Origin: an uncultured Myxococcales bacterium
GTDB taxonomy: Bacteria > Myxococcota > UBA4151
NCBI GenBank assembly: GCA_964013405.1
Contig: CAXGWI010000006.1
Span: forward strand, 2,893-66,892
Direction: 5' to 3'
Length of the DNA stretch: 64,000 nucleotides
This document shows, one piece after another, positions 1 through 64,000 of the stretch. The notes below the pieces were generated by a model. It did not search any database. It had not been told where the DNA came from and saw only the letters and a program-made list of their open reading frames with translations. Position 1 is the stretch's first letter, and the number at the start of each line of letters is the position of its first letter. A program made the translations under genes and the position numbers.

Positions 1-1
1 G

Positions 2-1045
2 GGCCTTGGGAACTCGGATACAGATGGTGACGGCGTCGACGATATTCAGACGGATAGTCTGTCGGCCGTGAAGGGCGGTGGTGAGCTGCAGCTTCTAGGC
101 AACAAGAAGCGGCGCCTCCGCTGGGGTCTCGCCCTACGGAGCAACCGCGTCGACGATCCGACGCCCTTGGTCGTGGGCTCACGAACCGGACGGCTCTACA
201 CCACGGGGCAACTCTTTCTGGAGTGGCGTCCCGGCGGTCAGGCCATGGGCTTTAAACTGCAACCAAATGGCGCCTACGATGCCTATGATGGTCTCTCTGC
301 GGCAGAGCGAGAACAGGGGGCCACCTACGACCCTACGGCTGCAAACTCCGCGAAGTACGGTCTGCGGTTCGACTATGACTGGCGGCTCTTTCCTCGCACC
401 CAATTTGTGCTCAACAACAGTTGGTCGGTCTCGGAAAGCAAGGATGCCACGTCCAACCCGCTGAACAGTGAAATCGGCCTCATGGGTCAATTCACGCCTC
501 AGCTTTCAGCCATCGTCGCCGGTGGCTACGCCATGAGCAGTTTGTTCTCGAGCCTCAATAAGAATGGCGAGGGTAAGGAGGCCGAAGATACCTCGACGTT
601 CATCGGTCAGGTTGAAGTTCGCTACGATGAAAAGCGCAACACCACCACTCGGGTCGGTTATCGCCGTGCGCTCCTCCCCGCAGCTTTTCACGGCACGATG
701 CAGAATAATCAACTTTACTTCCGCTACTACTCTCGCTTCGGCCGAGGGCTGCGTACACTCTTTAATGCCCAGTATGACTTCCGGGTTTTCGGTGCCCTGA
801 CAGGTGAAAAGCTCAACACCCTCATCAAGGTCGGCGGCGACGAACGGATTGACCATCAGATCACGGTGAACGCCTCTGTGCTCTATCAACCGAAACGCAA
901 CTGGCTCGCAGGTGTCAGCCTCCGTCCGGACTTTGTGAACACCAGCGCCACATTTAACCAGGGCACAGAAGAAGAGCCTGAATATGCAGCAGAAACTGGC
1001 TACCTTCGCCTGATGCTCATGTTCATGTTTGAAGCCAAACTGTAA
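2..1045 (+). CDS. C-terminal part of a secreted/outer-membrane protein (5' end outside window). Reading frame is open from base 2. Visible N-terminal portion carries Asp-rich DxDGDGVxD calcium-binding (thrombospondin-type-3-like) repeat.
   Basis: No stop in frame from pos 2 to 1045 (GLGNSDTDGDGVDDIQTDS...), so the 68 start in the ORF track is not a real N-terminus. Aromatic-rich, beta-strand-like C-terminal region. Confidence 0.4.
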   Translation, partial: GLGNSDTDGDGVDDIQTDSLSAVKGGGELQLLGNKKRRLRWGLALRSNRVDDPTPLVVGSRTGRLYTTGQLFLEWRPGGQAMGFKLQPNGAYDAYDGLSAAEREQGATYDPTAANSAKYGLRFDYDWRLFPRTQFVLNNSWSVSESKDATSNPLNSEIGLMGQFTPQLSAIVAGGYAMSSLFSSLNKNGEGKEAEDTSTFIGQVEVRYDEKRNTTTRVGYRRALLPAAFHGTMQNNQLYFRYYSRFGRGLRTLFNAQYDFRVFGALTGEKLNTLIKVGGDERIDHQITVNASVLYQPKRNWLAGVSLRPDFVNTSATFNQGTEEEPEYAAETGYLRLMLMFMFEAKL

Positions 1046-1638
1046 TGATTCGAGCGCTGTTTGTCGGACTGCTCCTGCTGTCCGGCTGCCGGGGTCATCG
1101 AGCCCCCGCCCCAACCCCTCCTGACCTTGATGCCATTCGGGAAGAACTAGCCCGCCGAACGAGCTTTATTGGCCCCGGCGACATGGTCAGCATCCAGGTG
1201 TACCGACATAAGGACCTCTGCCTCGAACAAGTGGTGAGCGAGGACGGGAGCATTAGTCTGCCCACGGTTGGCGAGATCGCCGTCTCTGGAAAAACCCGGA
1301 AAAACTTGGAGGAGGAGTTGGCCAAACGGCTTGCCGAGGGGGGCATCAAGAACCCTCAGGTCGCCGTGCTCATCAAGAAGCTCGTGAGCGCCAAAATCTC
1401 CGTTTATGGTGAGGTTAAAAAACCAGGAACCTTTCCCTTTGAGTCCGGTATGACCGTCGTTCAGGCGATCACCTTGGCCGCCGGCTTCGAGAAGACGGCG
1501 CAACAAGATGCTGTGGTCATCATTCACGCTTCAGGGGAGCGCCTGGAGGTTCCGGTGCGGGCCATCGGGCTGGGTCAAGTCCCGAACGTCCCGCTCATGC
1601 CTGGCGACATTGTCTATGTCCCGGAGTCCTATTTCTAA
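1045..1638 (+). CDS. Polysaccharide export lipoprotein, Wza/periplasmic Poly_export + SLBB type
   Basis: Lipobox LLLSGC. PGDMVSIQV...GEV(K)KPG and PGDIVYVPE motifs typical of the Poly_export/SLBB fold. Start overlaps stop of upstream gene. Confidence 0.65.
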   Translation: MIRALFVGLLLLSGCRGHRAPAPTPPDLDAIREELARRTSFIGPGDMVSIQVYRHKDLCLEQVVSEDGSISLPTVGEIAVSGKTRKNLEEELAKRLAEGGIKNPQVAVLIKKLVSAKISVYGEVKKPGTFPFESGMTVVQAITLAAGFEKTAQQDAVVIIHASGERLEVPVRAIGLGQVPNVPLMPGDIVYVPESYF

Positions 1639-1653
1639 GGGGTGGAGGGGAGC

Positions 1654-2394
1654 ATGAAGGGTATTATCCTGGCGGGCGGCATGGGGACACGTTTGTCGCC
1701 ACTGACGCGGGTCACCAATAAACACCTGCTCCCAGTCTATGACTGTCCCATGATCTATTACCCGCTTCGTATGCTCGTGACCGCGGGCTTCGAGGAGATC
1801 ATGATCGTCACCGGTGGCGACCACGCCGGCGACTTCCTCAAGCTGCTTGGAAATGGTTCTGAGTTTGGCCTCAAGCATCTCAACTACACCTACCAAAAAG
1901 GCCATGGAGGCATCGCCGAGGCCCTTGGCCTATGCGCCCATTGGGTCGACCGTGATCCCTGCTGTGTGGTTCTTGGTGACAATATCTTTCAATACAGCCT
2001 TGCTCCAGCCGTGGAGCAGTACCGCCAAAATCCCGTGGGGGCGCAAATCTTCATCAAGGAAGTGCCCGATCCCCATCGATTTGGCGTTGCGGAGTTGGCT
2101 GACAACCGGGTGATCCATGTGGAGGAAAAGCCCCAAAACCCTCGGAGCAACTGGGCCATCACAGGGGTCTATTGTTACGATGCGCGGGTCTTCGATATCA
2201 TCGACGGCCTCGAGCCCAGTGCTCGAGGCGAGCTGGAAATCACCGACGTGAACCGGGCCTATCTGGAATGGGGTGACCTGCGGGCGGCCCAGCTGGACGG
2301 CTGGTGGACCGATGCCGGCACCTTCAACAGTCTGCTCCGAGCCGGCCAACTCGTCGCCGAAACGGGGGCAAACCAGCCTGCACCTTCAGCTTGA
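1654..2394 (+). CDS. rmlA: Glucose-1-phosphate thymidylyltransferase
   Basis: MKGIILAGGMGTRLSPLTRVTNKHLLPVYDCPMIYYPL...VLGDNIF, near-canonical RmlA N-terminus. GGAGG RBS 5 nt upstream of ATG 1654. Confidence 0.8.
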   Translation: MKGIILAGGMGTRLSPLTRVTNKHLLPVYDCPMIYYPLRMLVTAGFEEIMIVTGGDHAGDFLKLLGNGSEFGLKHLNYTYQKGHGGIAEALGLCAHWVDRDPCCVVLGDNIFQYSLAPAVEQYRQNPVGAQIFIKEVPDPHRFGVAELADNRVIHVEEKPQNPRSNWAITGVYCYDARVFDIIDGLEPSARGELEITDVNRAYLEWGDLRAAQLDGWWTDAGTFNSLLRAGQLVAETGANQPAPSA

Positions 2395-2407
2395 GAACGA
2401 CGAGGAC

Positions 2408-4708
2408 ATGGGCGGACTAATCGAAAAATTAGATGGGCGTTTAGAGGCCCTTCAAGCCCGCCTCAAGGGCCTGACGCCCGCGCGCTCCGCAGCCGTCGGC
2501 GTGATCCTCGCGGGCCTACTGATCATCCCCTGGCTTGGTAGCACCGGCCTCACCTCACCATGGGAGGCCCAGTACGCCGAGGTGGCCCGCGAAATGACGA
2601 CCACCGGGGACTACATCTACCCCACCTACCGGAATGTGGGTTTCTTCTCGAAGCCCGTCCTCACCATGTGGCTGACAGCACCGGGGCTCTCCCTGACCGG
2701 CGGCTGGATGAGCGACGGGGTTCATTCGGAGTGGATGCCCTTCGCTGTCCGTCTGCCGACAGCCCTCTTGCTCTTACTCTTGGCCTGGTCTTGCCATTGG
2801 GCCGTGACGCGCATCTGGGATCGCCAAACGGCCTTACTGAGCACCGTCGTGCTCGTGACCTCGCCCTTCGTGCTCCTCGCCGGTCGACAAGCGGTCACCG
2901 ACATGCCCTTCCTGGCCCTCCATGGGTCGGCCCTCTGCCTCCTTGCAGGCTATCTCTTCGGCTCACCGCCCGAGGATGAACTCCACGGGCATTTAGACAG
3001 CAAAGCTGCCCTTGCCCTCGCCGGCATCGGTGGCATCGCATCTGAGTTGATTGTGGGACTCGTCGCCCCAGGCCTCAGCTCGGGAATTCGATTGCTCGTC
3101 GCGGTTGTGGTCTTTGTCGCCCTGCTCTTCAGCTTTGCTCGAGCGAGCCGAGTTGAGCAGGAACCGGGCTGGGCGAAACGTCTCGGGCTCTTTAAGGGCC
3201 CCGATGATGACCCGATGCCCCTGTGGTTTCCCATGCTGCTGGCCGCCTTCTTCCTTTTACAGGTGGTCTGGCTCGCGATCACGCCGGAACCCGAGCACTA
3301 TATGGGCTTTCGGCGGGTAGGAGCCCAGCTGCCCGTCCGTCTCACCACCATCGTTCTTCTCATCGTCGCTGGGGCCGGTCTCTGCCTTCACATCAGCAAA
3401 CAGCGACGGGCAGATCTGGCCATCTACGGCTTTTATGCCCTCGTTGGCTTAGCGACCCTCGCGAAGGGGTTCGGTGGTCCACTGATCCCCGGTGCCGTGG
3501 CCCTCGTCTACATCATCACCGCATGGGATTGGGGCATCTTGAAGCGGGTGCGCCTCATCTCAGGCCCCCTCCTCGCCTTGGTGATGGGCGGGCCCTGGTT
3601 TCTGGTCATGCTGAACTACACGGGGCGGGACGAAGAGGGGAAAACCTTCTTCTCCCGATTCATCATCCACGACCATGTGAACCGGGTCGGTGGTGGGATT
3701 CATGGGGACGAGTCGAAACACAAACTCGGCTTCGGCTTCACCTATTACCTCCGCTATCTCAGCTATGGTCTCTTTCCCTGGTCCATGGGGGTCCCCCTCG
3801 CATTGGTCGATGCGGGCCTTCACCGGGAAGCAGAAGAAAGACGCCGGCGGGCCATCCTCTTTCTCGTGGCCTGGTTCGGCACAACCTTTCTGCTGTTTAC
3901 GCTCATGGCCACCAAGTTCCATCACTACGCACTCCCCGTGGTGCCACCGCTGGCGATCCTGGTGGGCATCTGGCTCACCCGTGTTGCTCGGGGGGAATCT
4001 CGCTGGTCGATGGGTCTCGCCTTGCTGGCCATTATCTTTGGGATCTCGGTCGGCTCGGACCTGGCCCGCTTTCCCTGGGAGTGGATGGATCTAACCACCT
4101 ATCATTACATCAATTACAAGCCGAACAGTTACTTCCCTGGCAACGCCACGGGACAATGCGACCTGGGCTATAGTTATTGTTCGATCCTGGGCTTCATCCC
4201 GGTCACCTTGGCCCTGGACTGGCGGCTCATCGTCGGCACCCTCGTCGGCGTCATCGTGGCCCTGATCCTCCTGGCAAGCCTCGGGGTGGTGATTCGAGGC
4301 CTACAGGATGAGGCGAGAGGGCGCCGCTGGGTGGTTGGCAGTTGGATTCTAGGCGCACTCATCACGGGCACTTTTGTGAGTCACGTGTACTTCCCCATGC
4401 TCAGCCAGCACTGGACCCATGCCAACGTCGTCGAGACCTACTTCAAGCAACGGAGCCCGGGAGAAGATCTCGTCGCCTACCAAATGAACTGGCACGGGGA
4501 GACCTTCTATGCCCGCAACTTGGAACACCAGGTCAACGACGGGAAACGCCTGAAAGCCATCGTGGAGCGCCCAGGCACCTCTTGGGTCCTCACGGAACGC
4601 AGCCGCTTTGACGGCATGACCAAAACCCTCGGCAGCAAATATAAGTCGAAGATCCACATCGTCGACCGCAGCAACGTGAAGTGGTTCCTGGTCCGCATCG
4701 ACGACTGA
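2408..4708 (+). CDS. GT-C fold membrane glycosyltransferase, ArnT / PMT (GT39/GT83-like) family. About 12 predicted TM helices plus C-terminal soluble domain.
   Basis: First-loop motif WEAQYAEVAREMTTTGDYIYPT matches the ArnT/PMT DE..YaeiAreM...gdw..P signature. Polytopic hydrophobic profile. Confidence 0.55.
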   Translation: MGGLIEKLDGRLEALQARLKGLTPARSAAVGVILAGLLIIPWLGSTGLTSPWEAQYAEVAREMTTTGDYIYPTYRNVGFFSKPVLTMWLTAPGLSLTGGWMSDGVHSEWMPFAVRLPTALLLLLLAWSCHWAVTRIWDRQTALLSTVVLVTSPFVLLAGRQAVTDMPFLALHGSALCLLAGYLFGSPPEDELHGHLDSKAALALAGIGGIASELIVGLVAPGLSSGIRLLVAVVVFVALLFSFARASRVEQEPGWAKRLGLFKGPDDDPMPLWFPMLLAAFFLLQVVWLAITPEPEHYMGFRRVGAQLPVRLTTIVLLIVAGAGLCLHISKQRRADLAIYGFYALVGLATLAKGFGGPLIPGAVALVYIITAWDWGILKRVRLISGPLLALVMGGPWFLVMLNYTGRDEEGKTFFSRFIIHDHVNRVGGGIHGDESKHKLGFGFTYYLRYLSYGLFPWSMGVPLALVDAGLHREAEERRRRAILFLVAWFGTTFLLFTLMATKFHHYALPVVPPLAILVGIWLTRVARGESRWSMGLALLAIIFGISVGSDLARFPWEWMDLTTYHYINYKPNSYFPGNATGQCDLGYSYCSILGFIPVTLALDWRLIVGTLVGVIVALILLASLGVVIRGLQDEARGRRWVVGSWILGALITGTFVSHVYFPMLSQHWTHANVVETYFKQRSPGEDLVAYQMNWHGETFYARNLEHQVNDGKRLKAIVERPGTSWVLTERSRFDGMTKTLGSKYKSKIHIVDRSNVKWFLVRIDD

Positions 4709-4803
4709 CCGCCGAAGCCCCGAGGGGCTGAGCGCAGCCCCCCTAGCCCGAGCCCAGTTGCGTCAGACCGGGCTCCAGTTGGTCTCCGCAGCGCCAAAAT
4801 AAA

Positions 4804-4829
4804 GAAGAAGGGGCGACCGCCCCTTCTTC
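4804..4829. terminator. Bidirectional rho-independent terminator between convergent genes
   Basis: Perfect 11-bp stem GAAGAAGGGGC / GCCCCTTCTTC with 4-nt loop, flanked by A-rich (left) and T-rich (right) tracts. Confidence 0.7.
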
Positions 4830-4866
4830 ATTAAGCTCAATTTATCACCGCCCAGCGGGCGGCATT

Positions 4867-6513
4867 CTAGGCCGACGATGGCTCCTCTGCGGGCTCTTCG
4901 GGCGCCGGCGGCTGTTGCCCCTTACCCTTTGGTTTCGCATTCCAGACCCGAGTGGCAAGAAGGAAACCGGCGGCGCCCACGATGATCATCGAGATCGGCC
5001 AGGGCGACCAATTGGCTGGCTCAGTCACTTCGCCCACCAACTTACCGGCCTCGTCGAATCGTTCCTGGGGCAAGACGTAGGCGTAGGTTAACGACATGAC
5101 GCCGGTACCAAGATAAACGAAGCCATCGATGATCCCCACGGCGATCCCGACGTTTTTGCGCCCGCCAAAGTCCATAGAGGCTGTACCGGACAGCATGCCG
5201 TGAACGCCGATCACACACATTGAGATCAAAATGGCCAGGACACCTGGCAAGGACAACTTGATACCAGCGATGTTCATGGCTGGGGTCTGATAGGCCCAGA
5301 GGAGTCCGATGGAGCCAAGGGTGACCCCTAGATAGAGAATCGCTGCCACCGGGCCGCGCCGTGACTGGAAGACCCGGTCGGAGATCACACCGGCGAGCAC
5401 GCCGCCCATAATGCCGGCGACGCAAAGCCACATACCCCAGTGGTCGTAGATGAAGTCACCTTTGAGTTGCAGGACCTCGTTGGTCTGCTTGGCAAAGGTC
5501 CGGTACCACTGCATCGGCGCCTGACGAATGAAGCCACTGCAGAACTCAACCAGAGCGATCGTGATGATGATCGGGTTGGTCAGCATACGCTTGAAGACTT
5601 CGAGGGCGCCCAACTGCGGGCCGTCATCGCCAGAAGAGGCGTCAGCGGTGTCAAAGTCGTCAAGACCAGCGTCAGCCGGTGAATTTTGCACCATCATGTA
5701 GTCGGCGACCCAGAAGATGACCAAGAGGATTGCCGGAATAAAGAAGACCTCTGCGACGCCCAAATGATTGACGATCTTATAACCCACATCGAAGGCGAAA
5801 TAGATCCCGAGAGAGATGAGGATCCCGAAGATCGCACCGAAGACACCCCGCTCACGCACGTGGAACCATGGGGCGTTGCACTTCACCACGGCGACGGCAC
5901 CGAAGCTCTGGAAGTACATATTGATGCCGTAGAGCACCGAGAAGATGACGATGAAGTTCTCTCCGATCGCCCCGTGCATGGGCCCCTCCTTGATAAGACT
6001 CCACGACGCCAAACCCATCAAAAGGTTCGCAAAAGCCGAGCCACCAGCGCCCACCAAAATGGCGAAACGACCGCCGAGGCGATCCGTGAGCGGCCCGTTG
6101 ATCAAAAAGGAGCAACCATAGACCCAAACGCCGACCGTAAAGATCACGCCGAAGCCCTCATTGCTCATGAGTGCGCCACCGGCAGCGTCCTGCATTTCCT
6201 CGAACTTAAACTTGGACACCTTCAGGTTGTAGCGACCCATGTAGAGGAAGGCGTAGGTGAGCCCAAGGGGTAACCAATTCATCACTCGTCGACGCTTAAA
6301 TGCGGCGGAATGATTCACTTCATCGACCGTTGGTAGGCGACTGATAACGAAGACCACCACGGCCAGAAGAATGAAGATGGCGATAAGTTCGCCGTAAGGG
6401 CCCAACCCACTGGCTTTGTCCGCAGCGAATGCGTCGGTGGCAGCAAGAAGGGTGGCGATGAAGAGCGCTGGTCGCATGGCTGCAACTCCAATTGATCGCG
6501 GCTGCGTTGACAT
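4867..6513 (-). CDS. MFS family transporter (substrate unknown)
   Basis: 12+ TM profile. MFS motif-A-like GPLTDRLGGRFAIL. Confidence 0.55.
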   Translation of the reverse strand: MSTQPRSIGVAAMRPALFIATLLAATDAFAADKASGLGPYGELIAIFILLAVVVFVISRLPTVDEVNHSAAFKRRRVMNWLPLGLTYAFLYMGRYNLKVSKFKFEEMQDAAGGALMSNEGFGVIFTVGVWVYGCSFLINGPLTDRLGGRFAILVGAGGSAFANLLMGLASWSLIKEGPMHGAIGENFIVIFSVLYGINMYFQSFGAVAVVKCNAPWFHVRERGVFGAIFGILISLGIYFAFDVGYKIVNHLGVAEVFFIPAILLVIFWVADYMMVQNSPADAGLDDFDTADASSGDDGPQLGALEVFKRMLTNPIIITIALVEFCSGFIRQAPMQWYRTFAKQTNEVLQLKGDFIYDHWGMWLCVAGIMGGVLAGVISDRVFQSRRGPVAAILYLGVTLGSIGLLWAYQTPAMNIAGIKLSLPGVLAILISMCVIGVHGMLSGTASMDFGGRKNVGIAVGIIDGFVYLGTGVMSLTYAYVLPQERFDEAGKLVGEVTEPANWSPWPISMIIVGAAGFLLATRVWNAKPKGKGQQPPAPEEPAEEPSSA

Positions 6514-6620
6514 ACCCCTGAAAGGAGGTCGACTGTCAATATGGCAGCCTCATGCCTGCCATTGTGACCTTTGACGCATGACATCACAGCTTATCTTATT
6601 GTTTTTATGTCTTATTTTTC

Positions 6621-6636
6621 TGGCACGAGCCCTGCA
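6621..6636 (+). promoter_or_regulatory. Candidate sigma-54 (-24/-12) promoter for the gsp operon
   Basis: TGGCACGagccCTGCA: GG and GC at exact consensus spacing (TGGCACG-N4-TTGCA). Lies in the only AT-rich stretch of the window, 28 nt upstream of the gspC TTG start, and is followed by AGGAGGAGG RBS. Confidence 0.4.
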
Positions 6637-6663
6637 GTCTAAGCCAGGTAGGAGGAGGCTATC

Positions 6664-7617
6664 TTGGATCGTTTGGCCCGCTTCAAGCCCTTAGGACCCT
6701 TTCTAGGCCTGGCCTTGATCGCCTATTTGTCGGCTGGGATCGTCACCACCTTCATCGCGGATTCTCGGATGCCCGTCCCCGGCATCCCGGAAGCCTCCAA
6801 ATCGAAGAAGCGTAAACGACGCAGCAACCGGGGCAATCTGACCGCGCACATCGCCGAACGCAATCTCGCCGGCACCAAACGAAGTGAGCAGCCAGTTGCA
6901 GCCGCAGCCCCCACCGAAGCCGTCGACGATGGCGACTTGGTCAAGTCCAGCATCAACGGCCATGTCATCGCGGTCGTTCGCTTCGAAAATAAGGCATGGA
7001 GCGTGGCCCAGATCGAAAACGGGCTGCAGCGCAAAAGCTACATCGGCTACATCGGCGATCGCATGTGGCCCAATGACAACGCCGGTGCAGACCTGTTCGA
7101 GATCCTCGATATCGAAGCCGAGCGGGTCATCATCCGTGAGCTCAGCAACAACAAGCGCTCTTACCTTGAGCGCAAAGAGCAAAAGGGTGGCCCCTCGGCG
7201 AGTCCCAGCACGGGTAAAGGAAGTAAGTCTTCCGGCAAATCCGGCAAACGCAGCGAGGTCACCAAAGAGATCGTCAAAGGCATCAAATCCTCAGGCAATA
7301 ATCGCTGGGAGGTGGAGCAGAAATCCATCGACACCGTGCTCAACAACCTCAGTGTCCTGAGCCAAGATGCCCGGGTGGTGCCCGATTTCTCCGGCGGCAA
7401 ACAGCGGGGCTTCAAGCTCTTCTCCATCAAACCCGGTAGCGTATATTCGAAAATTGGTGTCCGCAACGGCGACATCCTGACCAGCGTCAACGGCTACGGT
7501 CTCGACAGTCCCGATAAGATTCTCGAGGTCTACGGCAAGCTCAAAGACAGCAGCCAGATCACCGTCGATATCCTTCGGCGCGGCAAACCCCTCTCCCTTG
7601 AGTACAGCATTCGCTAG
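6664..7617 (+). CDS. gspC: T2SS protein C-like (N-terminal TM anchor, Lys/Ser-rich linker, C-terminal PDZ domain)
   Basis: TTG start 7 nt after AGGAGGAGG. PDZ-like GVRNGDILTSVNGYGLDSPDKILEVY at C-terminus. First gene of the gsp operon. Confidence 0.55.
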   Translation: MDRLARFKPLGPFLGLALIAYLSAGIVTTFIADSRMPVPGIPEASKSKKRKRRSNRGNLTAHIAERNLAGTKRSEQPVAAAAPTEAVDDGDLVKSSINGHVIAVVRFENKAWSVAQIENGLQRKSYIGYIGDRMWPNDNAGADLFEILDIEAERVIIRELSNNKRSYLERKEQKGGPSASPSTGKGSKSSGKSGKRSEVTKEIVKGIKSSGNNRWEVEQKSIDTVLNNLSVLSQDARVVPDFSGGKQRGFKLFSIKPGSVYSKIGVRNGDILTSVNGYGLDSPDKILEVYGKLKDSSQITVDILRRGKPLSLEYSIR

Positions 7618-7649
7618 CGGGCAGCTGGCGTGATTAGAAAGGACCGACC

Positions 7650-10061
7650 ATGAACGGTCTCAAACCCCTTCTCGTGATGCTGGCCCTGTCCAGCCCTCTC
7701 GTGCTCAGCACAACGGCTCAGGCCCAGTCGTCGAAGCGCAAAGGCAGCCGAGGCAAACCGGTCGACTGCTTTAAAGAGCAGACCTACAAGTTGCCGAAGC
7801 TGCTGCAGCTGATGAGTGAGCTCACCCGCAAAAACTTCATCCTCAACGAGAAGTTAAAAAACAAAGAGGTCACCATCTACTGCGAGCGCTCCGTCTCGGT
7901 AAACGAGATGTATCGAGTGTTTATCAGCGCCCTCGCCATCCATAAACTCACCATCGTTCGGGTGGGCAAGTTCTACCGCGTCACGGCCATGAAGGACGCG
8001 AAAGGCGCGCCAAGCCCCACCTACTTGGGCAGCACCGAAGGTATGCCCTACGACGAGCGACTCGTGACCCTCATCCATAAGCTCAAGCACATGGATGCCA
8101 GTGTGATCCAGAAGGTCATCAAGTCCATGGTCGGCAAGAACGGAAAACTAGAAGTCCTCCCCCCCCGCTTAATCGTTCTCTCCGACAATGCCCTGAACAT
8201 TCGTCGCTTGCTGAAAGTCATCGAGCATCTCGACACCGAAGGTGGATCCCAACGAATCCACTTCTATGAAGCCCGCTATGCGGAGGCTCAAAGCCTTGCC
8301 GCCAAGCTCAAGGAGGTCTTCGAGGTCGAGGGAAAGAACAAGTCGAAGAAGAAGAGCGGCAGTAAGAAGAAGGCAAAGGGTGGTGAGACGAGTCCAGACG
8401 AAGTGGTTCTCGACCGTGTGGTGGCCGATGAGCGCACCAACCAGTTGATCATCGTGGCCCCCGAAGCCGCCTTCAAGCGGGCTAAGGACCTTCTCGACAA
8501 ACTGGATGTACCCACCCCTGATGATGAAGGGGCCATCCACGTCATTCGTCTCGAAAACGCGACCGCAAAGGATCTGGCGGGCACCCTTTCTGGCCTCATC
8601 ACCGGTGTGACCTCCAATCGGAAATCCAAAAGTAAGAAGAAGAGTTCCAGTGGGGGTCGAGCAACCTCCGACCCGGAAGGCTTGTTTCAAGGGGACGTTA
8701 AAGTCAGCGCCGACGAACCGACCAACTCACTGGTGGTGGTGGCCAGCCGCAACGACCTACGGGTCTTAAAAAACATTGTGGAGAAGCTGGACTACCGGCG
8801 CCCACAAGTCTTCGTTGAAGCAGCCTTCTTAGAGCTCACCATCAATGACAACAGCCAGATCGGGGCCGGCATGCACACGGGGGTCACCACCCAGGGCACG
8901 GACTGGGAAGATGGCGACTTCGAGTTTCTCAAAGATGGCGGCGGTGTCGTCAATATGAACACGGGACTCAATTCGCTGACCAGCGGCTTGGGTCAAATCG
9001 CGAGCCAGGGCCTGGTCGGCACCTTCCAAGGCATGCCCATCCCGGGACTGGATGCCATTCTGCCCGACAACATGACCCTGCCGACCTTCGGTATCGTCCT
9101 CCAAGCCCTGCAGGGCAATGGGGCCGTCGATGTACTCTCCACGCCCCACCTGCTGACGACGGACAACGAAGAAGCGGAAATCGTCGTCGGTGAGAATGTC
9201 CCCTTTGCTTCCGGTCTCTCCGGCGGGCTCGGCGGCCTGTCCAACCTGCTCGGTGGCGCGGCGAACAGTGGTACGGCTTCGGCAGCCTCATCGGCCCTCT
9301 CCGGCCTGGGTGGCTTGGGCATTCCCAGCGTCAGCATTCAGCGCCAAGATGTGGCCCTCAAGTTTAAGCTGACGCCCCATATCACCAACACGGGCCATGT
9401 CCGCATGGAGTTGGAGGTGGAAATCAGCGAACTGGGCGAGATCGAGCCCACCACCCGAAGCCCCAGGACCACCCAACGCAAACTGAAAACCACCGTGCTC
9501 GCCATGGATAACCAGACCATCGTCATCGGCGGACTCATCAGCGACAAACAGACGGAATCGGAAAACCGAATTCCCATTCTGTCCCGCATCCCCCTCTTGG
9601 GTCATCTGTTCAAAAACCGCGAAACGAAAACGGCGAAGACCAATCTACTGATGGTGCTGACCCCCCACGTGGTTCGAGACCAACAGGACTTCGCTCGGAT
9701 CCACCGGGAAAAGATGCAGGAGCGCAAAGCCTTGGCCAGTCTCGCGAAGAGGCGCCACAGTTCCCTTCCCCCCAGCGTAAACTGGCGGCGTAAGATCGGC
9801 GCATTTGCTCGCATTGAACGGGTGCTCCAAGACCAAGAGTCCCGGATCGAAAACGGTGGCAAGGGTGACGGTTCAGACGCTGTGATCACACCAGAGAAGG
9901 CCGCGGAAGAGAAGCCTGCAGTCGAAGGGGAATCAGAAGAAGAATCGAGCCCCAAAGAGGGTGAGGCTCCCGATGCCGCCAAGGCCGATGAGCCCAGCAA
10001 GGACGGGGAAGCCCCCAAAGGCACAGAAGATCAGAAGCCGGCTGACAAGGGAGCCAAGTAA
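7650..10061 (+). CDS. gspD: T2SS secretin
   Basis: Signal peptide. Canonical secretin C-domain VIGGLISDKQTESENRIPILSRIPLLGHLFKNRETKTAKTNLLMVLTPHVV. Confidence 0.9.
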   Translation: MNGLKPLLVMLALSSPLVLSTTAQAQSSKRKGSRGKPVDCFKEQTYKLPKLLQLMSELTRKNFILNEKLKNKEVTIYCERSVSVNEMYRVFISALAIHKLTIVRVGKFYRVTAMKDAKGAPSPTYLGSTEGMPYDERLVTLIHKLKHMDASVIQKVIKSMVGKNGKLEVLPPRLIVLSDNALNIRRLLKVIEHLDTEGGSQRIHFYEARYAEAQSLAAKLKEVFEVEGKNKSKKKSGSKKKAKGGETSPDEVVLDRVVADERTNQLIIVAPEAAFKRAKDLLDKLDVPTPDDEGAIHVIRLENATAKDLAGTLSGLITGVTSNRKSKSKKKSSSGGRATSDPEGLFQGDVKVSADEPTNSLVVVASRNDLRVLKNIVEKLDYRRPQVFVEAAFLELTINDNSQIGAGMHTGVTTQGTDWEDGDFEFLKDGGGVVNMNTGLNSLTSGLGQIASQGLVGTFQGMPIPGLDAILPDNMTLPTFGIVLQALQGNGAVDVLSTPHLLTTDNEEAEIVVGENVPFASGLSGGLGGLSNLLGGAANSGTASAASSALSGLGGLGIPSVSIQRQDVALKFKLTPHITNTGHVRMELEVEISELGEIEPTTRSPRTTQRKLKTTVLAMDNQTIVIGGLISDKQTESENRIPILSRIPLLGHLFKNRETKTAKTNLLMVLTPHVVRDQQDFARIHREKMQERKALASLAKRRHSSLPPSVNWRRKIGAFARIERVLQDQESRIENGGKGDGSDAVITPEKAAEEKPAVEGESEEESSPKEGEAPDAAKADEPSKDGEAPKGTEDQKPADKGAK

Positions 10062-11761
10062 TGCGGCTCGGAGGCTTACTTCAGGAGCACTTCGGGCTCA
10101 GCGCCCAAGGCCTAGAAGAAGCGCTTCTCGAGCAAGAGGAGCGCGGCGGTCTTCTCGGTGAGATTCTCTTGGCTCAAGAAGCCATCAACGACGAGCAATT
10201 GGGTCAGGCCCTCGCCCTCCAGGCCGAATGCCCCTGGATTGACGATATCCAGGCCGAAGCGATCCCAGACCAACTCCTCGATCGGGTCCCCATCGCTTTT
10301 GCCCGTAGTCACCGAGTGCTTCCGATTACGGAGACCGATAGTGGGCGCGTGCTCGTGGCCATTACCGACCCGTACAACCTGTCGGTGATGGGCGATTTGC
10401 GGATGATGCTAAAGGCGCGGGTCGATCTGGCGGTCACCAGCGAAGAGCAGCTGCTGACCGCACTCAACACCGCCTATGACCGGGCCACCCGATTGGCTGA
10501 AGACGCGGCCGAGGGCCTTGAAGAGACCCACGGCGATGACGAAGCCGAGTTGGATATCCAGGACATCCTCGATTCCGACGACGAAGCGCCCATCATTCGG
10601 TTTGTGAACTCAATTTTAAGCCAAGCCATCCGGGAACGGGCCAGTGATATTCACCTCGAGCCCTTTGAACGAGAGCTCTCCGTTCGCTTCCGAGTCGACG
10701 GTGTTTTGCGCAGCGTCGTCAACCCACCCAAGGCAGCTCAAAACTCGATCATCAGCCGAATCAAGGTGATGGCGGGCCTCAACATCGCCGAAAAACGGCT
10801 ACCGCAAGACGGCCGGATTCGCCTCAAACGAGCCGGCCGTGACATCGATATCCGTGTCAGCACGGTCCCCACCAACTACGGCGAGCGGGTCGTCCTGCGT
10901 TTGCTGGATCGCAGTTCGGTCCTCAAGCCCCTCGACAGCCTGGGCTTTGACAAAAACATCCTCAGCCAAGTGGACCGACTGATTCGCCGCAGTCACGGTA
11001 TTATCTTGGTCACTGGACCCACGGGCTCTGGTAAAACCACCACGCTCTACGGCGGCCTGGCCACCATCAACTCCCCCGACCTCAACATCCTCACCATCGA
11101 GGACCCCGTTGAGTACCAGCTGCCCGGCGTGGGCCAAGTGCCGGTGAACACGAAGATCGACCTGACCTTCGCCAACGGCTTGCGGGCCTTTCTGCGCCAG
11201 GATCCGGACGTGATCATGGTGGGTGAAATCCGCGACCTCGAGACCGCGGAGATCGCAATTCAGGCTTCCCTCACCGGTCACTTGGTCCTCTCGACCATCC
11301 ACACCAATGACGCTTCATCGGCTGTGACACGGCTGGTGGACATGGGGGTTGAACCCTTCCTTGTCGCCTCCTCTCTGGCCGGGATTCTCGCCCAACGCCT
11401 GGTGCGCACCCTCTGCCCGGACTGCCGCTTCGAACGGCCCATCACCGAAGGCGAACTCGCCGAGTTGGGGCTCAGCTCCAAAGAGGCCGGTCGGATGATC
11501 AGCGAAGGCAAGGGCTGCGCCAGTTGTCAGGAGACCGGTTATCTCGGTCGAACGGGAATCTACGAGTTGCTCATGGTCAGCGATGAGGTCCGGGACCTTG
11601 TCCTGTCCAACGCCGATGCCTCAAAGATCAAAGCGGCTGCCCGGCGCCACGGCATGACTACGCTTCGGGAAGATGGCGCCGCAAAGGTCCTCGCCGGCAT
11701 GACCAGTGTGGCTGAGGTCTGCCGTGTCACAACCGAGGAGGCGGTCCTCGACCTGAACTAA
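10061..11761 (+). CDS. gspE: T2SS ATPase
   Basis: Walker A VTGPTGSGKTTTLY. Asp box, His box and tetracysteine CPDC...CASC motif. Confidence 0.9.
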   Translation: MRLGGLLQEHFGLSAQGLEEALLEQEERGGLLGEILLAQEAINDEQLGQALALQAECPWIDDIQAEAIPDQLLDRVPIAFARSHRVLPITETDSGRVLVAITDPYNLSVMGDLRMMLKARVDLAVTSEEQLLTALNTAYDRATRLAEDAAEGLEETHGDDEAELDIQDILDSDDEAPIIRFVNSILSQAIRERASDIHLEPFERELSVRFRVDGVLRSVVNPPKAAQNSIISRIKVMAGLNIAEKRLPQDGRIRLKRAGRDIDIRVSTVPTNYGERVVLRLLDRSSVLKPLDSLGFDKNILSQVDRLIRRSHGIILVTGPTGSGKTTTLYGGLATINSPDLNILTIEDPVEYQLPGVGQVPVNTKIDLTFANGLRAFLRQDPDVIMVGEIRDLETAEIAIQASLTGHLVLSTIHTNDASSAVTRLVDMGVEPFLVASSLAGILAQRLVRTLCPDCRFERPITEGELAELGLSSKEAGRMISEGKGCASCQETGYLGRTGIYELLMVSDEVRDLVLSNADASKIKAAARRHGMTTLREDGAAKVLAGMTSVAEVCRVTTEEAVLDLN

Positions 11762-11763
11762 AG

Positions 11764-12984
11764 ATGCCCCTCTTCGAATACAAAGGCTTCGACGCCAAAG
11801 GAAAGACCGTCAAAGGGGTTCGAGACGCGGACTCCGTGAAGGCTTTGCGAGCGCAAATGCGTCGCGAAGGGGTCATGCTCGCCAGCGTCGACGAAGCGAA
11901 AGCCCAGAATGAGAGCGAGGTCGAAGTTCGCTTGGGCAGCGGTCGTATCGACGTCCGAGAGTTGGCCGTGGTGACCCGCCAGTTCGCGGTCCTCCTGCGC
12001 AGTGGTATTCCCCTGGTTCCAGCCCTGACGGCCTTAGCGGAGCAGGTCGATAACCCCCGGCTGGCCCGAATGCTCGGGGATGTAAAAACCCGGGTGAACG
12101 AAGGGGCCAGTTTGGGCGATGCTTTGGCGAACCACCCCAAGGCCTTCAACACCATTTACGTCAACATGGTCCGGGCCGGTGAAAGTTCGGGCGCTTTAGA
12201 CGTGGTCCTGGAGCGCCTCGCCGACTTCACGGAAAATCAGGCGGCCCTCAAAGGCAAAGTCATCGGCGCCCTGATCTATCCCCTGGTGATGATCATCGCC
12301 GGCGGGGCCATCATGATCGGCCTCTTCATCTTCGTCATCCCGCGCATCTCAAAAATCTTCGAACACGCCGATGCCCAGTTGCCTTTGCTTACACGTATTT
12401 TGATGGGGCTGAGCGAGTTGCTGAGCAACCCCATCCTCGATGGCATTCTGGCGCTGATTGCGGTGGCCGCGCTGATCCTCCTGCGCCAGTACATCAAAAC
12501 CGAGGGCGGCCGCCTGCGCTGGGATGCCTTCAAACTGCGCTTTCCCAAGATGGGCGAGATTCACCGCATGATCGCCATCGCCCGCTTCTCACGAACCTTG
12601 GCCACCCTGCTGTCCAGCGGTGTGAACCTGCTGCAGGCCTGTAAAATCGCCCGCAATGTGATGAACAACGAGGTCTTAGCCCGAGTGGTGGATGAAGCGG
12701 CCGTGGCGGTCAGCGAGGGACAAAGCCTCGCTGCACCGCTGAAGAAGAGTGGGGAGTTCCCCCCCATCGTCTATCACATGGTGGCCATCGGCGAGCAGAC
12801 CGGCCAGTTGGAGGAGATGCTCGCCAACGTGGCACGAGGTTATGAACAAGAGGTCGAAGTGAAGGTCAGTACCCTCACCAGCCTCCTCGAGCCCTTTCTC
12901 ATCCTGTTTATGGGCGGCGTCATCTTTACGGTGGTGATGGCCGTCCTCACGCCCATTCTGCAAATGAACCAGTTCATCAAGTAA
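11764..12984 (+). CDS. gspF: T2SS inner-membrane platform protein
   Basis: Duplicated GspF/PilC domains with three TM segments. Gene order. Confidence 0.85.
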   Translation: MPLFEYKGFDAKGKTVKGVRDADSVKALRAQMRREGVMLASVDEAKAQNESEVEVRLGSGRIDVRELAVVTRQFAVLLRSGIPLVPALTALAEQVDNPRLARMLGDVKTRVNEGASLGDALANHPKAFNTIYVNMVRAGESSGALDVVLERLADFTENQAALKGKVIGALIYPLVMIIAGGAIMIGLFIFVIPRISKIFEHADAQLPLLTRILMGLSELLSNPILDGILALIAVAALILLRQYIKTEGGRLRWDAFKLRFPKMGEIHRMIAIARFSRTLATLLSSGVNLLQACKIARNVMNNEVLARVVDEAAVAVSEGQSLAAPLKKSGEFPPIVYHMVAIGEQTGQLEEMLANVARGYEQEVEVKVSTLTSLLEPFLILFMGGVIFTVVMAVLTPILQMNQFIK

Positions 12985-12995
12985 GCGAGGTCGAT

Positions 12996-13418
12996 ATGAC
13001 GAGTACAGACTGCCAAGAACGCCAGCATCGCCGCCGAGGCATGACCCTGATCGAAATCATGGTTGTGGTGGCGATTCTGGGCCTCCTAGCCACGGCGATC
13101 ACCATGGGTGTGATGGGCCAACTCGACGATGCCAAGGTGCAAACAGCCCGCCTTAAAGCCAATGAGATCGCCAAAGCCATGGACCTCTATAAGATCCGCA
13201 ACAACGGCTATCCGAGCACGGGTGAGGGGATCAACGCGTTGGTGAATCCGCCCAAGGGCCAAGCCCTGTTCGATGAATTGCCGGTGGATCCTTGGGACAA
13301 CCCCTACAACTACGCCAATCCGGGCACCCATAACAGTCGCCGCTTCGACGTTTGGTCCAACGGACCGGACGGCGAAACAGGGACGGCCGACGACGTGGGC
13401 AACTGGAAGGAAGAGTAA
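12996..13418 (+). CDS. gspG: T2SS major pseudopilin (prepilin leader ...RRRG|MTLIEIMVVVAILG)
   Basis: Class III signal peptide with E5. GspG-typical MDLYKIRNNGYPST..G..AL. Confidence 0.85.
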   Translation: MTSTDCQERQHRRRGMTLIEIMVVVAILGLLATAITMGVMGQLDDAKVQTARLKANEIAKAMDLYKIRNNGYPSTGEGINALVNPPKGQALFDELPVDPWDNPYNYANPGTHNSRRFDVWSNGPDGETGTADDVGNWKEE

Positions 13419-13424
13419 GTCGAG

Positions 13425-14075
13425 ATGGGTCAACGCCCCGGCTTCACCCTCATCGAACTCACCGTCGCCATCGCGGTGGTGGGCCTGGTCGTGGCGGCCT
13501 TTGCCACCGGCCTGCGAGGACTCGATGACGCCAAAAGCCGAGAGGCGGCCGGACAGGTGGCCGCAGCCATCCAAACGGCCTTTGACCAGGCAGCTCTCTC
13601 CGGCGCTGTCCACCGACTCTCCTTTGAAGCGGGCCAGCCCATGCTGCGCCTGGACCAAGCGGAGGGGTCCTTCAGCCTCCCAGCCGTGCCTCTTGAAGTC
13701 GACAGCCAAGGCAAAGCGAAAGAAGCGGAGAAGGCGGAAAATGAAGAAGAGGGCTATTTGAAGGCCCTCCACGAAACGGCCCGGCAGGAGCTGGAGCGTT
13801 TACGGGCCGGGCCCAGTTGGTCCCCCTTTGATGGGGAGTTGGGCGAAGGGGTCGAATTCAAGGCGCCGGTCAAGATCCTCGCCTTCTGGACCGACGACTA
13901 CGAGGGCATGGTGAAGAATGGCGAGGGGGCCCTTTACTTCTTTCCCCGGGGTGAAACACAGGACGCCATCTTCTGGATCGGCGAGACCGAAGAAGACGCC
14001 ATCTCCGTGCGCGTGGACGGTCTCGCTGCCCGCATTCAGACTCGCTTCGAGTTGATCAAGCCGGAGGATCCATGA
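13425..14075 (+). CDS. gspH: T2SS minor pseudopilin
   Basis: Prepilin N-terminus MGQRPG|FTLIELTVAIAVVGLV. Position in operon. Confidence 0.6.
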   Translation: MGQRPGFTLIELTVAIAVVGLVVAAFATGLRGLDDAKSREAAGQVAAAIQTAFDQAALSGAVHRLSFEAGQPMLRLDQAEGSFSLPAVPLEVDSQGKAKEAEKAENEEEGYLKALHETARQELERLRAGPSWSPFDGELGEGVEFKAPVKILAFWTDDYEGMVKNGEGALYFFPRGETQDAIFWIGETEEDAISVRVDGLAARIQTRFELIKPEDP

Positions 14076-14680
14076 TCCACCGGCGAGCCTTTTCACTCAT
14101 CGAAGTGGTGGTGGCCCTGGGGATCCTGGGCTTTATGCTCACCGCACTGTTTAGCCTGCAGGCCACCGCCGCCCGGAGCGTGACCTACAGCCGCAACGTG
14201 CAGATGGCGGCACTGCTCGCAAAAGACAAAATGCTCGAGTTGGAGTGGATGCTCCGCAAGGACGGCTTTCGCTTGGGGGAGGCCGTCCTGTCCGGTGACT
14301 TTAGCGATGCGGAAGCCCCAGAAATCCAGTGGTCGGCCGAGATTCGCAAAGTCGAACCCGAGGCCCTGATGAATCAGGCCGGAGACCTTGGTGGGGTCCA
14401 CCCCCTCGCGGCCCAGGCCTTCCCGATCTTCGGTCATCTGGGGAAGATGCTCAGCGAACAACTACGGGAAATCCGGCTCACCGTGCGCTGGAAAGAGGGG
14501 CGCTACGAAGAGGAATTTGAGGTCGTCACCCACGTGGTCCATCTCGGTCGACCCCGGGCGGTGACCCCAACGGGCCCAGGCCTGCCGGCGACCGGAACGC
14601 CTCCCACGATTGGATCGACGGGATCGAGCCCTGCGACAAGGGGTTCCCAAAGCGGCAATAAGGGAAGCGGTAAGCCATGA
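14072..14680 (+). CDS. gspI: T2SS minor pseudopilin
   Basis: Prepilin N-terminus MIHRRA|FSLIEVVVALGILG. Translationally coupled. Confidence 0.55.
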   Translation: MIHRRAFSLIEVVVALGILGFMLTALFSLQATAARSVTYSRNVQMAALLAKDKMLELEWMLRKDGFRLGEAVLSGDFSDAEAPEIQWSAEIRKVEPEALMNQAGDLGGVHPLAAQAFPIFGHLGKMLSEQLREIRLTVRWKEGRYEEEFEVVTHVVHLGRPRAVTPTGPGLPATGTPPTIGSTGSSPATRGSQSGNKGSGKP

Positions 14681-15351
14681 AGCGCCGTGGCTTTACCCTG
14701 ATCGAGGTGGTGGTCGCGTTAGCGATTGTCAGCGTCATCGGACTGGCCCTCTACGGTACCGTAGAGCGAAGCTTCTCGATGCGTGAAGAGATCTCGGCCC
14801 ATAGTGAGCGCTACCGACAGGCTTATGTCGCGCTGGAGCGCATGAGCCGTGAGTTGGCCCAAGCTTTTGTCAGCAACCATGTGAACAAGGCCGACGTCAG
14901 CACCCAGACCGGCTTCTACGGCGAGGAGGACGAACTGCTGTTCACTTCGTTCTCAAACACGGTGCTGCGCAAGGACGCCTACGCCGGCGACCAGGAAACC
15001 ATTCGCTACCGGCTCGGCCCCGACCCGACCGGCAAAGACGGCACCTGCTTGATGCGCTGGTCCGCAGCTCGGGTCCTCGAGGACATCGAAGAAGACGACG
15101 AAGGCCGGGAGCGAGTCCTCATCTGCGGCGTGAACCGCATGGAACTCAAATACCATGCTGAACGGGAAGATGATTGGAGCGATTCGTGGCGGACCGAGGA
15201 CATCGCCCACAAGGATGTGGATGATGGCGAGGTCCGAGCCCGGCTACCCGATCGGGTTCGAATGAGCCTGTGGGTCGAGATGCCCGATGGTTCCAGGCGG
15301 CTCTTTCGCACGGCGACCACCCTACGATTAACCAAGGCGTTGAACTTCTGA
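14677..15351 (+). CDS. gspJ: T2SS minor pseudopilin
   Basis: Prepilin N-terminus MKRRG|FTLIEVVVALAIVSV. Confidence 0.6.
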   Translation: MKRRGFTLIEVVVALAIVSVIGLALYGTVERSFSMREEISAHSERYRQAYVALERMSRELAQAFVSNHVNKADVSTQTGFYGEEDELLFTSFSNTVLRKDAYAGDQETIRYRLGPDPTGKDGTCLMRWSAARVLEDIEEDDEGRERVLICGVNRMELKYHAEREDDWSDSWRTEDIAHKDVDDGEVRARLPDRVRMSLWVEMPDGSRRLFRTATTLRLTKALNF

Positions 15352-16790
15352 TGGCCGGCGACAAGACATCCACCGGACTTCTCCGGCCTCGCCGTGGCGT
15401 CGCCCTCCTGCTGGTGTTGGCGACCCTGGCGGTCCTGACCACCATCACCACGCAGTTCATCCATGAAACCCAGGTCCGCAGTCAGATCGCTGCCAACGCC
15501 CGGGACTCGGTACGAGCCTACTTCCTGGCCCGCAGCGGCACCGAACTCACCCGCCTCTTGATCGGGTTCATGAAGCAAAAGCCCTGCCCCATGAGCATGG
15601 GGCTCGGGACTCTAGCCAAGGGCAGCCAGAGCGGCCAGGCCACCTGCGAAGACGAGTTGCGGGGGCTCCAGTCGGCCCTGAATCTACCGCCCCAGCCTTT
15701 TTGGCGTATGCTCCCCCTCGACTCCGGGCTTTTTGGTGCCATCGGCGATGGCAGCATGGGGCAGATGCTCGGTCTGCCCACGCCGAAACTCACCACCGCG
15801 GCCATCGACCCCCAGTCCGGCGAGTTGAGTGGCGATGACGAGGGAGACGGGCCCGGCGGCGACGGCCAAGCCCTCCTCGCCAATCTAGGGGGAAGCTTCT
15901 CCGTTTCTATCGATGATGAAGATCGTAAAATCCCGTTGAAGCAACTTTGGAAGGGAACACCGGCCCAGAATCGGGCCGCCGCCCTCCGCTTGGCTGCGCT
16001 GATCTCTGCGCCCCGTTACGATGGTCTCTTCCAAGCGACCAATGCCCGAGGGGAGGATGTGGACCGCCGGGAGTTGATCTCGACCATTCTCGACTGGATG
16101 GATCCAGACACCTCCATCTCCGAGATCGACTTCATGACCGGGCAACGGGTCACGGGAGCCCAAAGCGAAGACAGCCGCTACGACAAGGAGGCGACGCCCT
16201 ATCGTAGCAAGAACGCCTCCTTTGATAGCATCGCCGAACTCAAGCAACTCAAGGGCTTTACCGACGAGGTCTACGCCGCCTTCGCCGATCAGATGACCAT
16301 CTACGGCGAGAATCGAATCAATGTCGAAAGCCTCCTGGGAAGCCTGCTGGGCGTCGGCTCGATGAACCCGGACCAGGAGGAGACGCCCTCCGCACCGGTT
16401 CAATTCCTCACGGCGGTCTCAGTGTGCCTGGCTCCAGAGCAAATCCTGCAAGTCGGCGAGCGCCTCAACCTCTGGTATTTGGCTTTCAATCGCTGCGTCG
16501 CCGCGAAACTCACCGACTTGCCTGAAATCCAGGCCCTTTGCCCACTGGGCGAAACCCCTGGCCTGAGCCCCTTCGACAACTATTTCGTCAACGTGATGGC
16601 CCAGCTCACCGCGGCCGAGGGGCTCGATTTCGATACGAAGGCCTGTCAGGAGTCCATCACGACCAGCTCCCGTTATTTTAGAATCACCAGCCAGGCCACC
16701 GTCGGCCGGGCTGCCCGCACCCTCACATTGGTTCTTCGCTACGCCCCATCGGACGCGGCTGAAGAGCGTTACTACTGGCGAGAGGAGTAA
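15351..16790 (+). CDS. gspK: T2SS minor pseudopilin K-like
   Basis: ATG at 15351 overlaps gspJ stop (TGATG). Hydrophobic N-terminus RRGVALLLVLATLAVL lacking E5, as in GspK. Larger size. Confidence 0.55.
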   Translation: MAGDKTSTGLLRPRRGVALLLVLATLAVLTTITTQFIHETQVRSQIAANARDSVRAYFLARSGTELTRLLIGFMKQKPCPMSMGLGTLAKGSQSGQATCEDELRGLQSALNLPPQPFWRMLPLDSGLFGAIGDGSMGQMLGLPTPKLTTAAIDPQSGELSGDDEGDGPGGDGQALLANLGGSFSVSIDDEDRKIPLKQLWKGTPAQNRAAALRLAALISAPRYDGLFQATNARGEDVDRRELISTILDWMDPDTSISEIDFMTGQRVTGAQSEDSRYDKEATPYRSKNASFDSIAELKQLKGFTDEVYAAFADQMTIYGENRINVESLLGSLLGVGSMNPDQEETPSAPVQFLTAVSVCLAPEQILQVGERLNLWYLAFNRCVAAKLTDLPEIQALCPLGETPGLSPFDNYFVNVMAQLTAAEGLDFDTKACQESITTSSRYFRITSQATVGRAARTLTLVLRYAPSDAAEERYYWREE

Positions 16791-16793
16791 GCT

Positions 16794-18677
16794 TTGGCTG
16801 CCACCGTCGGAGTCATCGATCTTTCCCAAAGTCGACTGCGCCTGCTGATGGCGGAACGGGGGAAGAACGCCCCACCGCTCATTCGCGAAGAAATGCCCCT
16901 CACCGAGGGGCTTGATGGCCTACCCCAGGCCCTCGCCAAGCTCCGGGAGGCGGAACTTCTCAGCGCCGATCGCTGGCTGGTTAGCTTGTCGAGCGATCTG
17001 TTCTCCATGCACGAACTCCTGCTGCCTGTCCCTGATCTACGCAAAGCCAAGATGGCCTTGGATTTCGAGCTGGAAGCCGAACTCCCATTCAAGCGGGATG
17101 AGGTGGTGGTCTCGACCCGCCTGCGTAAGGTCGAAGGAGGCACAGCCGTCGTCGCCTTGGTGGCGCCGATGGCCGAGCTCAGCGCCATTGTCGCCGCACT
17201 CCAGGCCGAAGGCATCGAACCCACCACCATCGTCCCCAGTTGTATGGGCTTGGCGCGCGCTGATCTGCGCAGGGGGCCCACCATCGTCATGGACATCGGC
17301 GCCACGAGCACGGAGGCCCTGGCCCTTTGCGATGACGAACCCCTGGCCTTGGTGACCATCGATGAGGGTGGCGATACGGTGAACCGGGCCCTCGCGGCCA
17401 GTCACTACCTCGACGAAACAGAGGCTGAGCGGGTCAAGCGGGAGGAGGGCGCGAGCGCGGAAGGTCAAGCCGCTCTCGATCCAGCCACCCGCCAACTGGC
17501 CCGCCATCTCAGCCGAGGTCTCCGCAGCCTCCAACGTCAACTGGGTTGGCGAGAGTGCACCGTGGTCCTTGGTGGCGGTGGTGCCTGCACCCCCCAACTG
17601 GCCGATCGCCTGGCCGAAGAGATGGGCCAGCCCGTGGATTTGGCCAACCAAACCGATGAGTTGGTCGGCAAGCCTCTCCAAGCCCTCGCCTGGGCCCCTG
17701 AACTGGGCCTCTTGCGGGACTTGCGAGCGGGCACGGTTTGGCAGCCACTCAACCTGCGGGCCGACGGTCTCGCTTATCAAGGTGGGGTCCTGCGGGCCCT
17801 TAAGGCCGTCTCCGGACTGGGCACCTGGGTTGCGGCCCTCCTCGTGCTCCTCTGTGCTCAAGTCTTTGCTGACATCCATGTCCGTTACAATCAGGCCGAG
17901 CGCTACGACAGCGCCCGCCAACAGGCCTGCACTCAAATCGCTGGGCTGACCAACAGCACCCACCTTCAGTGTCTTGCGGCGATGGAGGAGGCCATCGGCG
18001 GTACGGGCAAGGACGATATCCCCCGCTACGACGCCCTCGATGTCTATGCAGGCATCTCAGCGGCAGTGCCTGCGGCTCTTGAGGTCAAAATCGATGTGAC
18101 TCGAATCGATGGCAAAAGTTTGCGCCTCGAGGGCAGCACCACCGGGTTTCATCAGGCCAGCGAGCTGAACAAGGCCCTCTCGAAGGCGCCCTGTGTCAGC
18201 GAGCTGCGCAGCGACAAAACGGTCAAACAAGGGGCCAAAGTCCGCTTCACCTTCTCCGGCAAGATCGATTGCTCCCAACGACCTCCAGATCCTGACTTGT
18301 TGGCGAAAAAACCCAAACGGGCCGCCCGGGCAAAAGTCTTCGAGGCGAAAACACCCCGGCCGGCCATGAAGAAAAAACCAACGGCCCCCTTCGAGAAGAA
18401 GAAGTCTTTTCGGCCCTCCCGAAAGTCTGACCTTCCCAGCGGCTTGGCAGCCCCTCGTTCCAGCAGCTCCGATGACGACTCAGAGGATCAGGACGACGAG
18501 GATTTCAAGCCACCGCCCAAACTCAACATCAACTTGCCCTCGTCATCGCCGATGAAACTGCACTTGCCCCAAATTGAGAAGGGGATCTCCGGCACCTACG
18601 GCGGCCGAGACCCCAGCGATGATGATTCGACCAGTGACGATGATTCGACCAGTGGTAACCAGGAGGAAGAAAAATGA
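16794..18677 (+). CDS. gspL: T2SS protein L-like (cytoplasmic actin-like domain, one TM, periplasmic domain, long low-complexity tail)
   Basis: Operon position. TM LGTWVAALLVLLCAQVF around residue 350. C-terminal K-rich then D/S-rich tail with direct repeat SDDDSTSDDDSTS. Confidence 0.5.
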   Translation: MAATVGVIDLSQSRLRLLMAERGKNAPPLIREEMPLTEGLDGLPQALAKLREAELLSADRWLVSLSSDLFSMHELLLPVPDLRKAKMALDFELEAELPFKRDEVVVSTRLRKVEGGTAVVALVAPMAELSAIVAALQAEGIEPTTIVPSCMGLARADLRRGPTIVMDIGATSTEALALCDDEPLALVTIDEGGDTVNRALAASHYLDETEAERVKREEGASAEGQAALDPATRQLARHLSRGLRSLQRQLGWRECTVVLGGGGACTPQLADRLAEEMGQPVDLANQTDELVGKPLQALAWAPELGLLRDLRAGTVWQPLNLRADGLAYQGGVLRALKAVSGLGTWVAALLVLLCAQVFADIHVRYNQAERYDSARQQACTQIAGLTNSTHLQCLAAMEEAIGGTGKDDIPRYDALDVYAGISAAVPAALEVKIDVTRIDGKSLRLEGSTTGFHQASELNKALSKAPCVSELRSDKTVKQGAKVRFTFSGKIDCSQRPPDPDLLAKKPKRAARAKVFEAKTPRPAMKKKPTAPFEKKKSFRPSRKSDLPSGLAAPRSSSSDDDSEDQDDEDFKPPPKLNINLPSSSPMKLHLPQIEKGISGTYGGRDPSDDDSTSDDDSTSGNQEEEK

Positions 18678-19219
18678 GTAAGCTTGGCGACATTTTTCGC
18701 GGCCTCAGCCCCCGGGATCAGCGGGCCCTCGGCCTGCTGGGTCTCGTCCTCCTTCTCTTTCTCGGATTTTTAACGGTCCGGGGCGTCAATCAAGCCCGCA
18801 GCCGCAGCAATGTGGCCCTGACCAACCGCAAGGCTGAACTCAAAAAGGTCATTGCGCTAGCAGCCCGCTATCAAGAGGCTATCGGCGATAAGGAAGCCTT
18901 CAAGGCCCGCATTAAGCGCACCCGAATCAGTCTCGCTTCGCTGCTCGAAGATGCAGGCCGACAAAACCAAATCGAAATCAGCGACATGAAGAACCAAAGC
19001 CCAGCAAAAACCGAAGGGGCGAAGCTGGCGGAAGAGCGGATTCGGGTCACGATCAAATCCATCACGATGGACCAGTTTGCCCACTTCATCGATACGCTGA
19101 TGCAGCGGGGACGAGGGGATCTCATCCGCGTTCGAGAGCTCAGCCTAAAGACACAGTTTGAGGACCGAGAGATGATCAATGCAGTGTTCGTCGTGAGCAC
19201 CTGGAAGGAGGCGAGCTAA
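18674..19219 (+). CDS. gspM: T2SS protein M-like (single N-terminal TM)
   Basis: Size, single TM LGLLGLVLLLFLGFL, operon position, coupled start. Confidence 0.45.
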   Translation: MSKLGDIFRGLSPRDQRALGLLGLVLLLFLGFLTVRGVNQARSRSNVALTNRKAELKKVIALAARYQEAIGDKEAFKARIKRTRISLASLLEDAGRQNQIEISDMKNQSPAKTEGAKLAEERIRVTIKSITMDQFAHFIDTLMQRGRGDLIRVRELSLKTQFEDREMINAVFVVSTWKEAS

Positions 19220-20163
19220 TGGCAAGCCTCTGGCAAAAGCGTTGGTTTCGAATCAGCACCTACAGCAGCTTCTTTAGCTTCGTTTTTCTACTGTCGTTGG
19301 TGTTGACCTATCCCAGTTCAGCCTTGGTTGCAGAGATCGAGAACGGCGTGGCGAAAGGCGCGCCCGATGTGAAAAATCTCATCATCGAAGATGCCTCCTT
19401 CTCCGGTCTAGGTCTGCGCCTTGAGAACGTGGAGTTTACCTACGGCAAGGGGGAGATTCCCTGGCGCTTCGACAGCTTATGGGTCGGCTTGGCTGGCTTT
19501 GGCTTCGATCCAGAAAACCCGGCATTTTCATTGAGTGCTTCGGCCTACGGCGGCCAAGTGGATGTCCAGGTGGATGGTGCGATCGTGAAGGCCCAGGTGG
19601 CGGACCTCAATTTGTCCGACGTTCTCCCCCTGCAGGATATGTTGGGCCTGGGCATGGGCGGTCGATTGAGCGGCACGGTCGACATGGATGTCAGCGATCC
19701 GAAGCAAAAATGGCGCAAGGCTGACGGCACGGTTGACCTCACGCTTAGCGCCGCCAGCATCGGCCCGGGCAAACTGCCCATCCCTGGCTTTGGTCAGCCG
19801 CTAACCGTTCCCGAGGTCCGCATCGGCGACCTCCCCTTGGGCCTTGAAGTCAAGGCCGGTAAGGCGACCCTCACCCCGATCAAGGCCACCGGAGAACAGT
19901 TGGAGCTGGCGGCCAAAGGGGAAGTCACCCTGCAAAGAAGTCTTCGGCTCAGCGCCCTGGATCTCAGCGTTGATGCCCGCCCCACCGACAAGTTGAAGTC
20001 CACGCAAGAAGGCAAAAATCTCCTCAACGTCCTCGATCGCAAGAGCCCCCTCCTGCCCCGCCGCGTAAAACGCAACATGAGCAAGAAGGGCTGGCTCGGC
20101 ATGACGGTATCCGGCCGCATGAGCAGCCCCCGCTTTCGCATGAGGAAAAGCAACGTCCGCTAG
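19219..20163 (+). CDS. gspN: T2SS protein N-like
   Basis: N-terminal TM. Last gene of operon, start overlaps gspM stop. Confidence 0.35.
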   Translation: MASLWQKRWFRISTYSSFFSFVFLLSLVLTYPSSALVAEIENGVAKGAPDVKNLIIEDASFSGLGLRLENVEFTYGKGEIPWRFDSLWVGLAGFGFDPENPAFSLSASAYGGQVDVQVDGAIVKAQVADLNLSDVLPLQDMLGLGMGGRLSGTVDMDVSDPKQKWRKADGTVDLTLSAASIGPGKLPIPGFGQPLTVPEVRIGDLPLGLEVKAGKATLTPIKATGEQLELAAKGEVTLQRSLRLSALDLSVDARPTDKLKSTQEGKNLLNVLDRKSPLLPRRVKRNMSKKGWLGMTVSGRMSSPRFRMRKSNVR

Positions 20164-20222
20164 GGATTCCTTTTGCGGCCCAGGCTCCCATGTCCTAATC
20201 CCCGCCGCGAACGGGAAAGGAG

Positions 20223-22283
20223 TTGGGCATGTCTCGCTGGGTCATCATCAGCCTCCTTCTCGGTGCGTGCACCAGCTATGAGGTTGAAAAGGCGCAAGAT
20301 CCTACCCTTCTCAAAGGGAAAGACCAGGCCCTCACCTTTCTCCACACCTCCGACTGGCATAGCCGCCTCTTCCCCTATCGCTACGACCCCCCGATCCCCC
20401 TACAACGCCATGGCTTGTTGCCGGAAAACGCCCCCTTTGGTGGCGTGGCAAGGCTGACCACACTGGTCAAAAGGGAACGGGCCCAGGCGAGTCGCGTGCT
20501 GCATCTCGATTCCGGTGACTGCTTCCAGGGCGCACCCGTGTTTAACGAGTTCGATGGGGAAGCGGAGTTGCGGGCCTATAATCAGATCGGTCTCGATGGA
20601 GCCGTGATCGGCAACCATGAGTTCGACAAAGGCATGACCAACTTCGTCGACCAGGCGGCCCAGTGGGTCCGCTATCCTTTACTCGCGGCCAACTATCGGG
20701 GCGAGGACATGGCCCGATACGGCAACAAAGCCCTGGCCGATGTGATGCAGCCCTATGCCATCTACAATGTGGACGGCATCCGAGTGGCCGCCATCGGTCT
20801 GGCCAATTATTCCAGCCTGAACTCCCTGGGAGAAGGGGGGAACAGCCTGGGGCTTCACCCACTGGAAATGATCGAAACAACCCAAGCCTATGTGGATCTC
20901 CTCGCCGAGCAGGCCGACCTCATGGTGGTCGTCAGCCATCTGGGGCTCAGCGATGATGTGGAGGTCATCGAGGGCTACCACCGCTGGTACCGTCAAGATC
21001 AATACGACCGCTTGCCGGGCGCCCCATTCCCCCCCTGCGAACTCGCGGACCGCCCCCTACAGAAATGCGAGCGGACCGTGGCGGCCCTGCCCAGCCAACG
21101 GGCCTGCCCAGAAGAGCCCGTCGAAGGACAACTCTGTGGTTTTGAGGCGCCGGACCACCAGGGGGATGTTCAACTCTGGATCCCCGGTGTTCGCGGCGTC
21201 GATTTGATCCTCGGCGGGCACCTCCACTACGTCACCAAGCCGCCCCGCCGAGTGGTGGATCGAGACGGCCGAGTCGTCCCGATCATGCACTCTGGGGCTT
21301 TCATGCAGTTCCTGGCCCGCTTGGATGTGGTCTTGCGGGAAGCCACCCGGATGGACCGGCCCGCCTGGTTTGGCTGGGAGATCGCCAGTTACCGACAAGA
21401 ACTTTTCGCCGTCGACGCCACCGTCGCCAAGGATCCCGAGATGGAGCGCATCATGGAGCGCTACCTGGTGGGCCTGAGCCAACGGCTTCGCCTCGACGAG
21501 CCCGTGGCCTGGAGTCACGTAGAGGTCAATCGCACCAGCCCCACCGGGGGCGACTCTCCCTTGGGCAACTTGGTGGCCGATGCCATTCGCATGCGGAACC
21601 GTGTCCGTACCGACTTTGCGCTCACCAACTCGATGGGAATTCGGGACAACATCCCCCCGGGCTTGGTGACCTTGGAGCAGCTCTTTAATGTTTTCCCCTT
21701 CGAGAACTCCATCGCCACCCTCTTTCTGTCCGGCGTCGAGGTCCAAGAGCTCTTTGACTTCGTCGCCGCTCGCAGCGCCGGGCGCGGTTGCCGCTCCCAA
21801 GCCCAGATTGCCGGTGCGACCTTCACCATGCGCTGTGATTGCTCTGAAACGGTGGTCGACGGCTGCTGCGCTGGGGCTGCCGTGTCGGAAACCGGCGGGA
21901 TGGGTTGCGCCGAGGAGATCATGATCAACGGCAACGCACTCGACTTGGGCGAGAGTTATGAGTTGGCGGCCAACGACTACATCGCATCCGGCGGCTCTGG
22001 CTTCGAAGTCCTCGAACGCAACACCACCCAGTTCGATACGGGGATCTCCCTACGGGATGCGATGGCTGACTATCTGCGCAGCATGCCTGAATGTGATGCC
22101 AGTCAGGTTCCAGCGGACCTGCGTCCCGCTTACGACGAGGCGATGACCCGCTACGGCAGCCTGCGCTGTGTACCCACAGGCGCCAGTTGCGAAGTTGGCG
22201 GGCAGGTCTGCGCCCAGGATACAGACTGCAGCAGCGACGACCGCTGCGTTCAACAACAAGCTCGCATTCTGGCCCGCCAATGA
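20223..22283 (+). CDS. Lipoprotein 5'-nucleotidase / calcineurin-like metallophosphatase with Cys-rich C-terminal extension
   Basis: Lipobox LLLGAC. Metallophosphatase motifs LHTSDWHSRL, GDCFQG, GNHEFD (UshA/5'-NT family). C-terminus has about 12 Cys. Confidence 0.7.
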   Translation: MGMSRWVIISLLLGACTSYEVEKAQDPTLLKGKDQALTFLHTSDWHSRLFPYRYDPPIPLQRHGLLPENAPFGGVARLTTLVKRERAQASRVLHLDSGDCFQGAPVFNEFDGEAELRAYNQIGLDGAVIGNHEFDKGMTNFVDQAAQWVRYPLLAANYRGEDMARYGNKALADVMQPYAIYNVDGIRVAAIGLANYSSLNSLGEGGNSLGLHPLEMIETTQAYVDLLAEQADLMVVVSHLGLSDDVEVIEGYHRWYRQDQYDRLPGAPFPPCELADRPLQKCERTVAALPSQRACPEEPVEGQLCGFEAPDHQGDVQLWIPGVRGVDLILGGHLHYVTKPPRRVVDRDGRVVPIMHSGAFMQFLARLDVVLREATRMDRPAWFGWEIASYRQELFAVDATVAKDPEMERIMERYLVGLSQRLRLDEPVAWSHVEVNRTSPTGGDSPLGNLVADAIRMRNRVRTDFALTNSMGIRDNIPPGLVTLEQLFNVFPFENSIATLFLSGVEVQELFDFVAARSAGRGCRSQAQIAGATFTMRCDCSETVVDGCCAGAAVSETGGMGCAEEIMINGNALDLGESYELAANDYIASGGSGFEVLERNTTQFDTGISLRDAMADYLRSMPECDASQVPADLRPAYDEAMTRYGSLRCVPTGASCEVGGQVCAQDTDCSSDDRCVQQQARILARQ

Positions 22284-23548
22284 GATCCTTACTGCCCCTC
22301 ATCGCAGTGATCGGCTGCTATGAAGCGATCGAGGTCGAGCCGACAAGTCCGGAGCTCGTCTCCACGTTTCAACTCACGGTGACCGGGGACACTGAGGATC
22401 TCGAAGATCGACCTCGGCTGGAATTTGGTGGGGATGATAGCCGCACGGTGAATCTGTCCATCCAGGCCTTTCAGCCCGACGGCAGCCCAAGCACAGAGGA
22501 CTGGGAGGTGGCGGTGACCACCTCCGCCCCCTGCGTCCAGTTAGAGAACACGGAGACGGGTCAGTTCGGCCAAGAGATCAAGGCAACCCTCAGTGCAGGC
22601 ACGGCCGACCTAGCCCTCCAACTCCACCATATCCCCGGACCTCTGGAGCTATGGGTCACCTCCAAAGCCCGGACAGAAGGCGGCTTCGCTGCCGCCATTT
22701 CAACCACCCTCAACTATCGAAATCCGAGCATCCTTGCGCTCCAGTTGCTGCCCGTCGAGCGCTGTGAAGGACTTGAGGGCCGGGAGTTATCCAACTGCCA
22801 ACGCAATCGTATCGCCCATGCAGCCCTCGAGGGTTGTGCCATCGAGATCGATCCCGGTGCAGGCCTGGTGGTCACTCGGGTCGCAGGGGACGGATTCAAC
22901 GTCACCGAACGGGGTCGCCCGGTCCAAGATAACTCCCTCTTCGTCTACACCTATAACGCCCCTGATGAGGTCTTCTTAGGGGCGATACTCGACCATCTCG
23001 AAGGCAACGCCACCGAATTCATGGGCGGCACCCAACTGGCGGACACCAGCTATACGCTGCGCCGGGATGACGACGGCAATGCGCTGGGTCTGAGCGTGGA
23101 GCAATTGGGCGAAGAGTTCCCGGCCACAGAGTTGACGGCCGAGGACCTCAACCGCAGCCCGAGCGGCAATCAACGCTGTCGGCGCATCAACCGCGACATC
23201 CCACTCAATCTCTCGATGGAGCGTCTCGAAGGCGGCCCTGTCTTCATCGCCGGCGCCGAGGTAGCCTACGAACCAGACGATTACTCGCTGAGTTCCTATC
23301 TCCAGTATGGGCAGTTCAATATCGCCCTCGGACAAGGGGGGGACAGTCGCTGCATTAGCCTGATGGCCCGCAATGTCATGCCCGAATTTGACCCCCGCTT
23401 GCCCGGCTGCAGCGGCCAGTCCATCCCCTATATTGAGGGTACCCTTCGAGGCCTCTTCTTCGAGGGCAGCTCGACGCCCGCCTGGGTTGTCGAAGCCTAC
23501 CAGCTCGTTGTCGAGCGCCCCTCTCCCTGTTTGTTGGAGTCCCCATGA
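22280..23548 (+). CDS. Hypothetical lipoprotein
   Basis: ATG 22280 overlaps upstream TGA. Lipobox LIAVIGCYEA. No recognisable catalytic motif. Confidence 0.4.
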   Translation: MRSLLPLIAVIGCYEAIEVEPTSPELVSTFQLTVTGDTEDLEDRPRLEFGGDDSRTVNLSIQAFQPDGSPSTEDWEVAVTTSAPCVQLENTETGQFGQEIKATLSAGTADLALQLHHIPGPLELWVTSKARTEGGFAAAISTTLNYRNPSILALQLLPVERCEGLEGRELSNCQRNRIAHAALEGCAIEIDPGAGLVVTRVAGDGFNVTERGRPVQDNSLFVYTYNAPDEVFLGAILDHLEGNATEFMGGTQLADTSYTLRRDDDGNALGLSVEQLGEEFPATELTAEDLNRSPSGNQRCRRINRDIPLNLSMERLEGGPVFIAGAEVAYEPDDYSLSSYLQYGQFNIALGQGGDSRCISLMARNVMPEFDPRLPGCSGQSIPYIEGTLRGLFFEGSSTPAWVVEAYQLVVERPSPCLLESP

Positions 23549-25251
23549 ACTCTGTGTTGAGCCTCTTTCTGGTCACGCCGATTCTCTTTCCCTCGGTCAG
23601 TACCTCGCCGGTCAACGGCAGTATCGTCGTCGAGGTCGTTAAAGACGAAGAAAGCGAAAAGGCGGCCCCCGACCATCGGCGAGGGGGAGAGACACCTCGC
23701 TCAGTGGAGGGAACCAGTGGCCGTTTTCTCGACACTCGCCTGACCTTCAGTTGGGGCGACGACAACCTTTTTGCAGGACCAGGCCAAACCAATCCCAACT
23801 CGCCCCGCCCGGACTTTGGTGAACGGCAGGGCGACGAGCAGTTCTTCGACAATCTGAACTCTCGAGACACGGGCGATGAGACCCGCTCCACGCTGGTGAT
23901 TCATCGGGCCGATCTGGGCAGCCATATCCCCCGCCTACTCACCGAAGGCGCGCTGGTTGCCCGCTTTGATCTCTATGCTGACGCCGACACGGGTAAGCAG
24001 GGCCAGCTCTTCAAGGACGACGGTAGCTTCCTGGGCCTGCGTTACTATCTTCGAGACACCGGCAACTGTACGGCAATGCAACTCCTTGCTCGGACCGAGG
24101 GCTGTGATCTCGCCTTTGCCTACATCACCGCCTTTCCCTTCGACACCAATCGCTTTCGGGTTGGCTACACCTATGATTTATCCTGGGGGGACCCGCGAAT
24201 TTTTCCGGGTCGCTCCAAAGCGGTTCCCGGGATCAAGTTAGGCCTGCGCCAAAACCGTTGGAGCCTTTGGGCCGGCGCCAAAAGCGCCCGTCTTCTCGAT
24301 GAAGAGGTCAATGAGATCGAAGCCCGTTACGGCTATCTTGCGGGCGGCTCCCTGTCGCCGGCGAAAGTCGTCACACTGCAGGCAAGTGGGGGGCATTTCG
24401 ACATGGGGACAAACCCAAACCCGGCGGTCCGCGGTCAACCCCTGGCCACCTGGGGCTATTCGGCTCGGGCCGTCTACCACCTGGGGACATCCGCTGGCTC
24501 GTCAGCGGACTTTGCCCTGATGCGAGACAACCCGCTGCACCGGATCGGTGGCTACCGCTATCGCCAAGATCACAGCGGCCAATCCTTCCGAGTGGCCCTA
24601 GAGACCAGTCAGCTCATCCAACTGCTTGAGGACCCAGACCGGGCGGGCCAACTCTCGGAACAGCGATCGGTGGCCTATGCGCTGACCGCCACGGTCCGCT
24701 TAGGTCGGCTGTATTTAGACGGCTTTGCCTTCCACCGGGATCTGGGCTTTCTCCTCCGTAACGTGCCCAGCTTTGTCCCCTTCCAGGCCCTTGCGGGGGC
24801 CGCAGACGGCCGACCAGAACGTTTTCTCGCCATGGGAGCCGCCTACGCGCTGCCAAAGAGCCGGCTCACCCCAACCTTGATGCTTGGTATTCAAGATCCC
24901 GCCCAAATGATCGGTGGTATCCCTGAACGTCTCAGAAGCATCGGCGAGGCTGATCTGCCGGATGCTGGTGGTCGCCGGGCCGTGGTCGTGCGGGGTGAAG
25001 GTGACTTCGATATCCTTCCCCTCAACAGCGCCGGCGAGGTGATCAATCCGGTGCCGATTCTCGCCGCCCGCATCGCCCTGCGCTGGGACCTCTCCAAACT
25101 GATGCAGACCACTTTCGAAGTGAACTACACCCACGACGAGAACCAGACGGACCTGGTGGATGGTGGCCGAGGCATCTCAGAGCGGGTTTTTATCGATCGG
25201 CAACTGCGGCAGCGGGTGGGCGTGGGCGTGATTACCCAAATGCGCTTCTAG
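23545..25251 (+). CDS. Hypothetical secreted protein, probable outer-membrane beta-barrel (C-terminal ...QMRF)
   Basis: N-terminal signal peptide. Alternating hydrophobic pattern. Terminal aromatic Phe. ATGA overlap with upstream gene. Confidence 0.4.
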   Translation: MNSVLSLFLVTPILFPSVSTSPVNGSIVVEVVKDEESEKAAPDHRRGGETPRSVEGTSGRFLDTRLTFSWGDDNLFAGPGQTNPNSPRPDFGERQGDEQFFDNLNSRDTGDETRSTLVIHRADLGSHIPRLLTEGALVARFDLYADADTGKQGQLFKDDGSFLGLRYYLRDTGNCTAMQLLARTEGCDLAFAYITAFPFDTNRFRVGYTYDLSWGDPRIFPGRSKAVPGIKLGLRQNRWSLWAGAKSARLLDEEVNEIEARYGYLAGGSLSPAKVVTLQASGGHFDMGTNPNPAVRGQPLATWGYSARAVYHLGTSAGSSADFALMRDNPLHRIGGYRYRQDHSGQSFRVALETSQLIQLLEDPDRAGQLSEQRSVAYALTATVRLGRLYLDGFAFHRDLGFLLRNVPSFVPFQALAGAADGRPERFLAMGAAYALPKSRLTPTLMLGIQDPAQMIGGIPERLRSIGEADLPDAGGRRAVVVRGEGDFDILPLNSAGEVINPVPILAARIALRWDLSKLMQTTFEVNYTHDENQTDLVDGGRGISERVFIDRQLRQRVGVGVITQMRF

Positions 25252-25787
25252 GGTCCCCAGATTCCCAAGCCCTCTTGGCGGGCGGCCGCTTCGGCCTCCT
25301 CATAGGCAAACTGTCGATCAAAGCGCTCGCCGCGAACCCGATAGACTTCGGCCAGGCCCAATCGCAGCAACTCTTCGTTGAGATCCGATCCATCGGCGAG
25401 GCGAAGATAGCAGAGCAAGCGACCAAAACCATCCCGACAAGCGTCGCTGCTCAAGGGGTTCGAGCCACAAGCTCGGTCAAACTCCAGACCCACTTCGCTG
25501 CCGACCCTTCCTTGAGCGTGGGCTTTCGCTGCCTCCGCAAAGGGTTCGGCTGGATCCCCTCGCCGCCCGAACTCCGGCGTGTCGATCCCCTTGAGGCGCA
25601 GTCGGTCAGCGCCAGCCTCCGTCTCGACTTCTAGGGTATCGCCGTCCACCACCCGCAGCACGGTGGCCGGATCCCGAAAACGCAGCGGCTCTGAGCCGAC
25701 ATCGCCCCCAGTGCCGGCATCAGCCGGAGACAACTCGGCCGCGGCCGAACAGCCGAGCAAAGACAACAGGAGAAGTAAGCGACTCAT
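25248..25787 (-). CDS. Thermonuclease (staphylococcal nuclease, SNase) family lipoprotein
   Basis: Lipobox SLLGCSAA. SNase core TVLRVVDGDTLEVE...RLRLKGIDTPEF. Confidence 0.65.
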   Translation of the reverse strand: MSRLLLLLSLLGCSAAAELSPADAGTGGDVGSEPLRFRDPATVLRVVDGDTLEVETEAGADRLRLKGIDTPEFGRRGDPAEPFAEAAKAHAQGRVGSEVGLEFDRACGSNPLSSDACRDGFGRLLCYLRLADGSDLNEELLRLGLAEVYRVRGERFDRQFAYEEAEAAARQEGLGIWGP

Positions 25788-25832
25788 GGTGGGTGCCTGC
25801 CAGGCCTGAGTGTCCTCGGCAACGTGATGCCA

Positions 25833-26531
25833 CTAGAAGCGATAGCGTTCCGACTCCTGGGCTAAGCGCCTGCTGAGCCTGCGGGCCTCGGGGATTAAGG
25901 TCTCGAGCAAGTGGTGAAACCGGGGACCGTGATTCATCTCCCGCAGATGACAGACCTCGTGGGCGACCACGTAATCGACCAGGTCTTCGTCGCAAAGCAG
26001 GAGCCGGAGGTTGAGGCGCAGACCGGAGCGGGTCGAGCAACTGCCCCAACGACGGCGCTGATGGGCGATGGTGACCGCTGGCATGGGCAGGCCCAGTTGA
26101 TCACAGAAATAGGCGACTCGGGGCGGTAGGTCCCCCTGGGCTGCCCGGCGATAAAAGGCGACGACGCTTTGTTGCAAGTCGGCCCGCCGCTCTTGGGCTG
26201 ACAAGGCCTGGGCCCGGTTGAGCGTGATGATCAACCGATCCCCTTCCCGCCGAGTCGTGGGGCGTCGGGACCGAGCGCCGCCGGACTCAAGGGAGATTGT
26301 GAGCTGCTGCCCAAGATAGCCAAAGGTCTCGCCAGCTTCGTAGTTTCGGGGCCCCCGAGCCACCCGCTCCTGGGCAATGCGTGCTTGGTGCTTGTCGATC
26401 CAGTCACGCCGAGCGTGGAGAAAGTCATCGATGTCTTTTTGCGGCATCCGCAAGGGCGCGCGGACCAAGAGACCGCGCTCTGGATGGATCTCCACCGCGA
26501 GACTCCGTCGTTTGCTGCGGATGATCTGCAT
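25833..26531 (-). CDS. YgjP/DUF45-like zinc metallohydrolase (HExxH, WLM/SprT-like)
   Basis: HEVCHLREMNHGPRFHHLL zinc-binding motif. N-terminus MQIIRSKRRSLAVEIH typical of YgjP family. Confidence 0.55.
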   Translation of the reverse strand: MQIIRSKRRSLAVEIHPERGLLVRAPLRMPQKDIDDFLHARRDWIDKHQARIAQERVARGPRNYEAGETFGYLGQQLTISLESGGARSRRPTTRREGDRLIITLNRAQALSAQERRADLQQSVVAFYRRAAQGDLPPRVAYFCDQLGLPMPAVTIAHQRRRWGSCSTRSGLRLNLRLLLCDEDLVDYVVAHEVCHLREMNHGPRFHHLLETLIPEARRLSRRLAQESERYRF

Positions 26532-26597
26532 GCTTTCCCTTTGCGCTAGGCCCTCCTTGCGCCTAACAGAGCCCCCAATCAAGGAAGCCCTTCGCCC

Positions 26598-29500
26598 ATG
26601 CCCTCCTTTTCAGACAGCCTCGCCGAGCGGATTCTGGTCATCGATGGCGCCATGGGCACCATGATTCAGGGCTACCCCCTCGAAGAGGCTGACTTTCGCG
26701 GCGAACGGTTTGCGGACCACAGTCATCCCCTCAAGGGGAACAACGACCTGCTCAGCCTGACACAGCCCGAGATCATTCAGGCCATCCACGAAGCTTATCT
26801 GCAGGCGGGCGCGGACATCCTTGAGACCAACACCTTCAACGCCAACTCGATCTCCCAGGCCGACTACGCTCTCGAACCACTGACCTACGAACTCAATCTC
26901 GAGTCCGCTCGACTGGCCCGGGCTGCTTGCGAGTCCCAGGGACATGGCTGGGTGGCCGGGGTCTTGGGGCCCACCAATCGGACAGCGAGTCTCAGCCCTG
27001 ACGTCAACCAACCCGGCTTTCGGAATGTCACCTTCGACGACTTGGCGGACACCTATGAAGAGGCCTGTCGTGGCCTCTTGGATGGTGGTGTGGACCTCCT
27101 CCTGGTGGAGACCATTTTCGATACACTCAACGCCAAGGCCGCCCTCTTTGCCATCGAGCGCTTCTTTGAGGCCCGGGGTGAGCGCATTCCGGTGATGATC
27201 TCGGTGACCATCACCGACGCCAGTGGGCGCACCCTGTCCGGCCAGACCGTCGAAGCATTTTGGCACTCCATCCGACACGTCAACCCAGTGAGCGTAGGGA
27301 TGAACTGTGCCTTGGGTGCCGAAGAGATGCGCCCTTGGCTCAAAAATCTTGCCCGGGTGGCCGACTGCCCGGTCTCGGCCCACCCCAATGCCGGCCTGCC
27401 CAACGCGCTGGGCGGTTACGATGAACGCCCAGAAGATATGGCTGAGGCCATCGGCCAATGGGCCGAGGAAGGTTTGCTGAACCTGGTGGGGGGCTGCTGC
27501 GGGACCGGTCCTGAACACATCCAAGCCATTGCACAGGCTGTCCAAGGCATCAGCCCCCGCACCATCCCTAGCCCAGCGAGGCGCTGCCGCCTCTCGGGCC
27601 TGGAACCGCTCACCTTCCGCCCGGAACTCAACTTCGTGAACGTGGGCGAACGCACCAACGTCACCGGCTCTGCTCGCTTCCGCAAGCTGATCAAAGGGGG
27701 GGATTATGAAACGGCCCTGACCGTCGCCCGCCAACAGGTCGAAGGCGGAGCCCAGATCATCGACGTCAACATGGACGAAGGTCTTCTCGACGCCAAAGAG
27801 GCCATGGTGACCTTTTTGAACTTGGTCGCAAGCGAACCCGAGATCAGTCGGGTTCCCGTCATGATCGACTCCAGTCGCTTCGAAGTCATCGAGGCCGGCC
27901 TGAAGTGCATCCAAGGTAAAGGTGTCATCAACTCGATCAGCTTAAAGGAGGGCGAGGAAGCCTTCCTCGACCAAGCCCGCCTGGCCAAGCGATTGGGGGC
28001 GGCGGTGGTGGTCATGGCCTTCGATGAACAAGGTCAAGCGGACACCTTGCCGCGCCGCAAAGAAATCTGCGAGCGAGCCTACCGTTTGCTCGTCGATGCC
28101 GTGGGCTTTCCCCCAGAAGACATCATCTTTGATCCCAACATCTTTGCCGTGGGCACCGGCATCGAAGAACACGCCAACTACGCCATCGACTTCATCGAGG
28201 CCACCCGCTGGATTAAGGCCGAGTTACCCCACGCCCTGATTTCCGGTGGCGTGTCCAATCTGAGCTTTAGTTTCCGGGGCAACAACGGCCTGCGGGAGGC
28301 CATGCATGCGGCCTTCCTCTACCACGCATGCCGCGCGGGCATGGACATGGGTATCGTCAACGCAGGGCAACTGGCCGTCTATGCCGATATCGAAGATGAG
28401 CTCCTCGAGCGTATCGAAGACTTGCTCTTCAACCGCCGAGAGGATGCCACTGATCGCCTCCTTGAGGTGGCCGACCAGGCCCTGGCTCAAGCCCAAGCCA
28501 GTGGTCCGGATCTTTCCTGGCGAGAAGAGGACGTCACCAGCCGCCTTCGTCATGCCTTGGTCAAGGGAATCGATGCCTACATCGAAGAGGATGTAGAAGT
28601 CGCTCGCCAGGCCGCCGATCGACCTTTGGAGGTCATCGAGGGTCCACTGATGGACGGCATGAATGTCGTCGGCGACCTCTTCGGCAGTGGCCAGATGTTC
28701 CTGCCCCAAGTGGTGAAATCCGCTCGCGTGATGAAGAAAGCGGTGAGTTACCTCCTGCCTTATATGGAGGAAAGCGGGGACGCCGCGGCCAGCGCCGGCA
28801 AGATCCTCATGGCCACGGTCAAAGGCGACGTGCACGATATTGGCAAAAATATCGTCGGCGTGGTCCTCCGTTGTAATGCCTACGAGGTCATCGACTTAGG
28901 GGTCATGGTCCCCGCTGAGACCATTCTCAAACGGGCTGAAGAGGAAGGGGTCGACATCATCGGCCTCTCGGGCCTCATCACCCCCAGCCTCGACGAGATG
29001 GTCCATCTCGCCAGTGAAATGGAGCGACGGGAACTACGGCTTCCCCTGCTCATCGGGGGTGCAACCACGTCGGCGATCCACACGGCGGTGAAGATTGCCC
29101 CAGCCACCGAGAACCCGGTGATCCACGTGCTGGATGCCTCTCGGGCTGTGGGCGTGGCCAGCGACCTGCTCAGCGACAAGCGGGCCCAGGCCTTCATCGC
29201 CGCCAACGAAGACAAGCATGACCGGGAGCGTCGGCGCCATGCGAGCCGCCAAACCGCCGGCAAACTGTTGAGCTTGGCTGCAGCCCAAGCCAATGCCCCG
29301 ACCTACGATGAGGCTGGCAAAGGGCCCACCCCCAACAGGGTCGGCCGCCAAGTGCATCTGGATTACCCCTTAGAACAACTCGTGGCCTGCATCGATTGGA
29401 CCCCCTTCTTTCATAGTTGGGAGTTGAAAGGTCGTTATCCGGCGATCCTGGATGATGAAAAGCAAGGGGAGACGGCCCGCAGCTTGTTCGCCGACGCCCA

Positions 29501-30212
29501 AGAGATGCTTCGCCGCATCGTCGATGAGGGACTGCTGCAGGCCCAGGCAGTCTACGGCCTGTTTCCTGCAGCCCGCCGGGGCGATGACATTCAACTCTTC
29601 GATCCCGAATCCGGGGCTGAAACCATGTTGATCCCCTGTTTACGGCAACAACGGGGGCGGAAAAACGCCAACAACCTCTGCCTGGCCGATTTCGTTGCTG
29701 AAACCGAGGATTTCGTCGGTTGCTTTGCTGTGACAGCGGGCCATGGACTGGACGCGATCGTCGCAGCCTATGAAGCCGATGACGACGACTATTCCGCCAT
29801 TTTGGCGAAGGCCCTTGCGGACCGACTTGCGGAGGCCTTCGCTGAACGTTTGCACTTTCAAATCCGCACGGAGGACTGGGGCTATAGCGATGAGGTCTTC
29901 GACAACGAGGCCCTCATCAAAGAGACCTACCGGGGCATTCGCCCGGCGCCGGGCTATCCAGCCTGCCCCGATCATTCCGTCAAACCGGCCCTTTTCGAAT
30001 TTCTCGGCGCCGACGAAATCGGCATGAGCCTGTCGGAAAACCACGCCATGTTGCCGGCAGCTAGCGTCAGCGGTTTCTACTTCGGCCACGCCGACAGCCG
30101 TTATTTTGGCCTGGGGCTCATCACCGAAGAGCAGGCTAAGGACTATGCTGAGCGTCGGGCCATGACCTTAGCCGACGTCCGCCGCTGGCTCCAACCAAGC
30201 CTTGCGGACTAA
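26598..30212 (+). CDS. metH: Cobalamin-dependent methionine synthase
   Basis: 1204 aa. Homocysteine-binding and pterin-binding regions. B12 cap and binding motif [11 protein letters not shown]. AdoMet-binding C-terminal domain. Confidence 0.9.
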
Positions 30213-31423
30213 GGGGCGAGTAACTCGTCAATCTTCGCCTTAAAGTGCTCGAACGGCAGCGCACCGGCGACCTTGTGTCCATTCAGGAAGAAGTTGGGTG
30301 TGCCCCGAGCCCCTACGCGGGCCGCTTCTGCCTTGTCCCCATCGACCTTGGCTCGAATCGCTGGTGATTTCACATCCATACGCCATTGGGCCAGATCGAG
30401 GCCAGACACCCGGCCCGCAAGGGTCTCGATTAAATCCGGGTTCAATTGCCGCGAATGCTCAAACAAAAGATCGTGCATGGGCCAAAAGTAACCTTGAACC
30501 CCCGCGGCCTCTGCGGCCCTCGCCGCTAAGTCCGCATGGGCATGAAAGCTCAAGGGTAGGTGGCGAAAGACCAACTGGACCTGATCTGGGTAGGCTTCTA
30601 GGACCTGCTCCATCACCGCCGCCGCACGCACACAAAACGGGCATTGAAAGTCGCTGAACGAGACGATGGTGACCTGGGGCGCCTTGGCGCCGAGGGCCAT
30701 CGCTCCCTCCCGATGCCGAATCTCCACCGGTCCTTCCGGCTCCGGTGGCGGCCGACGGCGGGCCGGCTTCGCCTCGACTTCTTTGCGGGCCCCATCAGCG
30801 GTCAGCCGATCATAGAGTCCCGCACGCTGGCCCCCATAGTGAAGGTCGACGAGGGCCCGTCCCAAGGCCTCCTTGACCGCCTCCTCGAAGCGCTCATAGG
30901 GCTGGGCCCCAGACATTTTCCGGCCGTTGATGAAGAAGCCCGGTGTCCCCCGAGCCCCCCGGCTCACCGCCTGCTGCTGCTGGGCCTCGATCCGCTTCTT
31001 GAGCGCTGGACTTTCCATGTCCCGCTGGAAGCGGCCTAGATCCAAATTGAGTTCGGCGGCTAAGCGTAAAAAGAGTTCCTCCCCCAAGTCTCCTTGCTCC
31101 TCAAAAAGGCGGTCATGCATGGGCCAGAACTGCCCCTGAAGCCGGGCTGCCTCGGCCGCTAAGGCGGCCGGCATCGCTTGTTTGTGAAAGGCGAGGGGGT
31201 TGTGGAAGAAGACGACGCGCAGGTCAGCAGCCATCGGGCTCTTCAGGAGTTTTTTGAGCGTCCCATCAGCCCGCTTGCAAAACGGACATTGAAACTCGCT
31301 GACGACCACAAGGGTGACCAGGGCATCGCTGGGTCCAATGCTGGGCTCATCAGCGACCGGGAAGTGGTAAACCACTGGATTGGCGCTGGCGAAGACCAAC
31401 AGCGTGCCGAGTAGATAGGACAT
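30209..31423 (-). CDS. Secreted protein with two tandem DsbA-like thioredoxin-fold modules (each with CPFC)
   Basis: Two about 190-aa repeats, each with a CPFC active site and FHNPL/FRHLPL + FWPMHD motifs. N-terminal hydrophobic anchor. Confidence 0.6.
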
Positions 31424-31461
31424 GAGAAAACTCCCGGTGATCTAAGGGGGCATCACCCCAG

Positions 31462-31495
31462 GAAAAACAAAAGACCCCCGGCTTCCCAGGGGTCT
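31462..31495 (-). terminator. Rho-independent terminator after the 3-module dsbA-like gene
   Basis: On the minus strand, stem AGACCCC/GGGGTCT with 10-nt loop followed by TTTTGTTTTT. Confidence 0.6.
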
Positions 31496-31529
31496 CTCGT
31501 TAAGCTTGCTATGGGGACTGACGAAGCAA

Positions 31530-33548
31530 TCAGCCACCCTTCTTCTTCAGAGCCGCATCAATCTTCGCTTTGAAGGTCTCAAAGGGAAGCGCACCGGCGA
31601 TATGTTCACCGTTGATGTAGAAGTTGGGCGTCCCGCGAGTTCCGGTCCGGGTGGCTTCGGCCTTGTCCGCGGCCACCTTGTCCTTCACCGCCTTGGACTC
31701 CCGATCCTTCTCCCACTGGGCGAAGTTCAATCCCTTGATGCCCTTGGCGAGTTCGTCGATCTTCTCCGGGCTCAGCTGCCGATAGTTGGCAAAGAGTGCA
31801 TCATGCATCTCCCAGAACTTGCCCTGGTTGTTGGCGGCCTGGGCTGCCCGAGCAGCCAACTCTGCATTCTTGTGGAAGGAGAGGGGCAGGTGCTTAAAGA
31901 CGAAGCGAACCTTGTTTCCATAGGCCTTCTTGATCTGCTCGACGACCCGTGCCCCCTTTTCACAGAAGGGGCATTCGAAGTCGCTGAACTCGTAAATTGT
32001 GACCGCAGCGTTTTTGGGGCCGAAGCCCACATCCATGGGGTGATTCTTGACCTTGACCGGGCCCTTGGGCTTGGGCGGTGCGCCAGCGGGTCCGCCGCCA
32101 CCGACACTCTTGCCTGCTTCGGCTTTCGCCACCGCAGCGGCGGCCTTGGCGAGGGGCGTCCCCTTCTTGATCTCCGCATCAACCTTCTTTAGCTCCGCAT
32201 CGATGATGGTCTTGAAGCTTGCGAAGGGCATGGCGCCCCGCACGGGCACACCATTGACATAGAAGTTGGGGGTTCCCCGGGCACCGATCTTCATGCCTTC
32301 AGCCTGTTGAGCTTTCACTAAAGTCTTGAGGGCCGGGTCCGCCATGTCCTTCTTGAAGCGGCCCATATCCAAGCCGATCTTCTTCGCAATGGCGTCGTAG
32401 CGAGCCTGGTTCAGGCCGCCCCGAGGGGTCTTGAAGAGCTCGTCGTGCATGGGGAAGAATTTGCCCTGCCGGCCGGCCGCTTCGGCGGCAATAGCTGCTG
32501 CCTCAGCGTTCTTGTGAAAGCCAAGGGGGTTGTGCCGGTACTCGAAGTACACGTCTTTGGGGTAGTTCTTCATGATCTCTTCGACGACCTGGGCACCGCG
32601 GGTGCAGTAGGGGCATTCGAAGTCGCTCCACTCGATGAGGTGGATCTTTGCAGGCCAGGCGCCTTTACCCCGAGGGGCTTTGGCGCTAGCCGTGAGGTTG
32701 ATCCGCTTTTCCGCCGGGCGGCTGGGCCGCTTCGGCTGGGCTTTGGGATCGAATTTATTCTTCGCCCGCACCCGCTGCGTGGCGCCGTTCTTGATCAACT
32801 CGTTGTAGATATTCTCTGGTGCGACGCCCTTGGCCTGCTGAATCTTCGCCAGGGTCAGACCCACCTCAACGAGTTCTTCGAACTTCGCCAAGGGCTGGGC
32901 ACCGCTGAGCTTGCGTCCATTGATGAAGAAGCTCGGGGTACCACCGGCACCCAACTTACGGGCCAGGGCTTGCTGGTCCTTGATCTTCTTCTTCAAGCCC
33001 TCGTCTTTCATGTCGGCTTGGAACTTGGCCTTATCCAGGCCCAGTTCTTCCGCATACTTCTCGAGATCGGGGAGCTTCAGGGCTTTCTGGTTGGCGAAGA
33101 GCTTGTCGTGCATCTCCCAGAACTTGCCTTGATTGCCCGCAGCTTCAGCGGCCAGCGCCGCGTTCATGGCGTTTTTGTGGAAGCTCAGCGGATTGTGGAA
33201 GAAGGCAACTCGGATGTCCTTGCCATACTTACCCGTGGTCAGGTCCTTGATGGTGGGCCCAACCTTAGAGCAGAAGGGGCATTCAAAGTCGCTGATCTCA
33301 ATAATCGTGACCAGCGCATCCTTGGGACCTTTAACCCGGGCTTCACCCAACTCAACCTTGTAGACCGGCTCATCGTTTGAGCAGGCCTTAACCAGCGGGC
33401 TGTCGCAGGCGTCAGCGCTCTTCCCGGCGGCTACAGTGTCAGCCCCTGACGACCCCCTGTTCAACTGCGTGCCAACAAAAACACCCAGGCCCGCGGCCAC
33501 CAACAGACTAAAAATCTTGAGGCCGAAGCCGCTACTATCTTGCTGCAT
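31530..33548 (-). CDS. Secreted protein with three tandem DsbA-like thioredoxin-fold modules (CPFC, CPYC, CPFC)
   Basis: Three about 200-aa repeats with CxxC plus FHNPL / FWEMHD-type motifs. Signal/anchor LLVAAGLGVFVG. Confidence 0.6.
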   Translation of the reverse strand: MQQDSSGFGLKIFSLLVAAGLGVFVGTQLNRGSSGADTVAAGKSADACDSPLVKACSNDEPVYKVELGEARVKGPKDALVTIIEISDFECPFCSKVGPTIKDLTTGKYGKDIRVAFFHNPLSFHKNAMNAALAAEAAGNQGKFWEMHDKLFANQKALKLPDLEKYAEELGLDKAKFQADMKDEGLKKKIKDQQALARKLGAGGTPSFFINGRKLSGAQPLAKFEELVEVGLTLAKIQQAKGVAPENIYNELIKNGATQRVRAKNKFDPKAQPKRPSRPAEKRINLTASAKAPRGKGAWPAKIHLIEWSDFECPYCTRGAQVVEEIMKNYPKDVYFEYRHNPLGFHKNAEAAAIAAEAAGRQGKFFPMHDELFKTPRGGLNQARYDAIAKKIGLDMGRFKKDMADPALKTLVKAQQAEGMKIGARGTPNFYVNGVPVRGAMPFASFKTIIDAELKKVDAEIKKGTPLAKAAAAVAKAEAGKSVGGGGPAGAPPKPKGPVKVKNHPMDVGFGPKNAAVTIYEFSDFECPFCEKGARVVEQIKKAYGNKVRFVFKHLPLSFHKNAELAARAAQAANNQGKFWEMHDALFANYRQLSPEKIDELAKGIKGLNFAQWEKDRESKAVKDKVAADKAEATRTGTRGTPNFYINGEHIAGALPFETFKAKIDAALKKKGG

Positions 33549-33687
33549 TCATTCACTCCAAAGAATCAAAGCCGACGCCTGCTCGCGCAAGGCGGGCGGC
33601 GCTCCATAAGGAGAGGGTGGGCTTGGGTCAACCGGAACCGCCGTTGGCAGCAGGTATTCCGGACCGAAAGCCGGGCTCGAAAACCGA

Positions 33688-34767
33688 TTACTGGAGCAGC
33701 TCGGCGTAGACGTCCAAGTGCTCGACGGCGACCAGCACCCCTTGAACCACCGCATGCAGCGGGTTTTCGGCCCGCCGCACGGGCAGCCCGTGGGTGACCT
33801 CGTGGAGGTGGTCATCAAGGCCCAAGAGGTTCGACCCTCCTCCCGCAAGCAGGATGCCGTGCTCGATCAGATCGGCGGCCAACTCGGGTGGCGTGTCCTC
33901 GAGGACGCTTTTTACCGCACCGTCGATGTCTTCGACACAGCCGCTGATCGCATCGCGAATCTCCGCGCTGGTCACGGTGATGCTACGGGGCACACCGGCC
34001 CGGATGTGCCGCCCCCGGACATCGATCTCGAGCTCCTGGGACAGAGGATGGGCGCTGCCGATCTTCATCTTGATCTTCTCGGCGGTGGACAGGCCGATCA
34101 TGATTTCATGGCCCTCTCGGATCGCCTGCTGAATCGCGACATCCAAGGCATCCCCGGCCACCCGCAACGTTTTGTACGCAGCCATGGCCCCTAAGCTGAT
34201 GACCGCCACATCCGTGGTGCCGCCGCCGATGTCGACGATCATGCTCCCCCGTGGCTCATTGACGGGCAATCCAGCCCCGATGGCCGCGGCCATCGGCTGT
34301 TCGATGAGGTGGACCTCCTTCACGCCGGCTTTGAGCGCTGCATCGCGCACCGCCTTCGTCTCCACCTGGGTGATGCCGGCCGGCACGGAGATGAGGATCC
34401 GGCTTCTCAGCGGTACCCGGCCCGTGGCCTTACGGATGAAGTGCCGAATCATCTCCTCGGTCACATCAACGTCGGAGATCACGCCCTCACGCATGGGGCG
34501 AATGGCCTGAATCGTCGATGGTGTGCGGCCGAGCATCTCTTTGGCTTCTCGGCCGACGGCCACAACCTGGGTCGGTCGAGCCCCCTTGCGGATCGCCACC
34601 ACACTCGGCTCGTCGAGTACGATCCCCTGTCCACGCACGGCCACCACCGTATTGGCGGTGCCAAGGTCGATGGCGAGATCAGTGGTAAACGGGAATCCCC
34701 ACCAGGCCAAAGGCTCGATCCTCCAGAAGTCCAGCCGCCAATTCGAAGACCGGAGCCCTCCTGTCAA
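33688..34767 (-). CDS. mreB: Rod-shape determining actin homologue
   Basis: DLAIDLGTANTVVAV...ISVPAG...IDIGGGTTDVAVISLG phosphate/adenosine motifs. True start probably downstream of the listed one (non-ATG). Confidence 0.85.
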   Translation of the reverse strand: MTGGLRSSNWRLDFWRIEPLAWWGFPFTTDLAIDLGTANTVVAVRGQGIVLDEPSVVAIRKGARPTQVVAVGREAKEMLGRTPSTIQAIRPMREGVISDVDVTEEMIRHFIRKATGRVPLRSRILISVPAGITQVETKAVRDAALKAGVKEVHLIEQPMAAAIGAGLPVNEPRGSMIVDIGGGTTDVAVISLGAMAAYKTLRVAGDALDVAIQQAIREGHEIMIGLSTAEKIKMKIGSAHPLSQELEIDVRGRHIRAGVPRSITVTSAEIRDAISGCVEDIDGAVKSVLEDTPPELAADLIEHGILLAGGGSNLLGLDDHLHEVTHGLPVRRAENPLHAVVQGVLVAVEHLDVYAELLQ

Positions 34768-34808
34768 CGACCCATTGGGAAATGTCTAAAGCCTAGCGTA
34801 GGAGATAG

Positions 34809-35468
34809 GTGAGAAAACCCATGCCGAATCCTTGGAAAGAGTGGATTGAGCGGGCCCAGGATCTGGGTTTTACAGAAGCACCTTCACGCTCCCCTGAACA
34901 GATGGCGAGAGCATCCGATTCAAGGCCAGAGCGAACACAGCATCGCGCTGCACAGCCCCCCCTTGAACCTAAACCTGTAGGGTTCCTGTCCCACATCTCG
35001 GGTCAGGGTGACCCGAACTCCGACTTGGTCATTATCGTAGCCCCGGACCCATCCGACCCCCATGGCGACCCACTGAGTGAGCCCGCTGATCTGTTACTGA
35101 CAGCGATGATCGAAAAAGGTCTCAACGTAGCACGAAGTTCGATCTATATTATCCAACTCACTGATCCTCATGCCTCGAAGCTTACAGGCTCGATGGCCAG
35201 CACAGAGGTTGTGGCGACCCAAGAGCTTCAGAACCACGTCGTCAAACTACACCCGAAAGCGATTCTAACGCTGGGAATCAAGGCCTTAGATTATGTACAG
35301 CCTGGTTCAGATAATATCCATCAGCGACGAGGCCAGTGGTTTGACTACCAAGGTACCCCGACCCTCCCAACCCATCATCCGAGCTACCTTTTGAGACAGC
35401 CAGAAGAAAAACGTGCCGCTTGGCAAGATCTGCAGGCATTGATCCTTCATCTGGGGTGGTCTCGATGA
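34809..35468 (+). CDS. Uracil-DNA glycosylase superfamily (family 4/5-like) protein with non-canonical motif A
   Basis: C-terminal HPSYLLRQPEEKRAAWQDL (UDG family 4 motif B). G.PL..PADLLLTAM matches motif 2. GEAPG position reads IVAPDPSDP. Gene lies in a conspicuously lower-GC stretch. Confidence 0.5.
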   Translation: MRKPMPNPWKEWIERAQDLGFTEAPSRSPEQMARASDSRPERTQHRAAQPPLEPKPVGFLSHISGQGDPNSDLVIIVAPDPSDPHGDPLSEPADLLLTAMIEKGLNVARSSIYIIQLTDPHASKLTGSMASTEVVATQELQNHVVKLHPKAILTLGIKALDYVQPGSDNIHQRRGQWFDYQGTPTLPTHHPSYLLRQPEEKRAAWQDLQALILHLGWSR

Positions 35469-36193
35469 TCCTTCTCTTCTCGCTCATGTTGGCCAACCCC
35501 GTCGACGGCCCGACTCGAACACAAATTCAGGTGGAGGCCCTCGGCCAACCAGATCATCGGGGGGAACTGCAGGCCGAACTGGCTCGGGTGCGCAGTGAAC
35601 TGGCTGAGCTGCAGGCTGTGGTGGCCGCCATGCCCGATGGCCCGACAAAGGATCAGGAATTGGCCCGCCTGCAGGAATTCGAGTCGCTCACCCAGCGCCT
35701 AAATCAGCGCATCGCTGAATTGCCAACAGCGAGTTCCCCCCCTGAGGCCTCGAAGCCCCCCATCAAGGTGACGCCCATCGAGATCGTGCCAAAAGACGGG
35801 TCACCGGCTCGCCCCCCCCTGCTGTTTCTTGGACTCGGCCTGCTGCTCGGCGTCCTGCTGGCTGCCCTGGCCTGGCCGCGCATGCTCGACCCCAGTCAGG
35901 CGCCTCATGCCCCTCCAGGCCCCGGTCGACTGGTCGTCACCGCCGGCATTTTAGGGGCCCTTGGCCTGAGTCTTCCCAGCCTAGGATACGCCCAAGATCC
36001 CATCTTGTTCTTGTGGATGGCCCTCTCCGCTGGCCTGCTTATTCGTCTCTCGGGTCTTTCCCTTGGTTCCCAGATGCAGCGGTTTCTGCTAGATCGCAGC
36101 CGCCCTTTGAAGAGGTCCCATGAGCAATCAAGACCAACTGGTTCAAGCGATCACCCAGGAAGTGGAGAAGCGCCTGCAGGCGATGAGGCCTGA
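35465..36193 (+). CDS. Hypothetical membrane/Pro-rich protein (weak call)
   Basis: ORF with hydrophobic segments and coiled-coil-like region. Overlaps deoC extension. Could be partly artefactual. Confidence 0.25.
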   Translation: MILLFSLMLANPVDGPTRTQIQVEALGQPDHRGELQAELARVRSELAELQAVVAAMPDGPTKDQELARLQEFESLTQRLNQRIAELPTASSPPEASKPPIKVTPIEIVPKDGSPARPPLLFLGLGLLLGVLLAALAWPRMLDPSQAPHAPPGPGRLVVTAGILGALGLSLPSLGYAQDPILFLWMALSAGLLIRLSGLSLGSQMQRFLLDRSRPLKRSHEQSRPTGSSDHPGSGEAPAGDEA

Positions 36194-36962
36194 GGCCGAA
36201 TCCAAACGCAGTTGGCATCAGGAGGATGCGGCCCTACGGAATCGCCGCCAGCGCCCCCTCCCCAAGGTCAGCCCTGCAGCCAGTGCGGGCACGGATGGCA
36301 AGCAATACGCCAAATTGATCGACCACACCCTGTTGAAGCCCGAGGCCAGTGAACAGCAGTTGGCTAAAGTCTGCCAAGAAGCCCGGGAGCACGGCTTCTA
36401 CTCGGTCTGTGTGAACTCCTGCAATGTCCGCTTCGTGGCCAAGCAACTGGCCGGATGTGACACACTGCCCATCGCTGTTGTCGGCTTCCCGCTGGGGGCC
36501 CAGCGCCCAGATGCGAAGGCCTATGAAGCTCGGCAGGCCATCCGGGACGGGGCCCAAGAAATCGATATGGTCGTCAACTTGGGGGCACTGAAGTCCAAAA
36601 ACTATGCCCTCGTGCTCGAAGATATTCGCGCCGTCGTGGAGGCCAGTGCGCCATTGCCAGTCAAGGTGATCTTAGAGACCGCCCAACTCGACGAAGAAGA
36701 AAAAGTGATCGTCTGCGCGCTGACCAGTGCGGCGAGAGCGGCATTCGTGAAAACCAGTACGGGCTTTAGCACGGGTGGTGCCACCATCGACGATGTGAGC
36801 TTAATGCGGCGGGTCGTCGGTGGCGAGATGGGCGTCAAAGCCAGTGGTGGCGTGCGCAATGCCGCCGATGCCGCGGCTATGGTCGCAGCCGGTGCGACTC
36901 GCCTCGGCTGCAGCAGTTCGGTAGCCGTGGTCACCGGCGGTACAGCCAGCGGAAACTACTGA
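36120..36962 (+). CDS. deoC: Deoxyribose-phosphate aldolase with about 65-aa N-terminal extension (start uncertain: ATG 36120 or ATG 36183)
   Basis: KLIDHTLLKP...FYSVCVN...VVGFPLGA...KVILE...VKTSTGF...KASGGV catalytic-Lys region typical of DeoC. Confidence 0.8.
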   Translation: MSNQDQLVQAITQEVEKRLQAMRPEAESKRSWHQEDAALRNRRQRPLPKVSPAASAGTDGKQYAKLIDHTLLKPEASEQQLAKVCQEAREHGFYSVCVNSCNVRFVAKQLAGCDTLPIAVVGFPLGAQRPDAKAYEARQAIRDGAQEIDMVVNLGALKSKNYALVLEDIRAVVEASAPLPVKVILETAQLDEEEKVIVCALTSAARAAFVKTSTGFSTGGATIDDVSLMRRVVGGEMGVKASGGVRNAADAAAMVAAGATRLGCSSSVAVVTGGTASGNY

Positions 36963-36964
36963 GC

Positions 36965-38266
36965 ATGGATGTCCGCAGTCTGATTCAGCAAAAACGGGAT
37001 GGTGCTGCGCTGAGCGAAGCGCAGATTCAGAGCATTATCGATGCTTATGTCCGGGGCACCATGGCCGACTACCAAATGAGCGCTTTGGCCATGGCCATCT
37101 TTTACCAGGGCCTCAACGACGACGAACTCCAGGCTTGGACCACGGCCATGGTGAACTCGGGGGTGCGCCTCAAGATGGCCTCGGTACCTGGGGCCAAGGT
37201 GGATAAACACTCCACAGGTGGGGTGGGCGACAAGATGAGCATTCCCCTCGCCCCCTTGGTGGCAGCTTGTGGCGCCCAGGTCCCTATGATCAGTGGGCGA
37301 GGGCTCGGACTCACCGGTGGGACGCTGGATAAACTCGAAAGCATCCCTGGTTTTCAAACCCGCCTCGAAGAGGCCGACTTTGAACGGGCGGTGGCTGAGA
37401 ATGGTTGTGCCATCGTGGGTCAAACCGATGATCTCGTGCCCGCCGACCGAAAACTGTATGCCCTGCGAGACGTCACCGGCACCGTCGCCTGTGAGCCGCT
37501 GATCGTCAGCTCGATCCTCAGCAAAAAGGTAGCCGAAGGCATCGACTCCCTCATTCTCGATGTCAAATGTGGCTCCGGTGCGTTCATGAAAGAGATCAGC
37601 GCAGCCCGAAGCCTGGCCACTCGATTGGTCGCCACGGCAAAAGGGCAGGGCCTGCAATGCGGCGCCCTGATCACCGACATGAACCAGCCCATTGGGACCA
37701 TGGTCGGGAACGCCCTGGAGATTCGCGAAAGTATCGCCCTCCTCAAAGGGGAAGGCCCCCAAGACAGTTGGAACCTCATCCTTGAACTGGGAAGCCGCAT
37801 GCTGGTCTACGCTCGGGAGGCCCGCAGCATCGATGATGGCAAGGAACTTCTTGAGAGCGCCCAGCGACGGGGAAGAGCCCTGGCCCGCTTCGAGGAGATG
37901 ATCGAGATTCAAGGGGGAAACCCGGCGATCATCGACAATCCGGACCTCTTACCCACCGCCAACGCACGGGTTGAGGTCAAAGCCGAGCGAGATGGACTCC
38001 TGGCCGCCTGGAACGCAACCGATGTGGCCCGGGCCGCCTCCGTGCTTGGCGCGGGCCGGCAGAAGGTCGAGGACCAAGTCGATCCCGCAGTCGGCGTCGA
38101 GCTGCTTGTGGAACCGGGGCAAAAGATTGGCTCGGGCGATGTGCTTGCCCTGCTGCACGTGAACGACAAAGGCCGTGCGGAAGCCGAAGCATTGGTACGA
38201 CAAGCGGCTCAATTCGAAGGCCCGGTCCAACTGCGCAAAGACCGAGTTCTGGACTGGATCGAGTGA
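36965..38266 (+). CDS. deoA: Thymidine / pyrimidine-nucleoside phosphorylase
   Basis: KHSTGGVGDK and SGRGLGLTGGTLDKLESIPGF motifs. Confidence 0.85.
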   Translation: MDVRSLIQQKRDGAALSEAQIQSIIDAYVRGTMADYQMSALAMAIFYQGLNDDELQAWTTAMVNSGVRLKMASVPGAKVDKHSTGGVGDKMSIPLAPLVAACGAQVPMISGRGLGLTGGTLDKLESIPGFQTRLEEADFERAVAENGCAIVGQTDDLVPADRKLYALRDVTGTVACEPLIVSSILSKKVAEGIDSLILDVKCGSGAFMKEISAARSLATRLVATAKGQGLQCGALITDMNQPIGTMVGNALEIRESIALLKGEGPQDSWNLILELGSRMLVYAREARSIDDGKELLESAQRRGRALARFEEMIEIQGGNPAIIDNPDLLPTANARVEVKAERDGLLAAWNATDVARAASVLGAGRQKVEDQVDPAVGVELLVEPGQKIGSGDVLALLHVNDKGRAEAEALVRQAAQFEGPVQLRKDRVLDWIE

Positions 38267-39750
38267 ACCTCCTCTTTGCGGCGCTGATGCTTGCTGCCCC
38301 CCCTGAGGCTGCCTCACCCCCGCCCCTTCCCGCTCCCAGCCAGGTCCTCAACCTGAAGGTCGAGTTGCGTAAACTCCACCGAGTCGCCAGCGGCGAAAGC
38401 AGTACCAGCACGCCAGTCCCCGTGGCCACCGACCCCTGGCGGCGGGCCGTGAGCGGGATGGGACTCCTGGTCATGATCGGCTTGGCCTGGCTCATCAGCA
38501 CCAAGCGCCGATCCGTCGATTGGCGCCTTGTGGCGGTGGGCGCAGCCCTGCAAGTCGTCTTCGGTCTCATCGTGTTAAAAACGAGCGGTGGTGAGTGGTT
38601 TTTTAGTCAACTCAACGACGCCGTGAACAGCTTTCTCTCCTACTCGACAGAAGGCGCTCGTTTTCTCTTCGGTAACCTCGTGCAGAACAACATCCCCACG
38701 GGAACCCCGGTGGCCGACCCGACCATGGGCCCGGTTTTAGACTTCAATCAAACCGGCTGGGCCAATGCGGGGGCCTATTTCGCCTTTGGCGTGCTGCCCA
38801 CCTTGATCTTCTTTTCCAGCGTCATGGGCGTCCTCTACCACCTCGGTGTCATGCAGAAACTGGTGGGCTGGGTCGCCTGGGTGATGCGCAAAACCCTGCG
38901 TACCAGTGGTGCAGAGAGCTTGTCGGCCGGCGGCAACATCTTCCTTGGACAAACCGAAAGCCCTCTGCTGATTCGCCCCTATGTCTCGAAGATGACCGAG
39001 AGCGAGTTGATGGCTGTCATGGTCGGTGGCTTCGCCACGGTCGCCGGGGGCGTCATGGGAGCCTTCGTCCTCATGCTGCGGGGCTACTTTCCAGACATCG
39101 CTGGTCACTTGATCGCCGCTTCGGTCATGAGTGCTCCCGCAGCCTTGGTGATGGCGAAAATCATGGTTCCAGAAACCGGCCAGCCTCTGACCCAGGAGGG
39201 GGTTGAGCATAAGTTTGACAAAGAGAGTGTCAACGTCATCGATGCGGCCGCTCGGGGCGCCGGCGATGGACTGATGCTGGCCCTCAATGTGGGCGCGATG
39301 TTGATCGCCTTCGTCGCCCTTGTCGCCATGATGAATGCGGGCTTTGTGGCCCTGGGCGACACCTTCGGCATGGACCAACCGCTCACCATGGAGCGTATTC
39401 TCGGCTGGATACTCGCCCCCCTCGCTTGGGTCATGGGCTGCGACTGGGCCGACGCCAGTTTTGTCGGCAGCCAACTGGGCGTCAAAACCGTGGTGAATGA
39501 ATTTGTCGCCTACCTCAACTTGGCCGGAAACATGGCCAGCGATCAGCCGATCTCGGGACGCTCCGCGGTCATCCTGACCTATGCCCTTTGCGGTTTCGCC
39601 AACTTCAGCTCCATCGCCATTCAAATCGGTGGGATCGGCGCCATCGCACCGGAACGCCGCAGCGACCTCGCCCGCCTGGGATTACGAGCGATGATCGGCG
39701 GCAACTTGGCAGCTTTTATGACCGCCTGTGTCGTGGGGATGATCCTCTAG
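38263..39750 (+). CDS. nupC: Concentrative nucleoside transporter (NupC/CNT family)
   Basis: Polytopic membrane protein in deo operon. CNT-like hairpin regions. Translational coupling with deoA. Confidence 0.7.
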   Translation: MNLLFAALMLAAPPEAASPPPLPAPSQVLNLKVELRKLHRVASGESSTSTPVPVATDPWRRAVSGMGLLVMIGLAWLISTKRRSVDWRLVAVGAALQVVFGLIVLKTSGGEWFFSQLNDAVNSFLSYSTEGARFLFGNLVQNNIPTGTPVADPTMGPVLDFNQTGWANAGAYFAFGVLPTLIFFSSVMGVLYHLGVMQKLVGWVAWVMRKTLRTSGAESLSAGGNIFLGQTESPLLIRPYVSKMTESELMAVMVGGFATVAGGVMGAFVLMLRGYFPDIAGHLIAASVMSAPAALVMAKIMVPETGQPLTQEGVEHKFDKESVNVIDAAARGAGDGLMLALNVGAMLIAFVALVAMMNAGFVALGDTFGMDQPLTMERILGWILAPLAWVMGCDWADASFVGSQLGVKTVVNEFVAYLNLAGNMASDQPISGRSAVILTYALCGFANFSSIAIQIGGIGAIAPERRSDLARLGLRAMIGGNLAAFMTACVVGMIL

Positions 39751-39817
39751 ACTGAACAATCTGTGCAATTGGGCCGACCCATTGCTCTAAGGAAAGAGAT
39801 CCTTAAGGGAGAAGCCT

Positions 39818-40666
39818 ATGACCAGCCCGGCAGAGATTCTGAGTCTCGTGGAGGCGGCGGCGACCCAGATCCGACAGCGGAGTTCGATCGCACCCAAGGT
39901 GGCGCTGGTGCTCGGGAGCGGACTGAATATTCTTGAAGAAGGCGTCGATGGCGACCGCATCCCATATAGCGACCTGCCGGGCTTCCATGTGCCCACCGTC
40001 TCCGGCCACAGTGGTCAGTTGGTCCTGGCCAACCTCAACGCAGTGCCAGTGATGATATTTTCCGGCCGGCCCCATCTCTACGAAGGCACCGAGCCCTGGC
40101 GCCTCGGCCTCCTTCCCCGGCTCGCAAAAGCCATGGGAGCGACGGCTTTTCTCGTCACCAATGCCGCCGGTGGTATCCCCGGCAAAGGGGTGCAGACCGG
40201 CGATCTCATGCGCATCACTGATCACATTAATCTCCAGGGTAGAAACCCCCTGATCGGTCCCCACGACGATCAGCTCGGTGCTCGCTTTCCCGATATGGGA
40301 AGGGCCTACCACCGAAAGGGTGGGGAGCTCCTCGATGAACTTGCGGCCACCGCCGGCATCGGACTCAAAAAGGGCGTCTATGTGGGCGTCTTGGGCCCTT
40401 CTTATGAAACCCCTGCGGAAGTGCGCATGTATGGGCAGATGGGCGGACACGCGATCGGCATGAGCACGGTGGGCGAAGTGACGGTGGCGAATCAGGTGGG
40501 ACTGTGCGTGGCCGGCATCTCCTGTATTTCAAACATCGCTGGCGGTAACGATGGCACCGACGTGCTCAGTCATGCAGAGGTCAAAGATGCGGTCGCCGCG
40601 GCTGGCAATGACATTCGCCGCCTGATCCGAGACGCTCTGCCGGGCCTAAGCCAACTGGCGCCCTAA
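39818..40666 (+). CDS. punA: Purine nucleoside phosphorylase (PNP-I/PunA family)
   Basis: VLGSGLN...HSGQLVLANLNAVPVMIFSGRPHLYEG...GGHAIGMSTV motifs of the PNP/MTAP family 2. Confidence 0.75.
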   Translation: MTSPAEILSLVEAAATQIRQRSSIAPKVALVLGSGLNILEEGVDGDRIPYSDLPGFHVPTVSGHSGQLVLANLNAVPVMIFSGRPHLYEGTEPWRLGLLPRLAKAMGATAFLVTNAAGGIPGKGVQTGDLMRITDHINLQGRNPLIGPHDDQLGARFPDMGRAYHRKGGELLDELAATAGIGLKKGVYVGVLGPSYETPAEVRMYGQMGGHAIGMSTVGEVTVANQVGLCVAGISCISNIAGGNDGTDVLSHAEVKDAVAAAGNDIRRLIRDALPGLSQLAP

Positions 40667-40773
40667 AAAAGAGTGCCCAAAGGGCACGGGCGCGATTGAC
40701 GAAAATCTGGGCACTCCTGTACCCCCGACGGGTGGGGACCGGTTAGGGAACTGGTCCGCTTTGGGACGATGGG

Positions 40774-41964
40774 ATGAATTTGGCAAACCTCCCGCTCTGG
40801 GTTCTCCTTCTGGTCGGTGGACTGATCGTAGTCTCTGCGGTCATGATCGGGATGAAAATCGGGCGCACAAAAGGATACGCTCGCGGTCGTCGAGTGGAGC
40901 GCCGAGTCCAAAAAAGAAAGCAGCGCCGAGCCGCGGCTCGGGCCGAGTCAGAAGTGGAAGCCACCGACATCCACGACAGCCAATTGGGCGCAGAACTGCC
41001 CAGTGCCGACCTGAACGAACTCGACGTGGATGCGGTGATGCCGGTGGTGCGAGACCACTTAGACGAGATCCTTCTCCGCCTCGAAGAGGAAGGCACCTAC
41101 AGCGAAACCGAGACCCGCAAAGAGTTGATCTGGAAGAACAGTGTCCTCGACGCCTACGTGGGCAAGCACGTGCTTCATCGGCTCGAAGAAGAGCGCCGGG
41201 GCAAGGCGCTCATTGCGGGCCAACTCAACATCGCTGATGCCGGCGAATGTACCATTCTCTTTATGGATCTACGGGGTTTTACCGCGGTCACTCAACAACT
41301 GGGTCCCAGCATCACCCCCTTGCTCATCAACTACTACCTCAAGTCCGTCACCCGCGTGATTCACGCTTTTGGTGGCACCGTCGATAAGTTCATCGGCGAC
41401 TGTGTGATGGCCACCTGGGGTCTGCCCCATGAGCATCCCACAGGGCCCCTGTCCGCGGTCCAATGCGGACGGGCCATGGTCGAAGCGGTCGAGACGGTGA
41501 ACTCCTTCCTCTTTGACGAGATTCAGAAAGCGGGGCTTCGGGTGACCGAGGAAGGGGCTGTGACAAAGAAGTCGAAGAAGAAGATCGGCGACGATCAAGC
41601 GGACTATGAGCGTAAGCTGAAGGGGGTGGCCCAGAAGCTACTCCACCCCTCCATTGGCATTGCCACTGGCCTTGTCGCTGGCCTGTCCATGGGCGGCCCC
41701 GAGCGGCGCTCTTACTCGGTGATCGGCAAAGCCGTGAATCGGGCGGCCCGTTTAGAGGCCGCTACCCGCAAAGAGAACTGCGACTTGCTTATCGACAACG
41801 AGACCTATGAGATCATTAAACAGGAAGGGGCAGCCGCGGACATGAAGCGGGCCGACCTACGAGACCTCAAGGGTCTTGGCTATCGGCAAGCCTGGCAGTG
41901 GAGTCGCTCCACCGTGGGCAGTCTCCACGACCCAGACGCCCCTATCTCGGTAGACCCTCTGTGA
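40774..41964 (+). CDS. Membrane-anchored class III adenylate/guanylate cyclase
   Basis: N-terminal TM. CHD motifs FMDLRGFT and FIGDCVMATWG. Confidence 0.7.
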   Translation: MNLANLPLWVLLLVGGLIVVSAVMIGMKIGRTKGYARGRRVERRVQKRKQRRAAARAESEVEATDIHDSQLGAELPSADLNELDVDAVMPVVRDHLDEILLRLEEEGTYSETETRKELIWKNSVLDAYVGKHVLHRLEEERRGKALIAGQLNIADAGECTILFMDLRGFTAVTQQLGPSITPLLINYYLKSVTRVIHAFGGTVDKFIGDCVMATWGLPHEHPTGPLSAVQCGRAMVEAVETVNSFLFDEIQKAGLRVTEEGAVTKKSKKKIGDDQADYERKLKGVAQKLLHPSIGIATGLVAGLSMGGPERRSYSVIGKAVNRAARLEAATRKENCDLLIDNETYEIIKQEGAAADMKRADLRDLKGLGYRQAWQWSRSTVGSLHDPDAPISVDPL

Positions 41965-42989
41965 AATCACTCCCATTCGCCCTCGTTGGGGCGCTGCTCC
42001 TCGCCGGCTGCGCTGCGCCTCAGAAGCCGCCCCCCCGCCGGGAAGCGCCCAGCTTTCCCCCGCTCCCCTCGGCCCTTCCGGCGCCGCCCGAAGCGAGCGA
42101 GTTGCCCAAGATTGTGGACAGCTCCCTGCAGTTCTTCTTCAGCCCCCCGCGCCAAAACGGAAAGGTCCGGGTCCGGGTTGAGTTCAAGGTCAACGGCTAT
42201 CTGGAGGCCGATGACCTGGTCGCTCTTGAATTGACCAAGCGGCGACGCCCGGTCGGTCGACGCCTGGAGTGCCCCCAGCGACGAAGCGCCCGCAGCGGGG
42301 TCACCGTCGAATGCACCGCAAAAAGCGACTCTACCGCCGGCGAAATCCCTGTCAGCGCAGGAACCTATGACTTCCTGATCTCTCTGAAGCGGGAGGGGCG
42401 CTATAAGCCGCTGCGCCGAGGGCGCTTCCAGGTCTTTAAGTGCAGCGCGGGCGTCTGCCTCAATCGGGATGGCATCCTCGGTGAGCATTGGGCCCACTTC
42501 GAGAATCGCAAGGACCCCCGCCTGGTGTTCCGCCTCGCGTTCAAGAGTCGCTCGGCCATGCCAGCAATGCATCCGGATCCCAAGCGACAAGCCAAGGCAA
42601 AAGCGGGGACCGCCGTGGAGACCCTGACCACCACCTGTTATGCGGGAAAAAAGAAGCTCGGGCGGAGCTCCGAGAGCTTCATGGTTCTCGAGGATGACGG
42701 CGTCTGGGTTGAGTTACTGGCCCGCAGCGACCTCTTTCTTCAGGACCTCCAGGATCTGGGGAAGGGTCCCCTGCGCTGCAAGGTGAATTTGAATGCGAAG
42801 CCCTTTGCAGACCTGCGCTTAATTCTCGATGAGGATGGCGGTCTTGTGCCCCACCCGGCGCAGACAGGCGAGAAGGGACTTCAGAGCCCCTGGTGGTGGG
42901 TGAAAGCCTATCGTCCGGGCCGACAGGATTCCCGAGCGAAAGCCGGCGCTCGCAGCATTAAGCGACTGCGGCTCAACGGTCGCTTCTAG
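41961..42989 (+). CDS. Hypothetical lipoprotein
   Basis: GTG start overlapping cyclase stop. Lipobox LLLAGCAAP. Confidence 0.35.
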   Translation: MKSLPFALVGALLLAGCAAPQKPPPRREAPSFPPLPSALPAPPEASELPKIVDSSLQFFFSPPRQNGKVRVRVEFKVNGYLEADDLVALELTKRRRPVGRRLECPQRRSARSGVTVECTAKSDSTAGEIPVSAGTYDFLISLKREGRYKPLRRGRFQVFKCSAGVCLNRDGILGEHWAHFENRKDPRLVFRLAFKSRSAMPAMHPDPKRQAKAKAGTAVETLTTTCYAGKKKLGRSSESFMVLEDDGVWVELLARSDLFLQDLQDLGKGPLRCKVNLNAKPFADLRLILDEDGGLVPHPAQTGEKGLQSPWWWVKAYRPGRQDSRAKAGARSIKRLRLNGRF

Positions 42990-43768
42990 GCCAGTTGAAT
43001 CTGGTCTGCACCGTGAAGGCCGGCCGGATAAATGGTCTGAATCGCGGCTCGGCTGGCCTCAGGGTCATCGGTAAAACACAGACGGGTTCGTCCGGCGCCG
43101 GATCGGGCATCGGGGTACATCCTATAAAGAGACTGGGCCACCGCCTCGCTGGAGTCGATGATGGCGAGGCCTTCGGGGAGTCGAGCCGCAAGATGGTCTT
43201 TCAAGACCGGGTAGTGGGTACAGCCTAGAATCAGCGCCGCCGGCGTTGGCTGAAGCAGATCACTCAAATAGTGGTCGATCACACCATCGAGAACGACACC
43301 CGGGGGCCAGCCCTCCTCGACGAGGGGGACAAAGAGCGGGCAGGCCCGCTGGCGGATCTGGCGACCGGGCAGGGTCTCATTCAAGGCCCGAAGATAAGCT
43401 TGGGAGCTGACGGTTCCCCGGGTGGCGAGCACCAAAATGGGGCCCTTTGAGTGGGCGGCGGCGGCCGCTGACGCTGCCCCTGCGAGCACCACACCCGTCA
43501 CCGGTAGAGGCGAACAAGCTGTGCGCACGGCCTCGGCCCCGTAGGCACTGGCTGTATTGCACGCGATCACCAGATGGTCACAACCCTGATCCACGAGCCA
43601 CTGGGCACATTCGAGAGCGTATTGCTTGACCGTCTTTGCGCCACGCCCACCGTAGGGAACCCGGGCCGTATCCCCCAAGTAGAGCAAATCGGCCCCGGGC
43701 AAACGAGCCCGGATAGCCGCAAGCACGGTCAGTCCGCCCACGCCGGAGTCAAAAATACCGATTCTCAC
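42986..43768 (-). CDS. murI: Glutamate racemase
   Basis: MRIGIFDSGVGGLTVL and two catalytic Cys regions. Confidence 0.85.
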   Translation of the reverse strand: MRIGIFDSGVGGLTVLAAIRARLPGADLLYLGDTARVPYGGRGAKTVKQYALECAQWLVDQGCDHLVIACNTASAYGAEAVRTACSPLPVTGVVLAGAASAAAAAHSKGPILVLATRGTVSSQAYLRALNETLPGRQIRQRACPLFVPLVEEGWPPGVVLDGVIDHYLSDLLQPTPAALILGCTHYPVLKDHLAARLPEGLAIIDSSEAVAQSLYRMYPDARSGAGRTRLCFTDDPEASRAAIQTIYPAGLHGADQIQLA

Positions 43769-45066
43769 GAAGGACGCCCGATGCAGTGATACCGAAAGCC
43801 CATGCGGCCCATCTTCTGCGGCGAATAGAGGTTGCGACCATCGATGATAATGGCTGCTTTCAAACTCGACTTGATGCGTTCGAGATCGGGGGCTCGGTAA
43901 TCGGACCAGTCGGTAAAGATGACCAGCGCGTCGGCCCCCTCGAGGGCATCATAAGCGCCTTGGGCGTAGTGCACCCCCGCAGGGAGTTCCTTGCGGGCAT
44001 TGTCCATGGCCACGGGATCGTGGGCTTGAACTCGTGCCCCCGCCTCCAAGAACGCAGGGATGCAGTAGAGGGCCGGTGCTTCCCGCATATCATCGGTCTT
44101 GGCTTTGAAGGCCAAGCCCCACACCGCCAGGGTTTTTCCCCTAAGGTCCGCACCAAGCACATCGTGGACTTTGCGAATCAAAATGCGCCGTTGTTCCTGA
44201 TTGACCTGATCCGTCGCTTCGAGGAGTCGCAAGGGAACACCATGCCTACGACCGGTGTGGGCGAGAGCCTTCACATCTTTAGGAAAACAGGAGCCCCCAT
44301 AACCACAGCCCGCATAGAGAAAGGCGGGCCCGATGCGGGAATCACTGCCGATCCCGAAACGAATCTCTTCGATATCGGCCCCCACTTCATCACAAAGACG
44401 AGCCATTTCATTCATGAAGGAGATCCGCGTCGCCAACATGCCGTTCGCCGCGTACTTCGTCATCTCCGCGGAACGAACGCCCATGGTTAGCGTCCTGCGC
44501 TCCTTACGGTTGAAGGGTTCGTAGAGGGCTTCGAGTTCCTCACGGCTTTGCTCGTCCTCGACCCCGAGAATAATGCGATCCGGGCGAGTGAAGTCGTTGA
44601 CCGCATCGCCTTCCTTCAAAAATTCCGGGTTGGAGGCGACCCGGTGGGCGAGATCACTATGGGCTTCAAGAATGCGACGGACCCGATCGGCTGTGCCGAC
44701 GGGAACGGTCGACTTGGTGACCACCAACTTGGCGTCTGTGGCCGCTTGGGCAATCTGGCGAGCCACCACCTCGACGGCTGCCAAATCGGCACTGCCATCC
44801 TCGTCTTGGGGCGTACCGACCGCGATCATCACCACGGTGGCATGGCGAATTCCTTCGGCGAGGTCGGTGGTAAAGAACAGTCGTTCACGAGCCTGAGTCC
44901 GCTGGACGATCCGCTCGAGACCTGGCTCGAAAATGGGGACTTCACCGGCCTGGAGGCGCGCTATTTTCTCCCCGTCGATATCGATGCAAGTGACATGGTT
45001 ACCAGCGTCTGCGAGGCAAGCTCCGCTGACCAACCCCACATAGCCCGTACCAATGACCGCCAGTTT
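43765..45066 (-). CDS. ugd: UDP-glucose 6-dehydrogenase
   Basis: MKLAVIGTGYVGLVSGACLADAGNHVTCIDID Rossmann N-terminus. Catalytic Cys region GGSCFPKD. Confidence 0.85.
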   Translation of the reverse strand, partial: KLAVIGTGYVGLVSGACLADAGNHVTCIDIDGEKIARLQAGEVPIFEPGLERIVQRTQARERLFFTTDLAEGIRHATVVMIAVGTPQDEDGSADLAAVEVVARQIAQAATDAKLVVTKSTVPVGTADRVRRILEAHSDLAHRVASNPEFLKEGDAVNDFTRPDRIILGVEDEQSREELEALYEPFNRKERRTLTMGVRSAEMTKYAANGMLATRISFMNEMARLCDEVGADIEEIRFGIGSDSRIGPAFLYAGCGYGGSCFPKDVKALAHTGRRHGVPLRLLEATDQVNQEQRRILIRKVHDVLGADLRGKTLAVWGLAFKAKTDDMREAPALYCIPAFLEAGARVQAHDPVAMDNARKELPAGVHYAQGAYDALEGADALVIFTDWSDYRAPDLERIKSSLKAAIIIDGRNLYSPQKMGRMGFRYHCIGRPS

Positions 45067-45171
45067 CATCCGCCACCCCTCGTCTGGGCAGCGATAACGG
45101 CGGGATAGCCGGCGAGCAAGGTATATGACCCCTCCACGGCGGTTGACAGGCCGGCCTGGACAGGGAAGCAA

Positions 45172-46134
45172 GTGAGCATGGCAGTTCTCGTGACAGGTGG
45201 TGCAGGCTTTATCGGTTCCCATGTGGCCGAAGCCCTTTTAGCTCGGGGCGAGTCCGTGGTGGTGGTCGACAATCTCAACAGCTTTTACGACCCCCAATTG
45301 AAGCGCCAGAACCTGGAAGCCATCGATCACCCCCAACTCAAGGTGATCATTGGCGATCTCGCCGATGGAGACATCCGAGCCCAGGGACTTGAGGGCGTGG
45401 ATCGGGTGATTCATCTCGCCGCCAGCGCGGGGGTCCGACCCAGCATTGAAGACCCCGCAAAATACGTTCACCAGAACCTGATGATTCCCACCTTACTGCT
45501 GGAATCCATGCGCACAGCGGGCATCTCGAAGCTGGTCTGGGCCAGTTCCTCTTCCGTTTACGGCGATCACCTTGAGACCCCCTTTGCCGAGTCCGCTTCC
45601 GTGATGAAGCCTGTCAGCCCCTATGCGGCCACCAAAGTGGGCGGAGAGGCCCTCGCGGCCTGTTACAACCATCTCTACGGCATGGACATCACCAGCCTGC
45701 GTTTCTTTACGGTCTATGGCGAACGGCAACGCCCCGAGATGGCCATTCATAAGTTCGCCCGATTGATGATGCAGGATCGCCCGATTCCCCAGTTCGGGGA
45801 TGGCAGCACGGCTCGAGATTACACCTATATCGGTGACATCGTTCCCGGTGTCTTGGCGGCCCTCGATCGCTTAGGCGGCTGCCACGTCTACAATCTTGGG
45901 GAGGCAGAGATGGTTCGTCTCGATCGCCTCATCGCCGCCATCGGCCAGGCCATCGGCAAGACACCAGTGGTCGAGGTCATGCCCCTCCAGCCGGGGGATG
46001 TGACCCGAACGAACGCGGCGATCCAGCGGGCTCAAACCGACCTGGACTACCAACCGACCACGTCCATTGAAGGGGGGCTCGCTCGCTTTGCCGACTGGTT
46101 TCTGGCCCGCCCGTGGCTCTGGCAAGACACATGA
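45172..46134 (+). CDS. NAD-dependent sugar-nucleotide epimerase (UDP-glucuronate / UDP-glucose 4-epimerase-like SDR)
   Basis: VLVTGGAGFIGSH Rossmann motif. YxxxK (PYAATK). Divergent from ugd. Confidence 0.7.
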   Translation: MSMAVLVTGGAGFIGSHVAEALLARGESVVVVDNLNSFYDPQLKRQNLEAIDHPQLKVIIGDLADGDIRAQGLEGVDRVIHLAASAGVRPSIEDPAKYVHQNLMIPTLLLESMRTAGISKLVWASSSSVYGDHLETPFAESASVMKPVSPYAATKVGGEALAACYNHLYGMDITSLRFFTVYGERQRPEMAIHKFARLMMQDRPIPQFGDGSTARDYTYIGDIVPGVLAALDRLGGCHVYNLGEAEMVRLDRLIAAIGQAIGKTPVVEVMPLQPGDVTRTNAAIQRAQTDLDYQPTTSIEGGLARFADWFLARPWLWQDT

Positions 46135-46844
46135 AGCTAGCCCTCGCTTTTTGCCTAGCGGCCACGCCATCGGTGGTACCCACAACAGCAGAAACCGGTC
46201 GGGACCGGCCTCTCAATTGGGTGGATGCCGGCCTGCTCCTCGGGGGAGCCGCCGGCTACCTGGGCCTGCACAAGGGCGGCTCCGATTGGGCCTTGATCGA
46301 TTGGCCTGTGCCCCCAGCTGGCCCCCAGTGGCAAGAAGACACGGTCCCCACCACCGCCGTGATCGGGACCGGTGTCCTCCTCACCCTTGCTGCGGGCATG
46401 GAAGGCGGGCTTGTGGAAGCGGTCGCCATGGCCCAGGCCGGCCTGGTGACCGCCGCGGCCACGAATGTTTTAAAAATCCTCGTGGGGCGCCCCCGGCCGG
46501 ATTACGTCGATCGAACCACACGGAGCTATGACAGCCCCGAGACGCAAGCAGAAGAACTCGACGACGCCCGACTCAGCCTGCCCTCTGGGCACAGCTCCGC
46601 GGCTTTTGCCTTTGCCACCCAAACCGGTCGCTGGCTGCATCGAGCCGGTTGCGCCCGGGGCTGGAGCAAAACGGCCAGGCTCGCTGGCTACGCCCTGCCC
46701 TTAACCATGGCCGGTGCGGTGGCTTGGACACGGGTCAGTGACAATCGCCATTACCCCAGCGATGTCTTTGCGGGTGCCCTTGTTGGTAGCGGCATTGCCT
46801 ATGGTTTGGACCGCTGGCAGAACGGCGCCGTTGCCTGCCCTTGA
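46131..46844 (+). CDS. PAP2-family phosphatase
   Basis: KxxxxxxRP ... PSGH ... SRxxxxxHxxxD motifs (KILVGRPRPDY, PSGHSS, SRVSDNRHYPSDV). Confidence 0.65.
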   Translation: MKLALAFCLAATPSVVPTTAETGRDRPLNWVDAGLLLGGAAGYLGLHKGGSDWALIDWPVPPAGPQWQEDTVPTTAVIGTGVLLTLAAGMEGGLVEAVAMAQAGLVTAAATNVLKILVGRPRPDYVDRTTRSYDSPETQAEELDDARLSLPSGHSSAAFAFATQTGRWLHRAGCARGWSKTARLAGYALPLTMAGAVAWTRVSDNRHYPSDVFAGALVGSGIAYGLDRWQNGAVACP

Positions 46845-46853
46845 GGACAGCCC

Positions 46854-48341
46854 CTAAGCGCTCGCTAGGTCTCGCTCAGCCTTGCTGAGGTCATTACGAG
46901 CGGCCTCCAAGGCGGCCAAGTAGTCTTCGCTGACATCACCGGTGATGTAGCGTCCCGAGAAGACACAGTCCTCATAGGTCTCGATCGATGGGTTACCTTC
47001 AGTGGCCGCCTGGCGCAGGTCCTCAAGGTCTTGATACACCAACCAGTCGGCGCCGATGCGTTCTTGAATGGCTTCCACCGTGCGGCCATGGGCGATCAGC
47101 TCCCGGGCTGCGGGCATGTCGATCCCATAGACGTTGGGATAGCGCACCGGCGGTGCGGCGGAGGCAAAGGACACGGTCTTAGCACCGGCTTGGCGAGCCA
47201 TTCGAATGATCTCTTTACAGGTCGTGCCTCGAACGATGGAGTCATCCACGAGCAGGACATTTTTGTCGCGAAACTCAAGGGAGATCGGGTTGAGTTTTTG
47301 GCGAACTGACTTTTTGCGAACCTCTTGGCCCGGCATGATGAAGGTTCGGCCGATATAGCGGTTCTTGATAAAGCCTTCCCGGAACTTGGCGCCGATGTGA
47401 TAGGCCACCTGAATGGCGGCGGTCCGGCTCGTATCGGGCACAGGAATGACCACATCGATCTCGTGATCGGGGCGCTCACGAAGAATCTTCGCGGCCAAGG
47501 CATCCCCCATCCGCAAGCGACTCTTGTAGACCGAGATCCCATCCATGATGGAATCCGGCCGAGCGAAGTAGACGTATTCGAAGAGACAGGGGGCGTGAAC
47601 CACCCCATGGTCTGGACAATGGCGATGAACGGCCCCATCGGCCGCGCCAAAGACCACCGCCTCTCCCGGTCTGATGTTGTCGACAAAGCTAAAGCCAGAA
47701 GCCTCAATGGCCACCGACTCCGAGGCCACCATGTACTCCCGACCTGCGTCCGTGTCCCGATGACCGAAGCACAGGGGCCGAATCCCATGCTGATCTCGAA
47801 AGGCGATCAGGCCGAAGCCCGGAATCATCGCGACCACCGCATAGGCTCCTCGGCAACGGTGATGCAGGCCTTCAACCGCATGAAAGAGATGCTTGGGCTC
47901 GAGGCTTTCAATGCTTTGTTTGCTCAACTCGTGGGCCAACACATTCAACAACACTTCCGAGTCGGAGTTGGTGTTGAGATGACGGCGATCGAGGGCGAAG
48001 AGCTCTTCTTTGAGGGCATCCGCATTGGTGAGGGTGCCATTGTGGCCAAGAGCGATCCCATAGGGTGAGTTCACGTAGAGCGGCTGGGCTTCCTCGGTAC
48101 TGGAACTGCCGGCGGTGGGATAGCGAACGTGGCCGATGCCCAGATTCCCCACAAGTTCCCGCATGTGTCGGGTGCGGAAGACATCTTTGACCATGCCATT
48201 GTCTTTGCGCAGAAAAATACGACTACCTGCGGTGGTGGCGATCCCTGCAGCATCCTGACCCCGATGCTGCAAAACCGTCAGCGTGTCATAGATGCGCGTA
48301 TTGACGGGCTCGGTGCCCATGATGCCGACGATTCCACACAT
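46854..48341 (-). CDS. purF: Amidophosphoribosyltransferase
   Basis: N-terminal MCGIVGIMG (Cys1 nucleophile), E. coli-like. PRPP-binding [13 protein letters not shown]. Confidence 0.9.
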
Positions 48342-48554
48342 GAAATCATCCTTTCCAGGGGGATTGCCCGCTACCCTGCCCCTTTGGATTGTACAAGCCT
48401 GCAGGCCTAGGGCTCCATCCCGCTGCATGGACCGCTCAATTTGATCGCTAGGCCACCGTCGGGGTCGTTGCCTCCCCTGACAATGGCTGGCACAAGCAAG
48501 TCATAGAAAGGCTCCAGCCTATGACGACCCATCCCCTGGTCGATCGATTCCAGG

Positions 48555-49865
48555 CTATAAGGGCATTTCGCCCAGCAAAGCATCGGAACCGTCCTTACGC
48601 CGAGAAAGGACGCGTAGACGGTAGTCCCCCTCTGGCAGTCCTGACTTCTTCAACTGCTTCTTGATCACATGGCGCATGACTGCACATGGCCCCGGCCGTG
48701 GTAGCGCCACACATTCTTTACCGGCCCGCGCAACATAAAGACCCAGTTGCTTGCGGCCCCGCAACCGAGGAATGCGTTGCACGACCTCACCCTCGCTATC
48801 GATGATCTGGCTGTGTCGAAGCGGAAAGCCGACTGGCTTCGCGTACATCTTATAGGCTGAGAGCGGGTAGAAGTCCCTCTGCACGACGGTCAAAGCCAAG
48901 GTGCCCAGGACGATTCCCAGTGAGACGAAGGTCATCGGCAAAGGCCAAGGGTTCATGCCCCCAAATACGGTCTTCCGATCCGGCAACCGAGGCCAGGCCA
49001 TGAAGATCAACTGAAGGATGATGAGTTCAAGAAAGAGGATATTCTGAAGAACGAAAACGGCGATGTGAAAAGTGACATAGCCCAAAGGCAACAGCAACCG
49101 TGCCCTGCGTGAAACAAGCAAAAGGGGCGCTGCCAGTTCCATGAGCAAAACGACCGTTGCAAGAACAACAAACACCCAGTCCGGCTGAGCCGCCAACTGG
49201 ATTGCGCCCCCAAAGCCATACTCAATCGGATCGAGCCCGCACACAAGCAAGCGAACCCGGAGGCCATCGGCATCAAACCAATTCCAGCCGGCCCCAATGA
49301 CCTTGGAGAGCCCCCCGCTCCAATACGCGGTGGCTAAGCTCGCCCAGATCAGAAAAACCGCAATACTTGCCTGGTCTCTCAGGCCCTCTGAGGAGGGCAG
49401 GATGGGCTGCCGCCGCGCATCAAGGCTCCAAACCGCTGCACAGGGTGTAAAGAAGAGGATAGCCAGCAACAGAATCGGAAGTTGCTCAGAATGATAGAAG
49501 ATACTGTGCTCTCGTAAGAGCCCGCCGATCAGGATTTGGAGCAACAGGCTAAGCCCGATAGCGCTCCGTGTCTTGAACCCTAAAGTCACCGCCACCAAGC
49601 TAAGAAAACAAATCATTTGCCCGACGAGTAGCGCATTCGGACTGCTCAAGAGAAAGTCATGAAGCGGTGTGAATGCAAAGGCCTTCATGAGACCAGAAGG
49701 CCGGCGGATCTCTGCTGAAAACTCGGTGAGGATCTGGAGGTCTTCTAGGGGTAAGCCCAGCATCAAGCAGCCGCCCACCAGAATCCGAATGAAGGCAAGC
49801 CGCTTAAGCGTTCCAGCCCGCAAGGCCTGCTGAAAGCCTGCTCGCACTTGTGCTTTTATCAACAC
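48555..49865 (-). CDS. HTTM-domain (vitamin-K-dependent gamma-carboxylase-like) polytopic membrane protein
   Basis: N-terminal LAFIRILVGGCLML resembles HTTM signature (...LA.fRi.fG...). About 8 predicted TM helices. Confidence 0.4.
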   Translation of the reverse strand: MLIKAQVRAGFQQALRAGTLKRLAFIRILVGGCLMLGLPLEDLQILTEFSAEIRRPSGLMKAFAFTPLHDFLLSSPNALLVGQMICFLSLVAVTLGFKTRSAIGLSLLLQILIGGLLREHSIFYHSEQLPILLLAILFFTPCAAVWSLDARRQPILPSSEGLRDQASIAVFLIWASLATAYWSGGLSKVIGAGWNWFDADGLRVRLLVCGLDPIEYGFGGAIQLAAQPDWVFVVLATVVLLMELAAPLLLVSRRARLLLPLGYVTFHIAVFVLQNILFLELIILQLIFMAWPRLPDRKTVFGGMNPWPLPMTFVSLGIVLGTLALTVVQRDFYPLSAYKMYAKPVGFPLRHSQIIDSEGEVVQRIPRLRGRKQLGLYVARAGKECVALPRPGPCAVMRHVIKKQLKKSGLPEGDYRLRVLSRRKDGSDALLGEMPL

Positions 49866-49908
49866 TTTGACCTAGTGCCTCATTGCAGGAAAGCCGCTGG
49901 TTTCTCGC

Positions 49909-50556
49909 TCAGCGCAGCTCACAGTTCTGAAGAGCCCCCGAAGCACTTTCCAGAGCCAACTTGGCTTCCCCTGGATAGCCATCCACTAGCGTAGACCAAG
50001 CCCGGTTCATATTCCGCTCGGCAGCGCTCACGCTGGAGATAAACTGAGCATACGCGAGCAGCCCATACTGGGCGACCAAGCGGTCTTTTTGCGCCACCAA
50101 GCCCCCCACGTGCTCCTCCTTCAAGGCCTCCATTCGCTCGCAGATCTCGAGATAGTCGCTGGTCTCGGCATCCTTAGCGAGACCGGCCAGGTCCTGATGG
50201 ATGGTTTGAAGCCCGGCGCTCAATGCCAAGATATGCTCCTCGGGCGACAGCGTCGCCACCGCTGATTCGCTGGATTCATCATCCATTTCCAACTGGGCGA
50301 ATCGACGCAGCAAAAAGGCTGCGAAGAAAATGAGGGCGATGCCCAGAGCGAAGCCCAGCCAAGCCCCCTGCCCCCAGGCGAGTAGCCGAGCTATTTGTGG
50401 GTGGTGGCCCTGAGCCACCAAGCCGTCGATGGCGGCGGAAGCGGCTGGAAAAGATGCGCCATACGCGGCCATGCCCACACCGGCGACCAAAAGAAAGCCG
50501 GCATCAACCCGGGCCAAGTTGCGTCCTCGTTGATCCATCTCAGGCCCCCTTTCCAA
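49909..50556 (-). CDS. Hypothetical membrane protein
   Basis: ORF with two hydrophobic segments. Overlaps OPT stop by 17 nt. Confidence 0.3.
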   Translation of the reverse strand: MERGPEMDQRGRNLARVDAGFLLVAGVGMAAYGASFPAASAAIDGLVAQGHHPQIARLLAWGQGAWLGFALGIALIFFAAFLLRRFAQLEMDDESSESAVATLSPEEHILALSAGLQTIHQDLAGLAKDAETSDYLEICERMEALKEEHVGGLVAQKDRLVAQYGLLAYAQFISSVSAAERNMNRAWSTLVDGYPGEAKLALESASGALQNCELR

Positions 50557-52273
50557 GCAGGTCGATGATCGTGATGGCCAAACTGGTCAGGGCTTCACCC
50601 ACGATCAAGCCCGCAGCAAAGGGCACCACCTTACCACCGAAGAAAGCGCCGCCCCGGCTGCTCTCAAGGCGCCAACCCACCAAGCAACCGATGCCGTAGC
50701 CCAAGGTCACTTCGAAAGGCAGGTACATGGCTAAACCCATCAGCACCCCCAGCCCAGCGATGGGCAAGGCCCCGAGGCTCAAGCCAATGAGTCCACCGGC
50801 CGCATATTTGTCGAGGGGCGCATTGCCGCCGATGACCCCATCGATCATGGCCTGCAAGGCGCCGGCTTGGGGTGCGGAGAGACAATCACCGCTGCCCTTT
50901 TGCAGGCAGGCCGTAGACTCGGGACCAAAGCCGGGCGTGCCGTCGCCGGTGGCTGTCCACAACAAGTAGACGGTGCCCACAGCAACCACCGGCCCGATCC
51001 AGCCCGTAAAGATCTGCGCCAACTGTTGTCGCCGGGGGATACCACCGACCAAATGACCGGTTTTCAAGTCCTGCATCATGTCAGCGCATTGGCCAACCCC
51101 GACGCAAACCGCGACCCCCACGGTGACCGCGACCACCGCATTGCCCCCGGTGATCGCCAACATCAGCGTCACACCGATGAGGGCCATACCGGAAAGTGGT
51201 GAGATATCGGTCATGCCCGTCGCCTGGGCGACGATGAGTCCAGCGAGGGCCGTCCACAGCACGCCGACCACGGCCACCGGCAGGGCCATCACCGGACCCA
51301 CCGTCAGCGAGGAACTCAAGTAAAGCAGCAGCGTCGCGCCGGCCAAGCCGATGGCCAAGGCCCGTCCCGACAGTTCCTGAGCACCGCCGCCAGCGGCGGT
51401 TTTTGCTGCCGAGCCCAAGGTTTTGATGGCGGCACGAATCGCGGGAAAGGCAGCGATCACGCCGGCCAGAGCACCACCGATCAAGATGCCGATGCCTGCA
51501 GGCCGCAACAACTGACCGTAGAGTTGCCCCCAGACCTCGTCCCCATTGCTGCCAGTAAAGGGATCCGTCCAGCCAGAGGCGACCGCCATGGGCGCGAGAA
51601 TCCACCAGGCGAGCACCCCGCCGAAGGCGAAGGGTAAGCCCCCCCGACCCGACAGCATGCCGGCGCCGATATTCATCAGACTGAGACTGAGCAGGGTGCC
51701 CGTGTAGGCGGGAATGCCAAACCAGTCTCCCACGGCAAGAGCCTCAGGAACGGCATCGACCTTATCGACTAAGATCTTCACGCCAGCGCTCAACAATGCG
51801 CCAAAGGCAAGGAGCTTGAGCTTCTCCACACCGGCACCAGGCGACTTCAGAATGGAGGCCACCGCCATCCCTGAGGGAAAGCGTAGCCGGTCGAACTCCA
51901 GCATCTGCTTGCGCAGCGGGATGATGAACACCACACCGAGAAAGCTGCCGGCCATGGCGGAGAGCACCATGGCGCCCCAGGAGAAATCTTCGCCCATGAG
52001 CAGCAGGGCGGGCAGGGTAAAGACCACGCCCGAACTGGACACGTTGATGGCACTGGCGATCGTCTGGTTGACGTTGTTCTCGATGATCGTGCCCGTACCG
52101 AGGGCCTTGAGAACGGCAAATCCAAGGATGGCGGCAACGGTCGAACCGCCCAGGCCAAAGCCCAATTTAAGGCCCACATAAACGAAGGCCGCGGTCATCA
52201 AGACACCGAGCAATGCCCCCAGGATCATGGCCTGGAGGGTGAGTTCAGGATAGGGGCGTTCGCTGCTGCTCAA
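50540..52273 (-). CDS. OPT-family oligopeptide transporter
   Basis: 577 aa, about 16 TM helices. N-terminal ELTLQAMILGALLGVLMTAAFVYVGLKLG typical of bacterial OPT proteins. Confidence 0.7.
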   Translation of the reverse strand: MSSSERPYPELTLQAMILGALLGVLMTAAFVYVGLKLGFGLGGSTVAAILGFAVLKALGTGTIIENNVNQTIASAINVSSSGVVFTLPALLLMGEDFSWGAMVLSAMAGSFLGVVFIIPLRKQMLEFDRLRFPSGMAVASILKSPGAGVEKLKLLAFGALLSAGVKILVDKVDAVPEALAVGDWFGIPAYTGTLLSLSLMNIGAGMLSGRGGLPFAFGGVLAWWILAPMAVASGWTDPFTGSNGDEVWGQLYGQLLRPAGIGILIGGALAGVIAAFPAIRAAIKTLGSAAKTAAGGGAQELSGRALAIGLAGATLLLYLSSSLTVGPVMALPVAVVGVLWTALAGLIVAQATGMTDISPLSGMALIGVTLMLAITGGNAVVAVTVGVAVCVGVGQCADMMQDLKTGHLVGGIPRRQQLAQIFTGWIGPVVAVGTVYLLWTATGDGTPGFGPESTACLQKGSGDCLSAPQAGALQAMIDGVIGGNAPLDKYAAGGLIGLSLGALPIAGLGVLMGLAMYLPFEVTLGYGIGCLVGWRLESSRGGAFFGGKVVPFAAGLIVGEALTSLAITIIDLLGKGA

Positions 52274-52373
52274 GAGGCCTCCTTAAGGGATGCTGGCTGC
52301 CTTCACCATGATCCCAGGGGCTCTGCAAGCACCTTGAAGTTTCTTGAGTTTTTCCAGCGGCGCTCGAGGGCGG

Positions 52374-53303
52374 TTAGCGCTTTGTCGCCGGGCGAGCGGG
52401 CCGGCCGGACGGGCCCCGTGGTGGCGTCCTTCCAGGCATTTGCTGCTGGGCCATCGCCGTGATCGCTTGCAGTTGGCTTTCACTTAACGAGAGGCTTAAA
52501 CCAAGGACCTTCCCCTGGGGTCTCAGGGTCAAGCTGCGGAGGGCCGCTGCGATCGGTGGCGGCGCCTGAGTGGTCATGTTGCTGACCCCCATGCTCACCA
52601 TCATGGACAAGCCCTGCGCCGCGGCCGGCTGGCTGCAGCGCACCTGGGCTTTTAACTCCAAGTCCCGTTTTGGCGTGATCGTCACTCGAGCCAAGACACC
52701 CTCGATGTCCGCGGCAGGATGCTGGGCATTCTCCTTACGCATTTGCTGACGCAGGCTTTTGGGCAACACCATCCGCATCGCAAGATGGGCGCCGCGCAAG
52801 AACGAGGGCAGAGGCTTGCTCTTCAAGCCCCGCTTGAGTTGGGCCCGCATGCCGAGCTCATGGCCTGCGAGAAAATGCCGGTTGTCGACGATGACCATGC
52901 CCTGACCCTTGGGGTCCAACCACATCGTGTGCCGACCTACTTTTTTGGCTTTCAGACCCCCCTTCTGGCTGGCCAACATTTTGTTCGCTGCAGCCTTCTG
53001 GAAGCGGCCCTTGACCAGGATGACCACCTGGCGGGGATCCGGTTGGCTGGATTCGATGCGTGCCCGTAACTCCACCGTTTCCAGCGAGGTAAAAAGATCG
53101 ATACCCGCGGTCTTCAGCTGCTGCCGAGCCTCGGGATTCATGGCCGACTCCATCGCCTGGCGGAGCTGGTCACCGACTTGGGGCACTTCCAAGAGGCTCT
53201 TAAAGTCGAAAACCACCTGGAGGTTTTGACTAGAAGCTGGTGCTGCGGCCTTTGCGCCGCTCGCGGTGAGTAAGAGAAGAAGAATTGGGATCAGCTTTCG
53301 CAT
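52374..53303 (-). CDS. Hypothetical secreted protein
   Basis: Start MRKLIPILLLLLTASGAKA (signal peptide) chosen over upstream ATG. Confidence 0.3.
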   Translation of the reverse strand: MRKLIPILLLLLTASGAKAAAPASSQNLQVVFDFKSLLEVPQVGDQLRQAMESAMNPEARQQLKTAGIDLFTSLETVELRARIESSQPDPRQVVILVKGRFQKAAANKMLASQKGGLKAKKVGRHTMWLDPKGQGMVIVDNRHFLAGHELGMRAQLKRGLKSKPLPSFLRGAHLAMRMVLPKSLRQQMRKENAQHPAADIEGVLARVTITPKRDLELKAQVRCSQPAAAQGLSMMVSMGVSNMTTQAPPPIAAALRSLTLRPQGKVLGLSLSLSESQLQAITAMAQQQMPGRTPPRGPSGRPARPATKR

Positions 53304-53305
53304 CG

Positions 53306-55020
53306 TCACTCCATGGCCCTTGTCCAGGCCTGCATCAAGGATTGGAGGCGGACTCGAGCTTGGGCTCGGTCCCCTTCTCCACGCCATTCAAAATAAGTCT
53401 TCACCTTCGGTTCCGTCCCTGAAGGACGAACGAGGACACGTAACGCTTCATTTCCCAAGTGGTACCGAAGGCAGATCAGATTTGCACTGGACCCAGCTAA
53501 GGCGGTCACGTGCTCGCCACGCCAGCGTTGTCCGGCCAAGTGGTCATCACGCTGAACCAAGGGCAAGTCATCCAACTGCGGCGGCGGATGCTGGCGGACA
53601 TACTCCACCTGCGCGGCCATGGCCTGGGCAGCATCAAGCCCTGTAAAACGGTCGACCAATTGATCCGAGCGGTGCCGACCATGCCGCTGTTGTAGTTGCT
53701 CAAGGTGCTCAAGCAAGGTGCCACCCTGCAGACGCAACTCCTCAGCCATGCAACAAATAGCCAGGGCCGCACTGACCCCATCCTTGTCGGCCACCAAATC
53801 ACCAACGCAGTAGCCCAATGCCTCTTCGAAGCCGAAGACAAAGGATGCCTCAGGTCGCTCTCGGGCCGCAGCGGCGATCCACTTGAACCCCGTCAGTACC
53901 TGAACAAACTCCGCATCATAGGCCTCCGCCTGGCGCCCGAGCATTTCGCTCGACACAATGGATGCGACCACCAAAGGCCGGCTGCCCTCGTGATGCCGGA
54001 GACAAAAGTCCCCCAACAGGCTGCCCAGTTCATTTCCGCTCAAGGCCCGCCACCCGCCCGAGGGGTCGGGGAGCACAAGAGCGAGACGGTCTGCATCGGG
54101 GTCGTTGGCAATCAAGAGATCGGCCTGGACCCGATCGGCTTGCGCCAGGGCCAAATCCAGGGCCCCTTCTTCCTCGGGGTTGGGAAAAGCGACCGTCGGA
54201 AAGGCACCATCGGGCCGTCCTTGGGCGGCCACGGGATAGACGGCGCCAAAACCCGCTGTGGCTAAAAGGCTGCACACACTGCCCTGACCCACGCCGTGGA
54301 GCGCCGTATAAACGATGCGCAAAGGCGACGCTTGCCCTGGCCACCAGGGCGAAGCATCGATCACCGCCCGGTGATACTGATCCACATCGGCCTGGCAAAG
54401 GATCTCTAGGGGGCCGATGTCTTCACCCACGGCCTCCGGCAGCGCGCAAGGGATCTCAGCCGCCGGTTTCTCAGCGATGCGATCGATGGCCGACGCGATG
54501 GCCCCGTCGACCGGAGGGATGATCTGCGCCCCATGGGCCCAGTAGACTTTATAGCCGTTATCGCCCGGAGGGTTGTGACTTGCGGTGACCTGAATCGCTG
54601 CAGCGGCACCACGGGCTTTCAGGGCCCAAGCGGTGGCCGGTGTCGGAAGGCATCGGTCCCAGAGGAAGACCCGTATGCCCTGGGCTCGCAGCACGGCGGT
54701 CGCTTCGAGGGCGAAGGCCTCGCTGCGGTGGCGGGCGTCGAAACCAACCACAACGCCCCGCTGCCGAGCTTCGGGCTCTTGGAGCAAGATCTCTGCGAGA
54801 CCGGCCGTCGACTGGCGAATCACCGCGGTGTTCATCCCATGGGGGCCAGCTCGAATCGGACCTCTTAAACCGGCAGTGCCAAAGGTCAGCCGACCAGAAA
54901 ATCGAGCTTGGAGTTCGGCCTCAGCCCCCCGGTCGATGAGGGCCCGTATCTCGTCCTGATCCTGTGGGTCTGGGTCGCCACCCAGCCACTGCTGGACCTG
55001 CTGCATGAGGAGAGGATCCA
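53306..55020 (-). CDS. Alpha-D-phosphohexomutase (phosphoglucomutase/phosphomannomutase family)
   Basis: Active-site TASHNPPGDNGYKVY. Metal-binding D.DADR. Confidence 0.75.
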
Positions 55021-55100
55021 TGGCCGCAAGGGGATGGCAGCAACGGGGACTTGTGTAAAGGGCCCGAAACCCGCAGCATCCGCCAGCCAGGAGGCTCTCA

Positions 55101-55814
55101 TTGAAACGACTTTCCCTCAGCATCATTCTTGTCGTCACTGCCTGCGCCGGCGCCCCCAAAGCCGAAGAGAAAGCCCCCCAACCGAAGGCCGGTCAGGTTC
55201 TGCTCGATGGCGTGCTGATCGAGGCCAAATGGAGCGATGGCGACACCTTTAGCTGGAAGGATCCGGCCAACGGGGAAAAACGCAAAGCTCGGCTGGTGGG
55301 CTTCAATACACTGGAGGATTACGGCCCGGTGCACCGCTGGGGTGAGTGGAGCTCGAAGGAACTTTACGATTTGGCCTTAGAAGCCGGCAAGGTTGCGGCC
55401 GCCCGGGGCTGGGTCTGCGAAGATACGGGCTCCAGTGGGGGTTATGGTCGCAAAGCGGTTCTTTGTGAGTCCTTGCGGGAATTCATGATCACCGAGGGCT
55501 ATGCCCATGTCTTGTCCATGGAAGGCCCTGGCCCAACCTACCTCCTGAAAATGCAAATCGCTGCCCAGGAGGCCGGCAAAGGGATCTGGAAGAAGGGCGT
55601 ACCAGAAGGCCTGGTCACCAGCGTCCATAGCAGTGATGAAAAGCCGAGCGGCAAAGGCTACAACCGTGTTGTCAGCACTCGCACGGGGGCCTCTCACATC
55701 GAGAACCATGAGAACCGCTATGAGCACTGTCAGGAGGTCTGTCACCAGGGCAGCTGCATGGTCTATATCCCCTACAAGCTGCGCTATGGCCCGAAGAAGC
55801 TGATCTGCCCTTGA
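55101..55814 (+). CDS. SNase-like (thermonuclease fold) lipoprotein
   Basis: Lipobox VVTACAG. GQVLLDGVLIEAKWSDGDTF...ARLVGFNTLE resembles the SNase core. Confidence 0.45.
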   Translation: MKRLSLSIILVVTACAGAPKAEEKAPQPKAGQVLLDGVLIEAKWSDGDTFSWKDPANGEKRKARLVGFNTLEDYGPVHRWGEWSSKELYDLALEAGKVAAARGWVCEDTGSSGGYGRKAVLCESLREFMITEGYAHVLSMEGPGPTYLLKMQIAAQEAGKGIWKKGVPEGLVTSVHSSDEKPSGKGYNRVVSTRTGASHIENHENRYEHCQEVCHQGSCMVYIPYKLRYGPKKLICP

Positions 55815-56893
55815 TCTACGCCCTCTTCCGGCCGCTCATCTTCCTCCTCCCGGCCGAGCTTGCCCATCACCTCGGCTTGGCTTTGTTGCGCATCGGCCTC
55901 TGCATCAAGCCCTGTCGACGCTTGCTGCGGTGGTGGCTTCTCCCCAAGTCCAAGCGCTTAAAAACACCCCTCTTCGGTACGACTTGGGACCACCCCATCG
56001 GTCTCGCCGCCGGTTTGGATAAAGCAGGGGACTGCTGCGGCCCCTTGGCTGCCCTCGGCTTCGGTGCCATCGAGGTGGGAACCGTCACTGCGAAGGCCCA
56101 ACCGGGCAACCCGAAACCTCGCCTCTTCCGCCTGCCGAAAGATCGGGCCATCGTGAACCGCTTCGGCTTTAACAACCCCGGTTGCGAGGGCATGGCAGCG
56201 AACCTGAGGGGTCTGGACCTGCCCTGTCCGCTGGGCATCAACCTGGGCAAATCTAAGGTCACCCCCAACGATGAGGCCATAGAGGACTACCTCACCAGCC
56301 TGCGCTGCCTGGGGGCTCAGGCCGATTACGTGGTGGTCAACGTCAGCAGCCCCAACACACCGGGCCTGCGGGACCTACAAGCCGTGGACCAACTACGCCC
56401 CCTGTTGAGCGCATTGCAGCCGGTCTGTGGCGACAAGCTTCCGCTGCTCCTCAAGATCGCCCCGGATCTGGCCGACGAAGACCTGTTGGCCGTGGCCGAC
56501 CTCGCCCTGGAGCTGCAATTAGACGGACTCATCGCCAACAACACGACGATCGGTCGTGAGGGGCTCAAAACCCCGGCCCAGGCGGTCGCTGAAATGGGTG
56601 CCGGCGGCCTGAGCGGCAAGCCCTTATGTGAGCGCAGCCGCGAGGTACTCCAGATCTTAGCCCGTCGACTGCAAGGCAAAGTCCCTATCATCGCCGTGGG
56701 CGGAATCGAAAGCGCTGAAGAAGCCTATCGTCGCATTCGCCTGGGCGCGTCAGCGGTGCAGATCTACACTGGCTTCATCTACGGCGGGCCTTTGACCGCG
56801 GCCCGGATGGCGAAGCAGCTGGACCGATTGCTCGCCCGAGATGGCTTTGACTCTGTGGCGGCGGCGGTCGGTGTCGATATGGAGGACCCATGA
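55811..56893 (+). CDS. pyrD: Dihydroorotate dehydrogenase (quinone), class 2
   Basis: MIYALFRPLIFLLPAELAHHL N-terminal membrane-association helix. FGFNNPG and KIAPDL motifs. Confidence 0.85.
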   Translation: MIYALFRPLIFLLPAELAHHLGLALLRIGLCIKPCRRLLRWWLLPKSKRLKTPLFGTTWDHPIGLAAGLDKAGDCCGPLAALGFGAIEVGTVTAKAQPGNPKPRLFRLPKDRAIVNRFGFNNPGCEGMAANLRGLDLPCPLGINLGKSKVTPNDEAIEDYLTSLRCLGAQADYVVVNVSSPNTPGLRDLQAVDQLRPLLSALQPVCGDKLPLLLKIAPDLADEDLLAVADLALELQLDGLIANNTTIGREGLKTPAQAVAEMGAGGLSGKPLCERSREVLQILARRLQGKVPIIAVGGIESAEEAYRRIRLGASAVQIYTGFIYGGPLTAARMAKQLDRLLARDGFDSVAAAVGVDMEDP

Positions 56894-57486
56894 CCGAAAT
56901 CCTCCAACTGGGCGACCCGCGCCTGCGGCAGCACAGCGAGGTGGTGCCTGCATCGGATTTTGGCAGCGCCGAACTCCAAGCGCAGGTCGAGCATTTAATC
57001 GACACCATGCGCCAGGCGAACGGCGCAGGACTGGCAGCCCCACAGATCGGTCTCATGCGCCGGATTTGTGTTGTGGAGGTCACAAAAAACCCCCGCTACC
57101 CCTACAAACAACCCATTCCGCTCACGGTCTTTATCAATCCTAAGATCACCGTCCTCGATGAGACGCCAATCGAAGTCTTTGAGGGCTGTCTCAGCGTGGC
57201 GGGCTGGCGCGGCCGGGTCCAGCGGGCCTGTCGAGTCCAAGTCATCGCCCAAGATGTGGAAGGCACTCCCTTTCAAGTAGAGGCTGAAGGCCTGGCCGCA
57301 GGCACCCTCCAGCACGAGCTGGATCATCTCGATGGGCAGTTGTTTGTGGATTTGTTGGTGAACGCCAAAAGCCTGACAACCTGGGCCAATTACGAGCGCT
57401 ATCACCGGTCAGACTGGGAACGGGAGGCCGAAAAGATCAACGAGCGCTTTCCCAACGGGCTCGAGCGACTTCCCATAAACGACTGA
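56890..57486 (+). CDS. def: Peptide deformylase
   Basis: GLAAPQIG, EGCLSV, HELDHLDG metal-binding motifs. Confidence 0.85.
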   Translation: MTEILQLGDPRLRQHSEVVPASDFGSAELQAQVEHLIDTMRQANGAGLAAPQIGLMRRICVVEVTKNPRYPYKQPIPLTVFINPKITVLDETPIEVFEGCLSVAGWRGRVQRACRVQVIAQDVEGTPFQVEAEGLAAGTLQHELDHLDGQLFVDLLVNAKSLTTWANYERYHRSDWEREAEKINERFPNGLERLPIND

Positions 57487-57513
57487 CTGAAGACCATTTT
57501 CCCATTCAAATGG

Positions 57514-57532
57514 CCCCCTCATCCCGAGGGGG
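57514..57532 (+). terminator. Stem-loop/terminator after def
   Basis: CCCCCTC-atccc-GAGGGGG followed by TTGGGCTGGGCATCTGATTT. Confidence 0.45.
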
Positions 57533-57587
57533 TTGGGCTGGGCATCTGATTTGCATCCCAAAGGGATGTGACCAAGGAAAGCTCACC

Positions 57588-58223
57588 ATGAAGTTCTTTA
57601 TCGACAGTGCAGATCCCACGGAAATCGCCGAGGCCGAGGCCATGGGCCTCCTCGACGGTGTCACCACCAACCCGAGCCTCCTCAAGAAAGCAGGGCTAGG
57701 GCGAGAAGAGGCCTTGCAGCAAATCTGCGCCCTGCTGACCGGACCGGTCAGTGGCGAAGCGGTTGGCCCCGATGTGGACACCTTTATTGCAGAGGGGCTT
57801 GCCCTACGGGCCATCGCCGACAACATGGTGGTGAAGCTGCCCTGCAACGAGGCCGGCCTCAAAGCCTGCCGCCATCTTTCCGCCCAGGGCATTCCCGTGA
57901 ACATGACGCTGGTCTTTCAGCCGGTTCAAGCGCTGCTCTGTGCCCGGGCCGGCGCCACTTTTGTCAGCCCCTTTTTAGGCCGTCTCGACGACATCTGCTC
58001 CTCGGGCATGGAGTTGATCAACGAGATCCGGGTGATCTTCGACAACTACGCGCTCTCCACCCAAATCCTCGCCGCCTCGATCCGCAGCCCGGAGCACGTC
58101 AAGCAGGCTGCGCTCTCGGGCGCTGATGTCTGCACCGTTCCTTTGCCGGTCATCAAAAAGCTCCTTCACCACCCGCTGACGGATCGAGGGATCAAAGCCT
58201 TTGAGGCGGATGCAGGACTGTAG
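57588..58223 (+). CDS. tal: Transaldolase, short Fsa/TalC type
   Basis: MKFFIDSADPTEIAEAEAMGLLDGVTTNPSL. About 210 aa. Confidence 0.8.
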   Translation: MKFFIDSADPTEIAEAEAMGLLDGVTTNPSLLKKAGLGREEALQQICALLTGPVSGEAVGPDVDTFIAEGLALRAIADNMVVKLPCNEAGLKACRHLSAQGIPVNMTLVFQPVQALLCARAGATFVSPFLGRLDDICSSGMELINEIRVIFDNYALSTQILAASIRSPEHVKQAALSGADVCTVPLPVIKKLLHHPLTDRGIKAFEADAGL

Positions 58224-60697
58224 TGACTTCGCCGGCGCCCAGCCGAATGGAACGGATACTCAGCATCGGCGGGTGGCTGACTCGCTTTAGTTTGATGCTT
58301 GGGGCCGCAGCCCTCATTCCTGCGGGCTGGTTCGCACTCTCTTTGTATCAAGAACATCGGGAAGGGTTGCCCCCCGTCCCCGATCTAGACAACTACCGGC
58401 CGCCATCGATCACCCGGGTCCTGGCGGCCGATGGCACCACCTTGGCCGAGTTTGCCGAGGAGCGACGGATCGTCGTTCCCTATCAGCGCATGCCCCAGCG
58501 GCTGGTGCAGGCCTTCGTGGCTGCGGAAGACAAGAACTTCTTCGACCACGACGGTGTCGACCTCAAAGGCATCGTGCGCGCAGCCCTCGTGAACCTCAAA
58601 GCGGGGCGCACCGTACAGGGGGCATCCACCATCACCCAGCAATTGGCCAAGCAGCTCTTGGTTCGGCACCAGGGTTACAGCAAAGGCCGAATGCGCAGTT
58701 TGGCGCGCAAAATCCGTGAGGCGATCCTCGCCCGGCGAATCGAATACGCCCTCGATAAAGAGGAGATCCTCTACCTCTATCTCAACGAAATCTATCTGGG
58801 TCATGGTGCTTACGGTGTCCAGGCCGCCTCCCAGGCCTATTTTTCGAAGAATGTAGAGAGTCTCAGCCTGGGTGAGATGACGTTGCTCGCGGGCCTACCG
58901 CCGGCCCCCAGCCGGTTCTCGCCCCTAAAAAATCCAAAGTCGGCGCGAACCAAACAAGGCTATGTTTTGAAGCGCATGATCGAAGAGGGCTATATCAGCC
59001 TGGAGGATGCGAAAGCGGCCCGACAGGAAGGGGCCGAAAAGAAGGTCAAAGTTCGCGAAAACCTGTTTCGAGACATCGCCCCTTATTTCACCGAGCAGGC
59101 TCGACAGGTCTTCGTCGACCAAATGGGTGAAGAGGAGTTGATGCGGGGAGGCTGGACCATTCAAACCACCCTGGACATCTCCCGGCAGATCAAAGCGAGG
59201 ACAGCGCTCCAAGAGGGCATTGAGGCTTTGGATCGGCGCATGGGTTATTGGGGGCCAGCAGCCCGCTTCCAGCCCGAACAAGTGGAGGCAGTGGCCAAGA
59301 CCTACGCAAAAAATGTCCTCAAGGGCGCACCGGCGAGCCGCGAGCGAGAGCATCTCGCCATCATCGCCCGTACCGAGCGAAAAAGAGCCCTCGCCCGAGT
59401 CGGCGACGAGCTCCTGCCCATCCACCTCAGCGACCATCGTTGGATGCGCACCGGCCGCCGCCGAGCCTATAGCCTCCACGACCGTCCCACCGATCTTCGT
59501 CGCCGCTTTGAAGTGGGCGATCTGCTTCGGGTACGTTTCGACACGGACCGCAAGGGCAGGGAAAAGCTTCGTGTGGTACAGGACCCACTGCCCGAAGGGG
59601 CCTTGGTCAGCCAGGATTTGCGCACCGACTACGTGGTGGCCTTGGCCGGCGGTTACGACTTTGACCGTAGTCAGTTTAACTGCGCCTTTCAGGCTTGCCG
59701 ACAGCCGGGGAGCGCTTTCAAGCCCATTATCTTTTCCGCAGGTCTGGCTCTGGGGGGGCGCATCCGCCGGGGGGCGCCCGTGGAGACGATCACCGTCACC
59801 ACCCAGCTGAGCGATGCCCCCATCGTCCGCCACGATTTCTCCACCGGGGTGCGCTGGAAGCCGGCCAACTACGACCGCAGCTATACCGACGAGGTCACCC
59901 TCCGGCGGGCTTTGATGATGAGCATGAATTTGCCCACCATCGACCTCTTTGAACGGGTGGGCTCAAAGAAGGTGGTGGAATGGGCCAACAGCATCGGCAT
60001 CGAGCAGGAACTGCATGTGGATGCGAGCATCGCGCTGGGCAGCCACTGCGTCATTCCTTGGGAGTTGCTGCAGGTCTACGCCTTGTTCGGCAAAGCCGGT
60101 CAACGACCAGCTAAGCGCTTCATCACCCGCATAGAATCCAGTGAAGGCGATGTCTTTGAAGATCGGGCCGATTACCGAGACGTCTGGGCGAGCCGCTTTG
60201 AACGCGTCGATCGCATGGCGCGCCAGGCCCTGGAGCCCCCAGAACAAGTCATCGCACCGGGCATCGCCTACATTATGACCTATCTGATGCGGCAAGTCGT
60301 GGACGCCGGCACAGCCACTCGAGCCCGCATCTCTGGGGTCCCCGTGGCGGGCAAGACCGGCACGACCAACGACAACAAGGACGCCTGGTTTGTGGGCTAC
60401 AGTCCCCACCTCGTCACCGGCGTCTGGATCGGTGAGCGCTTCAACCTGCGACCCTTGGGGCGCTCAGAGACCGGGGGCAGAACGGCTGCTCCCATCTGGA
60501 AGGCCTATATGACCGCAGCCCTCGACGGCACCGATCCGGGGGACTTTGGGGTGCCCGATGACATCGAATTTGCCGAGGTGGACGCCCGCTCGGGCCGCTT
60601 GGGCGGCAAAACCCGATTGCCCTATATGAAGGGGACGAAGCCCACCCGCCGAGTTCGGGTCGACAATCAATCAGCGGGGGTCAGCGACGAGCTCTAG
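58223..60697 (+). CDS. mrcA: Class A penicillin-binding protein (PBP1A-type transglycosylase/transpeptidase)
   Basis: GT51 motifs EDKNFFDHDGVD and RKIREA. Transpeptidase SxxK/SxN/KTGT (SAFKP, KTGTTN). Confidence 0.85.
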   Translation: MTSPAPSRMERILSIGGWLTRFSLMLGAAALIPAGWFALSLYQEHREGLPPVPDLDNYRPPSITRVLAADGTTLAEFAEERRIVVPYQRMPQRLVQAFVAAEDKNFFDHDGVDLKGIVRAALVNLKAGRTVQGASTITQQLAKQLLVRHQGYSKGRMRSLARKIREAILARRIEYALDKEEILYLYLNEIYLGHGAYGVQAASQAYFSKNVESLSLGEMTLLAGLPPAPSRFSPLKNPKSARTKQGYVLKRMIEEGYISLEDAKAARQEGAEKKVKVRENLFRDIAPYFTEQARQVFVDQMGEEELMRGGWTIQTTLDISRQIKARTALQEGIEALDRRMGYWGPAARFQPEQVEAVAKTYAKNVLKGAPASREREHLAIIARTERKRALARVGDELLPIHLSDHRWMRTGRRRAYSLHDRPTDLRRRFEVGDLLRVRFDTDRKGREKLRVVQDPLPEGALVSQDLRTDYVVALAGGYDFDRSQFNCAFQACRQPGSAFKPIIFSAGLALGGRIRRGAPVETITVTTQLSDAPIVRHDFSTGVRWKPANYDRSYTDEVTLRRALMMSMNLPTIDLFERVGSKKVVEWANSIGIEQELHVDASIALGSHCVIPWELLQVYALFGKAGQRPAKRFITRIESSEGDVFEDRADYRDVWASRFERVDRMARQALEPPEQVIAPGIAYIMTYLMRQVVDAGTATRARISGVPVAGKTGTTNDNKDAWFVGYSPHLVTGVWIGERFNLRPLGRSETGGRTAAPIWKAYMTAALDGTDPGDFGVPDDIEFAEVDARSGRLGGKTRLPYMKGTKPTRRVRVDNQSAGVSDEL

Positions 60698-61082
60698 GAC
60701 CGCTCCGCAGACGAGATATCAGACGATCAGCGCGACGAGTCATTCGGGATAAAAGGAGGGCTCGAAAACGAGAGATACGAATCGCTCGCCCGTTGCGCTC
60801 AATGGCGGCGAGCTTGCCGATGGCTTGGCTGCGATCGAACCAGCCGTCATCCTCGTTGCGGTGATCACCTTGTAGCCGTAGCTGCCCCTCTTGGTGCTCC
60901 ATCAGGCGATGCAGCAACAGATCGCCCGGGCTCCGCTCGATCAAGACCACATCCCCCCGCCGCAAGGGCCCATCGATGGGAACGATTCGAACCAAGTCAC
61001 CGGCTTTAATCCAAGGCCACATGCTGCGACCTTGGGCGAAGAATCGGATGGGTTTGCCTTCTTTTAGGAGCCGGGCAAGCAC
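60681..61082 (-). CDS. Soluble S26-family (signal-peptidase-I fold) peptidase, ER/archaeal Ser/His type. Start ambiguous (GTG 61082 or ATG 61187).
   Basis: Box B GRSMWPWIKAGDLV, box C RRGDVVLIE, box D LLLHRLM (His in place of Lys), box E GDHRNEDDGWF. No TM segment. Confidence 0.5.
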   Translation of the reverse strand: MLARLLKEGKPIRFFAQGRSMWPWIKAGDLVRIVPIDGPLRRGDVVLIERSPGDLLLHRLMEHQEGQLRLQGDHRNEDDGWFDRSQAIGKLAAIERNGRAIRISRFRALLLSRMTRRADRLISRLRSGPRARR

Positions 61083-61840
61083 GCAGCAGCCTCCAAGGTC
61101 TCGACCAGGGCGTCTCGAGGAGAGTCCCCTCGCAAATTCCAATGGACCCGGTAACAGGGGACGTTGTCCACCACCCGCTTCACCCAACTCAAATCAGGAG
61201 CCAGGTCCTCTGCTTCCAGGCGAACGACTGCGGAAAGAAGCGCTGTTGCAGCATCGGCGGCGGTCACCGGCTCAATCCGAGGAGCGCGCTCAGACTGGAC
61301 CGGCATTAAGAGCGCACTCAAAGGGCGACGCTCTAGGTGGTCGGCACGCAATTCCCCGGGAACCACGGTGCCCTGCAGCCAAAAATCATCCGTTTGGCCG
61401 CCAAATCGAATCAGCTCGTCGCCAAGTTGCTCAAGTCCCAAGCGACGAACTAAGGTCGACTTTCCAGCACCGGAAGCGCCAAGAATCAAAAAGCCACGGT
61501 CCGTGCTCAAACAGCAACCAGCCGCGTGGGCGATGCGCCAATCATTGCCCTTACTTGCCGCAGCCAAGGCGGCAATCACCCCCACAAAATGACTCCAGGG
61601 CACCGTCCAGCGGGTGTGAACCCGAGGGTTACGGTAAGTCGTGACTCGAAGAATCCGATCGTCAAAATTCCAGTCCAGTCGATCGAGAGCGAACTGGTTA
61701 GATTGCATTCGAGGGAGCGTCGTTGATCCCGACCGCAGCACGAGGGTCAGCGCCTCTGCTCCGTGGTCACATGCTTCGGGCTGATACCGGCCGCACCACC
61801 GGAATAAGTCGGACAGATCCTCTTCCGACTCGATCTCCAC
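61064..61840 (-). CDS. HPr kinase C-terminal-domain-like P-loop kinase (HprK-related kinase)
   Basis: P-loop GFLILGASGAGKSTLVRRLG aligned to HprK gvLi.G.SGiGKSe.aleL. About 130-aa N-terminal domain of unknown function. Confidence 0.55.
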   Translation of the reverse strand: MEIESEEDLSDLFRWCGRYQPEACDHGAEALTLVLRSGSTTLPRMQSNQFALDRLDWNFDDRILRVTTYRNPRVHTRWTVPWSHFVGVIAALAAASKGNDWRIAHAAGCCLSTDRGFLILGASGAGKSTLVRRLGLEQLGDELIRFGGQTDDFWLQGTVVPGELRADHLERRPLSALLMPVQSERAPRIEPVTAADAATALLSAVVRLEAEDLAPDLSWVKRVVDNVPCYRVHWNLRGDSPRDALVETLEAAACLPGS

Positions 61841-61890
61841 AGAAAGGTCCGACTGAAGAAGGAGTCGATTCGAAATGGTGCCGATACCCT

Positions 61891-62022
61891 TTTACTTGGA
61901 CTCGCTAAGAAGCACGTCCTGAGTAAGCTCTTGCTCGCTGATCACCTCAGGCCGAAAATAAGGAACCCGCTCTTTGGTGGGTAAGCGAGGCGCACGGCCC
62001 TCCTCTTTTTTCTCTTCTGCCA
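61891..62022 (-). CDS. Unannotated 43-aa ORF: MAEEKKEEGRAPRLPTKERVPYFRPEVISEQELTQDVLLSESK. Candidate substrate/precursor peptide.
   Basis: ATG 62022 preceded by AAGGGAG at -8. Lies 13 nt after the FG-GAP protein stop and 50 nt before the kinase start, same strand. High-GC third positions consistent with coding. Confidence 0.35.
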
Positions 62023-62035
62023 TGTCTAGACTCCC

Positions 62036-64000
62036 TTAATGTCGAATATTCACGTAGCCGCCACCGGAACGAACCGGGAAGGCGAGGTCAGGTTTTCCAT
62101 CCAAGTTCGCATCGGGCAAACACACCCCATGGACGGCGCCACTGGTGTTTGCGTCGAGCCCAGTGCCCACACCGTAGGTCTTCGCCAGGGTTGTGATCGC
62201 ACTGCCAAAGTATACATAGCCCTCGTTCGTCGCCCCAGTGAGGAGATCCATTTTACCATCACCGTCGATGTCACAAAGACTCGATTCGTCGATTTCGTTA
62301 AAGCTGCTCGATCCGGCCGGCGCGGTGATCACATGATCTCGCGCTCCACCCAATGCAGGGCCACCCTCCCAGATCGAGATGGCTCGAGTGCAACAACCAT
62401 TACCGGCCAAGATATCCGCGGTGCCGTCACCGGCGACATCGCCCACAGCAAGATAAAATCCGGTTTTACCTTCGCCGCCGCCCGCACCGGCAAGCAGAAT
62501 CACGCCCGCACTCTGATAGGTGTAGGCACCATCTGCGATCGGCCCGGGAACCACGACGAGCTCCCCGACGTTGCCATTGGCTTCTTCACCGCCAATAATG
62601 AGGTCGCCATTACCGTCGCCTGTCACATCTCGACCCGCGTTCAACGACGTACCAGTCGACGAGAAGGGTCGACCTGTCACCGTCACCGCGGCATCCGCAT
62701 CACTACGATTTTGGGTCAGGATATCACCATCCCAAACCCAGGTCTTACCGGTGGAGCTGTTGTGGCGCCAGGAGGAGGCTGCAAGGTCAACGGTTGCATC
62801 ACCCACAAGAGAGCCACCGGCCGATAAAGAGTAACCAAAGCGGTCACCAGCGGTACCCGTGATCGTGATGCTTGGATTTGCCGCCAAGCCCGCTCCGGAG
62901 CCGTTGTAGATGAAGATCTTGCCATCACCATCTCTAGGTGCGGAGACGACGAGATCATCAAAGCCGTCACCGTTAAAGTCTGCGGCCGTGCAATCGCTGC
63001 CGAATCGGCCGCCACTTGCCGTTCCAAAGCGGGTGATTGGAGTGAGATTACTCAAATCGTCTGCACCCATGAAGATGATGGCGCCGCCCACCTGGGAGCC
63101 GGCGGGCGCAAAGCTGCGATCGGTCACCACCAAGTCACTGCGACCGTCGTTGTTGAAGTCACCACGACACGCACGCTGGGCGAACTTATTCGTATTGCCC
63201 GTAATTCCGCTGGCTGCGTAGGCTGACAGGGTCAGACTAAAGTCGACGGAGAGCGTGCCGAGATCCGACGTATTGCCTAGGTCATCCGTTGCCTGACCTG
63301 CGAAGAAGACCTGCTGGTCAAAGGGCAAACCTGTCACCGAGACCAAAAGATTTTGGCCGGCACCTGCCGGCGTCATCTCAGCGTTGATAACGGTCGCATT
63401 ACCGAAATTGTTGGCATCGATAGCAGCCGAGCTATGGCGTAGACTGTAAGACGTCACCGTCCCCTGATCGAAGTCGTCGCCAGGCTCAGTCCAATTGATA
63501 TCCACACTGCCTGCACGGTTGTTCACATTGGCACTGGCCAAGCTCATCGCATCTGGCTTCCCGACGTCGACATTCGCCACCAGCTGCGTTGTCGCTGTGT
63601 TGCCGTTGGCATCAGTGGCCGTCACCGTCAGCGTGTGGTTCTGGTTCGTCAAACGAATATCAGTGATCACGTTATCGGTATCGCCGGCCACTGCTTTCGT
63701 TTGCACATCGCCGTCCTGATCGCTGTTGACCACCAGGGTGCCACCGGCCGCACCACCAACGGCGACCGTAATACTGGTGTCTAAGCGCAGATCGCCGGCA
63801 TTGTTCTCGTGCACTTCATCGTCATCATAAACATAAGTGACCGGACTGTTGGCTGGATCCGTAATCTCCACCGTAGGAGCCACCGTATCTACGATGGCGT
63901 TAATAGCAACTTGCGTCGTGTTGTTCTGAGCGTCGGAAATCGAGGCACTCACGCTCACCGTTCCTTCGTCAACGGTCACCCCAGCAAAACTGACCGAGGC
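62036..64000 (-). CDS. Large secreted FG-GAP (integrin-alpha-like beta-propeller) / Ig-like repeat protein, C-terminal part (N-terminus outside window)
   Basis: Repeated FG-GAP Ca-binding loops: FNNDGRSDLVV, FNGDGFDDLVV, GDGNGDLIIG, GDGTADILAG, DGDGKMDLL. Thr/Asn-rich Ig-like N-terminal repeats. Confidence 0.55.
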   Translation of the reverse strand, partial: ASVSFAGVTVDEGTVSVSASISDAQNNTTQVAINAIVDTVAPTVEITDPANSPVTYVYDDDEVHENNAGDLRLDTSITVAVGGAAGGTLVVNSDQDGDVQTKAVAGDTDNVITDIRLTNQNHTLTVTATDANGNTATTQLVANVDVGKPDAMSLASANVNNRAGSVDINWTEPGDDFDQGTVTSYSLRHSSAAIDANNFGNATVINAEMTPAGAGQNLLVSVTGLPFDQQVFFAGQATDDLGNTSDLGTLSVDFSLTLSAYAASGITGNTNKFAQRACRGDFNNDGRSDLVVTDRSFAPAGSQVGGAIIFMGADDLSNLTPITRFGTASGGRFGSDCTAADFNGDGFDDLVVSAPRDGDGKIFIYNGSGAGLAANPSITITGTAGDRFGYSLSAGGSLVGDATVDLAASSWRHNSSTGKTWVWDGDILTQNRSDADAAVTVTGRPFSSTGTSLNAGRDVTGDGNGDLIIGGEEANGNVGELVVVPGPIADGAYTYQSAGVILLAGAGGGEGKTGFYLAVGDVAGDGTADILAGNGCCTRAISIWEGGPALGGARDHVITAPAGSSSFNEIDESSLCDIDGDGKMDLLTGATNEGYVYFGSAITTLAKTYGVGTGLDANTSGAVHGVCLPDANLDGKPDLAFPVRSGGGYVNIRH

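Follow-up and report, generated by a model that had tools for sequence, protein, structure and literature searches.

The adjacent genes A and B, encoded on the reverse strand of a 64-kb window (the whole stretch of DNA that was analyzed, 64,000 nt), most probably specify a pair of old paralogous thiol-disulfide oxidoreductases of the cell envelope (a reading to which we assign a probability of roughly 60%), which belong to the DsbA/Thioredoxin_4 group and have the multi-module format typical of Myxococcota. The features of the locus are the following:

31530..33548, minus strand: gene B, an ORF of 672 aa encoding a three-module DsbA-family protein
33462..33527, minus strand: B residues 8-29, hydrophobic helix and probable signal anchor (AlphaFold2 helix H8-29), without a lipobox
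32850..33353, minus strand: module B1, residues 66-233; CPFC 90-93 (nt 33270-33281), GTP loop 203-205
32184..32687, minus strand: module B2, residues 288-455; CPYC 312-315 (nt 32604-32615), GTP loop 425-427
31542..32045, minus strand: module B3, residues 502-669; CPFC 526-529 (nt 31962-31973), GTP loop 639-641
31461..31501, minus strand: intrinsic-terminator-like hairpin between B and A, core GAGACCCCUGG-GAAG-CCGGGGGUCUU, followed by a U-run
30209..31423, minus strand: gene A, an ORF of 404 aa encoding a two-module DsbA-family paralog
31382..31423, minus strand: A residues 1-14, putative signal peptide, short and hydrophobic, with an ASA motif and no Lys/Arg
30857..31360, minus strand: module A1, residues 22-189; CPFC 46-49 (nt 31277-31288), nearest to B1 (52%)
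30212..30715, minus strand: module A2, residues 237-404; CPFC 261-264 (nt 30632-30643), nearest to B3 (55%)

Chance cannot account for the Pfam matches of either protein. B matches Thioredoxin_4 (PF13462; E 1.9e-71, 240 bits) and DSBA (PF01323; E 7.6e-61, 205.7 bits) in three stretches each, and A matches the same families in two stretches each (E 1.3e-45, 155.9 bits and E 9.1e-45, 153.2 bits), with cut-offs of 23.2 and 25.6 bits, respectively, and all five modules exceed the curated thresholds. The ORFs, the domain counts and the five active-site motifs (C46PFC and C261PFC in A; C90PFC, C312PYC and C526PFC in B) agree with an earlier, sequence-only reading of this locus as two adjacent proteins with two and three DsbA-like modules, and rather than one genuine fold accompanied by repeats devoid of CxxC, every module matches the profiles and keeps the motif. 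That reading had also described FHNPL and FWxMHD motifs in each module; both occur in all five, the first only in the degenerate form xH(N/L)PL (FHNPL, RHLPL, FHNPL, RHNPL, KHLPL) and the second as F(W/F)xMHD, while its module size of 190-200 aa was approximate, as the repeat period is 214-222 aa (642-688 nt), with a folded core of ~168 aa and the remainder linker. All five modules have a G-T-P loop at the expected cis-Pro position. In a 101-sequence alignment the invariant residues include C90, T204 and P205 in B1, C312, P313, C315, T426 and P427 in B2, and C526, P527, C529 and P641 in B3. The start of A is preceded by a GGGAG Shine-Dalgarno-like sequence 8 nt before the ATG and by an in-frame stop 7 codons 5' of it. 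Both proteins were also compared with NCBIfam NF041057, which describes a single ~247-aa Rcas_1661 family thioredoxin-like (seleno)lipoprotein with a cut-off of 190 bits, and membership was rejected: A scores 182 bits, B attains 256 bits only as the sum of its three stretches, neither protein has a lipobox, and each consists of several modules instead of a single domain.

The AlphaFold2 model of B (mean pLDDT 89.8) resolves into three distinct thioredoxin folds, each interrupted by a helical domain. Every module is modeled as a beta-alpha-beta unit, four to five helices and then a beta-beta-alpha unit (pLDDT >90), the active-site helices begin directly after the first Cys, at residues 91, 313 and 527, and Foldseek comparison of the model with DsbA-type structures gives TMt values of 0.6-0.86. 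B is Lys-rich (computed pI 9.6, net charge +33), and A has a computed charge near neutrality.

The multi-module DsbA design is the norm in Myxococcota, in which it is both ancient and routine. At least 593 matching loci are present in GTDB species genomes, including those of Myxococcus, Corallococcus, Archangium, Sorangium and Nannocystis, and the 80 loci examined among them carry two to four modules per gene; a set of 236 metagenome homologs has two to six modules each, so that module number does vary among homologous loci, a comparison that the earlier reading had proposed. Among 2,101 strong representative matches, the top 150 are likewise all multi-module (2-6), and two- and three-domain DSBA proteins are mentioned in a 2009 survey (PMC2757866), which makes the earlier description of multi-module DsbA proteins as uncommon misleading. 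In the 236 homologs, CxxC is kept in 815 of 820 modules and an N-terminal hydrophobic 15-mer is found in 220 proteins; adjacent paralogs occur at ~20 of the 80 loci. Proteins annotated as DsbA family protein or thioredoxin domain-containing protein, for example in Corallococcus terminator (P0180), Nannocystis (P0176) and Sorangium So ce56 (locus L070), resemble A and B in having tandem catalytic modules (2-6), an N-terminal hydrophobic segment and CPFC/CPYC sites, with just 36-59% identity between A or B and proteins from named Myxococcota genomes. Orthologs of B in L081 and L082 are 91-92% identical, and orthologs of A are 70-85% identical and of equal length. The arrangement of B, terminator and A (3+2 modules) adjoining MreB recurs in the related metagenome contig L082, and only a small marine clade (L081, L082) has the 3+2 pair at this position. 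The locus is a typical, well-conserved example of a large family that is annotated but functionally unstudied; no functional experiment on any member was found in the literature.

The duplications that produced the modules are old. Module pairs share 39-55% protein identity and 51-59% DNA identity, identity at third codon positions is ~40%, which corresponds to saturation, and the longest exact DNA run common to modules is 20 nt; the modules are therefore poor substrates for homologous recombination. In a bootstrapped tree, modules form position-specific clades common to lineages that are only 57-67% identical, the split of which these clades predate. The A modules fall outside the B clades (support 95% and 94%) and group with the B modules of the window itself in just 0-4% of replicates, and A is an old paralog without the middle module, its units corresponding by sequence to the first and last modules of B. 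Both genes are under purifying selection (dN/dS 0.04-0.055, with 0.055 for A).

This record leaves next to no room for the proposal that a recent tandem amplification raised oxidative-folding capacity for nearby Cys-rich cargo of the type II secretion system (T2SS), with repeats that still recombine and change copy number. Module number does range from 2 to 6 among homologs, the middle module is duplicated in one relative (P0005), and a 5'-nucleotidase lipoprotein with 18 Cys is encoded in the window (20223-22283). However, the recent timing is already contradicted by the saturation, the tree and the presence of the same pair in L082, changes in module number have occurred over deep evolutionary time, and the low DNA identity and short exact repeats argue against both recency and ongoing recombination. 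Moreover, the conserved neighbor of A and B is MreB, a housekeeping gene, rather than the nucleotidase or T2SS genes; A and B lie on the strand opposite to the 5'-nucleotidase/T2SS cargo region, beyond MetH, and in a sister lineage (L083) T2SS genes lie upstream at a distance of ~6.7 kb, and a 22-kb stretch lacks the 5'-nucleotidase block. The interpretation as recent amplification or copy-number variation should be dropped. Cellular location allows a second departure from the preferred reading, namely that A remains cytoplasmic, as FrnE-type DsbA-fold proteins are, and B alone serves the envelope. Both proteins had been called secreted, and B looks membrane-anchored in the structural model rather than released, while the N-terminus of A is hydrophobic but short and uncharged; a scan of the N-termini identified no lipobox in either. 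Export of A is not certain because its N-terminus has no basic residue (0/5 orthologs over the 14 residues), unlike those N-termini of the window with a lipobox or secretin-type signal, each of which has one near the start. Nevertheless, this segment is hydrophobic in all five orthologs while its sequence varies, and ends in a small-x-small motif (ASA, SNA, SSA) in four of the five (P0124 has TSP), as is typical of signal peptides; the modules of A are orthologous in position to those of the putatively exported B, and FrnE itself is a weak match (E 9e-5). We therefore consider a cytoplasmic A unlikely.

The closest solved match to the modules is Corynebacterium diphtheriae DsbA/TsdA (4PWO, 4PWP, 7UNN; E ~1e-17, Foldseek E 7e-10, 28-31% identity, rmsd 2.2-3.4 Å), followed by 3GYK, ScsC, BdbD, Wolbachia DsbA and S. 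aureus DsbA. TsdA resembles the window modules in its CPFC site, Thr-Pro motif and helix-interrupted DsbA fold, and its membrane tether has a probable counterpart in B, but it contains a single catalytic domain, together with an N-terminal extension of its own, in place of three and two fused catalytic domains, and the xH(N/L)PL and F(W/F)xMHD motifs are not conserved in it. The ScsC isomerases (Proteus 4XVW, Salmonella 4GXZ, Caulobacter 7RGV) have the same Thioredoxin_4-type catalytic fold and several active sites per particle, which goes with isomerase activity; their multivalency arises from non-covalent trimerization through an N-terminal helical domain, whereas the window proteins are covalent tandem fusions. 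A motif scan of A and B detected neither an ScsC-type N-terminal oligomerization domain nor an EHPE hinge, and scsB is not nearby. Membership among ScsC-type oligomeric isomerases, as modeled on the Caulobacter protein, which is described as an ScsB-dependent isomerase (PMC3322552), was rejected, there being no EHPE or similar motif and no DsbD, ScsB or CcdA in the window.

Other multidomain proteins resemble A and B in architecture. The misfold-sensing region of UGGT (e.g., 5N2J) is the sole solved protein in the Foldseek list aligned over ~600 columns, at 12-14% identity and a TM-score of 0.2. The TRXL domains of UGGT are non-catalytic, and this likeness is an architectural analogy only. The long alignment arises because UGGT also has tandem DsbA-like thioredoxin domains, and it is indeed described as carrying "DsbA-like domains" (PMC8024514). 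The likeness to protein disulfide isomerases (PDIs) is that one chain combines multiple thioredoxin-fold domains, has at least two CxxC sites and acts on secretory proteins. PDI contains plain thioredoxin domains of two kinds, catalytic (a, a') and non-catalytic (b, b'), with CGHC as its active site, whereas every module of A and B appears to be of catalytic type, DsbA-like with a helical insert, and has CPFC or CPYC. PDIs are described as holding one to four thioredoxin domains (PMC2757866); membership of A and B in that family was rejected, as they have no plain a/a' CGHC or b/b' modules and there is no sign of common descent of the architecture.

In the preferred reading, the N-terminal helix of B would hold three catalytic DsbA units at the outer face of the inner membrane on Pro/Lys/Ala-rich linkers, and the shorter A, probably a soluble periplasmic protein, would provide two units equivalent to the first and last modules of B. 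Each unit would exchange disulfides with cysteines of exported, folding proteins through its own CPFC or CPYC site, with oxidation, that is disulfide introduction, as the most likely net direction; several active sites per chain may in addition permit rearrangement of wrong disulfides in the manner of PDI. Reoxidation would depend on a quinone-linked membrane partner of VKOR or DsbB type encoded elsewhere in the genome; DsbB, VKOR, DsbD and CcdA were not found among ORFs ≥150 aa in the 64-kb window, which counts against this reading.

The direction of exchange could also be the reverse, with A and B acting as isomerases or reductases (DsbC-, ScsC- or PDI-like) in which covalent linkage replaces the DsbC/ScsC dimer or trimer and the sites are kept reduced by a DsbD/CcdA/ScsB-TlpA route; we regard this as possible but doubtful. 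A TlpA/ResA-like WCPPC Redoxin gene lies directly downstream on the same strand at ~22 of 80 Myxococcota loci, a hint that at least part of the family may work as reductases or isomerases, ScsC, which in Caulobacter is an ScsB-dependent isomerase, is among the structural neighbors of the modules, and many homologs carry the JGI annotation "protein-disulfide isomerase." In the window itself, however, TlpA-like and ScsB genes were not found any more than DsbD or CcdA, the oligomerization domain and hinge of ScsC are missing from A and B, and CPYC with Thr-cisPro is also found in the oxidizing S. aureus DsbA. The closest solved relative provides evidence on both sides, as CdDsbA (4PWO) is reported to have isomerase/reductase activity in vitro (PMC4546943) and membrane-tethered TsdA is reported to replace the oxidase MdbA in vivo (PMC9974433). 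The kinship with ScsC (4GXZ, 4XVW, 6NEN, 7RGV), significant in both sequence and structure, further raises a role in copper or metal stress, in which the CxxC sites, instead of serving general folding, would bind Cu(I) or mend disulfides damaged by copper; Caulobacter ScsC is reported to bind Cu(I) with subpicomolar affinity (PMC8900818). This is very unlikely for A and B, given that scsA, scsB, scsD, cop and cue genes were not found next to the pair, that the ScsC matches (E 1e-10 to 1e-6) are weaker than those to TsdA and 3GYK (E 1e-17 to 1e-16), and that the conserved neighbor is the housekeeping gene mreB.

Considered as a family, tandem all-catalytic DsbA chains, with two to six flexibly linked active sites, might represent a phylum-wide bacterial counterpart of PDI that serves the unusually Cys-rich exported proteome of Myxococcota, a speculative idea that we judge rather improbable as it stands. 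The membrane-proximal module could be recharged by a quinone-linked oxidase and equivalents relayed between modules, or the chain could act as a multivalent oxidase combined with an isomerase/chaperone, with the anchored, basic B handling membrane-near substrates and the soluble, neutral A those of the bulk periplasm. The A/B locus adds little alone; the larger interest lies in its family, in which thousands of proteins with two to six predicted catalytic DsbA modules carry generic annotation only. They offer a natural test of whether covalent multimerization makes a DsbA-type oxidase a PDI-like foldase, as well as candidates for better production of disulfide-rich proteins.

The hairpin between B and A was found on inspection of the sequence, a simple terminator scan having failed to flag it. 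It consists of a 16-bp stem and a GAAG loop followed by the U-run, and the 90-nt stretch that contains it folds at -37.8 kcal/mol (z = -3.1). The claim of a strong terminator between the genes holds insofar as the hairpin is real, while the independent transcription of A and B derived from it is not proven, because read-through is possible. The hairpin is kept in the related contig L082, at ~4915-4950.

Open reading frames on the minus strand of the window begin and end exactly where the sequence-only reading had placed two adjoining genes (30209-33548), and Pfam domain counts agree with the three and two DsbA-like modules that it had assigned to them, a module being one complete DsbA-like unit with its own CxxC.

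The two multi-module genes
31530-33548, minus strand: gene B, ORF of 672 aa
30209-31423, minus strand: gene A, ORF of 404 aa

B matches Thioredoxin_4 (E 1.9e-71) and DSBA (E 7.6e-61) over three stretches (B1, B2, B3), and A matches the same families (E 1.3e-45 and 9.1e-45) over two (A1, A2). The CxxC is kept in all five modules (CPFC, CPYC and CPFC in B; CPFC and CPFC in A), each of which also has the G-T-P loop, xH(N/L)PL and F(W/F)xMHD, and the repeat period is 214-222 aa, comprising a core of ~168 aa and a linker. An AlphaFold2 model of B from an alignment of 101 homologs (mean pLDDT 89.8, pTM 0.58) predicts an N-terminal helix (residues 8-29) followed by a low-confidence tether, and then three separate thioredoxin folds, each with an inserted helical domain, joined by short low-confidence linkers at residues ~261-280 and ~481-490. 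Between the membrane helix and the first module lies a CX7C pair, CDSPLVKAC (residues 48-56; window 33381-33407, minus strand), which may serve as a structural disulfide or as a relay and is kept in B's close clade but not family-wide; a Cys pair occurs at this position in 37 of 236 homologs, with CX7C spacing in 11 of those 37. Assignment of A and B to NF041057 was ruled out, as its score is inflated by the repeats and the lipobox is absent.

To describe multi-module DsbA proteins as uncommon is wrong for this phylum. Among the candidates scored in a protein search with B, 3,848 proteins reached E <= 1e-10, and the best 120 of these have three (n = 11), four (n = 102), five (n = 6) or six (n = 1) modules. 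Among 236 homologs from the B and A searches, CxxC is present in 815 of 820 modules (CPFC in 688, CPYC in 114), and a hydrophobic segment lies at the N-terminus of 220 of the 236. When one genome per GTDB species was scanned, at least 593 confirmed stretches were obtained; the best 80 of these loci are nearly all labelled Myxococcota, include cultured Myxococcus, Corallococcus, Archangium, Hyalangium, Vitiosangium, Nannocystis and Sorangium cellulosum So ce56, and contain genes of three or four modules. Two or three multi-module paralogs are neighbours in ~20 of these 80 loci (3+2, 4+2, 2+3+2, 3+3 and 3+3+3), so that the layout of three modules followed by two has parallels elsewhere. Similarly, a single-module query against a library clustered at 50% identity recovered 2,101 representatives at E <= 1e-30, and all of the best 150 have two to six modules; module number thus varies among homologs, although over deep evolutionary time. 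Bacterial DsbA-like sequences carrying two or three DSBA domains were already remarked on in a 2009 survey of the thioredoxin fold class (PMC2757866), and our literature search for myxobacterial or tandem DsbA studies yielded this remark and no functional study. A and B belong to a large family that is generically annotated and functionally unstudied; the locus itself is of modest interest, and the family as a whole is worth an experimental look.

The duplications within and between these genes had been taken for a recent amplification whose repeated DNA could mediate recombination and copy-number change, and both proposals were rejected on the sequences. Module pairs across A and B share 39-55% protein identity (best pairs A1-B1 52%, A2-B3 55%, B2-B3 50%) and 51-59% DNA identity; third codon positions are ~40% identical, i.e., saturated, the longest exact DNA run common to any two modules is 20 nt, and a repeat search at the locus found only 60-78% identity over 50-100-nt stretches. 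A neighbour-joining tree built on 60 modules of 19 proteins (100 bootstraps) has clades specific to module position: B-type first modules form a clade without A1 in 95 of 100 bootstraps, B-type last modules one without A2 in 94, and middle modules a clade in all 100. A modules are about equidistant (50-56%) from the B modules of all lineages, with A1 at 50-54% to first modules. Given these position clades and this equidistance, A is an old paralog whose two modules are of the first and last type, the middle one being absent. That A is a young tandem duplicate of the B beside it was ruled out by the same equidistance and by the bootstraps, of which only 0-4 in 100 grouped A modules with B modules of the window's clade. 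Between the same two genomes, dN is 0.131 for A and 0.046 for B, about a threefold difference, and this faster evolution may inflate the apparent age of A; even allowing for it, nothing in the duplications is recent. Both genes are under purifying selection, with dN/dS values of 0.055 (A) and 0.040 (B) at a dS near saturation.

The wider gene order was compared with related contigs. In the window, which has ~60% GC, it runs T2SS, 5'-nucleotidase, SNase and YgjP, MetH, A, B, MreB, UDG and a nucleoside-catabolism set.

Neighbouring features in the window
7650-20163: T2SS cluster
20223-22283: 5'-nucleotidase lipoprotein, 18 Cys, with a Cys-rich C-terminal tail
25248-25787: SNase, a lipoprotein staphylococcal-nuclease homolog
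after the 5'-nucleotidase and before MetH: YgjP
plus strand, convergent with A: MetH

The nearest relatives are two marine metagenome contigs, L081 from a Tara Oceans run (MreB-B, 91% identity, the contig stopping after B) and L082 (UDG, MreB, B and A; B 92% and A 79% identical). In the next lineage, L083 (GCA_040260805.1; B 57% identical), the genes lie on a single strand as T2SS ... MreB-DEAD-B-UDG-DeoC-..., and A is absent at that position. In the window's clade the MreB-B block has the opposite orientation relative to UDG/DeoC (window 30209-35468 against L083:7456-12756); the window is also missing the DEAD helicase, and A and MetH have been gained on the far side. These gene orders place B in a conserved housekeeping neighbourhood, A is either specific to the clade at this position or lost in the sister lineage, and a specific tie of the pair to the T2SS or the 5'-nucleotidase is unsupported.

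Both proteins had been called secreted. B is more likely anchored in the membrane than freely secreted, and a search of B for a lipobox found none. The N-terminus of A has a hydrophobic stretch of 14 residues that ends in ASA, with no basic residue, as in all five orthologs, so its export is likely, not certain. B carries a net charge of +33, in keeping with B-type proteins in general, which throughout the family are strikingly basic and rich in Lys (pI 9-10), and none of the other 49 window ORFs scanned reaches its K/(K+R) of 0.76; A, unlike B, is near neutral. Such a difference would fit a division of labour between membrane surface and bulk periplasm. The Lys-richness of B is no sign of a foreign origin, as its GC3 (0.76) is like that of its neighbours and its basic character is common to the whole family.

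A terminator had likewise been proposed between the genes, with independent transcription as its consequence. A strong hairpin is indeed present (16-bp stem, GAAG loop, then a U-run; the 90-nt region folds at -37.8 kcal/mol, z = -3.1), having been missed by a consensus terminator scan and revealed by direct folding, and it is kept almost base for base in L082. A has its own ribosome-binding site, GGGAG. The hairpin speaks for A being expressed separately or in attenuated form, and read-through may leave it short of full independence. At window 30209-30212 the stop codons of the convergent MetH (plus) and A (minus) overlap by 4 nt, so a terminator cannot fit downstream of A.

By both sequence and fold, single modules are nearest to Corynebacterium diphtheriae DsbA/TsdA (4PWO, 7UNN; CPFC, ~30% identity), followed by 3GYK, ScsC proteins, BdbD, Wolbachia DsbAs and Staphylococcus aureus DsbA. 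TsdA is membrane-tethered and can substitute in vivo for the essential oxidase MdbA (PMC9974433), and in vitro the same C. diphtheriae protein acts as an isomerase/reductase (PMC4546943); sequence alone thus cannot fix the redox direction. The three-module model of B also aligns in Foldseek with structures of fungal UGGT (5N2J and others related to it) over ~600 columns; as the TM-score is low, this likeness is an architectural analogy only. UGGT is an ER misfold sensor that likewise has tandem DsbA-like thioredoxin domains.

Our favoured reading, to which we give a probability of about 60%, is that an anchored B and a probably soluble A would act as multi-site periplasmic thiol-disulfide oxidoreductases, mainly as oxidases and perhaps with PDI-like reshuffling capacity, recharged by a membrane partner encoded outside the window. 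A Pfam scan of the 49 window ORFs found no DsbB, VKOR, DsbD or CcdA. An isomerase or reductive role is possible in the wider family, since multivalency is the feature that sets DsbC dimers and ScsC trimers apart from monomeric DsbA, and since a TlpA/ResA-like Redoxin with WCPPC lies directly 3' of the multi-module gene, on the same strand, in ~22 of 80 related loci; no such gene occurs in the window. This neighbour is membrane-anchored (Pfam AhpC-TSA/Redoxin, E 5e-22), follows mostly four-module genes, and was the only meaningful recurrent neighbour when neighbouring ORFs of the 80 loci were clustered, most of the other clusters being either a Ser/Thr kinase or, as high-GC DNA produces them, antisense shadow ORFs. 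Its recurrence suggests that oxidative and reductive envelope pathways are coupled in part of the family.

Examples of the TlpA/ResA-like neighbour in related loci
L043:10426-11037
L035:10630-11268
L017:3178-3906

Elsewhere in the window, a 436-aa membrane protein (48555-49865, minus strand) has a weak match to the HTTM domain (E 9e-7), the family to which the vitamin-K-dependent carboxylase belongs; it is not a VKOR. The window also holds a nucleic-acid scavenging set (20223-22283, 25248-25787 and 36120-40666) of 5'-nucleotidase, nuclease, DeoC aldolase, thymidine phosphorylase, Na+/nucleoside transporter and purine nucleoside phosphorylase (PNP), of which the DeoC-to-PNP block is conserved in L083. 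Between the 5'-nucleotidase and the nuclease lie two plus-strand ORFs with no Pfam match, 23545-25251 (568 aa) and 22187-23548 (453 aa), the latter very Arg-biased (K/(K+R) 0.06) and containing nine Cys.

Follow-up and report, generated by a model that had tools for sequence, protein, structure and literature searches.

The cassette described here is a relative of the linear polyphosphorylated peptide (LPP) system of Bacillota (Popov et al., Nat Commun 2026; PMC13381572) and is probably an RRE-guided, LPP-type peptide-maturation cassette. It lies near the end of the window, the 64,000-nucleotide stretch of DNA that was analyzed, and consists of three genes: a 43-codon open reading frame (ORF), a P-loop protein and a soluble peptidase. 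All three were found on the minus strand at the place given in the original prediction, following a giant FG-GAP gene, and the three-gene cassette is confirmed as real. Its assignment to the LPP relatives follows from the LppS-like peptidase, an LppB-like PqqD protein encoded just past the window, and a peptide that combines a YxxPxV motif with a serine (Ser40) in the register of the phosphorylated Ser3 of LppA. The cassette is not of an undescribed kind, as had been claimed, because a publication of May 2026 already describes the enzyme trio (PMC13381572). Its features are as follows.

62036..64000, minus strand: giant FG-GAP lipoprotein gene, 3' part, 647 codons in the window (ORF list)
61892..62023, minus strand: precursor-like peptide gene, 43 aa, MAEEKKEEGRAPRLPTKERVPYFRPEVISEQELTQDVLLSESK (RBS, ORF, conservation)
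61943..61960, minus strand: leader motif Y22-F-R-P25-E-V27 (YxxPxV, RRE-binding type; read from sequence)
61895..61912, minus strand: predicted core LLSESK, codons 38-43 (placed by register only)
61064..61840, minus strand: HprK/PEPCK-fold P-loop protein, predicted peptide kinase, 258 aa, GTG start
61526-61528, minus strand: P-loop protein His105
61454-61480, minus strand: P-loop protein Walker A, GASGAGKST
61415-61420, minus strand: P-loop protein Asp141-Glu142
60681..61082, minus strand: soluble SpI-like (S26B-type) serine peptidase, predicted leader peptidase, 133 aa
61023-61025, minus strand: peptidase Ser20
60909-60911, minus strand: peptidase His58
60846-60848, minus strand: peptidase Asp79

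The precursor-like peptide

The ATG of the small ORF is positioned 12 nt after the stop codon of the FG-GAP gene and 7 nt after AAGGGAG, the good ribosome-binding site that had been predicted. For the source contig, the NCBI annotation lacks the ORF, whereas two ENA assemblies of this DNA include it. Three further lineages have a small ORF in this slot (L001, 47 aa; L002, 49 aa; L006, 35 aa). Across the four lineages pN/pS is 0.36–0.79 at a pS of 0.62–0.91, where synonymous sites are near saturation, with no variation at Y, P, V, Q, D and L; the ORF is conserved at the amino-acid level. Scored against HMMs of radical-SAM (rSAM)-type and LPP precursors, the 43-aa ORF comes out on top among the window's 1,675 six-frame segments. 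These matches are weak (E 0.26 and 0.85, respectively), and the likeness to LPP leaders consists mostly of the short YxxPxV motif; hhalign of the peptide to the two precursor models gives P values of 2.7e-5 and 4.4e-5.

Motifs of the form [Y/W]xxPx[L/V/I] have been shown to bind LppB and lasso B1 proteins. The spacing from Tyr to Ser in the 43-aa peptide is 18 residues, the same as from Y-16 to S+3 of LppA. In the LppA register, positions -7 and -5 of the peptide are Q and L, position -2 is acidic, and Ser and Lys occupy +3 and +6, with K43 aligned to K+6 of AQSWNK. Read this way, the leader would be cleaved between Val37 and Leu38, and Ser40 (61904-61906) would be the phospho-acceptor. The corresponding tails in the other lineages are LVSESK (L001), LATGSGD (L002) and LERERE (L006), of which the second has Thr at +3 and the third contains no Ser. 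For LppA, the S3T variant is not phosphorylated (PMC13381572).

Recognition protein, kinase fold and peptidase

Contig L014, which matches the window with 0 mismatches over 5,620 nt, carries a PqqD gene adjoining the start of the giant gene, about 4.8–5.1 kb past coordinate 64000. The earlier statement that no PqqD/RRE protein is visible holds inside the window but fails just past its edge. The top solved-structure match of this protein is LppB (PDB 9x8z; E 1e-6, versus 0.054 for lasso TbiB1), to which it is 31% identical, and it keeps counterparts of LppB N33, V35, D70 and F74. Its top NCBIfam match is ScmD (E 2.3e-13, 50 bits).

The NCBI version of the P-loop protein starts at an internal Met and has 214 aa; the longer N-terminus included here is conserved in L006 and has a predicted fold with a pLDDT of 84–88. 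Identity to relatives is 63% in L001, 39% in L002 and 44% for the L006 type (P0016). The proposed likeness to HPr kinase is clear by fold but weak by sequence (HprK_rel_B, E 0.016), and the scores against Hpr_kinase_C, TIGR04352 and TIGR04355, the models that had been suggested for checking, and against TIGR04249 are all far below cut-offs. The protein has a His-Lys-Asp-Glu set that matches the His-Lys-Asp-Asp motif shown to be essential in lasso-peptide kinases. It can be likened to LppK only via TIGR04249/ScmC-type matches, which also occur in the neighborhood table of the LPP paper (PMC13381572).

The peptidase was listed as an ORF at 60681-61187, but comparison with homologues puts its actual start at the GTG at 61082. 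This start overlaps the kinase stop by 19 nt, and the final 17 nt of the gene overlap a convergent PBP1A gene. The protein has a LexA/signal-peptidase fold and, as predicted, the boxes GxSMxP, RGD, HR and GDxxxxxD with His at the Lys position. No hydrophobic stretch of anchor length was found in it, so the peptidase is probably cytoplasmic. It is 33% identical to LppS, and Ser20, His58 and Asp79 align with the mutationally proven S29, H68 and D93. L6 and G9 of the N-terminal helix are invariant across the peptidase family; in LppS the N-terminal helix touches the RRE–leader sheet (PMC13381572).

LPP clusters comprise LppA, LppK, LppB, LppS, LppD and LppN; for the system of Paenibacillus alginolyticus, experiments showed that LppK attaches phosphates to core Ser3 and that the SpI-like LppS cuts off the leader only if it is presented by the RRE LppB (Popov et al., Nat Commun 2026; PMC13381572). 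In the pathway that we propose for the window cassette, the PqqD-family protein would bind the YxxPxV motif of the 43-aa peptide, and the HprK/PEPCK-fold kinase, using ATP, would add phosphate, perhaps repeatedly, to a serine close behind the leader, with Ser40 the likeliest acceptor. The soluble Ser20/His58/Asp79 peptidase would dock on the RRE–leader complex and remove the leader, probably between Val37 and Leu38, and the phosphorylated hexapeptide LL(pS)ESK would be released. That the kinase modifies and the peptidase matures the small peptide had been part of the original prediction; as a prediction it now has strong support from homology, at 33% identity for LppS and 31% for LppB.

Genomic setting and alternative readings

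The giant gene, which continues past the window end, encodes a 2,263-aa lipoprotein with Ig-like (Big_13, Big_3_3) and FG-GAP repeats (Pfam matches: Big_13, E 2.6e-21; FG-GAP, E 6.6e-21) and a lipobox, LSGCS, read in the full gene on the contig. The full contig order is PqqD/RRE gene, giant gene, small ORF. In L001, L002 and L006, too, the small ORF comes after an FG-GAP gene, and the giant gene lies between the RRE and peptide genes in every lineage with sequence available. Co-transcription with the lipoprotein gene suggests a role at the cell surface. For the original suggestion that the cassette may regulate the adhesin-like protein, conserved gene order is the sole evidence. The giant gene and the small ORF share a reading frame in only two of four lineages, so a read-through fusion is unsupported. 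No exporter or LppN-type transferase accompanies the cassette: equivalents of LppN and LppD are absent from the 64-kb window, and LppN was also not found in the upstream contigs.

The peptidase family occurs together with the kinase family, a PqqD protein and a short YxxP/WxxP peptide in Acidobacteriota, Chloroflexota and a Thermomonas MAG, and the same set is present in 80 metagenome contigs. At well-flanked metagenome loci its partners in other phyla are the kinase family (25 of 25), PqqD (24 of 25) and rSAM/SPASM genes (25 of 25). The constant rSAM partner raises an alternative that we consider unlikely: the window cassette could descend from a radical-SAM RiPP cassette, either as a relic or as an offshoot put to new use. 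The ancestral set would have combined an rSAM/SPASM maturase and a Cys-rich precursor with PqqD, the peptidase and the kinase-fold protein. Loss of the maturase and the Cys-rich core would have left a leader-only peptide and no product, and this remnant might serve as a decoy or regulate the RRE and enzymes. Consistent with this, neither the window nor the upstream contigs contain an rSAM gene of that type, the peptide stops at the point where YxxP-type rSAM precursors enter their Cys-rich core (S42-K43 aligns with their first Cys-Lys), and a neighbor-joining tree places the peptidase in the rSAM-associated, non-Bacillota clade, apart from LPP peptidases. The small ORF, kinase and peptidase are, however, intact and constrained in four lineages at saturated synonymous sites, which argues against decay; every catalytic residue is retained, and the RRE is nearest LPP RREs rather than rSAM-type RREs. 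Loss of rSAM is also compatible with an LPP-like function, making the relic reading less a rival mechanism than a history of how the cassette arose.

SipW is a dedicated processing enzyme for TasA and TapA, and SipW-type enzymes are the nearest housekeeping relatives of the peptidase. By analogy, the peptidase, possibly with the kinase, could process the giant lipoprotein encoded within the operon, with the small ORF as an adaptor or chaperone. Large proteins do accompany related peptidases: in Acidobacteriota the peptidase domain forms an in-frame fusion with a signal/TM segment and a protein of about 2,300 aa, and elsewhere the peptidase is followed by ORFs of 1,138–1,152 aa (L054 and L078), by a 686-aa secreted protein (L086) or by sulfatase, 624-aa and 997-aa Peptidase_C25 genes (L021). 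We nevertheless regard this reading as improbable, in that an anchorless, probably cytoplasmic peptidase is set against an exported protein with a lipoprotein signal peptide, in whose N-terminal region no YxxP motif was seen. The sole experimentally studied homologue cleaves an RRE-bound leader peptide, and the limited frame sharing noted above also speaks against it.

The sub-threshold scores against all four curated kinase models would fit a P-loop protein that is another ATP-using enzyme or a PEPCK-like-fold scaffold, with the peptide cleaved but unphosphorylated. This is quite unlikely given a fold common to the HPr-kinase C-domain and PEPCK, the conserved His/Lys/Asp/acidic set of lasso kinases, and the phosphorylation of peptides by HprK-like kinases whose RRE and peptidase partners are of the same types. 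The shortness of the 43-codon ORF, its absence from the NCBI record and E-values not significant alone might suggest an intergenic spacer that is open by chance; this is very improbable in view of its ribosome-binding site, its position, open frame and invariant residues at saturated divergence, its first rank against two independent precursor models, and a location that exactly matches the precursor slot of related cassettes.

Comparison with known systems

The radical-SAM/SPASM cassettes, which occur in Acidobacteriota, Chloroflexota, Thermomonas and many metagenomes, share with the LPP-like cassette kinase-fold homologues (Pfam PF27840 ScmC, precomputed annotation), PqqD, a homologous peptidase (32–40% identity), precursors with a [Y/W]xxPx[L/V/I] leader and, often, large secreted proteins adjoining or inside the cassette. 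They differ in their rSAM/SPASM maturases, of which they have one or two, and in their Cys-rich core (…EAVLGxCK…C…C…); the window lineage has neither. We found no published description or functional account of the peptidase, kinase, PqqD and radical-SAM/SPASM combination; these cassettes appear only as SSN cluster 3 ‘RRE others’ in the LPP supplement (PMC13381572). SynChlorMet (NCBIfam TIGR04248–TIGR04251: ScmD, ScmC, ScmE, ScmF) is similar in that the contig PqqD matches ScmD and relatives of the P-loop protein match ScmC, but at scores far below the curated cut-offs (50 versus 100 for ScmD; at most about 30 versus 125 for ScmC), and its ScmE/ScmF radical-SAM genes have no counterpart in the cassette.

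Paeninodin-type lasso clusters (PadeK, ThcoK, PsmK) also have an HprK-like kinase with the conserved His-Lys-Asp-acidic set, a discrete RRE for a [Y/W]xxP leader and modification of a precursor Ser before leader removal, the last being predicted here. The window cassette has no B2 cysteine protease or lasso cyclase, and its predicted leader peptidase belongs to another class. Lasso systems use the C-terminal Ser as acceptor, whereas the 43-aa peptide ends in Lys. The peptidase resembles ER/archaeal/SipW-type signal peptidases (S26B) and the NiSOD protease SodX in fold and in the use of Ser/His (plus Asp) in place of Ser/Lys. Checking it against signal-peptidase models, as had been suggested, gave weak matches (TIGR02228, 24.2 bits, cut-off 51.85; TIGR02754, 24.3 bits, cut-off 63.25). 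Unlike these enzymes, it has no membrane anchor, and it is teamed with an RRE and a kinase, not with the Sec pathway.

The LPP system is described as restricted to Bacillota, with LppN and LppD as core genes and whole precursors of 35–200 aa (PMC13381572). The host here is a marine Myxococcota-like MAG, and the cassette has neither NTP_transf_5 (LppN) nor an MsbA-like exporter (LppD), nor is it set in a capsule-polysaccharide locus. The leader ends in QDV rather than the FET cleavage motif of LppA, and the core would have 5–7 residues versus 14 to about 45 in the LPP precursors compared; a six-residue product would be far below any described LPP core length. The RRE gene is parted from the other cassette genes by the lipoprotein gene. 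The two systems share an HprK-like kinase, a PqqD-type RRE that is a discrete protein, a short precursor that has YxxPxV in its leader and Ser at +3, and a soluble leader peptidase that resembles archaeal-type signal peptidases and has a Ser/His/Asp triad. To this LPP plan the window cassette adds a non-Bacillota host, a six-residue predicted core and a lipoprotein gene inside the operon.

Organization of the cassette locus

The genes of the cassette follow one another on the minus strand, and re-reading of the window sequence bears out the coordinates and descriptions of all three in the original prediction. Comparison with homologues places the start of the peptidase gene at the GTG at 61082, not at the TTG at 61187.

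Genes of the locus within the window
62036 to beyond 64000, minus strand: FG-GAP gene (giant lipoprotein), upstream of the three cassette genes
61892–62023, minus strand: 43-codon ORF, 12 nt after the FG-GAP gene, with AAGGGAG in front
61064–61840, minus strand: P-loop protein gene, 258 codons, GTG start, 51 nt after the small ORF
60681–61082, minus strand: peptidase gene, 133 aa, GTG start at 61082, overlapping the P-loop gene by 19 nt

An ENA contig (L014) that is identical to the window (0 mismatches across 5,620 nt) continues beyond its end, where the giant gene is seen to code for a lipoprotein of 2,263 aa that carries Ig-like and FG-GAP repeats. The encoded proteins belong to the Tara Oceans bin ‘MAG: Myxococcales bacterium CMH55’ (GCA_002722845.1). 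The start of this gene is abutted by a 92-aa PqqD-family gene (PF05402), which would lie ~4.8–5.1 kb past coordinate 64000. The apparent lack of a PqqD-type leader-recognition protein (RRE) was an edge effect of the window, since the gene is located on the same contig outside it. A further gene (L014:113-1174), separated from the PqqD gene by 69 nt on its upstream side, encodes a 353-aa membrane-anchored protein that has several TM segments at its N-terminus and a thioredoxin domain resembling TlpA/ResA (CGSC); it may be part of the same operon as the cassette. The genes abut or overlap, with no room for extra genes, and the order thioredoxin-like protein, PqqD protein, giant lipoprotein, small ORF, P-loop protein and peptidase presumably represents one operon.

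The 3′ end of the peptidase gene overlaps that of a convergent class A PBP gene (PBP1A-like, 58223–60697) by 17 nt (window 60681–60697), and the same tail-to-tail arrangement is present in L005, L006 and L013. In the NCBI annotation of PBND01000079.1 the kinase is 214 aa long, its start being set at an internal Met, and the 43-codon ORF is missing (window 61708–61840 and 61892–62023); the ENA gene calls for the same DNA give a kinase of 258 aa and include the small ORF. Between the peptide and kinase genes there is a weak hairpin with a 6-bp stem and a T-rich stretch (61849–61868, minus strand). We rejected this element as an attenuator, with 2 terminator-like sites found and 1.6 expected in shuffled sequences.

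Several other genes were recorded elsewhere in the window. A 672-aa protein (31530–33548, minus strand) contains three tandem DsbA/Thioredoxin_4 domains (Pfam E 1.9e-71), an unusual multi-DsbA architecture, and the ORF beside it (30209–31423) may encode a further thioredoxin-like protein. A co-oriented gene run on the plus strand (7650–20163) resembles, by sequence, a type II secretion or type IV pilus-like system, and several small proteins encoded at 14072–15351 have a prepilin-type N-terminus (…FTLIEVVVAL…). At a distance of 8–12 kb from the cassette lie genes for a membrane protein with an HTTM domain (48555–49865, minus strand; Pfam E 9e-7) and for an oligopeptide transporter of the OPT family (50540–52273, minus strand; PF03169 on the equivalent L012 genes).

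The cassette proteins and the LPP system

Linear polyphosphorylated peptides (LPPs) have been described in Bacillota (Popov et al., Nat Commun 2026, PMC13381572). The LPP core genes encode a precursor (LppA) with the consensus YxxPxVLxHQxIxFETxxS, an HprK-like kinase (LppK), an RRE (LppB), a SpI-like peptidase (LppS), an MsbA-like exporter (LppD) and an NTP_transf_5 protein (LppN), and the clusters sit within capsule loci (PMC13381572). In B. subtilis, LppK places one to four phosphates on core Ser3, and deletion of lppS abolishes leader removal after T-1. LppS cuts in vitro only when LppB is present, and the S29A, H68A and D93A variants are inactive. According to the authors, SpI-like peptidases were not previously found in RiPP pathways, LPPs are restricted to Bacillota, and their biological role is unknown. 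Supplementary Data 1 of that study (SSN clusters 3 and 11) already includes SpI homologues of acidobacterial, chloroflexotal and myxococcotal origin (e.g. RPJ14135.1, OLE53994.1 and, from Chondromyces, EYF04409.1). An ‘other’ RRE is encoded near some of them, and the paper took their analysis no further.

The peptidase gives only sub-threshold S24/S26 matches to curated HMMs (Pfam, NCBIfam), including 24.2 bits against a cut-off of 51.85 for TIGR02228 (type I signal peptidase, archaeal/ER type). A profile search returned 245 relatives, which, where named, are called ‘S24/S26 family peptidase’ or ‘signal peptidase I’. Residues G18, S20, M21, P23, D44, H58, R59, D73 and G89 are invariant among 50 aligned sequences, and D79 is present in at least 90%. 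The predicted structure (pLDDT 82) confirms a SpI-like fold, and the C-terminus forms a basic helix. The protein has catalytic residues and fold in common with the archaeal/ER type I signal peptidases; their anchor is absent here, no hydrophobic segment of this kind being found in the sequence. The assignment as a soluble Ser/His S26-type peptidase, with S20 and H58 conserved, holds. With LppS, taken from the supplement of PMC13381572, the peptidase shares 33% identity (BLASTP E 3e-18), and S20, H58 and D79 align on the LppS triad S29, H68 and D93. The family profile matches LppS with an hhalign probability of 99.3%. In a neighbour-joining tree without support values, the peptidase groups with a non-Bacillota, radical SAM (rSAM)-associated clade.

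The contig PqqD protein has LppB as its best solved-structure match (PDB 9x8z_B, E 1e-6, compared with 0.054 for the lasso RRE TbiB1), with 31% identity. Counterparts of LppB N33, V35, D70 and F74, which hold the leader Tyr and Pro, are kept. Its score against ScmD is 50 bits (cut-off 100), and a neighbour-joining tree without support values places it as sister to the LPP RREs.

The P-loop protein could not be assigned to a family directly by HMM. Pfam and NCBIfam HMMs gave generic P-loop matches only, the best specific model being HprK_rel_B (TIGR04355) at 14.3 bits (E 0.016; cut-off 200 bits), and a PDB sequence search returned P-loop noise. HprK_rel_A (TIGR04352) and ScmC (TIGR04249) do not match the window protein, nor does Hpr_kinase_C at E up to 1; the best E with the HprK_rel_A/HprK_rel_B pair among 61 sampled relatives is 9e-8, and relatives reach 14–16 bits with Hpr_kinase_C (cut-off 33.3). 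The matches among these 61 proteins, all below cut-off, are to HprK_rel_A (41), ScmC (25), HprK_rel_B (19) and PEPCK (15). Membership in the HprK_rel_A, HprK_rel_B and ScmC families is ruled out by such scores. Fold comparison was needed and, together with alignment, identifies an HprK/PEPCK fold and its catalytic residues. The likeness is confined to the C-domain; the HprK N-terminal domain is not shared. The term ‘HPr-kinase-like’ is apt for the C-domain fold; the curated HprK/P (Pfam Hpr_kinase_C, TIGR00679), TIGR04352 and TIGR04355 models stay below cut-off or give no match.

When 1.84 billion representatives were searched by profile, 11,918 relatives of the P-loop protein came up with E up to 1e-3, and most of the top 150 listed are ~270 aa long. 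The precomputed Pfam name for such proteins is PF27840 ScmC. Among the 61 relatives His105, Asp141 and Glu142 are invariant and the Walker-A Lys127 is present in at least 90%; with Lys127, these residues correspond to the His-Lys-Asp-Asp set that is essential in lasso-peptide kinases. The link to LppK is indirect, through TIGR04249-type matches on both sides; TIGR04249 (ScmC) is among the domains around LPP peptidases in the neighbourhood table of PMC13381572. One candidate relative locus (L020, Clostridiales) was set aside as a seemingly unrelated P-loop match.

The small peptide and its putative maturation

An ORF of similar size occupies the same slot in three further lineages, L001 (47 aa), L002 (49 aa) and L006 (35 aa), each with an FG-GAP gene upstream; kinase identities to the window protein are 63% (L001), 39% (L002) and 44% (P0016, L006-type). 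The ORFs share the pattern Y-x-x-P-(E/V)-V-x-x-E-…-Q-D-(V/A)-L, and their ends are variable. Because pS is 0.62–0.91 and pN/pS 0.36–0.79 over the conserved 18 codons, the small ORF is indicated to be a translated gene under constraint. Read-through of a stop codon joining the peptide to the giant protein was discarded: the frames agree in the window and L002, but this is chance, since they disagree in L001 and L006.

The peptide can be placed in the LppA register, with Y22(-16), P25(-13), V27(-11), I28(-10), Q31(-7), L33(-5), D36(-2) and V37(-1), followed by the tail L38 L39 S40(+3) E41 S42 K43(+6), where LppA has …FET/AQSWNK. Relative to the LPP consensus, the peptide agrees in register at Y, P, V, I/L, Q, L/I, D/E and S(+3) and differs at H-8, F-3 and T-1, with QDV standing in place of FET. 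The +3 residue is Thr in L002, and the L006 tail (LERERE) is without any Ser. Among 1,675 window segments the peptide ranks first against the LPP-precursor HMM, but with E 0.85; the hhalign P for LPP leaders is 4.4e-5 across 17 columns. Leaders of the rSAM type are about equally similar (E 0.26, P 2.7e-5, also rank 1 of 1,675). Homology to either kind of precursor is only suggestive, and the likeness to LPP leaders is carried by a short, putatively RRE-binding motif. In rSAM precursors of the YxxP type, the first Cys-Lys stands opposite S42-K43 in the alignment, which fits an origin from an rSAM-type cassette that lost its maturase and most of the core. A single cleavage register for all precursor types was not upheld: it is true of the YxxP type, and the WxxP type is one residue longer.

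From the mapping of peptidase, RRE and peptide onto the LPP system, we infer that the RRE would bind YFRPEV of the 43-aa peptide, the kinase would phosphorylate Ser40, and the peptidase would cut between V37 and L38 to yield LL(pS)ESK. That the putative kinase phosphorylates and the peptidase matures the small peptide, as originally proposed, is well supported by homology to LPP. The cassette is not ‘undescribed’, however: its kind is already known, because the mechanism matches by homology a system proven in 2026. The locus itself is new in four respects: it comes from another phylum, its gene set is minimal, its predicted core is a hexapeptide, and it sits inside an adhesin-like operon.

Relatives, surface proteins and known systems

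In other phyla, homologues of the P-loop protein sit with a PqqD protein, one or two rSAM/SPASM genes and a short precursor (e.g. …KPYEAPQIVRVSLRPDEAVLGHCK…C…C…). Such loci occur in Acidobacteriota (L016, L017, L019), a Thermomonas MAG (L018), Chloroflexota (L021/L022) and L023. The same peptidase is present in L016, L018, L021/L022 and L023; in L017 and L019 the tally extends to the kinase-fold gene. When metagenome contigs were scanned with the peptidase, 382 loci were confirmed, and 80 of them were retrieved. The P-loop protein co-occurs with the peptidase: within 6 kb it is found at all 25 well-flanked loci among the 80 (upstream sequence of at least 2.5 kb, downstream sequence of at least 1.5 kb), as is rSAM, and PqqD at 24 of them. 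An rSAM gene is absent only in the window lineage (L025, L026 and the window-type loci L001, L002 and L006); none was found in the 64-kb window or L012–L015. The locus leads to a much larger rSAM-coupled group, in which the peptidase and kinase-fold pair is near-obligately tied to rSAM/SPASM proteins and Cys-rich precursors and which spans Acidobacteriota, Chloroflexota and many environmental contigs. No description of this class was found in the searchable literature, and searches for ‘SynChlorMet’ and ‘ScmC’ found nothing relevant. The rSAM-type precursors do not match NCBIfam models.

The 80 metagenome loci (L025–L104; e.g. L040, L066, L086) differ in gene order, with at least three arrangements: PqqD, rSAM, precursor, kinase-fold, peptidase; kinase-fold, rSAM, PqqD, peptidase, rSAM, precursor; and PqqD, rSAM, precursor, rSAM, kinase-fold, peptidase. 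WxxP is present in 24/30 metagenome precursors, with …RPEEAVLxxCK… and several Cys. An NTP_transf_5-like gene is also found at 17/80 loci.

The cassette is recurrently tied to surface proteins. The giant gene is inside the operon in every lineage with available sequence; four large genes lie between PqqD/rSAM/peptidase and precursor/kinase-fold genes in L023; and ORFs of 1,138–1,152 aa directly follow the peptidase in L054 and L078. In L016, and in three further proteins (P0163, P0167, P0174) from the search for peptidase homologues, the peptidase domain is joined in frame with a signal/TM segment, and in L016 an extracellular protein of ~2,300 aa comes after the fused segment. In this Candidatus Acidoferrum MAG (L016:8455-15840), no stop codon separates the peptidase from the hydrophobic signal/TM-like segment after it (…IFALLLHAPSAAAQA/YTITD…). 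A fusion in which a cytoplasmic peptidase leads through an anchor into a giant secreted protein is unusual; the peptidase-to-TM continuation recurs in P0163, P0167 and P0174. Because of the adhesin-like operon here, the capsule loci of LPP clusters and the large secreted flanking proteins elsewhere, our analysis points to a possible cell-surface role.

The locus might be an rSAM-less offshoot of a large RiPP class, not found described, that combines an RRE, an HprK-fold kinase, a soluble SpI-like protease and rSAM/SPASM proteins, and might make a (poly)phosphorylated hexapeptide tied to the giant FG-GAP surface lipoprotein; taken as a whole, we regard this reading as rather unlikely. If true, adhesion or matrix assembly could depend on the hexapeptide as a signal or cofactor. 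The logic of RRE, kinase and SpI-type peptidase, reported for LPPs as restricted to Bacillota, appears to extend to a marine Myxococcota-like bacterium, and four small genes with a six-residue predicted core provide a minimal test case for the purpose of phosphopeptides and the core size needed by the enzymes.

The locus was also compared with three known systems. No lasso B2 transglutaminase-like protease or Asn-synthetase-like cyclase was found among the scanned ORFs, a minority of those in the window, or the precomputed Pfam matches of the contig. SynChlorMet cassettes have two rSAM/SPASM genes and ScmC–ScmF above cut-offs, whereas the window locus is without rSAM and scores below; the relatives, too, were rejected as bona fide members (ScmE and ScmF 70–88 bits, cut-off 400). 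The LPP core set includes LppN and LppD, whereas no NTP_transf_5-like frame was found in the 64-kb window or L012–L015 and, as the original prediction had noted for an ABC exporter, no LSGGQ/E signature occurs in the six frames of the window. The likeness to LPP clusters lies in an LppS-type triad peptidase and an LppB-type discrete RRE, both of which are present on the contig.

Follow-up and report, generated by a model that had tools for sequence, protein, structure and literature searches.

PqqD-family proteins are peptide-binding chaperones for precursors, and such precursors can be very short: from PqqA and MftA only one or two C-terminal residues become product. Here, we describe a 43-residue peptide encoded in a 64,000-nt stretch of marine Myxococcota-like DNA (hereinafter the window). 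It resembles the PqqA/PqqD and MftA/MftB pairs in combining a tiny peptide with a PqqD-family protein and in having the relevant residues at its extreme C-terminus. However, those pathways rely on the radical SAM enzymes PqqE and MftC, which have no counterpart here, and their peptides show no sequence similarity to that of the window. A second described system is the SynChlorMet (Scm) cassette (NCBIfam TIGR04248–TIGR04251), which brings together the HprK-like ScmC, the PqqD-like ScmD and the radical SAM/SPASM proteins ScmE and ScmF. To our knowledge, the TIGRFAM descriptions of HprK/ScmC-like cassettes do not define their precursors. The PqqD-family protein of the operon studied here (E = 9.5e-16 to Pfam PqqD) has ScmD as its best NCBIfam match (E = 2.3e-13), but its score of 50.2 bits falls far short of the cut-off (100). 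Faint ScmC matches, in NCBIfam as well as among the precomputed Pfam PF27840 records, are shown by relatives of the kinase-like protein encoded next to the peptide; the kinase-like protein of the window itself yields no NCBIfam match to ScmC at E ≤ 0.1. Moreover, the window module differs from Scm in having no ScmE/ScmF radical SAM gene and in possessing a giant surface protein along with an S24 peptidase. Since the maturases are absent and the scores fall under the cut-offs, we rejected membership of the window module in the SynChlorMet cassette.

The third and nearest parallel is offered by lasso peptide systems with a tailoring kinase (PadeA/PadeK of paeninodin and the Bradymonadales BsfA/BsfK), which have in common with the window a small precursor, an HprK-fold kinase and a PqqD-family RRE. 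In lasso systems, a YxxPxL motif in the leader is bound by PqqD-like B1 proteins (PMC10368454), and HPr-kinase homologs phosphorylate Ser residues of the linear precursors (PMC8498205; PMC10368454). In both the window peptide and the lasso leaders, a Y-x-x-P-x-[LV] motif precedes the end of the conserved region by ~17–18 residues. By this analogy, the peptide would work most like the leader of a kinase-tailored lasso precursor. However, the tails of the window-type peptides, at 3–12 residues, are too short for a 7–9-residue macrolactam followed by a tail, and they do not show the N-terminal Gly/Ala/Ser/Cys combined with Asp/Glu at positions 7–9 that marks a lasso core. Likewise, the characterized lasso kinases target either a C-terminal Ser (PadeK, ThcoK and SyanK) or a Ser in the ring of the core (BsfK), whereas the final residue of the window-type peptides is Lys, Asp or Cys. 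Among the operon genes, we found neither a lasso cyclase (C) nor a B2 protease of the transglutaminase type, the protease present being of the S24/S26 type instead. Thus, its YxxPxL-type motif notwithstanding, the peptide is not a lasso precursor, since an adequate core is lacking and neither a cyclase nor B2 is encoded in the operon. We class it as a probable RRE-dependent, kinase-associated precursor-like peptide. Searches of the literature on ScmC, SynChlorMet and the combination of HPr kinase, radical SAM and RiPP returned no description of either the cassette of the window or the homologous one discussed below.

A conserved small gene

The small ORF consists of 43 codons and a TAA stop (132 nt; positions 61892..62023, minus strand) and encodes the peptide MAEEKKEEGRAPRLPTKERVPYFRPEVISEQELTQDVLLSESK. 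A preliminary description of the window had drawn attention to an ORF of this length, which is indeed present, although the coordinates given for it (61891–62022) were off by one. The same description correctly recognized the ATG with its Shine–Dalgarno sequence AAGGGAG, which we place at 62031..62037 (minus strand), separated from the ATG by a 7-nt spacer and overlapping the TAA of the upstream gene (62036–62038). It also correctly located the ORF in a gap of about 200 nt between co-directional genes: the gap measures 195 nt, from 62036 to the listed GTG at 61840, with both flanking genes on the minus strand. The PYFRP stretch noted in the peptide is likewise there, with both Y22 and P25 proving invariant across the family. 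As for composition, 10 acidic and 8 basic residues are counted rather than the 12 and 9 claimed, and the description of the C-terminus as Ser-rich overstates matters, the whole peptide having three Ser, two of them among its last four residues. When the gap was shuffled, 6.4% of the cases had, on the minus strand, a closed ORF with an ATG start and 43 or more codons, and ~1% had one that was accompanied by an SD-like tetramer. Given these frequencies, the sequence alone is merely suggestive, and it is conservation elsewhere that makes the case for a gene.

The preliminary description called the ORF invisible to a 60-aa ORF cutoff, but standard gene callers do predict it, with an identical 43-aa protein being called on the 12 public contigs examined, from Tara Oceans and other marine assemblies. 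We recovered homologs by three routes, namely the contigs of homologs of the kinase-like protein, a profile search of a collection of 5.8 billion proteins, and an exhaustive HMMER search of 1.84 billion representatives; the last of these yielded four further small homologs (E = 2.8e-12 to 4.3e-4) beyond the input sequences. The suspected conservation of the ORF is borne out by homologs in seven lineages, whose seven distinct peptides (hereinafter the window type) are 43–49 aa long and 26–84% identical to that of the window. DNA was at hand for six of these lineages, and in all six the start codon, an SD-like sequence at the same place, the frame and the stop are kept, with ORFs of 43–49 codons. 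It had been said that failure to conserve the reading frame in orthologous loci, or the tolerance of frame-shifting indels there, would speak against the ORF; as the frame is preserved at every orthologous locus and no frame-shifting indels occur, this objection falls away. The small ORF is a real protein-coding gene, of which we are close to certain. It adds to a marine Myxococcota-like genome an unannotated gene belonging to no recognized family: when the Pfam and NCBIfam libraries were both scanned, neither had a family for the peptide or its relatives. There is also no paralog of the peptide within the 64-kb window. Since a scan of positions 60500–62600 gave no Rfam match at E ≤ 1, a known RNA element does not explain the conservation.

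The window-type peptides display a conserved block extending from R19 to Ser/Thr40, followed by a variable tail of 3–12 residues, which is three residues long in four of the seven. Within the block, R19, Y22, P25, Q35, D36 and L38 are invariant, position 40 (Y+18) is Ser or Thr in all seven peptides, and position 27 (Y+5) is either Val or Ile. The Y-x-x-P-x-V motif, Y22-F-R-P25-E-V27, is specified by codons at 61943..61960 (minus strand), and with its Tyr and Pro shared by 7/7 peptides is the proposed site of PqqD/RRE recognition. The conserved part gives way to the tail at Q35-D36-V-L38-L-S40 (61904..61921, minus strand), which we consider a candidate region for phosphorylation or cleavage. 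The tail itself, E41-S42-K43 (61895..61903, minus strand), is variable within the family, the observed variants being ESK, EAK, GSGD, HPEHGAADPADC and SPPPPEED.

A dN/dS below 1, which had been suggested as a check on the ORF, is found in part of the comparisons and speaks weakly for the ORF. Omega is ~0.22 relative to L013, a lineage at which synonymous sites are saturated. Relative to the close strain L034, omega is ~0.78 overall, with a pN/pS of ~0.45 for codons 21–43 and of ~1.1 for codons 1–20; the adjacent FG-GAP gene has a pN/pS of ~0.07 in the same close-strain comparison. Against L001, the closest relative, the peptide gene shows seven nonsynonymous changes and one synonymous change. 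The pN/pS pattern thus points to an N-terminal third under hardly any constraint and to a C-terminal block in which a few residues are fixed, and purifying selection on the peptide at short range is weak. At the other end of the molecule, Ser42 is common to the window and L013 despite a codon-family switch from TCC to AGC. We considered a compensated frameshift as the cause of the divergent N-terminal third of L034 and rejected it, the alignment being gap-free and the differences point substitutions. Similarly, the peptide and kinase-like ORFs are mutually in frame in the window and in L034, but a fusion of the two products via read-through or frameshift was rejected because a 1-nt indel in L001, L002 and L013 breaks the frame.

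Operon organization and partner proteins

The small gene is embedded in an operon with the order Trx-like, PqqD-family, giant FG-GAP lipoprotein, peptide, HprK/ScmC-like P-loop protein and S24/S26-type peptidase; the next gene after the S24-like gene is a convergent one coding for PBP1A. The 3′ part of the gene for the giant FG-GAP/Big_13 lipoprotein occupies 62036..64000 (minus strand) and runs past the end of the window; the complete protein, available from L003, has 2263 aa and a lipoprotein signal. A gene of this kind lies ahead of the small ORF in each lineage, either with a gap of 7–13 nt or overlapping it. Indeed, the synteny of the giant FG-GAP/Ig-like gene, the small ORF and the P-loop gene holds in 6/6 lineages with DNA, at peptide identities down to 26%, and the S24-like gene comes next after the P-loop gene wherever the contig extends far enough. 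In L003 and L004, which represent the window's organism, a 92-aa PqqD-family gene lies two genes upstream of the peptide, just past the window end, where the thioredoxin-like gene is also located. As the other window-type contigs are too short, the PqqD gene is recorded for the window's own lineage alone. A search for the radical SAM CxxxCxxC motif in the ORFs of the 64-kb window (≥200 aa) and of L003 (≥90 aa) found none.

The HprK/ScmC-like P-loop gene directly downstream of the peptide occupies 61064..61876 (minus strand); it is listed with a GTG start at 61840, corresponding to a product of 258 aa, and its probable true start is an ATT at 61876–61874. The protein's HMM matches to HprK-related families are faint, lying far below the curated cut-offs. 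An AF2 model reaches pLDDT ~75–93 over residues 90–255, and its best Foldseek matches in the PDB are to HprK/P (1kkl, 3tqf and 1knx) and PEPCK, with E of 1e-4 and TM of 0.3–0.5. The family conserves without exception H105, a GASGAGKST P-loop (GxSGxGKST) and D141-E142. Judging from the model, the protein has an HprK/PEPCK P-loop fold and is a putative kinase, in agreement with the preliminary description, which had placed the ORF directly upstream of an HprK-like gene. Across the window-type lineages, the identity of the kinase-like proteins falls as low as 39%, and a protein identical to that of the window is recorded from a Myxococcales bacterium MAG.

The last gene of the operon (60681..61187, minus strand) overlaps the 3′ end of the kinase-like gene and codes for an S24/S26-type peptidase-like protein (SipW/archaeal-type, Ser-His) of 133–168 aa, its start being uncertain. 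This protein displays a serine motif (GxSMxP) and a histidine motif (LHRL), has no hydrophobic N-terminal segment, and gives weak matches to the archaeal/SipW-type signal peptidase and to the NiSOD maturation protease; on the strength of these features it looks like a soluble processing protease. The idea of a RiPP-type precursor, implicit in the preliminary description, fits this context, both in the PqqD-family gene of the operon and in the Cys-rich precursors that occupy the same position in homologous cassettes.

A homologous cassette and the proposed action of the module

A genome scan with an alignment of the kinase-like protein was swamped by the P-loop pattern, with five of the 600 matched stretches being true; it nevertheless yielded Acidobacteriota, Thermomonas and Clostridiales loci. 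A Methylomirabilota locus was added via the look-up of one related peptide, and a metagenome scan with a P-loop-free C-terminal alignment returned near-identical contigs only. The Acidobacteriota and Methylomirabilota loci display an unannotated cassette, widespread in Acidobacteriota, in the order PqqD, radical SAM/SPASM, three-Cys peptide, ScmC-like protein and a giant protein; in the last of these, an S24-like N-terminus is followed by CLIPPER/DUF11 repeats, ~10 in number, and then by a C25 peptidase domain. Pairwise comparison establishes the homology of the partner proteins with those of the window (E = 2e-11 for the kinase-like proteins, 1e-13 for S24, at 39% identity to the N-terminal S24 domain of the giant protein, and 9e-9 for PqqD). 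A third variant was observed in Thermomonas, in which a peptide of the form ...RRAYVKPEF...ETMALACGK...C...NS is followed by an S24 fragment and then by ScmC-like, PqqD and radical SAM genes.

The Acidobacteriota-type peptides form over 2,700 clusters, with no functional name among the matches listed, and none of those scanned matched a model in Pfam or NCBIfam. They are 55–63 aa in length (about 57) and possess an LRPEEAVLGxCK block. Among 116 of them that were examined, a Y..P.[VILM] motif is present in 116/116, and the first Cys is always at Y+20 and followed by Lys. Exactly three Cys occur in 112 of the 116 peptides, and all but one (115/116) end in Gly-Ser. The comparison with the window thereby exposes a very large three-Cys precursor-like family with fixed partners and a giant surface protein, for which we found no description in the searchable literature.

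The window peptide aligns without gaps to the Acidobacteriota type from P-Y to K43 (Y+21), with its S42-K43 falling on the invariant C-K of the cassette peptides (Y+20, Y+21), and ends where the core of the latter starts. An hhalign comparison of the two types over (R/K)xPYxxPxVV gives a probability of 88.5% and an E of 2.7e-6; furthermore, the HMM of each type ranks the peptides of the other first among ~1,000–3,300 ORFs, though with weak E (0.03–0.8 in small databases). The two modules have in common a peptide directly upstream of, and in the same orientation as, the kinase-like gene, the (R/K)xPYxxPxV motif, the S24 and PqqD partners and a giant Ig-repeat protein in the operon. However, the window type has no radical SAM gene, no Cys, no C-terminal GS and no 20–25-residue core. 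Its S24 protein is free-standing, in contrast to the fusion with the giant protein in the Acidobacteriota cassette, and its giant protein is an FG-GAP/Big_13 lipoprotein encoded before the peptide, as opposed to a CLIPPER/C25 protein encoded after it. The window peptide, which shares the motif and the S24/PqqD partners but not the Cys, the core, the GS end or the radical SAM neighbor, was accordingly not assigned to the Acidobacteriota-type precursor family proper. Instead, we propose that it is a truncated, Cys-free derivative of the ~57-aa three-Cys precursors of the radical SAM cassette. The joint loss of the radical SAM protein and all Cys would fit a role of the radical SAM enzyme, in the larger family, in modifying the Cys core.

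Such a truncation could also mean decay, with the ORF being a drifting remnant, namely the leader of a radical SAM RiPP precursor that persists after the loss of its core and maturase. Consistent with this, the peptide stops exactly at the start of the variable core of the Acidobacteriota type, with S-K replacing C-K at Y+20 and Y+21, no radical SAM motif was found in the 64 kb, its N-terminal half is near-neutral, and omega is high overall between close strains. On the other hand, the start, SD, open frame and seven invariant positions are all kept across saturated DNA over which the identity of the kinase-like protein is only 39%, the PqqD, kinase-like and S24 genes are retained alongside, and a dead 43-codon ORF would not outlast such divergence. 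We therefore regard decay as improbable.

Rather, our best explanation, to which we assign a probability of about 0.5, is that the ORF encodes the substrate, or precursor-like, peptide of a compact RiPP-type module, in which it would be bound by PqqD and phosphorylated and/or clipped. We arrive at this mechanism because of the analogy with lasso systems and the position of the peptide in the homologous cassette. The PqqD (RRE) protein is predicted to bind the invariant R-x-P-Y-x-x-P-x-V segment (R19–V27) in the manner in which lasso B1 binds YxxPxL. The HprK-fold enzyme would then transfer phosphate from ATP to a hydroxyl close to the C-terminal end, for which Ser/Thr40, the only invariant one, is the best candidate, and the S24/S26-like peptidase might cut at or near the invariant boundary Q-D-[VA]-L-x-[ST]. 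The outcome would be a 40-residue leader-like fragment and a variable tail of 3–12 residues. The PqqD, kinase-like and S24 proteins would thus have as their target the leader-proximal segment, which is still present in the window type. With both the radical SAM enzyme and the Cys core gone, the window variant would therefore be a natural "deletion mutant" that isolates the action of these three proteins on that segment. This reading names a probable substrate peptide for cassettes with HprK/ScmC-like, PqqD and S24 proteins and makes the function of the latter directly testable with four small genes.

Several observations were counted against a substrate role. On the side of the peptide, these are the virtual absence of a core, the absence of a C-terminal Ser, the weak selection between close strains and a sequence similarity to the Acidobacteriota-type peptides that, taken by itself, is weak. 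On the side of the module, there is no class-defining modifying enzyme, PqqD is seen in one window-type lineage, and the matches of the partners lie below curated cut-offs.

The near-absence of a core also bears on the alternative that the peptide is not modified at all but serves as an adaptor or regulator binding PqqD or the kinase-like protein, with the real target lying elsewhere, for example, in the giant FG-GAP lipoprotein. If so, the conserved part would be the entire functional unit, and it is indeed a giant Ig-repeat protein that is the most constant neighbor, its gene being everywhere 7–13 nt before the small ORF or overlapping it; in Acidobacteriota, the S24 domain is even physically fused to the giant CLIPPER/C25 protein. 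However, the equivalent ORF elsewhere has the look of a modified precursor, with a conserved leader, three invariant Cys, an adjacent radical SAM/SPASM gene and a C-terminal GS, and the known role of PqqD-family proteins is to bind precursors. An adaptor role hence appears doubtful to us, though well worth bearing in mind.

A more speculative possibility, which we think rather unlikely, extends the substrate reading to the giant proteins: the module might be a new, minimal RiPP-like system with an HprK-fold kinase and a soluble S26/SipW-type peptidase as its sole enzymes and PqqD as the guiding chaperone. In one version, it would turn a leader-only peptide into a phosphorylated tail of 3–12 residues; in the other, a C-terminally processed 40-mer would act together with, or be attached to, the giant FG-GAP surface lipoprotein. 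The module would then be a peptide-based means of maturing or decorating giant adhesins, as opposed to an antibiotic pathway. If true, this would explain the constant pairing of the Acidobacteriota precursors, with their more than 2,700 members, with giant CLIPPER/C25 proteins fused to S24.

The start of the kinase-like gene and the palindrome-like sequence

The GTG at which the kinase-like gene of the window is listed to start (61840) is GTT in L001 and L002 and ATT in L013. Since it is not conserved in the window clade, the gene most likely begins upstream of it. The sole start candidate common to the clade is ATT/ATT/ATC at 61876–61874, 15 nt past the stop of the small ORF, and by this comparison the ATT is the most likely start in the window. 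More distant lineages have a kinase-like gene with an ordinary GTG or ATG start and keep the peptide.

An ATT/ATC start so close behind a stop codon would favor termination–reinitiation, and with no conserved canonical start for the kinase-like gene in the window clade, the small ORF might be conceived as mainly a uORF that feeds ribosomes to this gene by translational coupling, the sequence of the peptide being secondary. We deem this very unlikely, as the invariant amino acids outlast both synonymous changes and changes of codon family (Ser42, TCC to AGC), profile matches in the 1.8-billion-protein library go down to E = 1e-12, and the distant lineages with ordinary GTG/ATG starts still keep the peptide. 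Translational coupling may well coexist with a function of the peptide.

The preliminary description had also pointed to a hairpin-capable sequence between the ORF and the kinase gene as a means of tuning stoichiometry. A palindrome-like sequence, TCGACTCCTTCTTCAGTCGG, does exist at 61849..61868 (minus strand), but it is weak and overlaps what is probably the 5′ end of the kinase-like coding region, where its codons read R-L-L-L-Q-S. On the tuning of stoichiometry we part from that description, the structure being weak, unconserved and inside codons that are conserved as protein. In particular, the notion of a transcriptional attenuator or terminator setting the ratio of precursor to enzyme draws on a consensus terminator scan, which lists the hairpin with six pairs (G-T counted), an 8-nt loop and a T-rich tail, and on a folding energy of -5.2 kcal/mol for the 16-nt palindrome-like sequence with its 5-bp stem and 8-nt loop. 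However, 26/200 shuffles fold as well (z = -1.18), the local fold of the 86-nt region has a z of +0.33, and the two terminator-like sites found in the region compare with 1.7 ± 1.3 expected by chance. Further, the stem is disrupted by one substitution in L001, and nothing equivalent occurs in L013. Attenuation is accordingly extremely improbable, and we discard the hairpin as a regulator. Should the stoichiometry be set at this point at all, tight translational coupling would be the means, and not attenuation. What is conserved across this stretch is the protein sequence of the kinase-like N-terminus, ...ISNRLLLQSDLS-VEIESEEDL....

Sequence variation in the small ORF and its surroundings

In every lineage, the 43-codon small ORF (window 61892-62023, minus strand) lies downstream of a gene of the giant FG-GAP kind, the two being separated by 7-13 nt or overlapping. 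In the window this gene occupies positions 62036-64000 on the minus strand and continues on L003 (1533-8324), a contig of the same organism, where its 2263-aa product contains Big_13, Big_3 and FG-GAP repeats and an N-terminal lipoprotein signal (...LVALGGLSGC). Comparison with the close strain locus L034 reveals differences in 13 of the 20 N-terminal residues of the peptide, 12 of which fall in codons 6-20 (window 61964-62008, minus strand; L034 384-428). Despite the divergence of this N-terminal third, the 30 nt upstream of the small ORF are identical in both, and the pN/pS of this third is about 1.1, the value for the neighbouring FG-GAP gene being about 0.07. A frameshift was considered as the source of the divergence and rejected, since the differences are point substitutions. 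By this sequence comparison, the N-terminal third is a local hypervariable patch built up of such substitutions.

Against the related strain L001, the nucleotide identity of window 59880-62141 is a mosaic: it reaches 93-98% over the terminal part of the FG-GAP gene and through most of the small ORF, but only 63-80% near 60700-60800 and in some stretches of the PBP1A gene. Recombination, or constraint that is very uneven, may lie behind this pattern.

Start of the kinase-like gene and the overlapping S24-like gene

The small ORF and the HprK/ScmC-like kinase-like gene share one frame, with a single TAA between them, in the window (61840-62023, minus strand) and in L034. A read-through fusion of the two is nevertheless not conserved, because a 1-nt indel right after the stop of the small ORF places the kinase-like gene in a different frame in three loci of relatives (L001, L002 and the distant L013). 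We compared the region of its start across window 61840-61891 (minus strand), L001 251-310 and L013 2909-2965. Where the window has the listed GTG, L001/L002 have GTT and L013 has ATT, yet the 12 codons upstream of this position are conserved as protein. The lack of a conserved canonical start, together with the sole candidate common to the compared loci being ATT/ATT/ATC (window 61876-61874, 15 nt past the TAA of the small ORF), points to initiation at AUU/AUC or to coupling by termination-reinitiation.

The S24-like ORF (window 60681-61187, minus strand) shares 19-124 nt with the 3′ end of the kinase-like gene, depending on which of its starts is the true one. Gene callers assign it 113, 133 or 168 aa, and the 113-aa version would lack the catalytic serine motif GRSMWP. 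The protein is of the SipW/archaeal type, with a histidine (LHRL) in place of the lysine of LexA/SPase I.

Related cassettes in other lineages

Six Acidobacteriota/Methylomirabilota loci (L017, L018, L020, L022, L023 and L024; about 8.3-19.7 kb in each) carry a cassette with the conserved order PqqD, radical SAM/SPASM, a 55-63-aa peptide, ScmC-like protein and a giant protein of the architecture S24::CLIPPER(DUF11)x~10::Peptidase_C25. Peptides of this cassette display Y..P.V and three cysteines, the first exactly at Y+20, and end in GS in 115 of 116 cases. Peptides of this type form more than 2,700 clusters, and none of those scanned matched Pfam or NCBIfam. On L003, a co-oriented 353-aa protein (113-1174) with a C-terminal thioredoxin/TlpA-like domain lies directly upstream of PqqD; it was not found in the Acidobacteriota cassettes. 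A third variant, in a Thermomonas MAG (L019 9014-11876), encodes a 55-aa peptide (RRAYVKPEF...ETMALACGK...C...NS), followed by an S24-like fragment and by ScmC-like, PqqD and radical SAM/SPASM proteins. The S24 ORF, which carries GGSMLP, looks broken, possibly through long-read indels.
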